DNA of 63,658 nt, filler included, from Platydemus manokwari (Eukaryota), in NCBI GenBank assembly GCA_037951405.1. It is 5 parts of 5 records of this genome, joined end to end, with 100 filler letters (N's around TTAATTAATTAA, not from the genome) between each part and the next. Parts side by side here need not be neighbours in the genome. Positions count along the whole stretch, not along the records: positions 10,537 to 29,422 come from JBBMOY010188894.1; 4 more parts are not named here. The stretch is one strand, 5' to 3'. The position numbers and the translations under genes are program-made. Positions 1 to 63,658 of the stretch are shown here, piece after piece. The notes below the pieces were generated by a model. It was given only the letters and a program-made list of their open reading frames with translations, had not been told where the DNA came from and made no database searches. The first letter of the stretch is position 1; every line of letters starts with the position of its first letter.

Positions 1-63
<63 letters not shown>

Positions 64-77
64 GTAATAATAATAAT
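1..77. repeat. (AAT)n microsatellite
   Basis: Near-perfect ataata... run at the window start. Confidence 0.95.
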
Positions 78-2779
78 GTGTTAATCATTTGTTGAGAAGT
101 TCAGATAAATGTCAAAAAATGGCATCAATGATATTATTTGTCATACTCAGAAAGCTTCAAAAAAATTCATAAATCTATATTACCATAGATTAGGAGCTCG
201 GAATTGAAAAGAAAATCGATTATGAACTAAACGAGATCCAATAATATGAAAATTTATCACATTGTTTATCGTTTCTCAGGTTTTACATCACCAACTTGGT
301 TTAACCGAATGAATTGAAAAGTATACTAAATATAGAGCTCAAAATTGTAATTTTTGCACTGAAATGTGCCTATATTGTGGTAGTGTATCAGCTAAGTCTC
401 AGATAGAAACATTATCAATGAAAATTCAAATAAAATACGGAGAACAGTCTCATTATATACACAAAAGAGAAGGAAAAAACCCTGGAAACATAGAGGACAA
501 ACAATATTAAGAAAGTATGTATCAAAAGAGTAAAATGAAAAAGATAGTGAGAAATATGGGGGAAAGAAAGCAAATTGGCAAAAAATAATAAATATATAAA
601 TAACAGTTAATTTATAAAAGAAATGTTGAGGAGAATATAGAAGAAATTAAATGCGGAATAATCGGAACGTAGATTAATATGCTCATCTTTCAAATAAATT
701 GATAAAATATCTCTCAAATTAATCCAATCAACTCGCAGGACAAGAAAATTGACTGTTTCTGACTTTTATCTAACTCACCAACAAATTATTAATTTTTCCA
801 TTTTCTGATTATATTGAAAATTCATTGTTGTTCGTCATAATTTATTAATAAAAATTTCACGCGTGATTGATCAAAAAAATTACAATCGATAATATATATT
901 TAATATAATATAACTGGGCGTGTAATTCCCCAATAAACCAACTGGAAAAGCAAGGATTTCCAAAATCAATTGTTGGTTACAGAAAATTGCGAATACTGAC
1001 TGTAAAGGAAATCGGGACTAGGGTAATTATGAATTGAGAAAATAGTGAAATCTCTTTTTATAAAGAAATTTATTGATGATTCTTTGAGAAAATATATGGT
1101 GATATAATCAAATTGTTAGAAGATCCGTATCTCGTGAATAGACACTTAAAATCTTTATAAAACAACAATTGAATCTTAACGGGCACTAATGATTTTACTT
1201 TATTTATCTTTTTTGGTAAGAAATTATCGAGTTAACTTTGCAAATCAGCTGTGTAATCCTCAGTTATTATTAAAATTGGATAAAATTTTCGTACATATAA
1301 TTATTTAGAAGGACAATACACATACAAAACCATACATCGATGTTTGATTCAATATATCACATACTAATGTGTAATGCAGGAAGAGTCTCACAAACATCAC
1401 AAACAATTAAGGTGACTTATATTTATATATAATATTACCATTCAAATTAATTTTATTTTATTATTTATTATATTTTCTCTTCTGAAGATTAATCAAAACT
1501 TGTTAAGAAATCCGTATTAAAGCTTTTTCCATACATTAAAGAAAATTCAATTCTATTATCAAAAGATTTTCACTGATTAACAATTACACGAAAAAATAGA
1601 ATAAATAAAAATATTCTCATTTATCTTTATCAGTTTCCTTGGGAGAAATGTCAATTATAATTAGCCTTTACTATTTTCCACCAGCTTCTTCTACTGTTCA
1701 TGTTTACATTCGATAGCTGACTGTATTTCAATGTTCCTATTTTGTTTGGAAAATTTTTTTTACTGATTAATAAAACTAAAATGAAAGATTTTTCTAATTA
1801 TTTATAATAAATTAAATATTATTTGATAATATTAGCAGTATTAAATCGATTTTATGCTAAAAGTACTTCATTGTATTCAAATACAAGCGTATATTTTTGT
1901 AATTATTTGTAGAGCACTACTAAAGGATAATGATAAACATAATCATGAAATCCTAACATAAGCCGTATAGAAACCCAAATGAAGAGATTCACACTTTTAA
2001 AACAATCAACAATTCATAATAAATTTTAATGGTCACATTCTAAAATTCCTTATTCATATGATAATATTTATTGACAAAGTATTCTTTAAACTAAATCAAA
2101 CCCAAACAATATACAATTAAATAATAATTCCTATAATAATTTCCATTTCAACAACAAAAATGTTCTATTAAACTGTTGTATCGAAATTTATAAATATGAT
2201 ATAAACGATTATTTGATATTAATGAGACTTTGTAGTGTGTATAATTATTTTTTGAAGCATAAAAAGGTAACAGAAATTTTGTTGGTTTTTTAATATCAGT
2301 AAAATTATTTGTCCTTATTAAGATTTCAGTATATATTAAAATAATAGCCTTGGATGACCTATTACATTCAAAGTCAGGAAATAAAATAATTGTTATTAAC
2401 TAAGTACACTAAATGTACATGATGATTTTTAAAAAGTAAATGTAAAAGATTTTACATATTTATTTGTTTAAATGTTAGTAATCAAATATAATATCGTGCC
2501 CTGACTCTTCAGTTCGGTTTCAATGTGTGCTTTATTAAATGGGAGGGGCTTAAATATGGATTCTGAGAAAATAAATGATATGGGAGTATAGAAGAGAAAG
2601 AGTAAGATAAAAAAAAGATGTAGCAAAGTTGTATAGTAACTATAGAAAAGAAAAAGTGAAGATATAAAAAATATAAATTTGTATGCAAATTTTTATTTGG
2701 AGAATACGACACAAAGATAATTATGAATTACAGATAACTTTTTAAATCAAACCTTTTATGAAATATTAATTTGTTTAAA

Positions 2780-3680
2780 TGACTGTAACCAACGTAATGC
2801 TGTGATTCGATGTTTTTCACCTGTAATTACGCCTTATTTATAATGATAATTACATTGTCATTGTTGTCAACTTTTCAAGAAAGATTTCTCGTTATGATTT
2901 CTACAAATCTAATATTTTTTATGGTGATTGATTGCAACTGTTTCATAAGATTAAGCAAATTGGAATTATTTCATATGGTGTCATTCATTATAATGATAAA
3001 GCTTATTAGCTGGCTTCGCTAAGCCATTTAATTAACTTCCAACTTGTTAATAGAGATGTTATAACATGTTGCCATAACAACAGAAAAAAAGGAAAATTAG
3101 TTTCAATTATTATTAAAGAGCCCTTTGTGAATCACAATACAAATACAAAGATATAAAAACCAACCAGTACCTTTTAAAATATACTGAAAATCTGAATAAA
3201 GATCGGAAAAAATCTTTTCATGGAAATAGTGAAATGTATCAAAATCACTCTTCTTATTTTCATCCAGATATTTATTTTCATAAATAAACATTTCCATGTG
3301 CCGATATTTTGATATATCACAGTCGGCAACAACCAAAATGGAATCTGTTTTTGCCGAAATATCATTGATGACCTATTCAACTTACTAATTAGAGATGAAT
3401 AACAAGATAGAAATAAGAATCACTTCCGAAATATACTGAAATTGCATATCTTCATTACCGTAATACTTTGAAAATGTACCAATTTCCTCTCTTGTTTCTT
3501 TCAACAAAATATCAATATTTTTCCTCAAATTAGGAAGTGTTTTCTGAAGGACAAAAATGCTATTCGTTTATAGGCATTAGTCGTTTAAAGTTATTTTTAA
3601 TTATTTTATTAAATTTTTATTTTTTTATTTTTATTTTCTACATTTCCATTGTTAAATATGACAATTTCAATGATTCACTT

Positions 3681-3754
<74 letters not shown>

Positions 3755-4470
3755 AAATAATAATATTTATGATAATGAAAATAACAATAATGATATAATA
3801 ATTGTGATAATAATTATAATAATTATTATTATGATAAAAATAATAATGATAATAACATTGATAATAATAATAATGTTTATAACTATTACTTCTAATATTA
3901 TCAACCCTATATCTTTCATGCAACATTATATTCATTCTTTCTATAATGGATAAACAAAAACCTATTTTTATTAAACACTGACTTAATTAAAGATATTTTG
4001 TTTCTAGTAAAACTCATCAAATTTTGTTTCTTTTTGTATATCTCTGTGTTTTTATCTTTCACCAAAGTTGAAATTTTTTCCCATACCATTGCGAGTATGG
4101 ATTGAAAGAGATATTTGTTGTTATCGAAAAAAAAACGAAAAACATTAATTTTTGATTTCTGTCTGACAAGGAAGATTGAAAACATTTCGAAAAAACATCA
4201 TTGAATATCAAAAACCCCATCACAATAAAACATTTCTTCTCGGATACATGATGTTGGAAAAATTTGTGTGATATGAAAGTTTTAATTGATTTAATGATGG
4301 CATGGCGTGTTTATTTCGATTTCAATTACGCAATTTGTCAATTTCTGCAAAGTTCAAATAAAATTTTAAAATTATTGCTCGATGTTGAAATGAGATTTCG
4401 AATCAGCTGCTTAATTAAGATTGTTCAGAATTGAATGAATGTGATTGACGAATCTTCACATCAAGGATCT
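2780..4470 (-). pseudogene. Probable dynamin-family pseudogene fragments (end of GTPase domain and middle domain)
   Basis: Minus-strand pieces in dynamin order: FFDNNKY..IHTRNG (frameshifted, ~4140-4085; cf. FFLSHPSYRHLADRMG), LQKTLPNLRKNIDILLKETREKLVHF (~3550-3470; cf. HIRDTLPGLRNKLQSQL), KIFSDLYSDFQYILKGT (~3215-3165), TIKNIR (~2925-2905). Stops and frameshifts lie between the pieces. Confidence 0.4.
3682..3900. repeat. Degenerate (AAT)n microsatellite
   Basis: aataat/gataat array; source of the poly-N and poly-I ORFs. Confidence 0.9.
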
Positions 4471-4510
4471 TAAATACCAAATGAATTAAAGCTTGTACTT
4501 ATTATAATTA

Positions 4511-4645
4511 NNNNNNNNNNNNNNNNNNNNNNNNNNNNNNNNNNNNNNNNNNNNNNNNNNNNNNNNNNNNNNNNNNNNNNNNNNNNNNNNNNNNNNNNNN
4601 NNNNNNNNNNNNNNNNNNNNNNNNNNNNNNNNNNNNNNNNNNNNN
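4511..4645. other. Assembly gap (135 N)
   Basis: N run. Confidence 0.99.
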
Positions 4646-6199
4646 ATTTTTATTATTATTACTATTATGTTGTTATTATTATTGTTATTGTTAGGTAAAT
4701 GACAAAATCAACCAAAAGGGTTTTAAGGAACCAAGGTAATAACCATAAAAATGTCGGCACACATACAGATCCGATGAACACGTGCTGTAAGTCAATCAGA
4801 CTCGTTTTAATATTAATCCGTGGTTCGAAGTTAAGATTCGACAAGCACATACCTACAAATGGCAGTAAACTCAAATATCCGCCAATGGCATAAGAAATAC
4901 GAGGAAGCAGACCGATCTAAGAACGAATTCCGCAAATGAAAGACGAATATCCGTGACATCAGGCAGAAACACCCAATAGGTCGATAAAAAATAAGGTTGA
5001 GTTCTATGAGTTGTTTGGCGTATTAATTTTAATTTTACGTGATTTTCAGCAACCAGTCATTTTGGTTGTTTTCTATTCTGTCTTTGACTTTTGGGTGCTG
5101 ATCCTATCTTATGTGATTGACTATCTTTGACTTGTATAAAGGTTCGGCTGTATTTATATTAATCGAACTTGTGATATTTTAATAATATAATACAACTCAC
5201 ATCCATTTTTCTTCAAAATCTTTGACTTTCTTTGAATTTTTAATTAAATCCATATCAAATTCTCTAGAGATTTTTATATATAAAAATTATATTTCTTCTC
5301 AACCTTATATAATTTCTAAATATTCTTTATATATTCACATTTTCCTCTGTATATTCTATACAACTTCGATATATCTTCTTTACATCCTTTCTATATCTTC
5401 CTTTCATTCTTCTATACTTCCATACCATAGACACTCTCAGAATCGAAACCAATTATTATAACTATCATTACCATTATGAAAACTAAATCGTTTCTCACAA
5501 CAAATTGTTGAGTTTATGAACCAATTATATTATAAACTTTAGAATGTTAGTAAATCACTTAAGTCCTGTATTCACAGATAAAAACAGATAGAAACACGAC
5601 TTTCCTCAATTGTTAAAGGTCCTAAATTATAATCGATATATCAATAGGAAATAAATCCATTTCACTGATAGCCTTACAAACCTAAGTTAATCAAACAATT
5701 TGATTTCCAACGTTTTTAACAGTCGTCTAGAAATCCGGTTGGCAAATCACCCATTGATAAATGAATATGAAAATCAATGTTTTTTTTATTAAATCCACTG
5801 ATTTGAATTTCGTGTTTTTGGTCTACAATTTAAATGACACATATTAGATGCCGAATATGATTTTTATTATCATTAGATAATTTCCATCTATTTTTAACAG
5901 CAATTAATTTTCTGGAAAAAAACCCAGCGATATAGAATCAAATAAATTATGACTTGTGTTCTATTATTTATTTATATTATCTGTCATAATGACCACTTCT
6001 ATGTCACGGAGTAATAGAGATGAATTAATTATTAGTCTAATAATTCCAATCAAGGTAATTGATTAATTAATTGTTGATGGATTAAATTCGGAAAATATAT
6101 TTACATTGTAATGGTTAACAATGGACTTTACATTATTCCCATTCATTTTAGACTGAATTAGCTTGTGTAGTATTATTAACCGAGTTCGGATGTATAAAT

Positions 6200-7900
6200 A
6201 TATTTCCAGACTACAATTATCCAAATGAAGAGATTATAAATAAATTTATTCAAGATTTTGTTTCACAATGATTTATTCATATTGGATGTGCTGATATAGA
6301 TCAGAACAGAAAATAATATTTAAAATTTTATTGGAATTATAAAGTTATAAATGCCAAAAAACAACAACGATACAAGTTAACGATGCTGAGGATTAAAATT
6401 AAAAATTCATAAAAATGAGTTGAATAACGAAATAAGTTTGAGAATTGGCCACCAATTATTTTAATGGATTGACCATGAAAATATTCCAAATAGATAATGA
6501 AATAAAAATATAGATAATAACTTTCAATGTCTTAGAATAAAGCCAAGCAATGATAGTAACAAGAAGACAACTCAACGCCATAGTTTAATTTATCGAAATA
6601 ACTAATTCTGAATATTCAAATCAACATCTCAGATATTATCTAATCTCGGGTCCATCAACAATAGATAGTAAATTTTTGGTTCTCGTTTTAAACTCTCCAA
6701 ATGAAGTTAAATCAACAACTATTTGTAGGAAAGAATAGAAATCTTGTCGTGGTATCAAAATTTCATGTGTTAAATTAGAATAAAACCTGCTTATTATAGA
6801 AGTATCGCATTTATAAAATTTTTGATCAAGGTTTCGAGACTTGTTCGATCAACAATTAATGTTCTGAATATTATCAACCAATTTCTAACTTCATGCATGA
6901 AATAAGTCTTCATTGGTGTATCTAATTAATTTCTGCAAATGTGATTCTGGTAAAAATTCGTTTCTTTCCCAAGTCAGTATAATTAACATTGATAAATCGA
7001 GTTTTGGGCTTGAAGACCTTGGCATCTTAGTTTTGCTTTAAACTACTCTCATTTTTCCTTTACTATCTATTTGGCATAAAATATCTTTAATGATTTCTAA
7101 TCCTGATTTGATATCCACTGTCAATGCAGCTGACAACTCCACCCTTAGTTTATGAAATATTTCATCGCACTGTTTGGTTTATTCAATTTATTTCTTATTT
7201 TTTTAAAGTCATAGATTTCATGTAAGCAGTGATTATTGCATCTGGTTTCATTGGTTCTTTATCTTTTCATAGTTAGTTTCTATGATTTCTGAATTAATTG
7301 TGACATCCAAGAAATTTAACTTCTTTCTGTTACATGCGCACTTTCTGCTTTGATTTCAAGTCCAAAAAATTTAATCATCTTGAAAATTTGGGTGGGTCTT
7401 GTATGATGTTCACCAAATGTTTTTCCATAATTCAATATGTCGTCTAGACAATTAAAAACACCTTTATAATCACAATCGCTTAATTAATGTATTCCTTAAC
7501 CTTTGAAACGTTGATGGAGCAGTACAAAGAAGTATTATTCCATTAGTGTATTGAAAGCCGTTTTAGCTTTGAATCTTCCTCAAGTTCCATTTGGTAACGC
7601 ACTTTAATCATTCAATGATCCTATTCTAGAATTTCTGGTACCAGAAATGTAATTTTCTTAATAATTTATCCCTATTTGGAGAAAATTCCATGGGCTCCTG
7701 CTCGGGATTATGATACTATTTTCTTTAAGTTTGTTCTATAGATTTATTGACTGCATTCTGGATGTTTGTTCAATTGGCTCACCTTTAGCTTGTATCTCTT
7801 GCTTTATCAATCTTGTAACTCTTAAACGAACCGGAAAGCCATAAAAATTGAATCATATTCTTGAAAACATTCTCTCAATGAAATGCCTTTTCTATCGAAT
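6200..7900 (-). mobile_element. Degenerate Ty3/Gypsy LTR retrotransposon pol (RT, probably RNase H/integrase)
   Basis: Minus strand ~7600-7300 reads YQMELEEDSK.KTAF, TAPSTFQR, GVFNCLDDILNYGKTFGEH (YxDD-like) and EVKFLG, with frameshifts. Boundaries approximate. Confidence 0.75.
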
Positions 7901-9499
7901 ATTATGATTTGATCTAATAGCTATAAAATCATATTTTCTCTTTGATATTTAAAAATAAAAATGAGGATGAAAATTAATTAAGAAACATAAATTCCATTAC
8001 AATCTTGGTTCTGTTTACATGATGCGAGTGTGCCTGAATAATTTTAAACGCTCTCATCAAGTGGAGAGATTTATCATTACAATCTGAACCATATGACCCA
8101 ACAACCATGCAATTTATTCTGTAATGTTTTTCCTTCCACTGAAAAGATATGAAACATCACATTATTTGAGCTGGTCGCATTACTAGCGCTATTGTGTTTG
8201 TAATCCAGAAGTAGTAATGACAGTATCTGTTAAGGAGATAAGTTGTGCTACTAGACGTATATTATGAGCTGATAATTATTCAGAAGAAGTGTTAGGACTT
8301 AGTTAACATTTATAACTTTTATATTCAATTCGTTATTGATGTCGTAGCCAATCAGTTACATTCAAAACATAATGCATGAAGTATGGTATTTTCAGAGTTT
8401 GATTTATAAGACTGATAATATGAAATACTCAAAAATTAATACATGAAATTCAACGAAGACTAAATACTGTACTGTTTTTGTTTAATAATACGATTGATGG
8501 CATTTATTGTGTTTTTATATTTACGATAGCTGGTGTGCAACTGCAATTATCTGAACTTCATATACTTCAATAGATGAAAGGTGTTATATGTTGCTAAAGG
8601 AACGTTTGATGTGATAAATGCAGAATCTTGATGTATTCTAAATTTATTCACAGAAAATAAACACAAATATCTTACTTATCTTTTCAATATCTTTATGCTA
8701 AAAGTTTTGTTAATACGTTACAAATCGTGTTTTGCGATCTATCCAAAGAGATAATAAATAGCAGCTATTATTATTATTTCAAGCGTGATAAAGAATAAAA
8801 TATTAAAAATAAAAAGCAACAGTTTAAAATTATAAGGAAAACTTAAACATGAAAACTATAATTTTTATAAATTTATCTTATATATTGTGAGGTTTATTTA
8901 TTTACATATTTATAATTATAAAAAGTTAAATTAAAAGATATTTTAAAAAATTATATTAAAAATAAATATACGATATTGATAATTAAAAAATGATCTTGTT
9001 TAAAAAATTAATGTTCAATTCAAAAAAATTTATTAAATTTATCATTGAAAGTAATTTTAAATGAGAAATTAAAATGTAATATAAAAATGTTAGCATTTTT
9101 ATTTATTAAAAAGAAGATAAATAAATCAAATGTAAATAAATTTTAAATATTTTAAAATATATTTTAAAATGGATGTATTATAAATTGATATTATTTGTTT
9201 TGTTGAAAACATATATTATGATTTGAATATTAAAAAGTTTCAGTAACTAAAATATGTAATTTACTACTTATTACACTTTGTGAGTTATATAATAATAGAA
9301 ATAAATGATAGTTCTTAGAACCATTTTTAATATTATATCTTTAATTCTTTGTTAGAATAAAAGAACCCATTTTAGACATCAGGTCTTTTCAATTTATCTT
9401 AATCGCTTTTTATAAATTCCATCTCTAATAGACAAAAAATGATATAAACTCAGATATTTAACAAGCGAAACACAGACAGAACTTTTAAAATTAAAATCC

Positions 9500-9800
9500 T
9501 CAATACGACAGCAATTATAAAATAGCAATTTATTTTACTTGAATTCATATTTTCAATCCACTTAAAAATAAAAAGAAAATCAAAAATAATTGCTTCAAAA
9601 TCCACAGCTTCATATAATAGGGAATCCTCACAGAAAATGTCCATAATAAATCCATAACTGACTCAATGAATTTTAACAGTCACTTTTTGATATTTCCACT
9701 AACGATACGCATCATTTAAACTTAAAAGCGAAATCAATTCGTGATCTAAAAGTTTTATTGTACATTCAACCCATTGAAGTTGTGCGTTGTACATCTGCAT
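9500..9800 (-). mobile_element. Possible hAT transposase C-terminal remnant
   Basis: EDSLLYEAVDFEAIIFDF resembles the tail of the hAT dimerisation domain; weak. Confidence 0.25.
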
Positions 9801-10436
9801 TCAAATAAAACAATTAAATAATAAACGATGTGGTTCTCTTAGGAAATCATCAAACTGAATAAAAAACTGGATTGCACGAATTAAACCCAATCATGATTGT
9901 AATCAAACATTTCTTGAAAATTATTTTTCTTTTATTTGAATTTGAAAATAACTAATATCTTTTTACAAATCGTGAAATCATTGACTTGCTGTTTTTGACC
10001 AAAAAATTAATAAACGCTAAATTCTCGGTTAAGAATTTTTGTAAGTAGTAATTTATTTATTAGTTTAATAGGGGGCTTTGTTGGGTGTGCCTAATAATCT
10101 GATTTTAAAAAACAATAAGTTGATCGCTAAGTTATATTTTATATCACAATGTGCATATCTATGATAATGAATTAATTTTTTCACGAATGCCAAGTCCTTG
10201 AATAAGATCTGTCAAATGAACAAGAAAAGCGAATCAAGCCCGTTCACAGGATTAAGGATATATACTCCTCATCTTACTACGACGTTAGTAAATACTTCGC
10301 AATAAATTTTAAAAATGCCATCTTTTACAAAATAATTTTAGATTAGTAAATACTTTTACGAATTGGTTCTATGAAATTCAATTCTTATTAATTTATTTAA
10401 GCTATCAGTCTTCTATTAATTTATTTTTGTTCATAT

Positions 10437-10536
10437 NNNNNNNNNNNNNNNNNNNNNNNNNNNNNNNNNNNNNNNNNNNNTTAATTAATTAANNNNNNNN
10501 NNNNNNNNNNNNNNNNNNNNNNNNNNNNNNNNNNNN
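10437..10536. other. Scaffold linker N44-TTAATTAATTAA-N44
   Basis: Exactly 100 nt; the 12-mer at 10481-10492 puts a stop in all six frames. Confidence 0.97.
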
Positions 10537-10609
10537 TGTTTAAATGATTTGGTAAAACAAAAACTTTAAACAACTAAAAAACATGAATAACTTTTGACTC
10601 AGCCTAATA
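10537..10609 (-). mobile_element. Terminal segment of a young Tc1/mariner-like element
   Basis: Reverse complement starts TA-TTAGGCTGAGTCAAAAGTT, a mariner-type TIR at a TA. 74 nt are identical to 29523-29596. Confidence 0.65.
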
Positions 10610-13420
10610 TATGTTAAAAATATGTTATTCTACAAATGAATACAATAACATCAGATTCAGATTAAACATTGAAATTAGAAAGAGATGTAATTAATGAAGA
10701 TCAATTATTAGAATCAAAGATATTACTCAGAAAATAGATTATGATTTATTAAAGATTAAAGGCAGTGGTTGGAATATATTTGAATTAGGATAAATGTGTT
10801 ATCCGGAAATAATTATATACCTTTACCCTCTAACAGTTTTGTAAATGTAAAAAATTACGATACCAAATATTTCTCGTATTCAATACTAGCTCATTTAAAT
10901 CCAGTTGATGGAAAAGAACGCCCAAATAGACACGTTCATTATCCAGAACATTTTAACAAAATAAATATAGATGGAATAACATTTCCAGTGCCCATTAATG
11001 AAATTAAAAAATTTGAAAAGAACAATTATTTTAAAATAAATGTTTACGGTATTAGGGGAAACCGAAACCTACGTAAATATTATAGATTATTCTTAATCTA
11101 TATTTAAAAAAACAATATATTCAAGATATTAAACTTTGTATTTTAAAAAGATTGGTATATCTCATTATGCACTGATTAAAAGTTTCGGTCGATTAATGAG
11201 CGGAGAATTAAATTATAATCTAAAATAAAATGAAAAACTGAATATTTGCGATAAATGTTGTTCATATTTTGTAAAAGAAAGTAGTTTCATCAATCATCAA
11301 TAAGTATAAGGTAAAGATGGTAGGAATATAACAAGTGTAGTTGTGCCAAGTCAACAAAATAATATTTTTAAATTTAAAAACTATAACCATCACATTCCAA
11401 TTCCATTTATAATAGTAGCTGATAGAGAGTGTGCTAATATAGAAACCAATAAATTAAAAGGCAAAGCAGCAAGGGTTTTATGTAATCAAATACCTTCTTG
11501 TATTTCTCTAAAGTTAATTTTTAGATATCCAGATCTAATAGATAACAAATTATTTCAAGGAGAAAATTGTATAAAAGAATTCGTTCAATGGATAATAGAT
11601 AATGAAAGTAGATTTGAATTTAAATCAATGACAAAATTTGGAATTAATATTACCGGGGAACATGAAAATAATTTTAATATTTCAACGGATTGCATGCATT
11701 GTAAAAAGTAATTCATTGAATAAACAATAAAAGTTAGAGATCATGATCATCATCTCAAACAAAACAACTACAGAGGAGCTGCATGTGATAAATATAATTT
11801 ATTATCAAGGAAATCAAAAGATTTTTCCATTACATTTTATCTATTGATCAAAATATGATTTTCATTTGATAAAAAAGAATTTACAAAGAAATCTGAGAAA
11901 AATCTAAAAATACTACCATTAACAGAAGAAATTTCCATTTCCTTTAATTATGGGTGTATTAGATTTAAAGATTTACTAATGTTGTTTGTAAACTCTTTAA
12001 ATAAGATAATTAAATCTATTAAAACAGTGGAATTTATAGAATTAAAATAAGAATTCGGAGAAGATTTAGATTTAGGTTTAATGAAACAAAAAAGAATCTA
12101 TCCATATGGCTATATAACTTCATTGGAAATATTAAATAAAACTAAATTACCTCCAATAGAACGATTTTATTCTAAATTAAATTTAAGTGGAATAACATAA
12201 GAAAAATTTCAAAGAGCACAAACAATTTGGAATAAATTCAATAGTAAAACATTATGGCATTACACAATCATATATTTAAAGCAAGACGTAGATATCCTAG
12301 CAGGTGCTATTGAATCATTTTGAACTAATTATATATATGTATCAAAGAAATTTAGATCCAATCCACAATGTTTCTTCCCCATCTTTAACTTGGGAATCAG
12401 GATTAAAAGAAACCAATATAAACTTGGAATTATTTACAGATAAAACAATGTACGAGATGATTGAAGAAGGAATAAGAGGAGAAATATCATCAGTAATGGG
12501 TAAAAGATACTTTAAAGGTATTAATAAATATATTAATGATAATATAGATTGTTATTATTATCTTGAAGAACATGAAATTAACAGAATAATAGAAGACTTC
12601 AACAAATATGAAAAGGGCACTAATAAGATACGAATTGAATTTTTTGATTTAAGTAAATATTTTGACAAGAATTATTTAATGTATATTGATGCCAATGATT
12701 CATATGGATGAGCAATGAGCCAATCATTATCTTATGAAAATTTTAAATGACTTGTTTTAAAGGGTTAAATAAAACAAATAATAATTTAGAAGAATTTACT
12801 TCAATATTAAATCAATTACCACCTGATTCCTGAACAAGGATTAATTTTAGAAGTTGATCTTGAATATATAAACGAAAGTAAAAAAAACTAACAATGGATT
12901 TTTCTGTAGCTCCAGAAAAAAAAGGAAGTAAATTTTGAAATGTAAAGTGAGAATCAAAAATAACAAATAAAAAAAATCATTTATCAGAATTATTAATTTG
13001 TGACGAAACAGATAAAAGAAATTATGTTATCTATTATAGAAATCTTCGGTTTTATTTAAAAATGGGCATGAAAATAAAACGAATAAACCAAATATTATTG
13101 TTTAAATAAAAACCATATTCAATCAAATACAAATCTAAGAACCAAAGGAACAAGTTATTTTGAAAAGGATATCTGGAAATTAATGAATAAAAACAATTTT
13201 GGAAAAACAATGGAAAAATATTCGAAAATGAGAAAATATAAAATTATTGATTGATCCCATTAAATCTAAAAACAAAATACAAAACCAACTAATAAAAGAT
13301 TTACTAAATTTAGTGAGGAATTATTTGGAATATATATTATCAAAAGGAACAAGTAAAATTAAATAAGCCAATTTATTTACGATTTTACATTTTAGAATTA
13401 AGCAAAATATTAATATATTT
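10610..13420 (+). pseudogene. Protein-primed family B DNA polymerase (pPolB), frameshifted and truncated before motif C
   Basis: Motifs in order: KGSGW, NYIPLP, YSILAHLNP, FPVPINEIKKFEKNN, IIVADREC (Exo I), CMHC..VRDHDH..YRGAAC, KYDFHLI, YPYGY, LPPIERFYSKLN, LDPIH..SPSLTW, IRGEIS, YIDANDSYG*AMSQ (motif A), KLMN..FGKTME (motif B), KLNKPIY..ILELSK. No YxDTDS seen. Confidence 0.92.
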
Positions 13421-13670
13421 CTTTCTCAAAATTCTCTTTGATTTCGTTAACACATTTTTCGAGATATTTCTTATTTACAGCATCTGTTTCATGTTTTGGA
13501 TCACCCAAGTTTGTCATTCTATAATTGTTTAATTCTAAATAACCTCTCATACAATCACCTTCCTCATTAATATATTTTCTATCATAAATTCGTTCTTAAA
13601 CACTAATCATTTCTCGAACATCTCTCATATTATTTATTGAACTATTATCAAATTTATGAACTATAGACAT
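13410..13670 (-). pseudogene. Fibre/adhesin-neck-like viral ORF with one internal stop
   Basis: MSIVHKFDNSSINNMRDVREMISV*ERIYDRKYINEEGDCMRGYLELNNYRMTNLGDPKHETDAVNKKYLEKCVNEIKENFEK; matches the GDxMxGxLxxxxxRITNLxxPxxxxDAVNKKY pattern. Confidence 0.65.
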
Positions 13671-14104
13671 TTTTAAATTTACAATTTAAAATCTGCTTTT
13701 CGATTTCATTCCACAGATGATCAATAATATAATCAAATTTTAATCCATTATCTAAACAATATTAAGCATACAAAGATGATTGTCCACATAATTTTCCTTC
13801 TGTTTGTATTTTAATTTTATTCTAAACAAAATCAGAATCTTCACCTTCAAAGAAATTATAAACTTCTCTAGTTGGTAAAATTCCATGAGGATAAAATTTA
13901 ATTTTATGAGGTTTACTTATTGAAACCCAATGAGAACCCTTTTCTTTTGTAGTTTCTAAATTCATTATTATATATTTTTTATCAGTAAAATTCTTCTCTC
14001 ATAATAATTTCAATATCTAAATTTAAATTATCAGAAATATCCATTAAATCTAAATTAGTAGATTTATTAATTCCATACTTAACTAGAAAATTTAATAAAT
14101 CCAT
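13654..14104 (-). pseudogene. Adenain-like cysteine protease (virion maturation protease)
   Basis: STNLDL..IMREE(frameshift)..YIIMNLETTKEKGSHWVS..KFYPHGILP..*NKIKIQTEGKLCGQ. Catalytic His, oxyanion Gln and Cys are present; the usual FDS Asp is altered. One frameshift and two stops. Confidence 0.85.
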
Positions 14105-14131
14105 TTGTTGAAAAATAAAAATTTAATTTGA

Positions 14132-15335
14132 TTAAACTTGTTTACGATGAAGTCTCAAAGATATTTCTTCTTTATTAAAATCTATTAAATCTCCATTTTG
14201 ATCTGTTATTTCAAAGGTAATTTCACCAATCTTAAACCATCTAACTCGTTTGTAACTTTCAGGCACAATGAAGTTGCGGAGATTGTAGCAAAGTGTGTGG
14301 AATATCAGACCGATTATAGAATCTTTATAGATAAGAAATGTCAATCTGCCAACTCCAACCTTCTAGTGGACTTACAAATGGTGAATAACAGAAAATCTAC
14401 CATCATGTTAATTGACATCAAATGCCCCATGGCAAATCAAAAAAACCTCACCAAGTACGACAGTCTCAAAAAAGAGGTCAAAAAGAACAAGCCAAAATTC
14501 ACGGTCAAATTTCACACTTTGATCGTGGGCGTGCTCAGAACATGGGTGAAGTCAAATGATGGAATTCTGCGAAAATTGGGGCTTAAACAGCAAGTCATCT
14601 GCAAACTAGCGATGATATGCATAAAGTCAAATATCAATGCATCGTACCTCCAATGGCAGTTCCACACTGGCAAAATAAACTCATACTGCCCCTAATTAAC
14701 GAAAACAAGTGGGGAATACTATTCACAGTTGGACCTTGACTCTGAGGACTGTAGATGAGCAATCAATTACTGGAAGTAGCCAAGAGAAATGTGATAATAG
14801 GTTCAATTGAAAGAAAGAATCTATGTTATAAGTCGTAAGTTATCACGGCTTACCAATCAATCATTGTCTTAAATAGATATTTGTTTTTTTGGTTTTTGTT
14901 TTTTTTTGTTTTTTTTATTAAATATTGGAAAATAGATTACTTGATTTACTTCTTTAATATATAAATAACTTGGGGAACACTATTAGCTGGAAAACTATAA
15001 ATAATATTTGTGCTATTTCCAGCTACATATCTTCCATCAACTATTCAACATTCAGCATTTATTCGCATAAGCTCAGAAATTTTTATTTTATTTTCTGATA
15101 AATGATTTCCAGTAGTGTATAAATTATTATTATCAAATCCTAAAGCAAAACCTTGAGTAAGTTATTAATGGGATAATAAATTATTACAAAGTGTTTTTAA
15201 TAAATATGATAATAAAATTCATTTAATTATTGGTGTTAGCCCCATTTTCAAAATTGAAATCGGAGGAATATTAGAAAAGATGTTTAAACTTAAAGTTTCA
15301 AAAATTAGAAATATTTTATTTTTAACGTTTGTCAT
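14132..15335 (-). pseudogene. Penton/minor capsid protein gene split by a retrotransposon insertion
   Basis: N-part (15335-14914): ALGFD..GNHLSENKIKI..INAEC*IVDGRYVAGNSTNIIYSFP..VIYFPIFNK. C-part (14233-14132): KIGEITFEITDQNGDLIDFNKEEISLRLHRKQV*. Removing 14234-14913 rejoins PIFNKKIGEI. Confidence 0.8.
14234..14913 (+). mobile_element. 5'-truncated non-LTR retrotransposon with restriction-like endonuclease (NeSL/R5-like)
   Basis: ORF to 14695: (ILNH)..RHNEV..VDL..LIDIKCP..KY..IVGVLRTW..NDGILRKLG. About 185 nt of 3' UTR, then a T-rich tail at 14881-14913. GC is higher than the flanking viral DNA. Confidence 0.85.
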
Positions 15336-15458
15336 TTATTATTAATGTAACTTGTTATTTTCTATCTTCATTAACTTTACTTATGCCACTTTTATTTAAT
15401 AGCTTACTACTTGCTACTTATTGAGCCCTTTGAAATTTAACAAATTTAATAATATCAT

Positions 15459-15641
15459 TTATATATTATCAGGTAAAGTTATTTCATTGCTATTGATTGA
15501 CCCCCCCCCTTCATTACTTTTGGCAGAGGAACTTTCATTAATTTGTTCTATATGTTTTTTAGATTTTTCATGAGCTTTTAAAGCTTGAATGGTCTTGAAC
15601 GTCGAGTCGCAAATTTGGCATTTATGCTCATTCATTTTCAA
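15459..15641 (-). pseudogene. Small C2H2 zinc-finger ORF, first gene of the viral minus-strand cassette
   Basis: HKCQICDSTFKTIQALKAHEKSKKH = CxxC-x12-H-x5-H. Confidence 0.7.
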
Positions 15642-15755
15642 GATTTATTTTTTGATAGGTTTTTGTTTTTCTGGTTTTTGTAATTTTTGTAATTTTCTGG
15701 TTTTCTAGTCTTTGTAATTTGTAAAAAATATGTTTTATTCAATAAAATGTCATAG

Positions 15756-15864
15756 AGTAGTAATATAGACCAATTATTAGACAGTGTAAATCTCCAATAC
15801 GAATGAGCGAAAGCGAAAGAGGATTTGAGGGTTATGCTGCTTAGAACTGGTCTATATTACTACT
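15756..15864. repeat. Palindromic Polinton-type terminus (AGTAGT...ACTACT)
   Basis: AGTAGTAATATAGACCA (15756-15772) is the perfect reverse complement of TGGTCTATATTACTACT (15848-15864); imperfect symmetry continues inward. Confidence 0.85.
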
Positions 15865-18025
15865 GATCTTCTCCAGTATATAAAAATCAATGTAGCGGAA
15901 AACAGTGTCCTCAATAATATGTTATTGTAGCAGTGTTAATTGTGACTGCCGCCTTATATAGGCAACTACGAATCACTCGCAGATATTCTATGGTATAAAA
16001 TTTAATGCCAGTGTATTTAATAATATCTTGCTGGAAATTATTTATCAGAGAGAGAAATATATTTTATTCAGTGATTGTATTTAATGTACCCGATAATAGG
16101 CGACAATTTATTTGTCGATATTATTGCGCGATAATATATTACGTGTTAATATTTTATAAATAAATTTATAATTTAGGGAATTTAATGCAGGATTTTCAGG
16201 CATTATTATTTCAGATATTTACAGATAATAATTATTATAAATACTAATATATTATATTATTCTAAGCTTATTTCACTCAAATAATCTGGGAGTTGTTAAG
16301 ATATAAAAATACACAATGATGAAGATTAATACAATAAAAATTAATGCACATCCCATAGCCATTGTCATGCCTAAAAAGATGATTATTATAAATATTGCTA
16401 TACAACATTGTACATAGTTTTGTGTGAATTATTTGGTCAATACCCCAACATTATGACTAATTTTCTAGCCACTATAAAAGCGGAAGACCAACCGATAGGA
16501 ACACACATTTACACAAAATAAGCACAGTTAAAATACAGAAAGTTTTACACAGAAAGTTGCAATAACTCTTGCAAATCTCCACAACAGTCCGAATGAGCAG
16601 TTCATCAAGTTACTGACCTGGCTAAATTGTCGAAACCACCATCCAGAATCGGGGGTCAATCAAGAAGGTGAGCCTTAAAATATATGCTAATTGCGTTAAG
16701 GATTGAAGTTCTAGGTAAGCGATTGGTTTTAATATAAATTTATTTCGTAATTAAATCGATTATTAAAAAAAATATTTGAGATCAATATCAAATCCTCAAA
16801 AGTTGTTTACCGATATGGATTGATTCAGTTTAAAATCTTTTATTAAATATTGGAATTATCTTTCATTTCAAATGACGTTTGGCAGAATAATGAAAAATAC
16901 TGCGGTTGTATTTCGATTATTAAAATTGATTTATTTATTTTCATCTAATATTGATTTCGGAGTTATTGTTTTAATAATATATCACAACTAATTAAGCAAT
17001 TTAGCAACAAGTTTGCACTGATTTCGGAATTAATATAAATTTGCTTAATTCAAATTCACAGAGATGTTTGGTAATGTTTTATTGATTTTTTGGTATTAAT
17101 TAACCCTGTTTGGTTTTGACATCAGATGATGATTCTGATCGAAATGTTAGTGTTTTTAATTGTTCGATATTTAATGTCTCATTGTCTTTATTGAAAATAT
17201 TAACACTATAATGTACTAATTCGATTTTTACGTGGTTTACTATTGATTTTTAACAATATTCGATATTATTAAGTGATTTTATCATACATCGATTTTATTG
17301 TCATAAACTGAACAATTATCGTTGTTAATGTTATTCAATAATCAATCATGTTCGGAATCGACTGAAATAAAGTATCTTAGGAGTTTCCTATAAAATTTTG
17401 ACCTTATATCTTGGTGTTTCCCATCGTTTATGTTATCTCATTATTTCCGGATGTTAAATTTATAGCTTTAGTTTTCTCGATTCCATGATTGTCTATGCTA
17501 GATTTAATTGGCAAAAAGCACGGAAGTGTTTCTTTCCCAAATATCCTCATATAAAAGGCACGAATTCACAATAATGAGTCTGATAAGCCATACCCTGATG
17601 TTACAAAACGTGAAATTAGTTGAGGGAATTCATTATTACACAACAGTTATACAAAATCAATTGTCGGATCTTTTAATTTATAATTTATGATTGATTTTAT
17701 TGATTGAAATTGAATTATTAAAATTGGATTTTAACGCTTTCAAAGTTTAATAATTTACTGAATAAACCTTTAATAATCAGGGGAGATATTTTACTAATAG
17801 GCGGATTTTGTCATGATTTTAAGCCATTACCGTATGACAACACTTTAATTGCTAAATTCAAAACCGAAATCCTAAAGTTCATCATTTGACTTGCTGAATT
17901 TGTATTTGGTTTGATCAGTAATTCTATCAGAGATATCACAGAAAGTTTATTTGATTTCAGTTGAGATGATATTGATTTTTTTGTAGTAACATTTGAAATA
18001 TTTGTGTTCTTATATTTCAGATATT

Positions 18026-18607
18026 GGCTAAACTTAAAAAATGGTCCTAAAATGAAATTTTAAATTTGTTGAGTGCGTTGCAGAAATCTATATAGTTTAT
18101 TTAATTACATTCTTTAAAAACATTTTCAATTTTTTATTTAAGTGCTTAAGAAGAATTTTAGTTGTTTGACATCAAATATTAAATACATTGGAGCTTAAAA
18201 ATCTCGTAAAATTTGATTTTTGGAAAAAATGAAAAAAGTAGGTCGGATTGCAATTTATTGAAAATTAGCGAGGACCCCTGTTTTAACATTAGAAGCGAAT
18301 TGAGATCTAAAAATAACCAATGATATTATTAAACATGGCTGTAATTAACTAACTCGATTTATAATTATAAAAATATAAATTTAAAAACTCAAATAATCAC
18401 TTAGAAGTGTTGTGATGAGAATCGGAACTTGGTTTAAAAACCATGTTTTGTCACTATTAGACATCTTAACAAATGAGATATTAACTGAATTATACGAATA
18501 AATCAAACAAAGCAGTAATATATAAAATTAAATTATAAAATTATCTCGCGCGCGAAAATTCATTACAACGAAAGTGAGTCAAAGGACCCTTTTTCTGAAC
18601 TTAAGCC
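18026..18607 (+). mobile_element. 582-bp MITE with GG..CC termini and 8-bp TSD (Merlin-like)
   Basis: Imperfect ~25-bp TIRs (GGCTAAACTTAAAAAATGGTCCT / AGGACCCTTTTTCTGAACTTAAGCC); CAGATATT duplicated at 18018-18025 and 18608-18615. Confidence 0.75.
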
Positions 18608-19406
18608 CAGATATTGTTTTTTGATCTAATATTGGAAATATATCTATTCTTATATCTTCACAGAGTGACGAAGAAGATAAAATCGAAAAATTGAAAAATG
18701 AAATTCGGAGTAACTAACTGGTGTTAATGCTTTATCGATTGAATTAATATTTAAACATTAGGTTTAAAAAGAAAACATAATAAAGAAACGGGAGTTCTAA
18801 ATAATTCATTGGAGGAAAAAGAGGACATAATTAAAGGTAATTTTTGTTAGTCACGATGAGATTTTTCTGTCATATTTCGGGCTGCTTTTATCGAGTATTA
18901 TTGGCATCTTTTATAAAAGAGAAGATTTTTGATTTGATATTGATGATATTGATTCATTATATGAGTTTTGTGAGCCGCTACAATTTTATAAAGCGCGCAA
19001 ATATTTAATCAATAAACAGATATTTTAATGACACAACTCAGACATAGTGACAGACCTTCATCACAATGTGATGGGGTGAATATCACAGGGTTCGCATTGG
19101 TTCTTCTTCTCATTATCATTTGTCAAACAAGTTTGTCGAACATCTCCTCATCCTCAGAGTATGTCGACTTATCGTCCGAGATATTTTCGTGATTGTATTT
19201 TTCTGTTATGCTTATTGGTCTATAGAACGCACTGAGCGTACGACCGAAAAGCCACGACATCGAATTATGTATTCAAATAAAATACAATTATTTAAACAAA
19301 TTATTATAATTTTATAATTATAAAAATTTTTAAAAAATTTATTCATTGAAAAATCCTCACATTTCCTTTCTTTAAAAATCTTTGATTTTATTTTCATTCT
19401 GAATTG

Positions 19407-19756
19407 TATCAAATGCCCTACATATTCATCTATATCAAATGCCCTACATATTCATCTATATCAAATGCCCTACATATTCATCTTTATCAAATGCCCTACA
19501 TATTTATCTATATCGAATGCTTTACATATTTATCTATATCGAATGCCCTACATATTTATCTATATCGAATGCTCTACATATTTATCTATATCGAATGCCC
19601 TACACATTCATCTATATCGAATTCTCTACATATTCATATATATCGAATGCCCTACATATTCATATATATCGAATGCCCTACACATTCATCTATATCGAAT
19701 TCTCTACATATTTATCTATATCGAATGCCCTACACATTCATCTATATCGAATTCTC
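19407..19756. repeat. 26-bp minisatellite, ~13 copies
   Basis: Unit tatatcgaatgccctacatattcatc with variants, contiguous and without spacers. Confidence 0.95.
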
Positions 19757-20402
19757 TAATTGTTCTATCTTCTTTATATATCCTCAGTATCTGTCTGCGC
19801 CTCTTCCATAATTTTCACTTATTGATTATCTTAGAATCCTATCCATGCTTGTGGTCGCCATGTAAACCGTTACTATATTATAAAGCACCAATTGAAAATG
19901 AACTCTAAAGCCAGGACACCAAATACAAGAACAAATATAATCTTATAAAATTAGAGTTAAATAATTACAAAATCAATTCATTGAAAAATCCTCACATCTC
20001 CCATTTCATATTCATTTCACTTTCAAATGAGTTCCTTTATGTGTTCTTTTTGATAGTGTATTTGGAAATGTTCATATTTTAATCGATAACATTGGAAAGG
20101 ATCGCTATTGGTGTTGAAAATGGGGGAATTCAAGGCTAATTGATGCCGTTAATTTGAAGATTGGATTGAAAATGAAGGGCCTGGCGAAATAATAGACCTA
20201 TGAAAATATAATATCGATTAAATATGATTTTAATCAATAATATGTTATTGATGATTTCAATTTTTAGATTTAAATTCGAAAATCTTTAGATTGAAACGTA
20301 TGGGTAGTCGAGATCCAACAAATGAATGGAGTTTGATTTGATAAATATTTTAAATGAATTTTTATATTTTGTATTGTGCAGATGATGAAGAAATTGAAGA
20401 AA

Positions 20403-20570
20403 NNNNNNNNNNNNNNNNNNNNNNNNNNNNNNNNNNNNNNNNNNNNNNNNNNNNNNNNNNNNNNNNNNNNNNNNNNNNNNNNNNNNNNNNNNNNNNNNNN
20501 NNNNNNNNNNNNNNNNNNNNNNNNNNNNNNNNNNNNNNNNNNNNNNNNNNNNNNNNNNNNNNNNNNNNNN
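20403..20570. other. Assembly gap (168 N)
   Basis: N run. Confidence 0.99.
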
Positions 20571-21620
20571 GATATGAAATCAAAATTTAGTTACGATCAG
20601 TGCACAAATCTGAAATATTTAGCGATTCTTCATTTGAATGAAATAGCTATGAGCTTGACTCTATAAGTTAGCGATTTATGAAAAATAGATTTTTTAGCTT
20701 ATTCGATACCGATGAAAGAAAATGGGGAAGCTCTAAATCTCAGCAGCTCTCTTAACCTATTAATTATTATCATTAATTTTATAATTAATAAGCAATAACT
20801 AAATAATAATTATAATAAGTAAATTTATTATTTTAATTATAAATTAATATTAAGAGGATAGGTAAAATTATTTGAAGTCGAATTTAAAATAAAATATATT
20901 TTCTATTTCTAAAATAAGCTGTTTGTTTTAAATTTGTTTTTCACATAATTTCATAATGATGATTTTTCGCGCATCAAGTAATTTTATAATTCAATGTCAC
21001 GTGCATTATTTTTATATTAATTTTGTATCAAAATTGTATCAGTTGATTTTAAAACTGCTGGTTTAAGAAAGCTGGTGAAGCAATTCGAATGGCTAACAGT
21101 GCCATGTTGATAACCAAAGTTCGGAAGACATCTGAAAGACAGCCACTAAAACTTACCAGTGATTGACTCGGGCTCCCAATCACCAATTAAATAAAAAATT
21201 ATATTTTATATGTTTATTTTATATTTATATTGTAATTTTTGCATTTAGGATTGTCACACGAAGGCTTCGGAATAAAGAGAAATAATTTTATCAACAAATT
21301 TATCTTTTAATAGATTTTATAAATATTAATTTTCATTTTTTATGACATTCCTTTTTACCATTTCATCATGTTTCATTGATTCAGGAGTTCAGTTGGCAGC
21401 CCATTTTTCAGAATGTTGAATATCAATAAAACAGAACTTTTCAACCAGCTTCATGTTTAGATCTTAACACTTCTATGTGACTTTTTGTTTCGTTTTTTTA
21501 ATATTGAATTTCAAACAACCAATATTCTTCTTAGATAATTAAATAAAAAATTCAAAATATTTTTAAGTAATATAATTAACTATATCAATTTTTACAATAA
21601 ACTCAACAAATTGAAAATTT

Positions 21621-22201
21621 GACTAAAGTTAAATAAAAGATCCTAAAATGAAATTTTAAATTTGTTGAGTGTATTGCAAAAATCTATGTAGTTTATTTAA
21701 TGAAATTCTTTAAAAACATTTTGAATTTTTTATTTAATTACTTAAGAAGAATTTTAAATACACTAGAGCTTCAAAACTTCCTAAAATTTGATTATTTGAA
21801 AAATGGAAAAAGTCGAATGCAATTTATTGAAAATTAGCGAGATCACATTTGTTAACATTAGAAGCAAATTCAGAAAGATTATCAATTTTTACAATTATTT
21901 TAAAAATAACTAATGATATTATTAAACATGTCTGTAATTAACTATATCGATTTATAATTATAAAAATTTAAATTTCAAAACTCAAATAATCATATAGAAG
22001 TTTTGTGATTAGAAATGGGAACTTGGTTTTAAAACTATGTTTTGTCACTATTAGACATCTTCAAAAATGAGATATTAACTGAATTATATGAATAAATCAA
22101 ACATAGTAGTTATATATAAAATTAAGTTATAAAATTATCTCATGCGCGAAAATTCATTTTAACGAAAGTAGGTCAAAGGAGTCTTTTTCTTAACTTAAGC
22201 C
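21621..22201 (+). mobile_element. Second copy of the ~580-bp MITE
   Basis: Colinear with 18026-18607 over its whole length; TSD degraded; an extra terminal fragment follows at ~22216-22242. Confidence 0.8.
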
Positions 22202-23639
22202 AAAAGATTTATTTAAGGAACCTTTTTTTATTAACTTTAGCCGCAAATCTTAGGCTAACATTTATTGTTGCCATTAATAATATTATTATTTATTATTATT
22301 ACTCTTAATAAATCGTTATCAAATAAAAAGTATTTTCAAATTTTCATTGTCTCATCATTTGGAAAGCAATTGGAAGGAAATTAAGTCGTAAATGAAATCA
22401 TATTTTGTCTAAGCATATCTATAAATATTAACATCGAACTTCATGAAGAGTTTAATCAATTCAACATTCAAAAATAAATTTTTTGCAATGACATTTCATG
22501 AAGAAATGAGAAAAATATTGAGCAAATAATGTTTGCAAATAAATCTAATAAACACTTGTAATTTTTTCATGTTTAGAAATGGATTATTTTCGATTTCAGG
22601 CCTCATAAATCATCAGATGTGAAAACATATGAAGAGATGATATTGTTCATCAAATTGGTATACAATTACAACCAATTGGGATTTAATATCAACTCGTATT
22701 TTCATTATTATTCATTACAAATATTTGTGATTGAATAAAATATATTTATTCATTTTATCTAATTAGAGTCTATATTTTCATGACTACGTCATTGATGTTA
22801 ACAATTAAATCATTTTTCACAAGGAATAACCAATTATTTTAGTTTCATTGGCTATAATTGGATCAAATTATCAATTAAAACATGAAAATAACAGATAAAA
22901 TTTGATTGGTTGATTTTCATATGTTGTGATCTTTCTCGTCATGACGTAATTGTATTAGCATATCGAAAATATTGCTTGTCATTATCAATTATAAGGAGTA
23001 TTTATAAAAATCAATAAATCCGACCACTGATCAGTTGAGTTATGGAAATACCGAGCTATGAACGAATTGAAATGGCTCCAAATAAACATCAATATGTTTT
23101 ATCTTATTATTTTCAAATTTTATTAACTTGTGCAATTTCATACAAGATTACTCTGTGCTTGATTCCACTTAACAAATATATTTTTATAATTTATCACGAT
23201 CACATATAACACAAGATTGAATTTAGACCATCAAAGTGTAAATTTGTTGTAACATTAAAATAATTATAATAATAATAATAATTAATCTAGCCGTTTATAA
23301 TAATAATAATTTCCTGATTTCGCTTTTTGACAAAGTCGGTTTCGAAACTGCTTATCGATAATAATAATATCGATAAATCTTAATCATATTATTTCTACTA
23401 GTTGTACACGAAATTTTCGCTGCACTTTTATCAGCTATACTGGATCAAGCTTATGTACTATTTTTTGCTTAGCATTAAAATTTCTTCTTCAGTTTCCACA
23501 TATTCTGAAAATCCACAGTTGAAAAATAAAGATATTATTTCGTGTTTTAATTAATTTATTTCCTTTCTTTTTTCAGGAATTCAGACTATTAAGGTCAGTT
23601 TCTTTAATTGAAAATCCCTACCGATATATATTCTATATT

Positions 23640-24140
23640 GCATTCATAAATTCTCAACATATATTTGGTGCACTTCAAAGCAGCGTCTTAATTTAGAAGT
23701 CCAAGCTCGTTTAGCATTTTGAAGGGTAATTTGTGATATATCGTTCAAAGCTCTTCCAAAATTCGCTGTAAAATCATCAATAAACTTTATGTCACGTCGA
23801 CAATTCTGAATCTCTGTTAATAACAAGCTCCAAATGCAGTAATCTATGACATTTAAGTCTGGACTTTTGTAAAGATTATTCTTTGTAAAAAAATAGCAGT
23901 TTTTACACAGAAATTTTCCACTTTTCTAGCGACCACCTTGTATGTGAGGAATCAATTACAAATGGTTCACTTTATATTTTTTTTACCTTTTCATAAAATA
24001 ACATTTTGATTTAGCTTTTTTAAAATAAAATATTCCCTCATAAAATTGCAATAATTTAAAAATTTTGATTTCGATATTATCAGTGAAATTTATTAAACTG
24101 TTCTGAACATCCAGATGAAGTTATGAGACCTGCTGTACAT
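23640..24140 (-). mobile_element. Tc1/mariner-superfamily transposase C-terminal remnant
   Basis: SPDLNVIDYCIWSLL...ISQITLQNAKRAWTSKLRRCFE on the minus strand. Confidence 0.65.
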
Positions 24141-24999
24141 GCATACTGTTCCAATTAATATTGGAATTTATTACATTGAGAACATTTATAGATAGAATTA
24201 ATATAAATACATGCAACACAATTGGTGATCTCTATCTCTTTCAAGGTGAAATATTTTTAGTGAATTGTAGAGATCATAATGTTTTATCCAAATCTATCTG
24301 ACAATCAATAGATTAATAAAGTAATTAAATGAGTTGTGTTTCGCCTTTCATGGTCAGCCCGTAGATGAAAATGATAAATTTGTAAATTCTATGATAGCTG
24401 TAAAATGGCGGAGAGTTAATTATTATGTTTTATCAAAATATATGTAAATCTATGAATTAAAAAATCATTTTTGTCTGAAATTGAATATTTGATTACAACA
24501 TTCAATTGTTGAAATCGCTAGAACACTGGGAATTTCTTTGAAGATAAACACACAGACAGCTAAAGAAATTGTCAATGTTTTGATTTTATATTTAGAAAAT
24601 TATTTTTATTAAGTAAAATTATTTTTAAAAAGATTATTAATAAATTATTAAAATGTATTTGGAGTTTATTATTATAATTATTACTAAGCAACAATGCTTA
24701 ACTCCGGATACCGTTTATTCGCAAGACACAGAATATTATAGAATTTTAATTCTAAATAATAATGGTTGTTTGCAGCTACTATTTTACAAATCACACATTA
24801 AAACTGAACTGAAAAGTCACAACATCAGATTCCGTATTTAAATAAAATGATATAAACAAATTTATATAATTTTATACAAAATTAGATCTTTAAAAATTTG
24901 ATTCAATTTAAAATTCTCAAAATGGTAAAAATAATAATAATAATATTTTTAATTAAAATAATCTAATAATTTTACGAAAAATAAGTAAAAGTAAACGTG

Positions 25000-26300
25000 A
25001 TTGATATGCGAGTGTAGAACTTAAAAGCAAATTCAAAGTGATACTCAAGTCCAAAGTGGTAAGATGATAATGAATGTTATTGTATTGTAATACAGATACA
25101 AGTGTAATACAAATTTTCTGCATACAAATGGTTTGATATTCGGTTTCCTGTTGGAATAGCCCATAATTCAATGACGAACAAATATATATCTATAAAACCA
25201 TCGAAGAATTGAAACCCAAAAGCAATTTTCTGATTTTAAATAGGCAAAGTGTGAATTATTAAGGATTAATATAGTGTTGAGACGTAATAATAAATGTGAA
25301 CGACCAGGAAATACTTGAGTTAATAGCTTCTGATGCCCATAAAATAACGTATTCAGAAAAATATCGATGTAAAATACGATAAGAGGTTTGAGAAATAAAC
25401 CATAAAATAAGAATTATGAGAAATATTCTGTCATTTGGGGATAGTCACAATAAAAATAAACAGAAAAAAGAACATCACGAAAATGAGTTCTTAATTCAAT
25501 TATAATAGTAGCGGAAACAGTATATTAAAAACCCACTTATAGAGCTCGAACTAAAGTTCTCTGAGATAAATAAAAAATACCAAAAAAACATCTTATTCTT
25601 GAAGTGGTGACGTGTTTTGAAAATGAAAGTATACTCTAAGGATAATCAATTTGAATCAAAAACCAAAAAGCACTCCCTCCTGAACTGCGATGAAGAACCT
25701 TTAACTACTGGAACAATCAGGAATTATATGCGAAATAACCAAAGAGGTATGTAATTATAACGCAATATTATTAGATACCATACTGCTAAATGTGAAATGA
25801 AAGTGGATATTGGTGTACGAATTTAAAAAAAACATCCGAATTTCATCGAGAACACGTGTGGCATTTAGGAAGAAATTTAGTAACTGCCAGTAAATAGAAA
25901 CCCAACTAAATATTTATATATTGATCGAAAAATATAAAGAATGAATAGAGATAATGTTTAAAATGTGAGATAGTTTTCAGAAGTATTGGAGATAAATCTG
26001 TCTGTGTTACTCTCACATATCATTAACTCAAATATTTAACATGAGAACTGACGTATAACAAATATAACTTTCAATTGTAAACTCTTGAATCGATATTTTG
26101 TTTTACTAACGTATATTGACTTTTTTTGATAAAATTTAAACAAAAAATTAGAACTTGATTGGATTATAGAAACTAAAATGAGAGAAAGGAATATCATTCC
26201 AATAAATAAAAGAAGAAAAACAATTGATTGTAAAGATTATTTGAGATCGATCCCATTCTTTTACATAAATCATCATCCATATTGTCGTTATCGTGCCCCG
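25000..26300 (+). mobile_element. Possible degenerate LTR retrotransposon integrase region
   Basis: FCHLGIV (~25425-25447) resembles the integrase HHCC region; remainder highly decayed. Confidence 0.3.
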
Positions 26301-27167
26301 TATTTATAAATCTTCTTCATTCGATTTGATGCATTCAACGAAACGATTGACTGAGATCCACTGGCAGATGATTTATATGGGAATTAATAAATTGAAATTT
26401 CTCTCTTTGATGTCTGCTTGATTAAATTTCTTTTTTATAAAATGGGTAAATTTTATCACCAATTTAATATTTTAAAAGTATATCAAATAGTTTAATTTGT
26501 TTTAATGCATCTGAATATACTACTTATAAAACAAATGATGAGTGGCTTTTATCGGTATAGGACGTTTTTAATTATTAAATCAAACTCATTTTTGTTTAGG
26601 TTTTTTCAATGATTTTTTAATATTTTTTAATTTGTTTTATTCTGTCAACATTATACTACTTACTAAATTACTGTAAAAAGCAAAACGACAAATATAGAAA
26701 TTTTTAAAAATTTTAAATTCAAGTCGATAGAAATCTTGACATTTATTTATTCAAATATTTTTCGCTCGACATAGCTCGTAGAATAGAAATACTCCAACCA
26801 TTAAATTTGGTTCTTGAATGATAAACAGAAAATAATAATTACAAAAATAATTTTTTCCAGTAAATATTAGAAAGAAATTTTTTTCCCCAACTTTTTATAG
26901 ATCAAGTGCAAAAACGTACTAAGAAATTTGACAAGGGATTCTGTGAATTAGAATGACAAACAACATATTGCATTGAAAATGTTAAATGGATTATAAATCA
27001 TTGCATATTATTAAATGAAAAAGAAGAAATTGACTTCATATTCATTAAGACTGCTTGATATACCTTGAAATATCGTGAAAAATATGTTATGATAAGTACA
27101 ACGATAAATCAATGTTTTATTAATGAGTAATGTTTGCGTTGAAGGATTTTCTTTATATGTATATGTA

Positions 27168-27898
27168 TAGTATTGGAACGAAAGTCTTTTCCGACAGAAG
27201 ATAATATTAATTTAACCAATAAAGACAATACGTAAATTGAGAAATATAAATAAAACATTAATCGTCTGTAAATTTAAAAGATTTCAATGTTTTATGAAGA
27301 AATATTTAGTTTAAATGCATTATGAAACCATTTTTATTGTTTAATTTCTATCTTCTAATTAAATATTGTTTTAAATGGCTATTTTATAATAATAATATTA
27401 TTTAGTGATATATTAAGGAGTTTAAGCCAAGTGACTAGCAAAAGCTGACGTAATTTCGTGGAAAGATGGAATGAATGCGCCAGCAATTTAGAAGATGATT
27501 AACTCTGTGCTTGACACCGGTACCGTGTCTGCGAGAAACTGCCAGCGAATAATTGAGAAATTAATTGTTTTACGGTAATACCGCATCAACCATACTTTCC
27601 AAATCTCACCCCTTCAGATAATTACCTATTTTTTCATATGAAAAATGCATTACTCCACTGAGGAGGTTAAAGATGATTTGAAAAAGTGGTTTGCTTGAAA
27701 ACCTGCGGAATTCTATGAAAACGGCATAAAACAACTTCCAGAATGCTAGCAAAAATATGTGGACCTTAACGTTGACTATTGTCAACATTTCAGATTTACA
27801 GACGAATGATGTTTTGTTAATATTTCTCAATTTACATATTGTCTTTATTGGTTAAATAAATATAATTTTCTCAGGACAAAACTTTCGTTCCGATCCTA
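27168..27898 (+). mobile_element. Internally deleted mariner with long (~120 bp) imperfect TIRs, TA-flanked
   Basis: PHQPYFPNLTPSDNYLF (cf. PHPPYSPDLAPSDY) and KPAEFYENGIKQLPEC*QKYVD; inverted repeats at 27168-~27290 and ~27775-27898. Confidence 0.85.
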
Positions 27899-29248
27899 TA
27901 TATACATACATATATATATATATATATTGTTTATCTTCATAAAACATTCATAAAAGTAACTTTTCCAACAACAGACAGTACTTATAATCAAATTCCATGA
28001 TATTGAATTTGCTAAATATAGCACTGTTGGTATTTTTCTTGTAGGATGAACGAAATATTCGTGGAAAATATTTAATGCCTAAAATAGCGCGATTCGTGAT
28101 TGACGTAGAGAGATTTAATTCCAATGTGCAATTCGATTGAAAGCTAAGATGTAGTCCTTCTCTATGATATTGGCAGAATGAATATATCAGATTAATATAT
28201 ATAATCTGCAATTACTGAATAATATCCGGTAATCCGACAATTCTTATTTAACGTTTATGCCTATGATGAAATTTCCAGCATCGATTTAGAGTTTGATCGA
28301 TTGCATTTAGAGTTTTAGGCAGCTGCTGCAGACAATTCTGATATTACCTATTATTTGTTTGAAAGCTACCGTTGTAAATAGATGAAATGGTTTTTCATTG
28401 TATTTTATTTGTAAGAAATAAAATGATTTAAATTTATTATTATGATAAATATAATATCATAATTACATCATAATTATGGCAATGGGAATTTGCAATCACA
28501 AAGTATAATAAAATGTTTGAATATTTAATATAGAAACCGTTTTGATAATTATTATAAACTATATGTCGGCATCATGCTGTGAATAAACTTGAAATTGGAA
28601 ACTCCAAGCGATAATACAATTGGTTTGTGAATTTTATCTGCAAGATATTCACAATTACTATTAGTGTGTGAAGGAATTTGATTTGTACTTTGCTATATTA
28701 AATGACATTTAAATCCAACAAAATACATTATTCCCTGATGTCCGTATAAAATCTTATAACTGACATGTCTTTGAAGACTTATAAATTTGTTATTAAATTT
28801 TTATCAAGTCTTCCCTTTAATGTTTCAATTAAATTTTAACGCTTATAAACGATTTGATATGTGCGTCAAAAAAAATATTAACTTAAATTATTATTATTAA
28901 ATTACAATGTATTATTTGTAATTTTTATTTAATTATTTTAAAAATGAAGTTTTGTTATTTCATTTAAAGATGCCATAAGATTTAAATACAAAAGAATATG
29001 TTTTTAATTCACAAATATTGAAAAAATAACTTAACATATTGACGGACAGTAGGAACAAATGAAGTTCAAATTATAAACGCAAGTATCCGTCAACGTGTTA
29101 AAAATCATTTCTTTAACGAATATTCATTATAGTTTAAACACAGTACTCGTGCATAATATTCTCAGAACGCTTTAAGTATTATCATAGTAATATTAAATTT
29201 GATAAATTTAAAATTTAAGAAAATTTAATGTAAATCTAAATATTTTTT

Positions 29249-29422
29249 GGCTAAAATTAAGAAAAAGGGTCCTTTGACCAACTTTCGTTATAATCAATTT
29301 TCTCATATGAGATAATTTTATAACTTAATTTATATGTAACTACTGTGTTTGATTTATTCGCATAGTTTAGTTAATATCTCATTTTTTTAGGATGTCTAAT
29401 AATTCCCATTCTATTCAAAAGA
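29249..29422 (-). mobile_element. Third, inverted partial copy of the GG..CC MITE running into a gap
   Basis: ggctaaaattaagaaaaagggtcctttgacc... is the reverse complement of the 3' end of 18026-18607. Confidence 0.75.
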
Positions 29423-29522
29423 NNNNNNNNNNNNNNNNNNNNNNNNNNNNNNNNNNNNNNNNNNNNTTAATTAATTAANNNNNNNNNNNNNNNNNNNNNN
29501 NNNNNNNNNNNNNNNNNNNNNN
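29423..29522. other. Scaffold linker N44-TTAATTAATTAA-N44
   Basis: Same 100-nt layout. Confidence 0.97.
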
Positions 29523-29595
29523 TGTTTAAATGATTTGGTAAAACAAAAACTTTAAACAACTAAAAAACATGAATAACTTTTGACTCAGCCTAATA
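29523..29595 (-). mobile_element. Terminal segment of the young mariner-like element, second copy
   Basis: Identical to 10537-10609. Confidence 0.65.
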
Positions 29596-29849
29596 TTATC
29601 GTTACTGATCATTGATTCGGTTTGGTCCTACGAGCTTCTGTTATTAATAAGATCACTAACTCATGAATTAAAATCTTTATAATTATATATCGATTTTAAA
29701 CATTAATATTATTACGTTCGTCTTGTTATTATATTCAACCTTTTATATTCAACTATTACTATTTAATTATCATGTAGAATTGATTATTTACCAACAAAGA
29801 ATCTTAGGACAAAAATAAATTTATCAATTTTAAATGAATATAGACATAT

Positions 29850-30800
29850 ATTAAATATTTTACGTTGGTTCCAAACATCCAGCGATTTTGCAACATATGC
29901 GATGGATATGTTGGATTAAGAAAAAAATAATCAGAAAATTGTTAGAAATTAAACAGAATAATGCAATCATAAAGAAATTGTCTGCAGTGAAATGCCGGAA
30001 CAATAAGTGAATAATAATGAAATCATCAGGAACATCGCCTTCAGCGGTCCAAAATAGTCAATATTAAATAACTTGAGGCCACCAAAATATTAATTTATGA
30101 ATGTGAGATAATTGAAATCTCCAAAATCACACAAATAACCCTCTTTCTATATTGAAAGAACAACGGTATTTACTTAATTAGGAACAACAATGTCAACAGA
30201 CTTGGGATAAGAAATTGTACCATATCAAACTCCAAGAAACATCAAAATGCTCATTGTATTCAATATAACAAGCATCCTAGAATCAAGGCAGACATTTCTA
30301 AATATTCCAGATCTAGCAAAAGCTAGGAATCTAGATAATTGCGTTTGCATGCGGAATCAGACCTTAAATGCATAAATAATGAAGGAGGCAATACTGCAAT
30401 GTGCCAAACCTACTTCCTGATCTACACGCAGAAAATAAAACTAGTAAAAATAGGGCAGTCTATATGCAATTAGAGCAAACATGGGAAGAGCAGGTGCAGG
30501 TAGCAATTGAGTTAACCAAGCTACAATAGCACTAGAAGATATGGAAATTTGGTGTTAAACCATATATGAGAATACAACTATGTAGACAGACATCTAGTTG
30601 TTTCACTGGAGCTTGTGAAACCATCCATATGTAAAATGCTGTGAATTCCCCTGCGGAAACTGAAAAATTAATTATTAACCTAAAAATTTCTGAAACATTT
30701 CATTTTCGAGGACAGCCATTGGAACATGAAATGCAAAGAAATGCAGCATACAATTAATTAAACCTAATATTAAAATGCAACATACCAATATGAGTAACAA
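29850..30800 (+). mobile_element. Possible degenerate LINE reverse transcriptase
   Basis: YVDRHLV-like segment (~30578-30600) followed by KLIINLKISETFHF; many stops. Confidence 0.3.
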
Positions 30801-31867
30801 AACAACTCAAATGTCACTCAAAATCGTTATCATTTTTAAAGAATTATTTTTTTTAATTTATGTTTCTTAAATATTTGATTGATTTTACTAAACAAATTTT
30901 ATTTTAATTTAATATTTATTTTTCCATGTTGGAGTAGTTTATCGAATTGTTATCATATTCTGTTTGGCTAAAATATAATTTCTATTTCTCATGTATTAAC
31001 GCCTATAAAATAATTAAAAATATTTAGTTTTAGGAATTTCTTCCATTTTGTTATTATTATTAGGTTTTTATGTGAACCTGGTACTTATAAAATATGGTTT
31101 TTATATTAATTAATCTTGATATTCAGTACTGATGATAATAAAAAAATTAAAAGTATAATTAATGACAATAACTTGATATATTAATATACAGCATGAAAAT
31201 TGTCTAGAAAACATCCGTTATTGGTTTGTTTTAAATATGAGAAGTAAAATTAATAAAAAATATAATAAAATATAGTGGTTGTAAATTTGAAGGACTGTGA
31301 TTGACTAGCTAGGGTGGTGTGGGGTATCACTGTGTGTATATCATTGTAAGCGTCGTTTAAAGATTTTTGTTCATTATTTTTGAATAATTTCTGACAGACT
31401 TCACATTTTTTTATTTATCAAGGGTCACTTTCCAAAAAAAAATAATATCATGTAGAGTATTTTGTAAATTAGTTGGTCTTGATCCTAAAAGGAATCACCA
31501 GTTTATTCAAAAGAGAAATTATTATTTTCGCTATGGGAATTCGTTAAGTAACAAAAATTATGAAATTATTTAAATAATCTTATCGTCAGACATAAAAATC
31601 TTAAATATTATATCAATATGGCAGGTAAGAAACGGAAAGGAATTTTAAATTTCTAAAGTGATATAAATTAATTGGTTGAGATCATCTCAAAGATGGGAAT
31701 GCCCTGTCAACTTTCAATTATTTAGGCAGATTAATGAAAATTGAAGTCCAAATATGATGAAATAAAATTTAATATCAATTAAAATAACAAAAATATAGAA
31801 ATAGAAGCCAAAGCCGACTCAAACCCAAAATAAAAAATTAAGATCGATATAATACTGTGATCAAATA

Positions 31868-32390
31868 TGACCGTGTGCTTTACAATTAAATAAAAATCTT
31901 TATTTTTTCTTTCTAATCAATTTCAAAATAATCATCATCTGACACAATGCACTTATTCCAACGTGTTTCCCAATTCTCGAAACAATTGTTACAGTCGATT
32001 TTTGGATTGTTCTTCAATCTCTTTTCAGAATCGACTCTAATCTCCTCAATCGAGTCAGAGCAGTGTCACTGGAGTGGTTTTTTGTGTTTATTTAATAACC
32101 AGAAGTCATCAGGTTCTTGATCAAGCAGATTCAGTAAAACTAAATGAATTGAATTTTTTATGGAAAATTCTCAATAAACCAATGAAATCTCTTCAGCTTT
32201 CGATAGAGTCATGACAACAGAAAAGAACGAACTGTTAAATGGATGTGAAGAACGAGAATAAACCTCTCATAAAAACCCTCTCGCAGAACTTAGAAATCGT
32301 GTTTAAATAAAAATTAATGCATAAGACGTTGATTGAAACACACAAATTAACAATATATATCAAATAAACTTTTGGCTGAAATCATCAGTC
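31868..32390 (-). mobile_element. Internally deleted mariner remnant
   Basis: DFWLLNKHKKPLQ*HCSDSIEEIR...CFENWETRWNKCIVSDDDYFEID* (~32110-31910), a typical mariner C-terminus. Confidence 0.75.
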
Positions 32391-33450
32391 TTTTATGGTC
32401 TGATCCTGGCTTTCTAAGAATATTTCACTCGGGTGCTAAGCCCAGTGATACTTGACATTGTTATTTAGTTTGAGTTATGAGATCATTTAGCTTTATCGGA
32501 TTAAGAGAAATTATTTTTAGTGCAACTTTTCACATTGCTCTTGTTTATTTATCCAACACATGGATCACCAAAAATAATCTATTCTGCAAAACCCACATTT
32601 ATTTCATTAACTTTGTGATGAGTGATAAAAATCGGCTGGCTTGATTGATCGAAATAAGAGATTATATAATTTACAAAAACTATGACATCAAGTGACAAAA
32701 ACATTTCTAGTTACAAGTGAATCTAAGATTTTTCATTGTTTGTTTTTTCTTAGTTTTTAATAAAATTTTATCGATTTTGTTGGGTACAATTCTATAATAG
32801 ATAAATAATAAATAATTTTTTCGATTTCAATTATAACTCACCTTAAATAAGAGGAATAGTTAAACTCTAAAAATAAAATTACAACATTATAAAAACAGAA
32901 GTAGAATTAAAAAGTTACTAAAGATAGTAACTATAACATTAAAATAATTAAAATAGTAATATTAAGTACTAAAAATAATAAATAAATAGAAATGAAATAT
33001 AAATACTTAAATGAAAAGTCAAAAGAGCCCATTAGAAAATTATAAGGATAGCTCATAATCGATATCACTGCTTAGCAAACAATTCCGCTTATTAAATCAC
33101 CGGAATTACCAATAAGTAATTATTCAAATCAAAGATTAAATCAATTATCTGAATAAACAGACCCTCTACAAAGTCAAAATAAATAATATAATGCATTTAT
33201 TTAGCAAATTTAATTTGCTCATTACGAAATTACAGGAAGAAGAAATATGTCATTTCAATTAACTCAAAAGAATCCAATATTACTTATTTGTGTTGCGTAG
33301 TTCACAAAATGATGGAAATAATCCTCAAATGGTAGATACATACAGATTCGATAAGCACACGTACCAATAGATAATCGGATTCTTTCAATCAATCCATATT
33401 CAGAACTCAAGTGAAGCTCTGTGACACCAAATGAACACACCTAATAAGCC

Positions 33451-33487
33451 TATAAAAGGTGTTGAATTTCTAGAACATTTTTCAGTC
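33451..33487 (+). promoter_or_regulatory. Candidate TATA box plus initiator for the decarboxylase gene
   Basis: TATAAAA at 33451-33457 and TCAGTC at 33482-33487, ~31-33 nt apart; donor-like CAG|GTACTC at 33583/33584; acceptor AGs at 35116 and 35136 just before the ATG. Confidence 0.5.
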
Positions 33488-35139
33488 GTTTTGACTGGAA
33501 ACTCTTATTCTGTGTGAATTTCACGTGATTTTTTTGATAACCCGTCTTTGTAATAAACTATTGTTTCGCCGTTTAACTTTCAGGTACTCTTCCATTACTG
33601 ATTTAGTGTGATTTTAATCGCATTTGGTAACGAATCGAGTTTCATAATCTATTACAATTTTCAGTATCCATCTTCACTTGATTTTCTACCAAAAGGAATT
33701 GATTCGAAATAGACATTGAAATTTTCTTTTATTTTTGTTTTAAATTACAAAATAATATAGCAAAAATTATTATTATGCTGTCGACTTAAGATTGACTTTT
33801 AAATGGAATTTTTGTGTCGCTTATAAATAATTCTCTTTACCAAAACCATATTTTCAAAAATCAAATTTATTCGATTAATAAAATTCGATCCAATTTGTTT
33901 GGAAAATATTCATCAAATAACCTTTATATGATTTCTATTCAGCATATCGACGTAAAAACATTTAGGCGAACTCATTTAATGATCGGAATTGTTTATTTTT
34001 GCCTTTTTTAAAATAATCTCCAAATTATTAAATAAAAATAAATGGAATATATTTTCAATTTTCTTTTCATGTCAAATTCATACAAAAATTGCAAATATTA
34101 AATTCTAAATATCTAAAAATTAATCAAAAACGCTTTTAATAATACATAAACAACTGATCTTTCCGGTCTGTACCATGATAATAAATTAATATGTTTTAAT
34201 ATATCAAGCGAGGCAGATTGAAAACTTTATAAAACTATTAATTGCATCCAGTAACGTTGTAAGAAAATGAGTTTTTTGCAATTTTTAATGTAAATACAAT
34301 ACAATTGTCTTAAAAATAAATTAAAAAAATGTTCAATACCACTTCAATCAGCAATCTATTTCCTGTTCAGTCCACTCAAATCTGTCAAGGAGATTGTTCT
34401 TAATTAATATGTCATAACCAGCTATTTCTTTGTCCAATAAATTCAGAATATCAAAGTTTGTTTCATTTAATTTCGCGATACCGAAAAATCTATTAGTTTT
34501 CAAAACGAATTCGTACTCATTTATCAGTAAGTTTTTCTTTGATCATTTTTGATTCAATAAAGGTCTTTGGTCGTAGAATGTCGCGAACAAAGTTCAGTTG
34601 AAAGTATTTATTTGTAAAATAGTAATGGAAACATTTAGAATCTTTTTTGTCGATTACTAACATTCTGTTTTCGTTTAATTTTCATTAATTATTTCTTCTT
34701 TGAAACATAACATCATTTATTGGGTTAAATTAAAAAAATTTGTCAACAATAAAATTCCAATTCAACTAGTGATAATGATATTCTGACCTTCAAAATAAAC
34801 TACGACTTTGATAAAACAAATATTTAAAAATTATAATTAAAATAAAAAACAGTTATTTGAATTATAATTACTGTGTATGAGTATACAGTTAGAAATTATG
34901 AAATTTCAAAGATCAGTTAAATCTTTGTCAGTGAAAAGAGTTCAGATAGGTCATTGATTAAAGTTTCTAATATAACAGCGGCATGTATAAAGCATTCTTT
35001 GACTCTGACCTTCTTTTGGAATATATTATAAAACTTTTATTATATATTCGTTAATTATTTCATTTCAATATGCGAAGAAATTTAGTAAGTAACAATAATC
35101 AAATAAAATTTTACAGAATTTAAAATCTACTTTCAGCGA

Positions 35140-38100
35140 ATGGATGTTGAAGATTTCCGAATATACGGGAAAGAATTAGTGGATTATATTTGCACATATC
35201 ATGCAACTCTAGGCCAAAGAAGAGTTATTCCAAATGTGAGTCCAGGCTATCTGTCACAGTTGATGCCAAATGAGCCACCAAATTCTCCAGAAAAATGGGA
35301 TGACATAATAAACGATGTGGAACGATTGATAATGCCCGGAGTAATTTGGAAAGGCTTTTTTATTGCTATTAAAGCTAATATTACTCAAAATTAGATTACA
35401 CATTGGCAACATCCGCGATTTCATGCTTATTTCCCGTCAGGAAATTCTTTCCCATCAATTATGGGTGATCTGATGTCAGGTGCCATCGGTTGTATTGGAT
35501 TTTCGTGGGTAAGAAATATAAAATTTAATCTACGTGATATACGATATATTATTTAGAGATAAATTACTTCTTATTTTAATACTATATTTTATATAAATTT
35601 TATCCATTTCACGTTTCTTATGTGTATGTTTATAATTGAAAGTTTTAGATAATATATTTATATGGCTGGAATTATAATCGTCAATATTCTCCAACAAACA
35701 ATGACATTAATAATACATTAGCAATCAGACTATATTAATAATAATCCCACCACGAAATTAAAATATATACATGTTAATATTGTGATATTTATTGATTATC
35801 TTTAAGTTATGAATTATTATTTTTTGAGAAAATATTATATTTGGCTTGTTACCTTCTAATTATGCAATTATTAATCGAGATTTGGTTAAGTCAATTGATT
35901 TTCTAATCATATCAATGTATAAAACAATTATGTTCATAAAATTATTTTTCCAAATATTACAATAGAATATTTCATGTAATTGATTTTCCCAGGCTGCAAG
36001 TCCAGCTTGTACAGAATTAGAGATGATGATGCTTGATTGGTTGGCAAAAATGATGAATCTGCCCAAAGTGTTCATGCACAGTGAAGGTCTAGGAGGAGGT
36101 GGAGTAATTCAGGTATCAATTTCATTTATTAACTTGTGTTCACATACAATTGCATTATTAATTCATTTTCGAAAGAACAAAGATGAAAATAACAGAAGAA
36201 ATCATATGATAGAAGAGTTTCAAGATTTATTCCTTTTTTATATTTATTATTATGGTTGACAAAAATCAATTATAGGATATTAAACGATGAGAAAAAGTCA
36301 CACTTTAGTTGTCGGAACAATTTCAGATATGCACTAGATTCACGATTACAATTATTTTGGTAATTATCATAGAGATAATTCTGATAAATCGTATCGGCTT
36401 GTTATCGACTTCTAAGTAGATCTGAAATATACCGACGATAATAATATCTGATATGACAATATTATTAGATATAATCATTTCGAAATTATATTTGAATTAT
36501 TAAAATAAAAATGAAGTATTTCAACTGTGCGAAAAATTTAAACGAATAATTTTAATAATAATTTAATAATAATTTCAAAAATTAAAAAAATATATTTTGG
36601 ATATGTATTAAATTATTGTAAAAAAGTTAACATTACATAGTTACATTATATATATGTGTGTGTGCGTATGTGTGTGTGCGTATGTGTGTGTGCGTATGTG
36701 TGTGTATGTAAAAATAAATAAGTTAAGAAAATGTATAAATGAATTCTTCCGTTAAATCTTCAATATTAAGCGAAGTAGTTACTACTAATATCAATAAAAA
36801 TACTTTCAATGCAAATCAAATAATATATGAAACATGCTATGAATATTGTGATTCGTCATTTGGTCTAAAATATCAAATTTGTTCTCCACACGATATACCA
36901 AATAAACCACTTGCAAAAATATAAAAAATAAATCAGTTTTCAATGTAAATTTCAGTGAATGCTATAATGAACATTAAATACGTTCTCTTTTATGTGTAAT
37001 ATTATTTTAAATAAAACTTAATTCCACAACATGAACAATGACAAGAAATGAATTCTAGAATATTTTATTTGAATTATAGAGATCCAAAATTTCATTGAAT
37101 TATTCGGGAAATTGGATTTTTTCATTTTCTGGAATAATTTTAAACACTTTTATTAATAAAAAAATATTATTCCATCAATTATTTTTGTTTTTGTACCACT
37201 TATGATTATAGTTTCTTCAAATAAAATTTTTATAAATTATAGATTTATGAATGATAATTAAAGTCACGTTGAACATGAAACAAATTATAGCGTAACTGGA
37301 GTCAAAACCAATGACAGATCGATTACAGTAAAGTTGAAGAGGTTGTCTTTTCTATACTGATGAACGGAAACTGCTACAAAACTTGGCTATTGATTGACTA
37401 TCGATTGTGATTGTCAGTTATTCGACATATATTCATTCACTTATAACCCTTACAGTTACAATTTTAGAAAATACTAAATATAGTATTAATAAAATCTCAA
37501 ATATTTTATTTAGTCGATCGTTTAAATAACTTTTTACAATTCGAATCAATTGATCAAGTTATATATAATTCATAGTGAGTATAGCCAATGATAAATCATT
37601 TTTAAGTAATACAATTTTAATGCTATTTTTATCTCATTTTTAGGGATCTGCTAGTGATTGTATTCTTGCATGCATGCTGTCTGCTCGACACCAAACTATA
37701 AAAGATTTTAAATCGCGTTTTCCACTTAAGAAAAAGATTGAAAATATGGAACAATCGAGGAACATTGAAGCGGCAATTCTGACAAAGCTGGTTGGGTACT
37801 GTTCTTCATTGGTGATGAATAGTTAATCTTTTCATATTTCGATAATGTTCATTATTTTTAAAGGCACATGCTTGTGTTGAAAAGGCTGGAATGATCTCAT
37901 TCGTAAAAATACATCAACTAGATGTGGATGATGAATATTCGTTGAGAGGATCGACATTGGAAGAAGCAATTGAAGTTTTTAAAAAAATTTAAAGATGATT
38001 TTTTTTAATTTTTTATGTAGAAAGACAAAAGAGCTGGATTGATTCCTTTTTTTGTAAGTTAATTCCTACAGTTTAGTCAATATTTTAAATTTCCCCAGGT

Positions 38101-40801
38101 TTGTGCGACTCTGGGTACAACAGGTTGTTGTTCTTTCGACAATTTAGAAGAAATCGGTTTTGTGTGCCATAAATACAATATATGGTTACATGTAGATGCT
38201 GCATATGCTGGATCAAGTTTTATTTGTCCAGAATTCAGACATTATTTAAAAGGAATCGAAGTAAGGGATCGAATATATAAATTTATAAATATACATGGTG
38301 TTCCGAAACAAATGTGCCCAAGCAAAATCTGCTGGAATTTATTGAATGTTTAAAAATGGCATTCGTGGTGTCATAATAAATTCTAAAATTTAAAAATTCA
38401 AATTCTTTGGATTATTTATTGTTTGATAAGTGTGCCAATTCAATTTTAAGAATGCCAGGATGTCATGCAACTAAAGAGCGTGTCTTTATTATAAGAAATT
38501 TTTATAAATCAGAAAACGCAAATCTTAACAATTCAAAATCTTTGGTTCACTGCATTCTAAAAATGAACTTTCAAACGTTATCACTTTTCTTTAGTTCAAA
38601 ATCTTAACCTATGACTAAGCTTCTGTGAATATTTTATCACTTTAGTCCGGCAAGATCATCAACTGAATGAGAAATTTATTTCGACTCTTAAAGTCAAGTT
38701 CTATCTTAATCATTATAACTTGGTGTTTATTGGTGTGATAAAACAAAAAATTGTCTCCTTCCAAAATATATCAATCAACTCGGTGCCACGAGATAAAACT
38801 ATTCTTCCATGCTTCAAAACGAGTTTTCACTCTTTGTATGGTGGTGGAATGGTGGTGGGGGGGTATTTCTGCCAACCTGTCATCATCTATTTGAACAATA
38901 ATTTTGGAGTTCTATCACCATAACAAAGAATTTGTATTTCATAGTCATTTGCAAGCCTTGGTTATGGTTACCATTTTCATTACTATAAACACGAAATCTT
39001 TTTTCTATAACTCGAGAACAAATCTTATGGACTGCATCATAAATTTTATCTTCATTCAAGGCTTGCGAATGACTATGATATGCAACTTCTTTGTTATAAA
39101 TGCGTGTGATATTCACTTGTATTAGCTGTATTAATTAATTTTTTGTTTACAATCTCTGTAAATTAATGAAATATCAGTCGTTTATAAATTCAGAACATTA
39201 TGCATTTTTCCTATACGTTACACAGTAAAATATAATATTCGCTTTTTGCATTCTCTTCGCACATCGCGGATTCCTCCCACACTCTGTATGTTCTTATATA
39301 AGGAAGAGTAATTACTTTATTTGACATGTGCATTGCCTCCGGTTTACGCTTTTGTAGCTATTTTAGAATATAACCAATGTCAATATCGGTTAGTTGGTGA
39401 GTGCTCAACAATGTTGATAAAGCGACTTTTTAGGTTTAATTCTTTGGCCTCTTGTGCACCGTTAAACATTGCGAACAGAGAGCTTCAATTACCCACTACA
39501 GACCATCTGCATTTCTTCGCTAAATTTTTTTCTTTGTATTTCTGTATTGTTCCGTCATACCCAAGAATATTGTTAATATTAAAGGTCGAGAGTTTTTAAT
39601 CTAATCCCTAAATATTCCATACATCAAATTTTGAAAACCCAAAGAGGCAACCTATTAAAACAAAAATATTACGTGCTAGTTTTGAAAGCTCTTTTAAAGA
39701 GACCCTGAAATAGTAAGTATTTTTTTATTCATAACACTTTGTACTGATAATAATACATATTTATATATATAATTATAATATTAATTTAGTACGTAGATTC
39801 ATTAAATTTCAACACAAACAAATTCCTTCTGGTAAATTTTGATTGCAGTATTTTATGGTAATTCAAAAAAAATTTTAAATAGTTAATAAATCTGATTATT
39901 TAGGGTTCGTCACAGTAACCGTATAACTGAATCAATGATTGTCGATCCGGTTTATTTGCAGCACAAACATTCAAGTTAGCATTTAATAAACTTAATCGTT
40001 AACCTCTTCAGATTAAAAGAAAATAAGTTTATAAACGGCATGCATTCATGTTGAAATTATAAATGGATAGAGCATGATTATTAACTAACATAATAAGAAG
40101 TTATATTAGAAATATCCGAGTACAAGTGGCATTTTGTTATGCAACACACAAATTATTGTTTTAAGCAAACTTGTTTTTAAATAATTAATTTAACTAAATT
40201 AATCCAAGATATTTTTATATTTAAAAAAGGTTTGTTTTTTTTGAATTAAACTTTACTACACTAATGTATTTACAATTAGATATTACTTTCTTCTTATGAC
40301 TTTTATAAGTTAAAATAACCATAATAGGTTAGAATCTTTACAATCTTCCATTTTAAACTAAAGTTCTCTGAAAATCACATAAAATTTAAGTGATATTTTA
40401 AGAATAAGGGGTTATCAAGAAATTACTGAATTTATTATGAAATTTATAGTAAAAATACATCTTAAATAAAAATTTTAATTTAGGTAAAGCTGTTGATTTT
40501 AGAGTGAGTATTTAATGATTTATGCATATCGATTTCAAACATTTATTTGTAGCATTGGGGTATCCCATTAAGTAGGAGATTTCGATCCTTGAAGCTCTGG
40601 TTCACAATTAGGGCTTATGGGGTTGAGGGACTACAAAAATACATTAGAAACGTTAGAATTAAATGTTTTGTTTTATATATTTATTTTAATTGTGTATAGC
40701 ATGTGAAACTGGCATCTGAATTTGAAGCGTTGGTTAGAGCAAACGATCGATTTGAGATCGTTGGTAAAGTTATTCTTGGCTTAGTGTGCTTCCGATTAAA
40801 A
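35140..40801 (+). CDS. tdc: Tyrosine decarboxylase-type PLP-dependent aromatic amino acid decarboxylase (3' exon(s) not found)
   Basis: Exons 35140-35340, 35395-35508, 35993-36112, 37644-37811, 37864-37974, 38021-38053, 38099-38260, 39790-39857, 39904-39974, 40484-40503, 40553-40651, 40700-40801. All introns are GT-AG and the frame is continuous (423 aa). Motifs: [41 protein letters not shown] (PLP Lys), [24 protein letters not shown] (TDC-type), LGLVCFRLK. Confidence 0.93.
36310..36438. mobile_element. Small palindromic MITE-like element in tdc intron 3
   Basis: gtcggaacaatttcagatatgcactaga..cgattacaa pairs imperfectly with ttgttatcgacttctaagtagatctgaaatataccgac. Confidence 0.45.
36655..36707. 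repeat. (TG)n / TGTGCGTA compound microsatellite
   Basis: Direct reading. Confidence 0.9.
38293..39707. mobile_element. Decayed Tc1/mariner-superfamily material in tdc intron 7
   Basis: Ends resemble TA-CA(T/G)GGTGTTCC and GAGACCCTG. + strand N-terminal HTH-like [13 protein letters not shown] (~38474); - strand YRVWEE (~39290) and [14 protein letters not shown] (~38810-38760). Confidence 0.45.
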
Positions 40802-41044
40802 GTATGTAATCAATCTATTAAACATCATCGTATAATTTTAATATCGTCATTATATTGATAATTCGAAAAATTTCTCTGACATAAAACCATTGAACTTTAT
40901 TTGATTTATAATTTCTCTAAAGAATTTAAAATAGATATTATTATTGGTATTGATTAAATTTTAAATAAGTACGTCCATATTGTTAATGTTTACCATTGTT
41001 TCATTCAAATATCCACGAATTCTTTGTTTCTAAAAGCGTAAGAT

Positions 41045-41144
41045 NNNNNNNNNNNNNNNNNNNNNNNNNNNNNNNNNNNNNNNNNNNNTTAATTAATTAA
41101 NNNNNNNNNNNNNNNNNNNNNNNNNNNNNNNNNNNNNNNNNNNN
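41045..41144. other. Scaffold linker N44-TTAATTAATTAA-N44
   Basis: Same 100-nt layout. Confidence 0.97.
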
Positions 41145-41287
41145 AAATTGTGGTTCAAAATGAGTAGTTGAAATCATTAATAAGTCATTTAAATGTTCAT
41201 CAGACAACCGTGACCTGTAGCGAGATTTTTGTCATAATGTTCGTGTGTTTCATAGATAGCTTGCGGGGCGTACTTTGGAGACCCCTG
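41145..41287. mobile_element. Right end of a hAT-type non-autonomous element
   Basis: ...TTTGGAGACCCCTG|ATCTAGAT: CAGGGGTCTCCAAA TIR with an nTCTAGAn target. A related end lies at ~47028-47041. Confidence 0.55.
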
Positions 41288-41759
41288 ATCTAGATTACTA
41301 GTTTCAGTTATGCTCATATACCGGTACTAATTTAAGTTACATTAGTTATTTATAGTAACTTTTATTGCTAATTAATTTTAGTATAAAAATTGTCATCATT
41401 TTTAGATTTTTTTTTACTTTTTCTCTGTCCTTGAGTTTATCTGATCAAACAAAAAGAAATCTATTGATTTATCTTACAGATGTTGTGTAAGTGCGTTTGC
41501 TATTTGGACAAGTATTGCAGTATACAGCACTATCCGTAATAGATTACCAGAAGTAGTTATATGTCGATATCACTTATCCAGATAGGAATTTGTTCCTCTT
41601 TTCACTACCAGTGAAAATGTCAATTGACTGGAGCATGGATTTAACCCTATATGTATCATTTATATTAATAAATACATATCGGAAGCAAAAATGTGGTCTT
41701 CTTTGGCCAGACACTTCAAAATGAGTTAGTTTTAAATAATTAAGAACCAAAAATTTATT

Positions 41760-41965
41760 TTATTGCTTATTATCATCATTATTATTATGATTATTATTAT
41801 CATCATTATCAACATTATTATTATCATTATTATTATCATTACTGCCATTATTATTATCATAATTAACATTATCATTATTATTATTATCACCATTATCAAC
41901 ATTATTGTTATAATAATAATAATTATTATTATTATGAACATTATTATTATCATTATTATTATTAT
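41760..41965. repeat. (ATT/ATC)n microsatellite
   Basis: Direct reading; source of the poly-I ORFs. Confidence 0.9.
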
Positions 41966-42049
41966 AGATTTTATTTCATAAATATTTATCATTTTCCAAA
42001 ATATTCCCCACGATCTTAATAATTTACATCAATTAATTACATCTTGTCG

Positions 42050-42850
42050 ACATCATAACTTGTGCTACAAGTTTTTCAGCGGATCGCCGTCACTGATCTG
42101 ATTGAAGAAAAAGCTGTGAATATCCAATTATTTAACAAAGAAAACTGCCAAATTTCCGCAAAATCAAAATTATCTCCAAACAATGTATTATCGTGTGTTC
42201 TGGAAAACATAATCAAATGACCGCCTAAAAAATCATTTATCCTGACAGTTCACAATTTATTAAGCGATCAGACAAATCCAGTGAAAGTAATTTCTTTGTG
42301 TTGATATCTTGTATCGATGTGGACTTTTGATCATTGATCTCGTTTGATTTTTAGCTCCAACATTATGAACTTTTATTTCACACTTATTGGAAATGGCTCT
42401 TGAAAGCTAGAGGTGATTGATGAAGATGTTGGTCAGATGAAGATATCAATAATTTGAAATTGAGAAATAGTTCTCCATTTCTCCAAAGTATATCACAATG
42501 ACATTAGCACAAATCATACTATGACGATATCCTAACTATGTCAAACCCCTCCAGTTCTTGGCATTAGCTATATCGAATTATCCTTTTCCGCTATCTAAAT
42601 CTCGTTACCCACTCAAGAAGTTTAAGATATATTTAAATCACCACGAGAAAAAGTAGAACCCAAAATTAAGTTACCTCCAAGTGTTGGTGATTAATTCATC
42701 AACAAACCATCATATGTTTCTAGTTGTTAATATAATACTCAGGAACATTAATCTATTGATCATAAAATTATACGACAAAGCTGCTATGCGCAACTGTACG
42801 GCCAGACCACCAACTGAAGCGACAATCAATAACACTGCTTATTTTGAAGT
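42050..42850 (+). mobile_element. Degenerate LTR retrotransposon integrase
   Basis: FQRIAVTDLI (~42074), PPKK/IIYPDSSQFI (~42220-42262; cf. GxPxxIxSDxGxQF), LALAISNYP, PSVGD. Confidence 0.5.
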
Positions 42851-45800
42851 TTTATGTTGAAACGGCGAAATGTACTGATTAGCCTTTTCTTTCATGTGAT
42901 TTTTAAAACTTCAATGCTTATTAATGTTTCGTTTTTTCTTTAATTTTCTATCTACAATTCTATTAATGTCATATGGTCACTGAGGATCTCTGGTGTGAGG
43001 TCATTTGTTATTGAGTTGATTTACTATTCCTTGAATTATTTATCATTAAATTAACTCAGTCAAATGCTCAATTATGTGTTACCATCGTCAACGGTAGCTA
43101 TTTCATTTAAAATCTATAAAAGGATATTTTTATTCCTCAAATATTTAAACAAATTTAGTAAGCATTTCTCGATAATATTCAAAAAATCTAACCCTAATTT
43201 CAGTGCGGATCAGAATAATTTTAAATTTCGATAAAAATTATAGAATTCGATAAATATTGATTTAAATATATTTTTCATTAATAAGTTATTTTAAAAATCT
43301 TTAACGCTTTATAATCTCGCAATTTTCAAATTAGTTTTTGATGATCCTCCCAGCCATGACATTTAGTTAACAATTATTTTAAAAAACAATATTAATAATT
43401 ATTTACAATATTATTACGATTGTTTATTATGAATTCATTCTATTGTTGATTTTCGCTTTCCGTGTAACATGTTTATTATAATTATTATTTTTAGTTAATA
43501 TTATTATTCATTTTGGTAGTTATTAGTAGGAGTAGTAGTGATTTTATTTCCATATTTTCTCAAAAATCTGCTCTATATGCGAAATGTTACTTTGATAATG
43601 AATCTCTTTTTCGAGGTTGTGAAACATTTTAGATAAAATATTTAACGACATCTACAAATGTAATCCGTTCTTAGTCAACCCTGTCATTGAACAGAAGGAT
43701 TATCATGCTAAAAATGGATTCAACTCTCAACCTCTAATTTAATTATATTTGAGGTTTGTGTATGAATACCAAAATAAATGATCAAATCACTTATAGGTAA
43801 AAGATTTCGAAAGCCTTTGCTAAACTTCTAAAGCTCTCAACACTCAACCCAAAGTGATATGAATATATTAACGGATAAAATTTTCCAGATTTGTCGATAA
43901 TACAGCGAGTTTAGCTCAGAAGCCTACAATACATCAGTAAAAAAAATTCCAAATTCTCTCCGCACATTGATTTCCGAGAGTAAGCGGTAACCTGTAATAG
44001 CTGAAATGTATTTTTGCAAATGAAAACACCAAATCACATCCTGAATGTCGACCCTATTACAAAAAACATTTGATGTTCAAATATTAGTAGCAATAAAAAT
44101 AAATGATGAATTACGAATAGATAAAACAATATCGTTCATTGAGAGAATCCATTATTCTCTGCACTTCAATCAATGGTATGAATATCTTATACAAACCATT
44201 CCATTGCTTATCGATGTACAACAAAATCCATTAAACCAACACGCAAGCTCGGATTGTCTATAATTGACAGTAAAGAGAAGCATATGAAATTCAGGTATGA
44301 TTAAAACAAAATATTATTTCCACGTTTTAAATTATTTTTCCCAATTATCCCGATGTACTGTGTAACCCGAAAAAGTCGAATTCCTCAAAGTACTCAGTTT
44401 AATGAATCGATTTTTCCCTCCTGGGAATGAATAAAATACTACACTAGAGTTGCTTTTGTACTTCAAATAAGCCCAGTGTTTTCCTACAGCTCGAGTTTCG
44501 TCTCCTGGTTCCAGCTCGAAAATGTCGAATTCCTCAAAGGTACACTCAGTCGCATGAATCGATATTTCTCTCTTGAGTAATCAGAGGGAAATATTTTAGA
44601 CATTAATTAATGCTTGTTTCAATTTGAATGTGGATATCGATTTGATATAATAGATTGTGGCAATATCGATTTGGTCAAGCTTTCAATTGTATTTTGCTGC
44701 ATTTGTATCCAACAGCTATTGAAGCAGATCGAATTATTGAAACAACATAAACCTGTTGCAAGAGGATTTATCAATGCACAGGCAGTTAGTTTTGCTTGAT
44801 AAATCCAGATTGACAAATTTATCCTTCACTTCAGTTTAGTACATCGTAAACATTTTCCTGAAGAATTGGTCTTTTTAGAGTAGCTTGTGATATGAGTCTC
44901 AAGTTATGTCGTAATACTTCTTTACAATGCAACGTGCCAGAAATCTAATAGGGATAAATGACGGCATTGATTGCGTAATTTTCTAAAACTAAAATCCTTG
45001 CTAAGAAATGAATTTATTTTCGTTTTGGTTTGGCACTGCCTCATGCTTTGGTAATTTTTCATTATTCTCTGTGACAGCTGGAGTGTTAGTGGGGTGGTGT
45101 TCCATTCTGTTGCACAATTAAATATATCAGCATTATTTGAGCTGGAGTGAAATATTTTATACGAAATCTAGAAGCATTAAGAGCTTTGGAATGGCTCTTA
45201 TGTGCAGATAAACCTTTGTCCACATTCGTAGCCATTCATTAGCTAGATGGTTCCTGAGTTACCAGTGTTTTGGAAGTGGATCTGAATGAAACTTGTCCTT
45301 GAAAACCTTAAAGGAATATTATTAGTATCCAGCCAAGAAACATAAATGTCCGTGCATCAGAAATTCATTTAATTTTAGTAAATTCATTCCATTTCAAGTC
45401 AAGTGAAAGTACCAAAAACTGAAGCTGATTTATATGAAAGCAGTAACAAGTTCAGCGCAATGCTGAATAAGAGATATGGCAATGCATTTTTGATAAAACC
45501 TGTTAGTGATTTTAGTAATGATTTTCACATTGAATTCAATTTAAAAAACTGAAATCTTTGACTCTGACATCTCCTATCGATTAAATAATATATTGAAATT
45601 ATAGCTTTTTATGAAAAATCAATTCTAATTTCTAGTTTTTTATATTTGCAAATATATAAGCAGTAAAAGCACGAACATTAAAAATAAATAGCGAAAATCA
45701 ATTAAGATAATTAGGCGAGTGAAACAGCTGAATGAATTCGATGAATTTAATGGTTACAGGTTTCGACAAATAAATTGAAAGAACAGTTTGAAAATAATAC

Positions 45801-48800
45801 AAACGAGTAGCTGAATTATAAGAGAAATTGTGATTGGTTAACTAAAATTAATATCTTTGGATTCTATCTGGAAAACAGTATGAATGCGAGAACTATTATG
45901 ATGAGATTCAGAATTATAATCAATGGAACAATAACTTGAATGAGATTCTGACTAAAAAATAAATATTCTTTGACAGATTTAAGCTACAATTTGAAAGCAA
46001 ATTGTCATAGAAGCATAGAAATATTCTAAAATGTAATCCCGACCCCACAGTTATATTTATGTTAATTTCACGAGTTAAATTTGTGTGTGTTCCTTGGTAA
46101 AAATGTGTTGGGTACAAATTAATATCATAATTGTGATTTGGATTGAGACGAATATTTGAAAATAACGAAATCGCCTGTTAGAATAATTACAACAAAACCG
46201 ATCAATAAAGCATTGAAATCCAAGAACAAGAACGATTACAAAAATGTTTGATTTATTCCCACCTTAAGTTCATGATAGACTGTCAATTCAACTGATATCT
46301 CCGCTGATATTGGACTGGACCTCAAAGTCTCTAAAATCAGTGATATAGAACCGTCGTTATATTTCAAGAGAAATATTGAAGAAAACATAACCGCCAAAAC
46401 CCAAGACTTGTCAATTGATCTATTTTAGACACTGAGAAGTTTTATCAAAAAATTTTCTAAAATAATTCGTTTTCAAATCAAATTTGTTTCTTTTAATTTA
46501 ACTCGCGTCCTCATTTTTAAAATTTTTAATGTTCGCCACATTCCTTCTTATCACTGTACCATTTTATCCTGTAATTGATAATTCCTTTATTGGTTCTTTC
46601 CTATCACTTCATACTGGCCATCATATCAGTACTTCTTTTCTTACAAACACATAGTCATCTATCTCAAGTTTATTTCCATCGTTTCTCTTTGTTTTTCCTC
46701 AATGCCTCCTTTCATTTCTCCTCTATCTACTTTACTGTTGGAATGTCATTGTCTATATTCCTCTCGCACTAGTGCTAAGCTTCTTTCTCGGCAATAAAAC
46801 TAACCTTATTTATGAGATAATTAGTTTTAAAAAGCAAAATATTTAATAATAATATAAACTGGTAATTAGGCCCATATAAATTATATTAAAATGTTTTGTT
46901 TTGTTTTGTTTTGCTTTTTCACATTATAGGAACTTCACTACTATAGAAATTTAAATCTTTTATAGCGTATAGCAATGAGTCTGCCCAAAACCGAAAAACA
47001 TGGAAATAGGTCTACGAGAGAAAAAAGTTTGAGAACCTCTGATCTAGGAGATCTTTAAAATTATTTTTCTAAAAACGAGTATTCAGCGAATGACCTTTGG
47101 TGATTTCAAAAAATTTTAACAACAAAAATAGTTAGTTTTTAGGATAAAACTGGTTATGGAGATAAAATAATGAGGCATTCCAATAAATGAAACAATTTCC
47201 AAGCTACAAAACACAATTAGTAACTCACAAGATAGCAACACAATATACTGTCAAGCTCTACACAACCATATGTCATATTAGTCAACACCTAATTAACAAG
47301 CTCAACCATATGATGCAATGTGATGTAATATGCGCCGCATTAAAATAATTTATTATATCGATTTGATATCTTCATTGGAACCTAATTGAAACAGTAACAG
47401 TAACGATGACAGAAAACCAAACCTGTTAACTGCTAAAAGTCAAACATCATGTCGGTGAAAGGCAGGAAAACAAGAGTATCAAGCTGTTCTGAAATCATTT
47501 ACAAACCGTTGAAAGTAAAATGCCAGCAAGACTTGACTTGGAATCTCCTGGAATCACAAACGATGAATTCGACTTTAAAATGATGGAGAAACACGAATAA
47601 AGGAGAATGAATGACTGATGTTGCCGAAACGTACTTATTGAATTACTAATTCAACTGCAAGGAAGAATGAAATTATATGCTAAGTCTCTGACATAAATAA
47701 ATATTTGCTAGTCTTAGAATTTAATAGATTATCAGTTAATATAGGATCTCAGCACAAATCTAAACACAACTTATAAACGCATTAAACTTTTTGTACTTTT
47801 ACACCCTTAATAAATGATACAGAAGATTTTTTTGAATGTTTTTTTGAGTTGAAATAAGTTGGAAATGTCGAAATCAAATCTCCAAAAGTAGAAATGAGCG
47901 CTGAAACAATAAAAAACATATTATATAAGCTCAGTTCATTGTCTCTGTTTCTAAGACAGGTGTCAAATCCAGTAACAAATAATATCATTATTCACTCGAA
48001 CATCTGATATTATATAAGGGTGAGTACTACAAATTGATTTTAAAACTATATTTTTAAATTAACTCAACTTTCAGACTTGGCATGCCTACATTGGATCCTT
48101 GTTATATTCGTCGCGAGAAATGCAAATCTATTTCGTATGAAAATCTCCTCGGGGATGATTCAAATACATGTTATCGTCGCATGAAAATATATTTCATATC
48201 TATATATATTTGTGATCCAGCCGTGAGATCATCTTAAATTATCACCCATTACCACCATGATAATTATCCCGGTCAACACCAGTAGTACTGGTGAAAATAA
48301 ATTAAAAACCAAAAAAATAGCGATGATGAACAGAAGCGAACCTAATTTGAAATATGCTAATACAAGAGGATTAAGATTTCAATTACGGTAATTGGATGTT
48401 GTTTAATACAGCGGATTCCCAGCTAGAGGAAATGAAAATTTAATATTAATATCCCATAACCGGCAACAATGTGGCCCATATTGCCGACGGGTCATTGCTT
48501 GATGTCACCTTATCAAATCAACAACCATCAATATTTACCAAGAAGCTGGTTGAGAAAATCATAAACATGATCCACAAGTCAGGAATTTGTTCTCATGTTA
48601 TCGATAAGGAATTTATCAACATGATGACTTGATGAACGTGTGAATATCAAACATTTCTATCGATTGATGGCATTCATTCACATCATTATCAACAGAATTT
48701 TTTTATTTTAGACTTTGTTGACAATTTGGTTTGAAAATTTCATAGAAGAGATCATTAACGACGTGATCATTAATGTGATCAATACGATTGTTTTAATCTT

Positions 48801-49249
48801 CCTCCTCTGTGTTTAAAAATTTTAAAGTGTTAATCGTTATACCATGTTTATCGACATTATAATATCTCGACACATTTAATATAACTGCAATTCGATGATT
48901 CGACATTATTCTATCTGGGTTTTGAATTTGTATTTTTTTTCAATTTACATTTCGGGCTGTGCCATTCTGGTGTAAAATAATCCAACAGACGAGTTCGCTT
49001 GTGTTTTTCAAAAATTCAGATTTTTACAGAGAATGTACTACAAAAAATTTCACAATTCCATCAATAAAATTACAATTTCACAACATATATTCCAATGTCT
49101 ACCCAAATCGATTATTTATAAAATAAGCAAGAACAAAAACTTCTCGAGTATTTCCTTAAAGAAGTAATTTTTTTTAAAAAAATGCGAAAATTTCAAAATC
49201 ATAAAATAGCGACGAACAACTTTTAAATGTAAAATACAATTTTATCGCA

Positions 49250-51000
49250 CAGAAAAAAATGTTACACACGTGTCATGAGGTGAGGAGATACCACAGAGAC
49301 TTTATTGATTCATTCCGAATGGGACAGTCATCATTTTCAATGATAAATTGAGGCTACCTGGAGAATACAAAATCATCCTGATCAACCAGAGTGAAGACAT
49401 GATGAGATTAGATCAAGAATAGTGAGAGATTAAGGGTCCAGAGACTGTTAAAAAGGTTGATTTATTCAGTAGAATGATGTGATTGTTGTCAGATTATAGG
49501 TTGCATTGAGTATGTTGATTGTGAGAGTATATTTGGGTGTTTTGGTGACCAAAATAAAACAAGAAATTTCAGTAAATGATTGGGTTTGGTGAGAATAAGC
49601 GAACGGAATAGTTATTGGAGTAATTAAAATAGAATCTCGATCATTTGTGAGTAGGTTACAGATCATAGAGCGTTGATACAAATCAATAAATCATCACACC
49701 AAAACTAGTGAAAGATAGAAGCATTAATCGGCTTTAAGCCAAGGGCATTGGTGCTACCCTTTATGGGCATCTTTAAAAGTATTTAAAACTGATCTTATTT
49801 TTCGTTATTCCAATGCATCGCAATACATTTCCACTAAAAGACAACAAGTACATTTTCTACATTTCAGGTTTTGTAATAAATTGAACACAACTTAGTGGTT
49901 GATGTCTCTGGAGATTCCGAGATAATTTCCAGGCAAACATGGCTAGTGTTTCGAATAGATTTCTAGTGAGAGAAATTAGTTGCTATTATTTCATGGCTCT
50001 TGGTTTAAGTAGATAGTCATAAGAAGATGACACAATACCACTTTTAGTTTTTCCTTCTGACGATTGGTTGGCAGTTATCATCCATTAACTCAACAGTCAA
50101 AGTTGTTTTAACATTTTTGTTCTTCTTAGAATGAACGAGGACGCAAATTTAATAAAAGGGTTATCAGATGTTAGTGGATTATGTGATCATACCAGTTATC
50201 TTACATAAAAGTGTAAGAGTAATATGGTATTGTAATAGATAGGAGTGAGTTGAGACAGCATTTTTAGTAAACTTTTGCTTTTTATTATCACATGTAAATT
50301 GAATAGAATCTGGGATACTATTGGAACGGAAGTTGTTCTTCTCTGGAGGTGTTGTATACTCAAGAGCAAAGGAAATGGTTGTAATCTGTTTATTGAGCTC
50401 AAATTCTTTGAATGATGTTGAAATAGCTTTAAACTCGATGCTCTATGTTGCAGTAGACCATGAATAAAAAACTAATAGTTCTTCTGATAACTCTCTGCCG
50501 TAGTCATTCTTGAATTTGGGTTTGAAAATTGTCTATGCAGGGGTTTCCATGAAAAACTAAATACAGATGCGGTTGAGAAAGTGATTTCAACACTCTTTGC
50601 GGATATTAACTAAAATGGAGTTGGAATCTCATCAAATAATCAAAAAAGATTTACGGAATTTGGCTGAAATACTTCCAAGATTAACATCAATACCATATGC
50701 TTCACTGTGAGTAGTGTGTAAGGAGACAGACATTCTTCTGCGTACAATTGAATACATCACATCTCAATTTTGCAATAAACCCATCATCATCAGAATACTG
50801 TCTAATCATCCTGATGAGTCGATCTGAAATTTTGTTGGTCTTTCGATTAATTCTATTTATTTCTAGCTGTGTCAAATGGAATGAATGACAAGTATCAGAG
50901 ATCAGCTCATCAAATATCGTTTAAAAGCCTCAAAAACAATGTGATTCCAAAACAGTTTCCAGTCTTATTTTAACCATCAACTTCTTCTGATTTGTTGCGA
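49250..51000 (-). mobile_element. Possible degenerate LINE ORF2 (RT)
   Basis: SIEFKAIS, SVPIVSQILFNL and LLHFYVR occur in the order of RT motifs (DxxxAF, PQGxxLSPxLFN, YADD); heavily decayed. Confidence 0.35.
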
Positions 51001-52203
51001 AAAGTCTCTCTTTATGGACATCATCTTAAACTTAAATCGTCTCCTTTCATTCCAAGAGAATTCTCGATGATTTTGATTTCATCTATTTTCATGTGTTTTG
51101 TTTATCTGAAAATATTTTCTTTTATCACAAAACGATTTTTCTGATTGAGAAGCTTTATAATAATTGTTTTATTTTTCAGCGAAATAAATCAATCATTCAG
51201 TGAATGTTTTCTCGAAAATTATCGTCAAATTTCCTTTGGTGAATTTAAAAGATTTTCACGAATCAACTCTTAGAGTTTCAACAGCTAAATTCCGATATGT
51301 TTCAGCGATTTATTTCATGACTGTTGTCAGTTTTATCAGTGCAATTAGCATAGGAATCCTGGAACTTTAGAAAAATAAAGAAAACCAGGATTAAGTATTT
51401 TAATTTTATCAGCACCTTAAACACCTTTGATATCCAATAACACATTTTTATGAATCACAATTTCAGAAACACAATTTTTATTTTTATCAGCGGCAATGTT
51501 GGCTTCATGTGTTATTTTTTGAGAACAAAGTGATTATTAAAAACTTAAAATGATTTCACCAGAAATATTTTATCCGAACACTAGGAATTGCAATGATTTG
51601 ATGAAATATTTCGTCAAATCTGGTAATTAATTTGAAAAATGATCAATAAATATTTTAAGTTATCTTACCCCTTGGCTATTTCTGTAGCTGAGTGGATTTA
51701 TTAAATCTACAAGATCCTGCTTCGAGATCATCGCTTTATTTTTATATCTACTGTGTTTTATAACCAATAGCTTTGAACGCTTGAACCCTTTTAAAGAAAG
51801 GTATGGACAATACAATAATCTAACATATCACCATAAATTATGCTTAATCGAAACATCTCACTGATAAAACCTTTAATTGTTCATAAATTATTTTTTAATG
51901 TTTTATTCTATGAGTTCCATAAACTCTTGTTGTTTTCATGTATGGAGTTTATATTCTTAAATTATGCGCTCTTATTTAATTAGGGTTTATATGATAAAGA
52001 TTATGAACTACCTATTAGCACGGCTTATATTCCCATTCAATACATTAGTCACACCAAATAATCTCATTTTATACTTATGAAACTGAAATCATAATCATAG
52101 ATTGGTTCCAGAAGTACTGAAAATACCAGATTTATAATTGTCCCAAAACTTGATAAATCATCAACAATAATATAAACTTGTAATTTCATAAATTACAGAT
52201 TGA

Positions 52204-54306
52204 ATGATGGAGTCAAGCTTGTTTGATATGAAAGTAAGAATAAAATAAAATAATACTCATGAATTAATAAAATAATCTTTGAATTAAATCACTAAAATAT
52301 AATGAGAATAATAAGAATAATTATTATCCTATCCTGGAAACATTTTTCTAAATAATCTCTAACAGTTTTTAAGAAATTATATTTTATAAAGTGTAAAAGA
52401 ATTTCATTCGAGAATTTCTATTTTAGGCTGACGAGTGTGAACAGTGTTGAAAGTAAAATTACAAAATGAAACTCTGGATAAATATTTTCCAGGCACATTA
52501 AATATGTTTATAAAATTCAAATTATCGATTAAATTTTTCCATTCTAAACTTAAAGAGAAGACTGAAATAAATAAATATTTATCTATTTATTTGTTCGGAT
52601 TAAATTATTTTTGAAAGTAAAAAATTTCAAGTAAAGAACCTGTTATCGTTGATAGCACAAGAGTCTGCTGGATAAAGCAATTCTACTCATCACTCGTATC
52701 ATCTAGAAAGACATGATGACAAACGCTAGAAAAGGTTTCGATTTGAGTTAATTGAATGATTGTTTCTTTATTCATGGAATTCATAAAAACAAAACCATGG
52801 GTTCACAATATGGTTTTCGGTAACATCGTTGATGGAAATTGTGGATTTGCCTACAAATCAATACCTAATTAACTAGGAGAAATTAATAAAAAATAAACTC
52901 ATAATTGGAGATATGATATTGATTACCAAAATGAATTTATAGCTTTTGAGAAAAAATAATAGCAAAATAATGTCAATAATATTTATTTTATTATTCCAAT
53001 AAGTTTATTAAGCGGAAATCGAGGAGCAAACATTCTATTCAGTACAAAATTGCCATTTTCAAATATTTTTAGACATTCGTCGCATTTTAAGTTTCACCCT
53101 GATAAAAGAAGGAATTTCTAATCAGAAGAGAAAATATGGATATAAAGAATGCTTTCTAATGCACTAGTTGCACCCAAAGATAAAGTTGAACTTTAAAATT
53201 TCCGCGAAACATCACATACTCATTTTATAATTCATGCGATTATTATCGTTAAGATTCCAACCCCCTCTTCAGTCTCATTCACCAGTTCTTTTTTTATTAA
53301 ATCTGGAAATCTGATATCTACTTGATGGGCTTATCTGAATCACTCGATTTCAAATGGATCTCCTAATTGTGAATCATTTTCAGTAGGAATATTATTTTCC
53401 AATACCTTGAAAAGTTTATTTCCTCGTATATCTGTGTTTATCACCACCATCTTTCTAGTTTGTTGTATCAGAAGATAGTGTTTTCCATTCAGCTTAGGAA
53501 TATAAGTTTATTTGGCATTCAAAAATTATATCGAGTTGAGAACATTCAATAGTATTATAATGAGTTGTACAATACTACCCAAGAGCATCATTTTGCAATG
53601 TGATAGCCAGTAGTACTTTCGAAAGTTGTGTTAGGCATTACATGGACATGTAATTTGAACATTTGGTGAAAAGGATTCCATGCTAATTTTAAAGAGATTT
53701 TCAACGATTTGCCTAGGTCACTTTTCTTGGGTAGACGAATACCGATGAAATAATTGTGTTTTGCTTTACAAGTCATAAACTCCACAACATAGAGATCCAA
53801 ACATATTCTTTCACAGTTGTATGAAGGAGTTGTCACTAGCAATGACTCCACAATTTCATTTAAAATAACACTAAAAGAACCACGATATAAAATGAGCATG
53901 ACCCTCACACGCATGAATTGTCAACAATAATTTCTCAAAGGTCATCATCATTTCATATTGTTTCTCATCAAATAATTATCATTCTCCATAAAATTATAGA
54001 AATTATTTTTATCATCTACAAAACTTGAACTAAATTTTGTAAATTTTGTCAAGAAAAGTCATTCCATTCAGAAAAGAAATAATTTTTTTCCTGATTTTCG
54101 CTTAATAATCAAATTTGAAAAGCATCGCAAAACACGTTTGTTCAGAAATTATCAAAATTTGCTAGAAACGTGCAATTCTATCAGCATAATTAATTATAAA
54201 TGAATACGTTTGATTAATATTTTTTTGTTTTACATTTATTGATTTACATATTATTTTAATCTTTGTTTTAAATAACTAATAATAGTAATTATTATCGTTA
54301 TTATTA

Positions 54307-54363
<57 letters not shown>

Positions 54364-54476
54364 TTATTATTATTATNNNNNNNNNNNNNNNNNNNNNNNN
54401 NNNNNNNNNNNNNNNNNNNNTTAATTAATTAANNNNNNNNNNNNNNNNNNNNNNNNNNNNNNNNNNNNNNNNNNNN

Positions 54477-54520
<44 letters not shown>

Positions 54521-57500
54521 GTAAAAAATAATAATTGACTCACTGAGAGACAATATTTGGTGTTGACATTTCAGAATTTGTTTTGTCAATATAATCGTAG
54601 ATTTATGTAAATTAAATATTTTACAACTCTATGGTGTTCCATTAACAGTACAATGACCAGTTACAGCCTGATGATGTATCCTCAAGCCCATCATATGTAT
54701 ATCAAGGTAAGCCCTACAAAAAAGGCGTTGCAAACGGGACATTATCAGATCGATCAAGTACTATTGCCTCATCCTTTTTAGAGAACGAACCATCAATTGA
54801 AATAAACCGAGCCCATCTAATCCAGTTTGAGATATAATTAATTCAATTCAGGATGTAAAATTTTCACATGCAGGTATTCTTCTCCACAGCGAACTCACCG
54901 CAACGAGGATTCCGTATCCACCTTAGAAGTATTAACTTATTTTGAATCAACCTAACAAGAGAAATATAATTTTCTAGGACGTGAATGATTCTGGAGACAT
55001 TTTATTATCAGGAAAAGAGTTGCAAAGTATTCTGCGTTCCTCAGACAGAAGATCTTTCAGACAAACAATTGAACGCAAGCTGAAAGTGCCATATGGCGAG
55101 CCTATAAAATTGCAGCTGCAGATAAATAGCCTAGCTGAATTAGGTAGAAATTTATACGTTGTTCATCATTTTTCCACTCATTATCAGAGGTGATATGGAC
55201 CAAGTCATACATGAATCAAACAGAATTGCTATATGACAACGATGATACTGAAATTAGCGAGATTTTGGGCGAAACCTACAGCACATTTTACTTTCGTAAA
55301 TGGAATACCACAGGAAATGATGAAGGGGTGTACATAGCTTCCATTTCTAACAGACCAGTAGTGGAATTTGCGGTGAAAATAATAGGTATAGTAAAAACTT
55401 ATGTGTTAGTAAAAAATTTTAATAAAATCAATATTGCTATTGAAATAAAGACTAAAATTAATAAGAAGCATTTATTGACTATAAAACATCGATTATAAAT
55501 ATATGAATACAGTAAACAACAAGAAATTTGTCCGACCTACGTTTCGATTGAAGATGCTCAACTGCAGTTGCAGAACCAGCCAAATAGGAGAATTCAGCGT
55601 CGAAGCTTTGGGCTACCCTGAACCAAGAATTAGATTCTATTACCAAAACAAATTGATTTTCACATCGATAGACAAGTACAGGATAGGTTTGATTATCCTT
55701 TCGAATATTAAAATCAATTAGATATTTAAAAATATGATAGAATACAAGGATCAGATCAGTCGTTACAACTTGAAAATTCTGAATGTTACCGATAACGATC
55801 ATGGCACATACAAATGTGTGGCGACGAATTCAAGTGGAACTTGTGAATGCAGTGCACAATTGCAGGTTACAAATGTGAAATTTCGATTTGGTAAGACGAT
55901 ACTCATTATCGATTGATACAGTAATAATTTATCTGAAATTCATTTTCGAAAACTGTTTTGCTAAATTCTCTTTGCTAAACTTTTTTGCGGTTTTAAAGTG
56001 CGGTCTCAAACCGTGATGTATGTTATTTCCTAAAAATTCTTCATTTTTTACGTTTTATTCAAAAGACATAATTTCACCGAACAAATAATATCTATTTATA
56101 ATACATCCATTTTAAACAAATTCTTTTTTGAAAAGTAAAATACTCACATTTTTATTTTTAAATCTTTATTTTTTATATAAATTATTTTTAAATTTTTTTT
56201 TAAAAATTGCGAGATTACAGTAATGTTTTGAGCAAGACCATTTTATAAATATAAATATTTTTAATATAATTATTTAAAAATATTAAATTTTAATTTTAAT
56301 TTTAATCTTATCTAAATTGGAATTATTTATAGCATTCTCAAATAAATCTCACAATCTATATTATGAAAGTTTTTACACACGTAGCCAGTAATTTAAATTA
56401 TATCGTAAGTAATCAATCAGTGGAATGTTGAAATACCATAAATTATTGTGCGTAAAAGGTGTTCAAAATACTTCTGAATTTGTTTACACAAACATAAAAC
56501 ATACTTCGAATTCTTTATGTTTATGGATGAAGCAATAATGGGGTTGAAATATGGCAAACTCAAAATAGAAAACTGAAAAATGATGGCGTTAACATTTCAA
56601 AAGTTTAAAAATTCTTCAAAAATTAAGATTTTTAGGATTTCCTAATTCTAGTTCTTCAAGAGTGCGAAAATGATCAAATGATCTGTTTCCTTTCCAATAT
56701 AAAAACCCCCGCAACAGAACGTTAAAATTAAGATGGAAATTAAACTGACATTGTAATAAATCCATTTTTCGGCTTCTTATCTTTTTCAGAGTTATGTCAG
56801 ATAAGAAAAATAATAACAAGAACGAAGATATAAAATGAAACCACCATTATTCATCCATCGGAGTTACAATGACAGTTTGAAATTCTAAAGTCCCTATTAA
56901 TCTGACTATTAGATATTTTATTTCTGAGAGCTCTAACAATATCTAATGAAATTATTGTGATCTGTTTCGTAGGAGAACGAAATTAAATTGAAAACCACCC
57001 AGTCTGATAATTCATTTCAGATTGCTACTGGTATAACTAATATGCTCATAGAATGATGAATATTTTTATAAATTGATCATCGGGCATGTGATTCTATTAT
57101 TCGAAATATAGATAATATGGTATAATGGTTTGATGACACACTTATCGTCAAATATTTAATTATTGATTAGTCTTTTCATTATTAGATAACAAAATACCAA
57201 AATCGAGTTCAAATTCATCAGTGGAAGATGAAGCCTTCCGATATCCCCCAATTAGCAATAATCTCATTGACTCTGTGGATGGAGCAGAAGAACCTTTAAA
57301 TGAAGTAAATTATGATTCTATGATTCCAATATATATATATATATATATATGATCCAATGAATAATAATGATGAAGTATTTTGAACTAGGTACTTATATGA
57401 AAAAAGTAAGAAGTGAGAAGCAAAACAAAATGTAAAAAAACATTAAGCAAAATCCCATGGATAAATTTTGAAATAAAATAACTTGTGGTATAACAAATTT

Positions 57501-59658
57501 ACAGTCAAATTCTCAAAACAGCTTACAATAATGATCATGACTAAGCTAGCACGCATAACAATAAATATAAAGTCGAGTTTTCTGAACTTATATGAAAAAT
57601 AAATTCCATAAAACTACTAGTTGGATGACTTGAATGAATTTGCTAGATATATACATCAATCTGGCTTTTAAATTATAAAACGGGTTAAATCAATAGATCG
57701 AATTTTTAGTAATTTTCGCATTCCAGTATTTATATTAATTTTTTGTTTAGATAGTTTTATCGAATCTGATATTAATTTCTCGTTATAATAAAAATCTATT
57801 ATTCCAGTTAGTAGAAATACATCAGCATTTGATGTATCTGGAATGGCAATTAGACTGGTTTGAGGAGCAGGTATTAAATCGGTGTTGTTGATATCGCTAT
57901 AAACGTTGTGTCGATATTATTGATGTTATTCTTATTTGTATATAATTTCCTCTCCAAACATCATTAAATAAAATAATTTTATTCTTAAGGCATCGAAGGA
58001 TCACATAAAATCACCAAAGTCAAACAAAAGTCCTATTTTCATCAAAGATCAATTAACCACAATCTCTTCCAGAAATCCTAGTACTGCAAAAGATTACTCC
58101 TCACCAAATTCAATCAAGAATCAAGGTAGACCTAAAGATTACCCATCACCTAATTCACCAAAGGATCAGATCATTACTCGAGATTACGTTTCACCGAGTT
58201 CCACAATGAATAAACATAGCAAAAATTATCCATCGACAAGATCCACAAAGACGGATGACTTCAGAAATAATCCATCATCAGATTCCGTGAAAGACCAATG
58301 GAACACTCAGGATTACTCACCTCAGAATTCATCGAAGAATCAGAGTTACACAAGAAATTACCCATCGCATAATATACCGAAAGATCAACGTGATATCCAA
58401 GACTACAATTCATCAAGTACGTCAAAGAACCAGGGTTATCTATCATCACCAGATTCCATGAAAGACCAAGGAAATTTTAGAGATTACCCATCTCCAAATT
58501 CATCAAAAAACCAAAGCCATACTAGAGATTATACACCCCAACATTCGATGAGAGAACAAAGAAATATTAGAGATTATCCATCATCAAATTCTTCATTGAA
58601 TAGAAGTTATATGAAAGATCATCCCACGCAGAGAGAACAAAGTAACGAAAGAGAAAGAGGTTACACATCACCGAATTCCATGAATAATCCAGATAACGTT
58701 GGGGATTATCCGTCTTCAAATTGGTCAAAGAATCAAAGTTACACATCAAATCCGATTTCTAGATCAGGTTCTTATAAACGAATGACACTACCTGATACAG
58801 TCATTGGAAGAGAAATTCCAGATGAGATGTGAGTTTAATGAATATGCTTTAATGTTCCAGATCAGGGGGTTCTAACAAGTTCCGCAGTTAAAGCCATTTG
58901 AGCTCAACTCTTTTTCATTTTTGCATCTTCAGTGGTTTTTCGACACAATAAAATCATTTACGTTATTGATTCAATAAAGCATTTTCATTTGCTTGTGTTA
59001 TATCCAATATACAAATGATATTGCCTTACATTTTCCAACGTATTTAGCAGTATTATGCACATGAAATTTTAAGAAAAATATGATTAACAAGTTAATGTGA
59101 GAAAATCTGTGTTTATAGAAGGCTCTATAGCCACAAAAATGTTGAAAAACACTGTTAAAGATAGTAAGATGGTGGTTATTAATATCATATTATTACTTCA
59201 TTTATTATACTATATATGTAGAGAGAGACAGATTTAAAAGTTGAGCTATCTTTTATCATTTTATTAGGAAGAGGAAGGAGACACAGAACACTACCAGCTT
59301 ACCGAGACAAAGTTATTCATATAGCACCGAGGTAAATTGATAATCTTATTATGACTATTACTATTACTACTACTATTATTATATAAATAATTATATTAAA
59401 TTCAGCATTTAAACTCTATTGAAAACGCCAAAAGATCTAGCCGTGAAGAAGCAATGAAAACTTCTAGATATTCATTAAGCAATTCTAATTCCAATATATC
59501 AAGATTGAAGCAATTATTTGAACAGCCTGAATTTCCTAAAGTTCAACGGGTTTGTTTCCAATATTTTGTTTTAGTTTAATACTATCCATAAATTTCTATA
59601 CACTTGACAACATTGACATTATAATAGTAAAATAATGACAGCAATAATTACAAAAAAC

Positions 59659-59697
<39 letters not shown>

Positions 59698-59928
59698 TAT
59701 GAAAATAAAAATAATAAACAATAATACACTAAAAAAATGTTGATAATCATTTTTGAAATTATCCCCACAAATAAAAAGAAATGTCAAACGTAATGAAAAT
59801 AATTTAAGTAATTTTATCATTTCTAGAATTCCAGCATCACCGGAAGAACTCCTCGACCTGAATCGAGAGGATCACTAACTCCATTCACAAAAGAGGTACG
59901 AGTAACAAACTATGAGCCATCGAATTGA
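52204..59928 (+). CDS. Intracellular Ig-domain protein (one divergent Ig-like and one I-set domain) with a 15-aa repeat region, ~738 aa
   Basis: Exons 52204-52233 (tentative, across a linker gap), 54649-54824, 54874-54928, 54978-55143, 55188-55385, 55513-55686, 55741-55890, 57186-57304, 57990-58828, 59268-59331, 59406-59549, 59827-59928. All introns are GT-AG and phases are consistent. I-set motifs: PTF, GYPEPRI, LKILNV..DHGTYKCVATNSSG..A.L.V. No signal peptide or TM segment seen. Confidence 0.8.
52650..53900 (-). mobile_element. Possible Pif1/RecD-type SF1 helicase remnant (Helitron-like) in intron 1
   Basis: Ordered degenerate motifs: SDLGKSL (Walker A-like), HVMPNT, IIFECQI (Walker B-like), *FR*AH (GDFRQ-like), TII..TQIET and LYPADSCA (cf. 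LYVALSR). Confidence 0.35.
54285..54520. repeat. (ATT)n - linker gap (54377-54476) - (AAT)n
   Basis: Microsatellites on both sides of a 100-nt N44-TTAATTAATTAA-N44 linker, in opposite orientation. Confidence 0.9.
58092..58745 (+). repeat. Coding tandem repeat with ~45-nt (15-aa) period, ~15 units
   Basis: DYSSPNSIKNQGRPK / DYPSPNSPKDQIITR / DYSPQNSSKNQSYTR / DYPSPNSSKNQSHTR / DYPSSNSSLNRSYMK / DYPSSNWSKNQSYT. Confidence 0.9.
58863..59154. mobile_element. hAT-type MITE in an intron
   Basis: CAGGGGGTTCTAAC ... GTTGAAAAACACTG termini; 8-bp flanks ttccagat and ttaaagat (6/8 match). Confidence 0.55.
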
Positions 59929-60949
59929 TTTTTATTATTTTTCAATTATTATTTCGCTATTAACGTGATTTCAAACTTTTTTTGATTTTTTGCTTGTCAT
60001 AATGGACACCAATGGTCAATATTGCCTCATCAAATTTCTGATCTGATTGATTGTTTTTTTCGGTGTTCTTGCTATATTCAGAAATTATCATTAATAGACA
60101 AGTTTTCATTTTGTTTGGTGTTTTATAAATATTTTATTATTTTTATTTTTATCTTTATTATTACTAATATTATTATTAACGAAATAATACATCTGAAAAG
60201 TAATATATCATTTGAGGCCATTAACAAGTATGATTCAATGTTTCTATATTAAGTAATTTTTACGTATTTAAAATTTAATTTTATTAGATCGTATTTTATT
60301 GTAGCATGATGTTTGAATTCGTATGATACGTTTGGACATCTGTGATTTATTATTTCATAATGTAATCGAAGCTTATGGTTGATGGGTACTAATATTGTCT
60401 TAATCAATCTCTAGCGATTCTATTATTTAAAGTGCGTATTATAATCTATTGTGATGTTGCTTTGCCTCGATCAATAATACGACGACAATGAAATTGTCAA
60501 TAGTAGCACGAATTATGATCGAATTGAATATACAAATCAGTCTCGGTCCATATGTTTCCTTTGAATGTAACTTACCCTAATTCCGTTTAATGTCATCATA
60601 TTTACAATGTTGATGATGAACAAGAACAACATGAATATATAACTTTTAAACAAGATAATGTAACAAATGCGTAACAAACTAATGATGATGACAATAATAT
60701 TCACTGTTACCGTTCAAAGATATAATGTGTGTTTATATGCAATAACAGAGTTATAATCATTAAAATGTTGTTGAAACTCAAATTTAAGAAGAATTTACAA
60801 AATAAAAAGACACTGATCAAGATTATTAAATAACAACTGAAACAAATATAACGAATAAATGAATAGAACGAAGTCGAGTTTGAATAATATTAATAACAAA
60901 ATAACAAGAACAACGGCAAAGTTATACAAAACATTAATCCAATAAGTCA

Positions 60950-61560
60950 TTGAAATTCTCTTTAGGGTTAACAATTGATATTGATCTTATAAATTTCAGG
61001 AAAGGATTTCCAATGCAATTGCCACTTTGTAATATTGGAGCGGGTCGATTGCCACACATGAAATAAATATGAATATTAGAAATTTTGAAATGAGTTCGAA
61101 TGAAATGAAGTGTTCTAATAAATTATCGATTGATTACTTGGTAATTTTTCAAACAAATCGACCACTGCTGCTGTTTCTCTGGCCATATATAGTGAGTGCG
61201 AATGGCAGTTTCCAGGAAATAATTTGTCAGATTCATTTTTAATAAGCATTATTTCTTGTATCTGCGGGTCTTCGGAGGAATTTTTAATTGGCATGAATAT
61301 TTCTGTGCCACGTAATTTTATTTATTCTGCTACAACTTTTGTGCCTGCTTGAAGTTATTAGGAAATCAGTTTATAAACGTTGGAACTTTTCTAAAACTTC
61401 TAGGGTTTCATCAGTAATTTATTTCAGTAATTGATTTTATTTATAATGCATCGAAGTATCTCTCTGAAATTTGTCAAAATCATTTCTTTATAAAATGTTT
61501 ATTAAATGCTTATCTGGTTCTATAAGAGATTTCGATGGTAACTATGAAGACTATATTATC
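60950..61560 (-). mobile_element. Possible hAT transposase remnant
   Basis: GNCHSHSLYMA (CxxH motif) followed by a TR..W-like segment; decayed. Confidence 0.3.
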
Positions 61561-61869
61561 GATAAGTAATTATCCATAAGTTCTTTAAATTTATAAGTTT
61601 ATATTTAAGTACAAAGTGCTATCAGGCTGAATTAAAAACTGAACGAATTTAGTTAACTCAATATCTCGCAAATCTCAACTAGAAAACAAATATAACTGTT
61701 CGGTTAATATAAATGCGATTCTAATTTGTAATGGTTAAAAGGAAAAATTATTATAAACGATATAATTCATATTTAAGAATAATCGAAAGAATTACAAATT
61801 TCAAATTCACAAAATGCAAAAGGATCCTCAGCAATACCCACTGCACCACGCAAGTTGATTTGATGATAT

Positions 61870-63610
61870 TAATGGTTTAGAAATCAAGTGTAAATAAGCA
61901 TAAATGCATCAGTGGAAACAATAAGAAATGAAATAAATATGACATGGTCATTTGATAGAGAAAATAATAGAATGTTTTAATAGAAAAGGCAGCAATGATA
62001 CCTGGAGAAATATGTTCAAATAAAGAAATAGAAAGATTAGGGAGAACCTTAGAATTAATAACGAAATGATTGCTTAAGTATAGTGAATATTTAAGTTACT
62101 ATATGATAGATAAGAAGGAAGAAAATAAGGTTATGGCTATTATGAGGCCATAACGTTTTTGATAAAAAGAAGATAGATGGAAATTTGTTAGAGAAAGGTC
62201 AAGAAAGCCAATTGAATTAACCTGATATCCAGAATGAGTTAGATGTAACACTGGGAGAGATAATGCAAAATAACGAGAAGAAATAAGGTTAAGAATGGAC
62301 AAGATTACCAGCTAAGTTATCAGGAATCACAGCGCACGACTTAATAGTACATATAGGAAAGAGAACGTTAAAGGAACAAAGAGAAATATTTAAGATAATT
62401 GAATGTACATCTATGCAATAGTTTAGGGAATGTATAGATACCTAAAAAGAAAAATCACATGATAAATAAATAGTAAGGTGGAAGACTAGATCCCAACAGT
62501 ATAATAACGACTTTGAAATAGAAAGTGAAATAGAAGGAATATGGACAATATTATATAATGAAAAATGTTTCTATCAATACTCTAAGAAAAATACAAAATG
62601 AAATAGCCTATAATCTAATAAGCGAAGAAGCAAGATACAGTGAAACTAGAAATAGAACCTAGTGCATGTTCATGTAAGGAAATGGAATATATAACAAACA
62701 CCACAGGAAAAAGGATAAGACATTAAAAATATAATTGTACGAAAAGCACACAAAACAGAGTTGGATGTACCAAGTATGATAATTTCTTGTGACACGAAAA
62801 AATGGAAGATTGGTAAAAGTCTAAAGATATGCTAAAAAAATATGAAATAAATATAGCAGAACTCATAGTTATTATTGGAAAAACTGATAAGGACAGCGAG
62901 TAAAAAGGATTAAGAATGATAAATAATAAGGAAAGAAAGAAAGAAAAGAAAGATAATAGACAGTAAGTGAAATCAGATAAATAAAATCAAAAGAAAAGAC
63001 GATATCACAGTATAATACGATAGCCAAAAAAAGAAACAATACCCACAATAATAGCAACGATTTAACCACTTAAAAATTTATTAGGGAAGGAAGAATACAG
63101 CTTTGTATTACTATGGTTAATAACAACAGAAGATAATAGAGGCATTATTAGATGTCAACAACAATGTAATTGAAGAAAATTAAGGAATTTGAAAGAAAAA
63201 CAATTTAAAGATGAAAAAAATGAAATAGAATTTATAATGAAATATCGTCAAGAATATGGAGGAAAATTTAAGAATGTTTAGAACGAATAATAATAGGGAA
63301 ATGGGAAGAGCAAATAGAACAAGAATGGAGAGTAAAATTTTTAGTGTTAGTATGGAAAAAACGATTGATGTAATAGAACATTTAAGATTAATATTAAAAA
63401 GCTCAAAACCAATTCAGAATAAATGGAAGTTCAAAACATCAACTGTAAAAAATGAAAGGATAGGAATTTCTTGGGAACCTTATACCAATAAAATCAAGTG
63501 TCGTCCACAGACATCAATAGGAAGAGTAGCAAAAATTAAGATAATTAAAGTAAAGGATAATAACAGTAATAACAACAACAGGAATTTATTAGGTTGTCCC
63601 ATATGAAATG
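61870..63610 (+). mobile_element. A-rich decayed retroelement-like sequence (possible LINE ORF2)
   Basis: Strong purine strand bias and broken ORFs; only weak RT-like words recognisable. Confidence 0.25.
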
Positions 63611-63658
63611 TCCGATTTTCATGCACATATTTGAAGAAGCATAACTCATAAGAAAATA

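Follow-up and report, generated by a model that had tools for sequence, protein, structure and literature searches.

A decayed, internally deleted locus of probable Polinton origin in the genome of Platydemus manokwari

In a living Polinton, pPolB is the protein-primed polymerase that starts copying the linear genome at the terminal repeats, an integrase inserts the element, and particles are built by the major capsid protein, the penton, an ATPase, and a protease. We know of no experimental demonstration of how Polintons regenerate their replication origin.

Adintoviruses are reported from every eumetazoan phylum in PMC8502044. With the Beta adintoviruses, or pPolB2-type Polintons (class Polintoviricetes; PMC8502044; 10.1101/2023.08.22.554363), the locus described here appears to share a divergent pPolB (its relatives mostly lack PF03175), a nuclease-like insert carried by some of these relatives, a jelly-roll penton, a probable adenain, and the state of a degraded germline copy; in contrast, the hexon, FtsK ATPase, integrase, GasderminX, and Cupiennin that those viruses carry are not detectable in it. 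With vertebrate Mavericks (PMC8097293) it shares two convergent modules, the degraded state, and the (AGT)2//(ACT)2 end, given in that source as their commonest end motif. It differs from them in length (about 5.5 kb against 12.7–24.6 kb), in having the penton directly upstream of the protease rather than the order penton-PW-MCP-protease, in the presence of a fibre-like ORF and an end fold-back, and in that a target-site duplication is not shown.

The locus is very probably a decayed, internally deleted Polinton (Maverick/adintovirus), namely a deletion derivative of about 5.5 kb, and it is a new, dead member of a well-known and widespread kind of element. Its closest relatives found are two unnamed database proteins, a pPolB of 1290 aa (P0001; 48% identical over 907 aligned codons) and a penton of 166 aa (P0018; 62–75%), both too distant for the same element family. 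That the find is surprising is not supported, since degraded copies are the norm, making up 96% of 3,511 vertebrate Maverick loci as reported in PMC8097293.

The window, i.e., the whole stretch of DNA that was analysed, comprises 63,658 nucleotides of assembly GCA_037951405.1 in five joined parts, and the features of the locus are the following.

10397–10436, + strand: short upstream piece of pPolB (probable), resembling P0001 residues 110–121 (local score 33)
10437–10609, no strand: gap (10437–10536), end of a mariner-type DNA transposon (10537–10607), and TA, together forming an insertion into the 5' part of pPolB
10611–13436, + strand: pPolB pseudogene (tblastn, frameshift-aware alignment to P0001)
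13410–13670, − strand: remnant of a small fibre-like/adhesin-repeat ORF with one internal stop (13598) (atlas matches)
13654–14104, − strand: pseudogene of about 150 codons with frameshifts and several stops, probably an adenain/Ulp1-type maturation protease (motifs, size, position)
14132–14230, − strand: C-terminal end piece of the penton (P0018 residues 135–166, 75% identical, E 4e-11)
14231–14913, + strand, with approximate junctions: probable insert of a 5'-truncated non-LTR retrotransposon, comprising the end of a restriction-like endonuclease (RLE) whose frame is open to 14695, a 3' UTR, and a tail rich in T
14914–15161, − strand: middle part of the penton with one stop and one frameshift (P0018 residues 51–133, 55/82 identical; profile 75 bits, iE 7e-22)
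15162–15458, no strand: AT-rich stretch of ~300 nt between the penton and the zinc-finger (ZnF) ORF, GC 0.205
15459–15635, − strand: ORF of 58 codons encoding a C2H2 finger of the matrin/jaz type (PF12171, E 2.7e-8)
15756–15864, no strand: right terminus, a 109-nt imperfect palindrome AGTAGT...ACTACT with 17-nt perfect arms (folding, repeat scan)

The frameshifted pPolB proposed earlier on the + strand is confirmed. With P0001 as query, tblastn returned four segments over 10787–13436 (combined E 3e-136), and the frameshift-aware reconstruction recovered P0001 residues 119–1099 over positions 10624–13436, with 437 of 907 codons identical and about 16 stops and 15 frame changes, counts that depend on the model. 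The alignment ends at residue 1099 and motif C lies at residue 1111, so that the last catalytic motif is missing, as are the C-terminal ~190 residues. The fold, computed for the intact relative P0007 (model pLDDT 81) and not for the window's own sequence, matches the phi29 polymerase (E 4e-17) and adintovirus PolB (E 2e-54), the best BFVD adintovirus matches being only 18–23% identical. In a tree of 16 rows, P0001 is sister to the pPolB stretch of the window (support 100/99). Neither P0001 nor P0003 matches PF03175 at E ≤ 5, and this family is precomputed in one of 15 pPolB homologues, while a His/Cys nuclease-like insert is carried in the polymerase, as PF02945, by three of the 15. These features suggest a putative, divergent Beta/pPolB2-type polymerase, judged from Pfam profiles and from a tree in which named Alpha and Beta references do not figure. 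Pfam assigned the pPolB relatives to no polymerase family, and a PDB profile search using the intact polymerases did not find the true family.

The identity of the penton likewise stands, on homology together with the fold of a relative. The pseudogene is 62% identical to its best match, and what survives is the C-terminal part only, corresponding to profile positions 142–251 of 251. The fold computed for the intact relative P0019, rather than for the window's own sequence, matches the mavirus penton (E 1.3e-11, Z 13.4, rmsd 10.8 over 234) and PBCV-1 6ncl_a6 (Z 12.8, rmsd 2.9 over 129), and resembles the Sputnik and adenovirus pentons as well. The penton set A1 held 13 of the 18 homologue matches; P0025, P0027, P0030, P0031, and P0035 were excluded as short or spurious, the spurious P0027 being a repeat protein of 1859 aa. 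No penton relative was found in the phage collection, the cluster look-up with 10 pentons gave no informative names, and Pfam and PDB profile searches with the intact pentons did not find the true family. Negatives from the Pfam and PDB libraries are weak because intact relatives of both the penton and the polymerase were also missed there.

Between P0018 residues 133 and 135 the penton is interrupted by some 683 nt of foreign DNA, probably from a retrotransposon, whose GC content is 0.367 versus 0.24–0.25 in the adjoining penton pieces. Its translation contains degenerate RH, D...D, K..KY, and R.W motifs, ordered as in the R2 RLE described in PMC4838377. RLE-type non-LTR retrotransposons of the R2 superfamily have these motifs, as RH, PD-D, K..KY, and RG.W, in the same order and place them after RT and CCHC domains, whereas the insert retains neither. 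Its atlas score reaches 0.96 to unlabelled eukaryotic clusters, the closest named family being zf-RVT at 0.82, and neither Pfam nor PDB gave a match. From the motif spacing, the insert may be NeSL/Utopia-like.

Six-frame translation of the minus strand from 14104 to 13654 reveals a His in a G-x-H-W context and, later, Gln...Cys-Gly, which we take to be the adenain/Ulp1 motif pattern. These frames thus represent a probable adenain/Ulp1-type protease, and the earlier assignment holds as far as motifs, size, and position go; homologue matches do not add to it, with 0 Pfam families and no meaningful match in the PDB sequence search. Matches to titin (E 0.7–1.1) were rejected as chance. For the fibre-like ORF, the atlas gave 0.93 and 0.91 to unnamed clusters, in which most of the few members with a label are Preplasmiviricota, and only 0.81 to a YadA_stalk cluster; in Pfam, Phage_T7_tail (E 0.1) fell below the cut-off.

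The original prediction had described four tightly packed minus-strand genes. Its spacings are exact: the penton stop TAA (14134–14132) lies 28 nt from the protease ATG (14104), and the stop TAA of the protease frame set (13656–13654) and the next ATG (13670) give a 17-nt overlap. An intact tight cassette, however, is not what is present, as the penton is C-terminal only and split, and ~300 nt precede the ZnF ORF. In this AT-rich stretch, 10 penton N-termini scored at chance (16–95 of 100 shuffles), as did the pPolB linker, P0001 residues 36–190 (110/200 shuffles). A penton N-terminus in the tail of the ZnF ORF or in 15162–15458 was rejected on chance-level scores.

The close packing of penton, protease, and fibre-like ORF, which looks natural, the overlap, within 27 nt, of the fibre-like 3' end with the last aligned pPolB codons, and a fold-back at the terminus, delimited by the end motif, would all suit a compact, non-autonomous or integrase-less unit that existed before decay, with the polymerase facing fibre-protease-penton between hairpin ends, as a defective-interfering or satellite form copied with the full element's help. 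We give this reading little credence: with the polymerase truncated shortly ahead of motif C and the N-terminal half of the penton missing, neither would have worked even before any point decay, the window holds one copy only, and partial Polinton copies are described as common in genomes in 10.1101/2024.01.15.575659. The abrupt junction at about 13420, on a short-read-style scaffold with several gaps and with a right end that has no left TIR partner, could also be produced by a mosaic of two Polinton insertions or an assembly chimera, joining a polymerase piece (+) to a virion-module piece (−). This is highly unlikely, since neither a gap nor host DNA separates the halves, their base composition is alike (GC 0.237 and 0.229, respectively), PMC8097293 presents convergent modules as the usual arrangement in Mavericks, and the right-end ZnF and the polymerase share P0001 as closest relative.

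On the preferred reading, that of a single deleted Polinton, the right end deserves closer attention. The ATG (15635) and stop (15461–15459) of the ZnF ORF are exactly where they had been placed, its finger is of the C2H2/matrin type, and it is the sole Pfam match on long six-frame read-throughs. Its standing as a gene of its own is doubtful, since the ORF resembles the start of pPolB: it matches P0001 residues 3–34 (tblastn E 0.013, 0/200 shuffles), and P0001 itself starts with a matrin-type finger. Against other N-termini, the shuffle counts were 1/200 for P0002 and 3/200 for P0012 (three of the 15 homologues tested, picked by eye), and the similarity is limited to the finger. Because of this resemblance to the first 34 residues of the closest polymerase, the ORF may derive from the beginning of the polymerase gene, duplicated as part of an inverted repeat; judged by sequence, a terminal-repeat copy and an accessory gene appear about equally likely.

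The palindrome lies 229 nt beyond the start of the ZnF ORF. It folds at −20.5 kcal/mol (z −5.6, 0/200 shuffles), and beats all 1553 tiled windows; microsatellites apart, no other perfect inverted repeat of at least 15 nt within 150 nt occurs in the window. It could be a separate miniature inverted-repeat element that bears Polinton ends and inserted here on its own, in which case the true right end would be elsewhere or lost and the ZnF ORF an ordinary accessory gene; both end motifs and the 17-nt perfect arms are MITE-like, and the restriction of the pPolB similarity to the finger fits as well. We consider this somewhat unlikely, as the palindrome sits exactly at the expected terminus, its bordering hexamers differ with no 6-bp target duplication found around it, and no second copy was found within 63.7 kb.

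With the palindrome read as the end of the Polinton, the terminal hairpin is not accounted for by simple decay. No description of Polintons with hairpin termini or with inverted repeats close to their ends was found in the open-access literature searched, which included parts of PMC6431247. An improbable extension of this reading is a Polinton lineage, with only distant relatives, in which both terminal repeats would hold the polymerase start and a fold-back of ~110 nt with the (AGT)2 origin motif on each arm, and penton, protease, and fibre-like gene would form a tight run; the displaced single strand could then rebuild a double-stranded origin locally at one end, without an adenovirus-type end-to-end panhandle. 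If such a lineage existed, its termini would also tend to promote the formation of small copy-back or satellite genomes. Specialists might take an interest only in the fold-back and in the possibility that the terminal repeat includes the beginning of the polymerase; if intact copies conserve these features, they would bear on origin regeneration.

A major capsid, a retrovirus-like (rve) integrase, and an FtsK/A32-like ATPase were not found in 10611–15864. This interval is assigned except for ~300 nt, and therefore leaves no room for them. Pfam gave no match among 213 of 286 flanking and other ORFs of 48 or more codons, a weak test for decayed genes. We infer that the major capsid was lost by deletion. 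What the locus offers towards a Polinton family is pPolB (a pseudogene with motif C missing), a single jelly-roll penton (C-terminal part only), and the (AGT)2/(ACT)2 motif at the right end. The family definition is matched incompletely, because the integrase, major capsid, ATPase, left TIR, and 6-bp TSD are not shown; a left TIR to pair with the right one, Polinton TIRs having (AGT)2 or (AG)3 ends, was sought in 9000–10436 and across the rest of the window, with no match found. The earlier view of a fossil of a Polinton/adintovirus-type virus holds, on pPolB and jelly-roll penton homologues and folds and a Maverick-type end, but that of a full virion-assembly cassette is not supported, with those capsid, ATPase, and integrase genes absent and half of the penton gone.

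The probable history begins with the germline insertion of a Polinton, in an AT-rich, invertebrate-like animal and at a site upstream of a PLP-decarboxylase gene; the element then died. Spliced decarboxylase exons nearby give a eukaryotic setting, PDB returned family-level relatives of the decarboxylase exon, and an Rfam search gave no match. One deletion would have removed the polymerase C-terminus and whatever separated the convergent modules, a second loss would have taken the 5' half of the penton and joined the remainder to the right terminal region, and the left end is gone as well. Point decay produced the stops and frameshifts counted in the polymerase, and the non-LTR fragment in the penton and the mariner in the polymerase start, both evident by position, would be later insertions, placed late because the RLE frame is still open and the mariner ends are identical. 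The fossil encodes no functional protein and is capable of neither movement nor particle formation.

Few large repeats in animal genomes are as common as dead Polinton copies, and the importance of this fossil as it stands is small. It indicates that the host lineage was once infected by a capsid-encoding, Beta-like Polinton to which no named relative is close, and it neatly exemplifies viral genes that escape ORF tracks and Pfam.

At the left side, the element probably reaches slightly beyond 10610, across the gap. The score of the short piece at 10397–10436 was reached in 67 of 1000 shuffles with position unconstrained, and at one of 1500 background positions in a position-constrained test devised after the match was seen; further left, P0001 residues 1–109 were not found (28/200 shuffles). 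An AGTAGT occurs at 10044, where the similarity does not extend. The gap region has TA on either side, and 10537–10610 is 100% identical to 29523–29596, likewise directly after a gap. Compared by eye, the mariner end matches the Hsmar1 TIR printed in PMC4036204 at 22 of 30 nt.

The element at 10611–15864 descends from a Polinton/adintovirus and is no working system today. As set out in PMC11161782 and PMC6431247, that class comprises pPolB, integrase, protease, ATPase, and two capsid proteins; two of these defining genes can be demonstrated in this copy, one is probable, and three are lost.

Regarding the polymerase, the single-frame stretch 11142–12320 picked out, from 2672 candidates, 15 homologues of 749–1290 aa (E ≤ 0.001), with the unnamed protein P0001 at the top (E 7e-76) and three named insect proteins lower in the list. 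P0001 matches the window in four segments by tblastn, and a frameshift-aware alignment pairs its residues 119–1099 with 10624–13436 (437/907 identical), interrupted by roughly 16 stops and 15 frame changes, counts that vary with the alignment penalties chosen; the frameshifted plus-strand pPolB of the original prediction is thus borne out. Motif C lies at P0001 position 1111, and the window copy therefore stops 12 residues short of it, without some 190 C-terminal residues. Neither Pfam nor PDB sequence searches gave the polymerase a family name, which is why its intact relative P0007 was folded using the 15 homologues (pLDDT 81). For this model, which is of the relative and not of the window sequence, the top Foldseek hit among PDB structures was phi29 polymerase (E 4e-17), and the BFVD list was headed by PolB of adintovirus, bidnavirus-like, and MELD-virus type (E 2e-54, 18–23% identity). 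A 16-row tree, with neither a named Alpha or Beta reference nor a real root, places the window stretch, itself on a long branch, as sister to P0001 (100/99) and apart from the three named insect proteins. PF03175 is absent in 14 of the 15 homologues, and this absence, together with a His/Cys nuclease-like insert, fits a tentative assignment to the Beta adintovirus class as defined in PMC8502044, and to pPolB2 as in 10.1101/2023.08.22.554363.

The second gene is the penton. Searched against 1.84 billion representatives, the frame 15335–14958 gave 18 hits, 17 of them within the penton stretch, and the unnamed relative P0018 aligns in three consecutive pieces at 65–75% identity.

Penton pieces aligned to P0018
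15161–14973, minus strand: penton piece, P0018 residues 51–113
14973–14914, minus strand: penton piece, P0018 residues 114–133
14230–14135, minus strand: penton piece, P0018 residues 135–166

The full-length relative P0019, modeled in place of the window sequence from an alignment of 13 of the 18 hits (pLDDT 85), matches the mavirus penton (E 1.3e-11; Z 13.4, rmsd 10.8 over 234 residues), followed by those of PBCV-1, Sputnik, and adenovirus. Since P0018 aligns and the P0019 model matches these pentons, the single jelly-roll identity claimed for this gene stands. Penton profile positions 1–141 of 251 were found nowhere in the window, and ten penton N-termini scored at chance level against 15162–15640.

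Penton residues 133 and 135 are split by about 683 nt, an insert that goes unmentioned in the original prediction. Its GC is 0.367 versus 0.24–0.25 for the flanking pieces, and it holds an unbroken plus-strand frame up to 14695, followed by a T-rich tail. The frame carries RH, D...D, K..KY, and R.W motifs, arranged as PMC4838377 gives them for the restriction-like endonuclease of R2. Pfam and PDB searches returned no match, the atlas placed the insert near unnamed eukaryotic clusters (0.96; closest named family zf-RVT, 0.82), and the short duplications at its junctions are ambiguous. From these sequence features, we read it as a putative 5′-truncated non-LTR retrotransposon, later than the viral decay. 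Its T-rich tail (14868–14917) and a similar low-complexity tract upstream of the ZnF ORF (15650–15717) are 85% alike over 34 nt, a likeness that is probably compositional.

Downstream of the penton, the predicted spacing of 28 nt to the protease, and the 17-nt overlap of the protease with the next ORF, proved exact on recheck. The minus-strand protease frames span about 150 codons with a His in a G-x-H-W context and a later Gln...Cys-Gly, which we take to be the adenain/Ulp1 pattern; the acidic triad residue is unrecognizable, and Pfam and PDB searches gave no match. A protease of adenain/Ulp1 type is probable. The ORF after it lies close to unnamed atlas clusters (0.93, 0.91) whose labeled members are mostly Preplasmiviricota, with a weaker YadA-stalk lead (0.81), so that "fibre-like" can serve as no more than a fair label. 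The stop of this ORF overlaps the final aligned polymerase codons, likely the place of a central deletion. All of 10611–15864 is assigned save about 300 nt, and major capsid, ATPase, and integrase are therefore absent from this copy. Their Pfam families were likewise missing from 213 of the 286 ORFs of 48 or more codons elsewhere in the window (the remainder were low-complexity or within the element), a screen that is weak for decayed genes.

At the right end, 15756–15864 starts with AGTAGT and ends with ACTACT, the most frequent end motif among vertebrate Mavericks (PMC8097293). It has perfect 17-nt arms and folds at −20.5 kcal/mol (z −5.6), surpassing all 1553 tiled windows; no flanking 6-bp duplication is present, and the literature searched yielded no account of such a fold-back at Polinton termini.

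The ZnF ORF starts 229 nt inward from this end and resembles the extreme N-termini of all three polymerase homologues, out of the 15, that it was compared with: P0001 (0/200 shuffles), P0002 (1/200), and P0012 (3/200). The plus-strand polymerase lacks exactly this part, and a Maverick TIR, at the 46–1447 bp reported in PMC8097293, could accommodate the ORF. That the ORF is a terminal-repeat copy of the polymerase start has, in our judgment, about even chances. The similarity ends past the finger (110/200 shuffles), and fingers of this type are generic, both of which count against such a copy.

No left TIR was found for the element. The final codons before the gap resemble P0001 110–121 (67/1000 unconstrained; 1/1500 in a post-hoc positional test), and nothing to their left matches P0001. 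The stretch 10537–10610 is identical to 29523–29596, each lies directly after a scaffold gap, and by eye 22 of 30 nt are shared with the Hsmar1 TIR as printed in PMC4036204; a high-copy mariner therefore occupies the gap. The second identical end suggests that this mariner family is young and high-copy, and that it was collapsed in assembly.

The closest relatives found are unnamed proteins at 48% (polymerase) and 62–75% (penton) identity, and the element is therefore no near-copy of any catalogued protein in the sets searched. It is an ordinary kind of fossil. Degraded copies of this kind are the rule: 96% of 3,511 vertebrate Maverick loci are degraded (PMC8097293), adintoviruses occur in every eumetazoan phylum (PMC8502044), and partial Polinton copies with isolated TIRs have been described from C. 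elegans (10.1101/2024.01.15.575659).

The surrounding sequence is gapped, eukaryotic, and AT-rich (GC mostly 0.21–0.33), and an Rfam search gave 0 matches. From base composition and gene content, we infer an invertebrate-like animal host.

Features around the element
35107–40855, plus strand: host gene of the PLP-dependent aromatic amino acid/histidine decarboxylase family, at least 7 spliced exons, 7 ORFs matching PF00282
55722–55913, plus strand: host Ig I-set exon
10437–10536, 29423–29522, 41045–41144, 54377–54476: scaffold spacers of 100 nt each (44 N, 12-nt six-frame stop linker, 44 N)

The four spacers are assembly artefacts, not biology. The top PDB relative of the decarboxylase exons is human histidine decarboxylase (E 1e-19). 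A 286-codon open frame at 57972–58832 (plus strand), with 15-residue repeats rich in Ser, Pro, Asp, and Asn, probably belongs with the Ig I-set exon to a single host gene. Dispersed repeats of about 600 nt (18024–18615, 21619–22215, 29237–29401; 81–86% identity, parts inverted) are probably a small non-autonomous DNA transposon, and the inverted pair 27154–27279/27788–27914 (84% over 128 nt, separated by some 760 nt) is likely a MITE. A minus-strand frame without a Pfam match, 23644–23925, resembles a Tc1/mariner transposase in its C-terminal part, and about 13 tandem copies of a 26-nt unit occupy 19407–19752 (91% matches).

Follow-up and report, generated by a model that had tools for sequence, protein, structure and literature searches.

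A GA-apex fold-back hairpin at the right end of a decayed Polinton from Platydemus manokwari

The right end of a decayed Polinton in the genome of Platydemus manokwari is a 109-nt hairpin that begins with AGTAGT, ends with ACTACT and is closed by a strand-specific GA apex. On balance, we favor the explanation that this hairpin is a built-in tip of the Polinton family, the 3' end of which would fold back, thereby capping a single-stranded intermediate and starting second-strand synthesis. The window, that is, the whole stretch of DNA analyzed, is 63,658 nt in length and was taken from assembly GCA_037951405.1. The part harboring the hairpin, positions 10,537-29,422, derives from JBBMOY010188894.1. 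The window is AT-rich (mostly 21-36% GC), is apparently eukaryotic, and contains no ORF longer than 208 aa. An ORF of that length at 58053-58832 carries 45-nt repeats and has no Pfam match. Additional repeats include a tandem array with a 26-nt unit (19329-19836), a duplicated segment (18036-18620 and 21632-22214, 86-90% identical and separated by about 3.6 kb), and an inverted repeat with 23-bp arms (21536-21740).

As described in the initial annotation, the hairpin displays a perfect 17-bp inverted repeat, AGTAGTAATATAGACCA, at positions 15756-15772 (+) and 15848-15864 (-), from which an imperfect symmetry continues inward. The only other match to the 17-mer in the window has three mismatches, which is at chance level. 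The hairpin arms are the sole case in the window of a perfect inverted repeat of at least 17 bp within a 150-nt span, and none of 60 tile shuffles produced such a repeat. The right-end ACTACT is positioned at 15859-15864. It had been suggested from the outset that a single end might fold back, and indeed the 109-mer, taken as single-stranded DNA, is predicted to fold with an energy of -20.1 kcal/mol (z -6.05), a value equaled in 0 of 200 shuffles. The complementary strand folds at -15.8. Both the arms and the fold are far beyond chance. In the pair table, the Watson-Crick pairs number 38 and are accompanied by two tandem GA/GA steps and the GAAA loop; 21 positions, including one bulge, are unpaired or wobble.

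The minus strand carries TC/TC at the apex. The geometry of sheared G.A pairs is well established, and, judged from the sequence, such pairs would be possible only on the plus strand, the 3' end of which is the terminal ACTACT. Note that the folding program does not model sheared pairing. This strand-specific GA apex was missed in the initial annotation, the interpretation of which otherwise stands with respect to the Polinton end, the fold-back, and the copies with an inner stem. A search of Rfam gave nothing at the gathering threshold and only sub-threshold matches to miRNA hairpins. A hammerhead ribozyme at the apex was rejected by eye given that its core is mismatched and stem I is missing. 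Shown in Table 1 are the coordinates of the hairpin segments and of the neighboring features.

Table 1. Segments of the terminal hairpin and features of the adjoining Polinton remnant (window coordinates)
Feature	Position	Strand	Evidence
Broken protein-primed family B polymerase (pPolB), 3' end truncated, start lost near the N gap	10784..13418	+	31 homologs (PF03175 or PF02945 in several); tiled by tblastn, E to 1e-77
Broken protease-like gene, a lead only	13651..13998	-	Atlas leads Peptidase_C48/C5 at 0.88-0.89
C-terminal piece of penton-like gene, set apart by an insertion	14135..14293	-	Viral Atlas clusters
Broken penton/minor-capsid-like gene, middle piece	14923..15161	-	65% identity to P0032
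C2H2 zinc-finger ORF, the first frame encountered inward of the end, 120 nt away from the hairpin	15462..15635	-	Pfam zf-C2H2_jaz, E 3e-8
AT-rich subterminal segment common to other copies	15724..15755	+	Covered by X1 record 7
Inner arm, identical to the terminal 17 bases in inverted orientation	15756..15772	+	AGTAGTAATATAGACCA
Imperfect middle stem, 5' side; its partner is 15821-15847	15773..15800	+	Pair table; 4 of 5 listed X1 hairpin differences at unpaired positions here
Apex GA-NN-GA-GC-GAAA-GC-GA-NN-GA: two tandem GA/GA steps and a G..A loop	15801..15820	+	Sequence
3' side of the middle stem	15821..15847	+	Pair table
Outer arm and right terminus of the element, ends (ACT)2	15848..15864	+	AGTAGTAATATAGACCA inverted copy; X1 record 7 alignment stops at 15864
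Outer flank, host DNA, high-copy repeat from about 15900	15865..16190	.	X1 contig depth very high, many loose ends

The assignment as a Polinton terminus, made initially, agrees with the surroundings of the hairpin: pPolB and other element genes lie inside, and host repeat DNA lies outside. The element combines a pPolB gene, albeit broken and truncated, with the (AGT)2//(ACT)2 end motif, two features of Polintons/Mavericks. For comparison, an alignment of 18 pPolB homologs led to 28 viral and 80 metagenome loci, the latter being the best 80 of 546, and removal of one spurious locus left a set of 107. The penton-like family measures ~250 aa, and a profile built from 12 of 20 phmmer hits located ORFs in 23 of these 107 loci (metagenome part, the best 80 of 546). 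The penton-like gene has no significant Pfam name; PF21507 V18-19 appears on 21% of one Atlas cluster matching the C-terminal piece, and this match, like the assignment of the gene as a viral minor capsid, is a lead. Homolog searches with the N-terminal frame of the penton-like gene and with the protease frame returned nothing, and the outer flank (15865..16190) shows no match to proteins of the related loci.

The penton-like gene is split by an insertion at 14295-14920, which contains an ORF (14378-14695) without a Pfam match that, by eye, we take to resemble the restriction-like endonuclease end of a non-LTR retrotransposon. A short frame on the minus strand at 13413-13595, displaying a NLGDPKHETDAVNK motif, is presumably fiber-repeat-like and sits where pPolB is truncated. 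ORFs of the 107 loci gave no window match to an RVE integrase, a packaging ATPase, or a major capsid protein, which is uninformative because the element is cut by an N gap. No left end preceded by the predicted GATCTT occurs in the window, where the element runs into the gap at about 10437-10537.

Other copies of the family are represented in X1, a run available as contigs only and the single run that contains the hairpin stretch; contig depth in it was not taken as copy number. Record 5 of X1 is identical to positions 15562-16099, which argues against a simple mis-join, though the assembly may itself have been built from X1. The 1175-nt contig of record 7 can be aligned to 15724-15864 without gaps, at 27 differences. 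This alignment covers the hairpin plus 32 bases inside it and breaks off precisely at the terminus, beyond which the flank differs. That the hairpin and the inner flank are kept and the outer flank is not indicates a family terminus rather than a one-off rearrangement or a free MITE. The question of whether other copies possess the inner stem is thus answered in the affirmative by record 7 and by three to five other contigs at each listed inner-stem position.

Of the 248 differences in X1, the 40 shown include five in the hairpin, each found in three to five contigs, and all five fall on the 21 unpaired positions of the 109 (p about 2e-4 if random). Three of them would pair with the partner base of the window copy, one lies at the bulge, and the remaining one stays unpaired unless its partner also differs. 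This confinement to unpaired positions suggests that the family stem may be better paired and that the window copy is probably decayed, a decay that seems to account for much of the "imperfect" symmetry. Just inside the hairpin, differences at 15721 and 15730 are carried by 16 and 21 contigs, respectively. A small palindrome, TTTTATT-C-AATAAAA, is located there as well (15733-15747), in a segment common to many X1 contigs.

The same design is observed in two distantly related pPolB elements, L087 and L052, the hairpins of which are unrelated in sequence to each other and to that of the window. The AGTAGT..ACTACT hairpin of L087 measures 84 nt, has a single GA/GA step and a GCA loop, and is found 23 nt before the contig ends; pPolB and an rve integrase lie upstream of it. 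The L052 hairpin measures 137 nt, has three GA/GA steps together with a GGA loop, and is positioned where a flank of 44% GC meets viral DNA of 22% GC; a small Cys-rich ORF and pPolB lie downstream of it. In all three elements the GA apex resides on the strand with the outward-facing, terminal 3' end, a polarity that by itself carries a p of 0.125-0.25. Across the 107 pPolB loci, with the metagenome part being the best 80 of 546, arms plus apex were found in two versus none in 40 shuffles, by a rule chosen after the cases had been seen; arms alone were not enriched (4 versus a shuffled mean of 2.2), and 101 loci had no recognizable AGTAGT end. A stricter zipper scan did not pick up the decayed apex of the window itself.

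Four other apparent AGTAGT ends, one in L075, for which both TIR ends are present, and three in L026, L038, and L041, the contigs of which begin GTAGTAGT, have no inner arm, and therefore the hairpin is not needed by pPolB elements. In a quick version of the tree, containing 103 of 109 rows, the window, P0001, L099, and L052 group together at an SH-aLRT of 90 (unstarred), with L087 apart. Hairpin versus plain ends showed no clustering in that tree (211 of 500 shuffles as low).

Wider searches were largely negative. In viral_contigs, AGTAGTAATATAGACCA matched six loci, all single-arm chance matches, and in metagenome_contigs the two-arm pattern was absent. General AGTAGT-apex-ACTACT patterns matched 4, 1, 5, and 37 loci in viral_contigs, and in loci from the 37-locus pattern at most 12 of the 16 end bases were complementary. 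Two viral_contigs matches, L121 and L124, fold into long stems, and L124 lies in a phage. Scans of viral_contigs with the L087 pPolB and with the penton alignment gave nothing, and a search covering 3 of 18 records gave one match, probably a coding-region pair at L032 8573 (8/16). Long palindromes of 166-249 nt are also present near pPolB genes (L080:439-626, L057:3-251, and L075:250-415). These were left uncounted, as they do not start with AGTAG, and are either host MITEs or other end structures. At L049:1-440, a cluster of GAGCGCAGCGA zipper repeats extends from the contig start upstream of pPolB and is possibly a subterminal array.

A control was provided by prokaryotic genomes, in which the same pattern gave 99 matches, in 43 of which 13 or more of the 16 end bases are complementary. 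The cases checked adjoin ordinary cellular genes. These matches (L125-L223 in genome_contigs) are intergenic and palindromic, about 75-140 nt long, with GAGCGNAGCGA at the apex and AGTAGT/ACTACT within the arms; they recur in Tannerellaceae, Saprospiraceae, Melainabacteria/Gastranaerophilales, and others, and are REP-dimer-like. The GA-apex hairpin is a generic DNA structure, so common in bacterial intergenic DNA that the motif alone is not diagnostic, and the case therefore rests on terminal position and polarity.

According to the favored explanation, one strand of the element would become single-stranded, either after excision from the chromosome or by pPolB strand displacement, and its 3' end would fold back. 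The terminal ACTACT would pair with the inner AGTAGT, and the GA-stabilized apex would close the hairpin. The folded end would cap the 3' end and furnish a local duplex start for the second strand without a long-range TIR panhandle; the pairing would be local and flush to the last base, with the rest of the strand serving as the template. Self-priming would lead to a hairpin duplex with two facing end motifs at the junction. Alternatively, terminal-protein priming might occur on the protected folded end in the style of Streptomyces telomeres. We infer that the fold-back forms in vivo and serves replication, and, if so, that self-priming from the paired 3'-OH is slightly to be preferred over terminal-protein priming. 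A hybrid route can be put forward only tentatively, whereby scattered pPolB Polintons would employ parvovirus-style sheared-GA 3' self-priming of the second strand, and terminal-protein priming and integrase cuts at the facing AGTAGTs would regenerate the ends.

It seems unlikely that the hairpin, although a family feature, acts instead as a protein-recognition or promoter structure for an integrase, a packaging ATPase, or an RNA polymerase rather than as a start for DNA synthesis. An integrase could use the facing AGTAGT motifs as a pair of sites, and the start of a small zinc-binding ORF lies 120 nt inward of the hairpin in the window and 47 nt inward in L052. GA-loop hairpins do serve as single-stranded DNA promoters in phage N4. 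In L087, however, pPolB and the integrase are both oriented toward the hairpin, which is not the start of any listed ORF of at least 60 aa. In addition, the pairing reaches the very last base, which would be needed by a primer or a cap but not by a promoter.

Less probable still is that the 109-mer is a separately mobile palindrome, either a non-autonomous mini-Polinton or REP-like, that came by chance to lie at the end of the remnant. Such mini-elements exist, as demonstrated by a 165-nt AGTAGT..ACTACT piece at L091:292-456 with a perfect 6-bp TSD (GAGAAA), and similar GA-apex palindromes are dispersed in bacteria, with AGTAGT containing the GTAG tag of REPs (PMC3733652). The L091 piece, however, lacks the GA apex, and no second copy of the 109-mer occurs in the window. 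None of the three hairpins has a TSD. In the window, the flanks tcatag and gatctt do not form one, as had been noted at the start, and without a TSD on either side the conclusion that this is not an independent mini-insertion is upheld. The inner flank, moreover, is shared by record 7 and the outer one is not, whereas a MITE would be expected to have TSDs on both sides and copies with unrelated flanks. Nor does the single window copy, at a viral end, resemble the dispersed intergenic copies of REPs/REPINs, and no Y1 transposase was detected among the 31 flanking proteins tested, of 76, beside the bacterial cases. The L091 piece itself looks like a non-autonomous mini-Polinton; it lies within what by eye is an intron-like stretch, about 720 nt upstream of where the pPolB ORF starts.

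It is very unlikely that the hairpin is a functionless accident, arising either from a snap-back or template switch that copied the terminus in a single lineage or from the assembly itself. In favor of an accident, the element shows heavy decay and rearrangement, and accidental annealing is offered as an alternative origin of terminal palindromes in bioRxiv 10.64898/2026.07.28.741278. Against it, there is exact contig support with several divergent copies, and a snap-back would give a perfect palindrome with an arbitrary apex, whereas three elements unrelated in sequence share tandem GA/GA steps and a G..A loop.

The arrangement can be compared with several known systems. The parvovirus terminal hairpin is an imperfect palindrome of about 100 nt, the 3' end of which can self-prime. 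Likewise, the 3' end here is predicted to fold back into a primer-template. No Rep/NS1 nickase was noticed among the listed ORFs of the remnant, and flip/flop was not observed: the 40 of 248 X1 differences shown contain no apex-wide run, and a mixture is still compatible with them.

Polintons/Mavericks, the TIRs of which end in 5'-(AGT)2//(ACT)2-3', share with the element this end motif and pPolB and, at the level of leads, penton-like and protease-like genes. (AGT)2//(ACT)2 is the commonest end motif reported for vertebrate Mavericks (PMC8097293); "palindrom" and "hairpin" do not occur in the text or supplement of that paper as available. In the standard model, the two distant TIRs of a single-stranded Polinton pair with each other to form a racket, and priming by pPolB, which carries a terminal protein domain (PMC11071308), takes place on a terminal protein (PMC4196379), whereas here the 3' end would pair locally.

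Hairpin priming at terminal palindromes of virophages as well as polinton-like viruses (PLVs) is already known as a proposal, made for the endogenous virophages/PLVs of Halocafeteria seosinensis (bioRxiv 10.64898/2026.07.28.741278). As here, those palindromes are located at the very tip of the integrated element, beside host DNA. According to the available part of that preprint, however, they mostly accompany non-pPolB replication genes and measure 52 nt in subtype 5, whereas the present hairpins are 84-137 nt in length, imperfect, built from AGTAGT, and capped by a strand-specific GA apex in pPolB elements; the preprint supplement may hold pPolB cases.

Streptomyces telomeres likewise belong to a terminal-protein type of replicon whose ends fold into stem-loops, and these have GCA or GGA loops, the sheared pairing of which is said to resist single-strand nucleases (PMC7205883). 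They differ in having several short palindromes and end-patching by Tap/Tpg (PMC7205883), rather than one long hairpin in a pPolB integrating element. Bacterial GTAG-tagged REP dimers resemble the hairpin in their outer GTAG..CTAC tags and one long stem-loop, but they are intergenic, dispersed, and RAYT-linked (PMC3733652), and here the structure is fixed to a viral end in a eukaryote. A GA-apex fold-back at the AGTAGT ends of pPolB Polintons was not found in the full-text literature, a scope that leaves subscription papers, Kapitonov and Jurka 2006, and Repbase outside, nor is it mentioned in the portions available of PMC11296320, bioRxiv 10.64898/2026.10.13.758929, and PMC12747079.

Terminal palindromes are thereby extended from virophages/PLVs, mostly without pPolB, to pPolB elements bearing the classic AGTAGT end. 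How a Polinton restarts replication after leaving the chromosome is, in the literature available, still described by a model, namely the racket (PMC4196379), and a short, strand-specific, and recurring fold-back is a defined substrate that is testable with oligonucleotides and countable across genomes. For annotators, an AGTAGT..ACTACT pair about 100 nt apart can represent one end of a large element and not a mini-element. If the hybrid route were true, it would link adenovirus-type and parvovirus-type replication and would imply convergence with Streptomyces telomeres.
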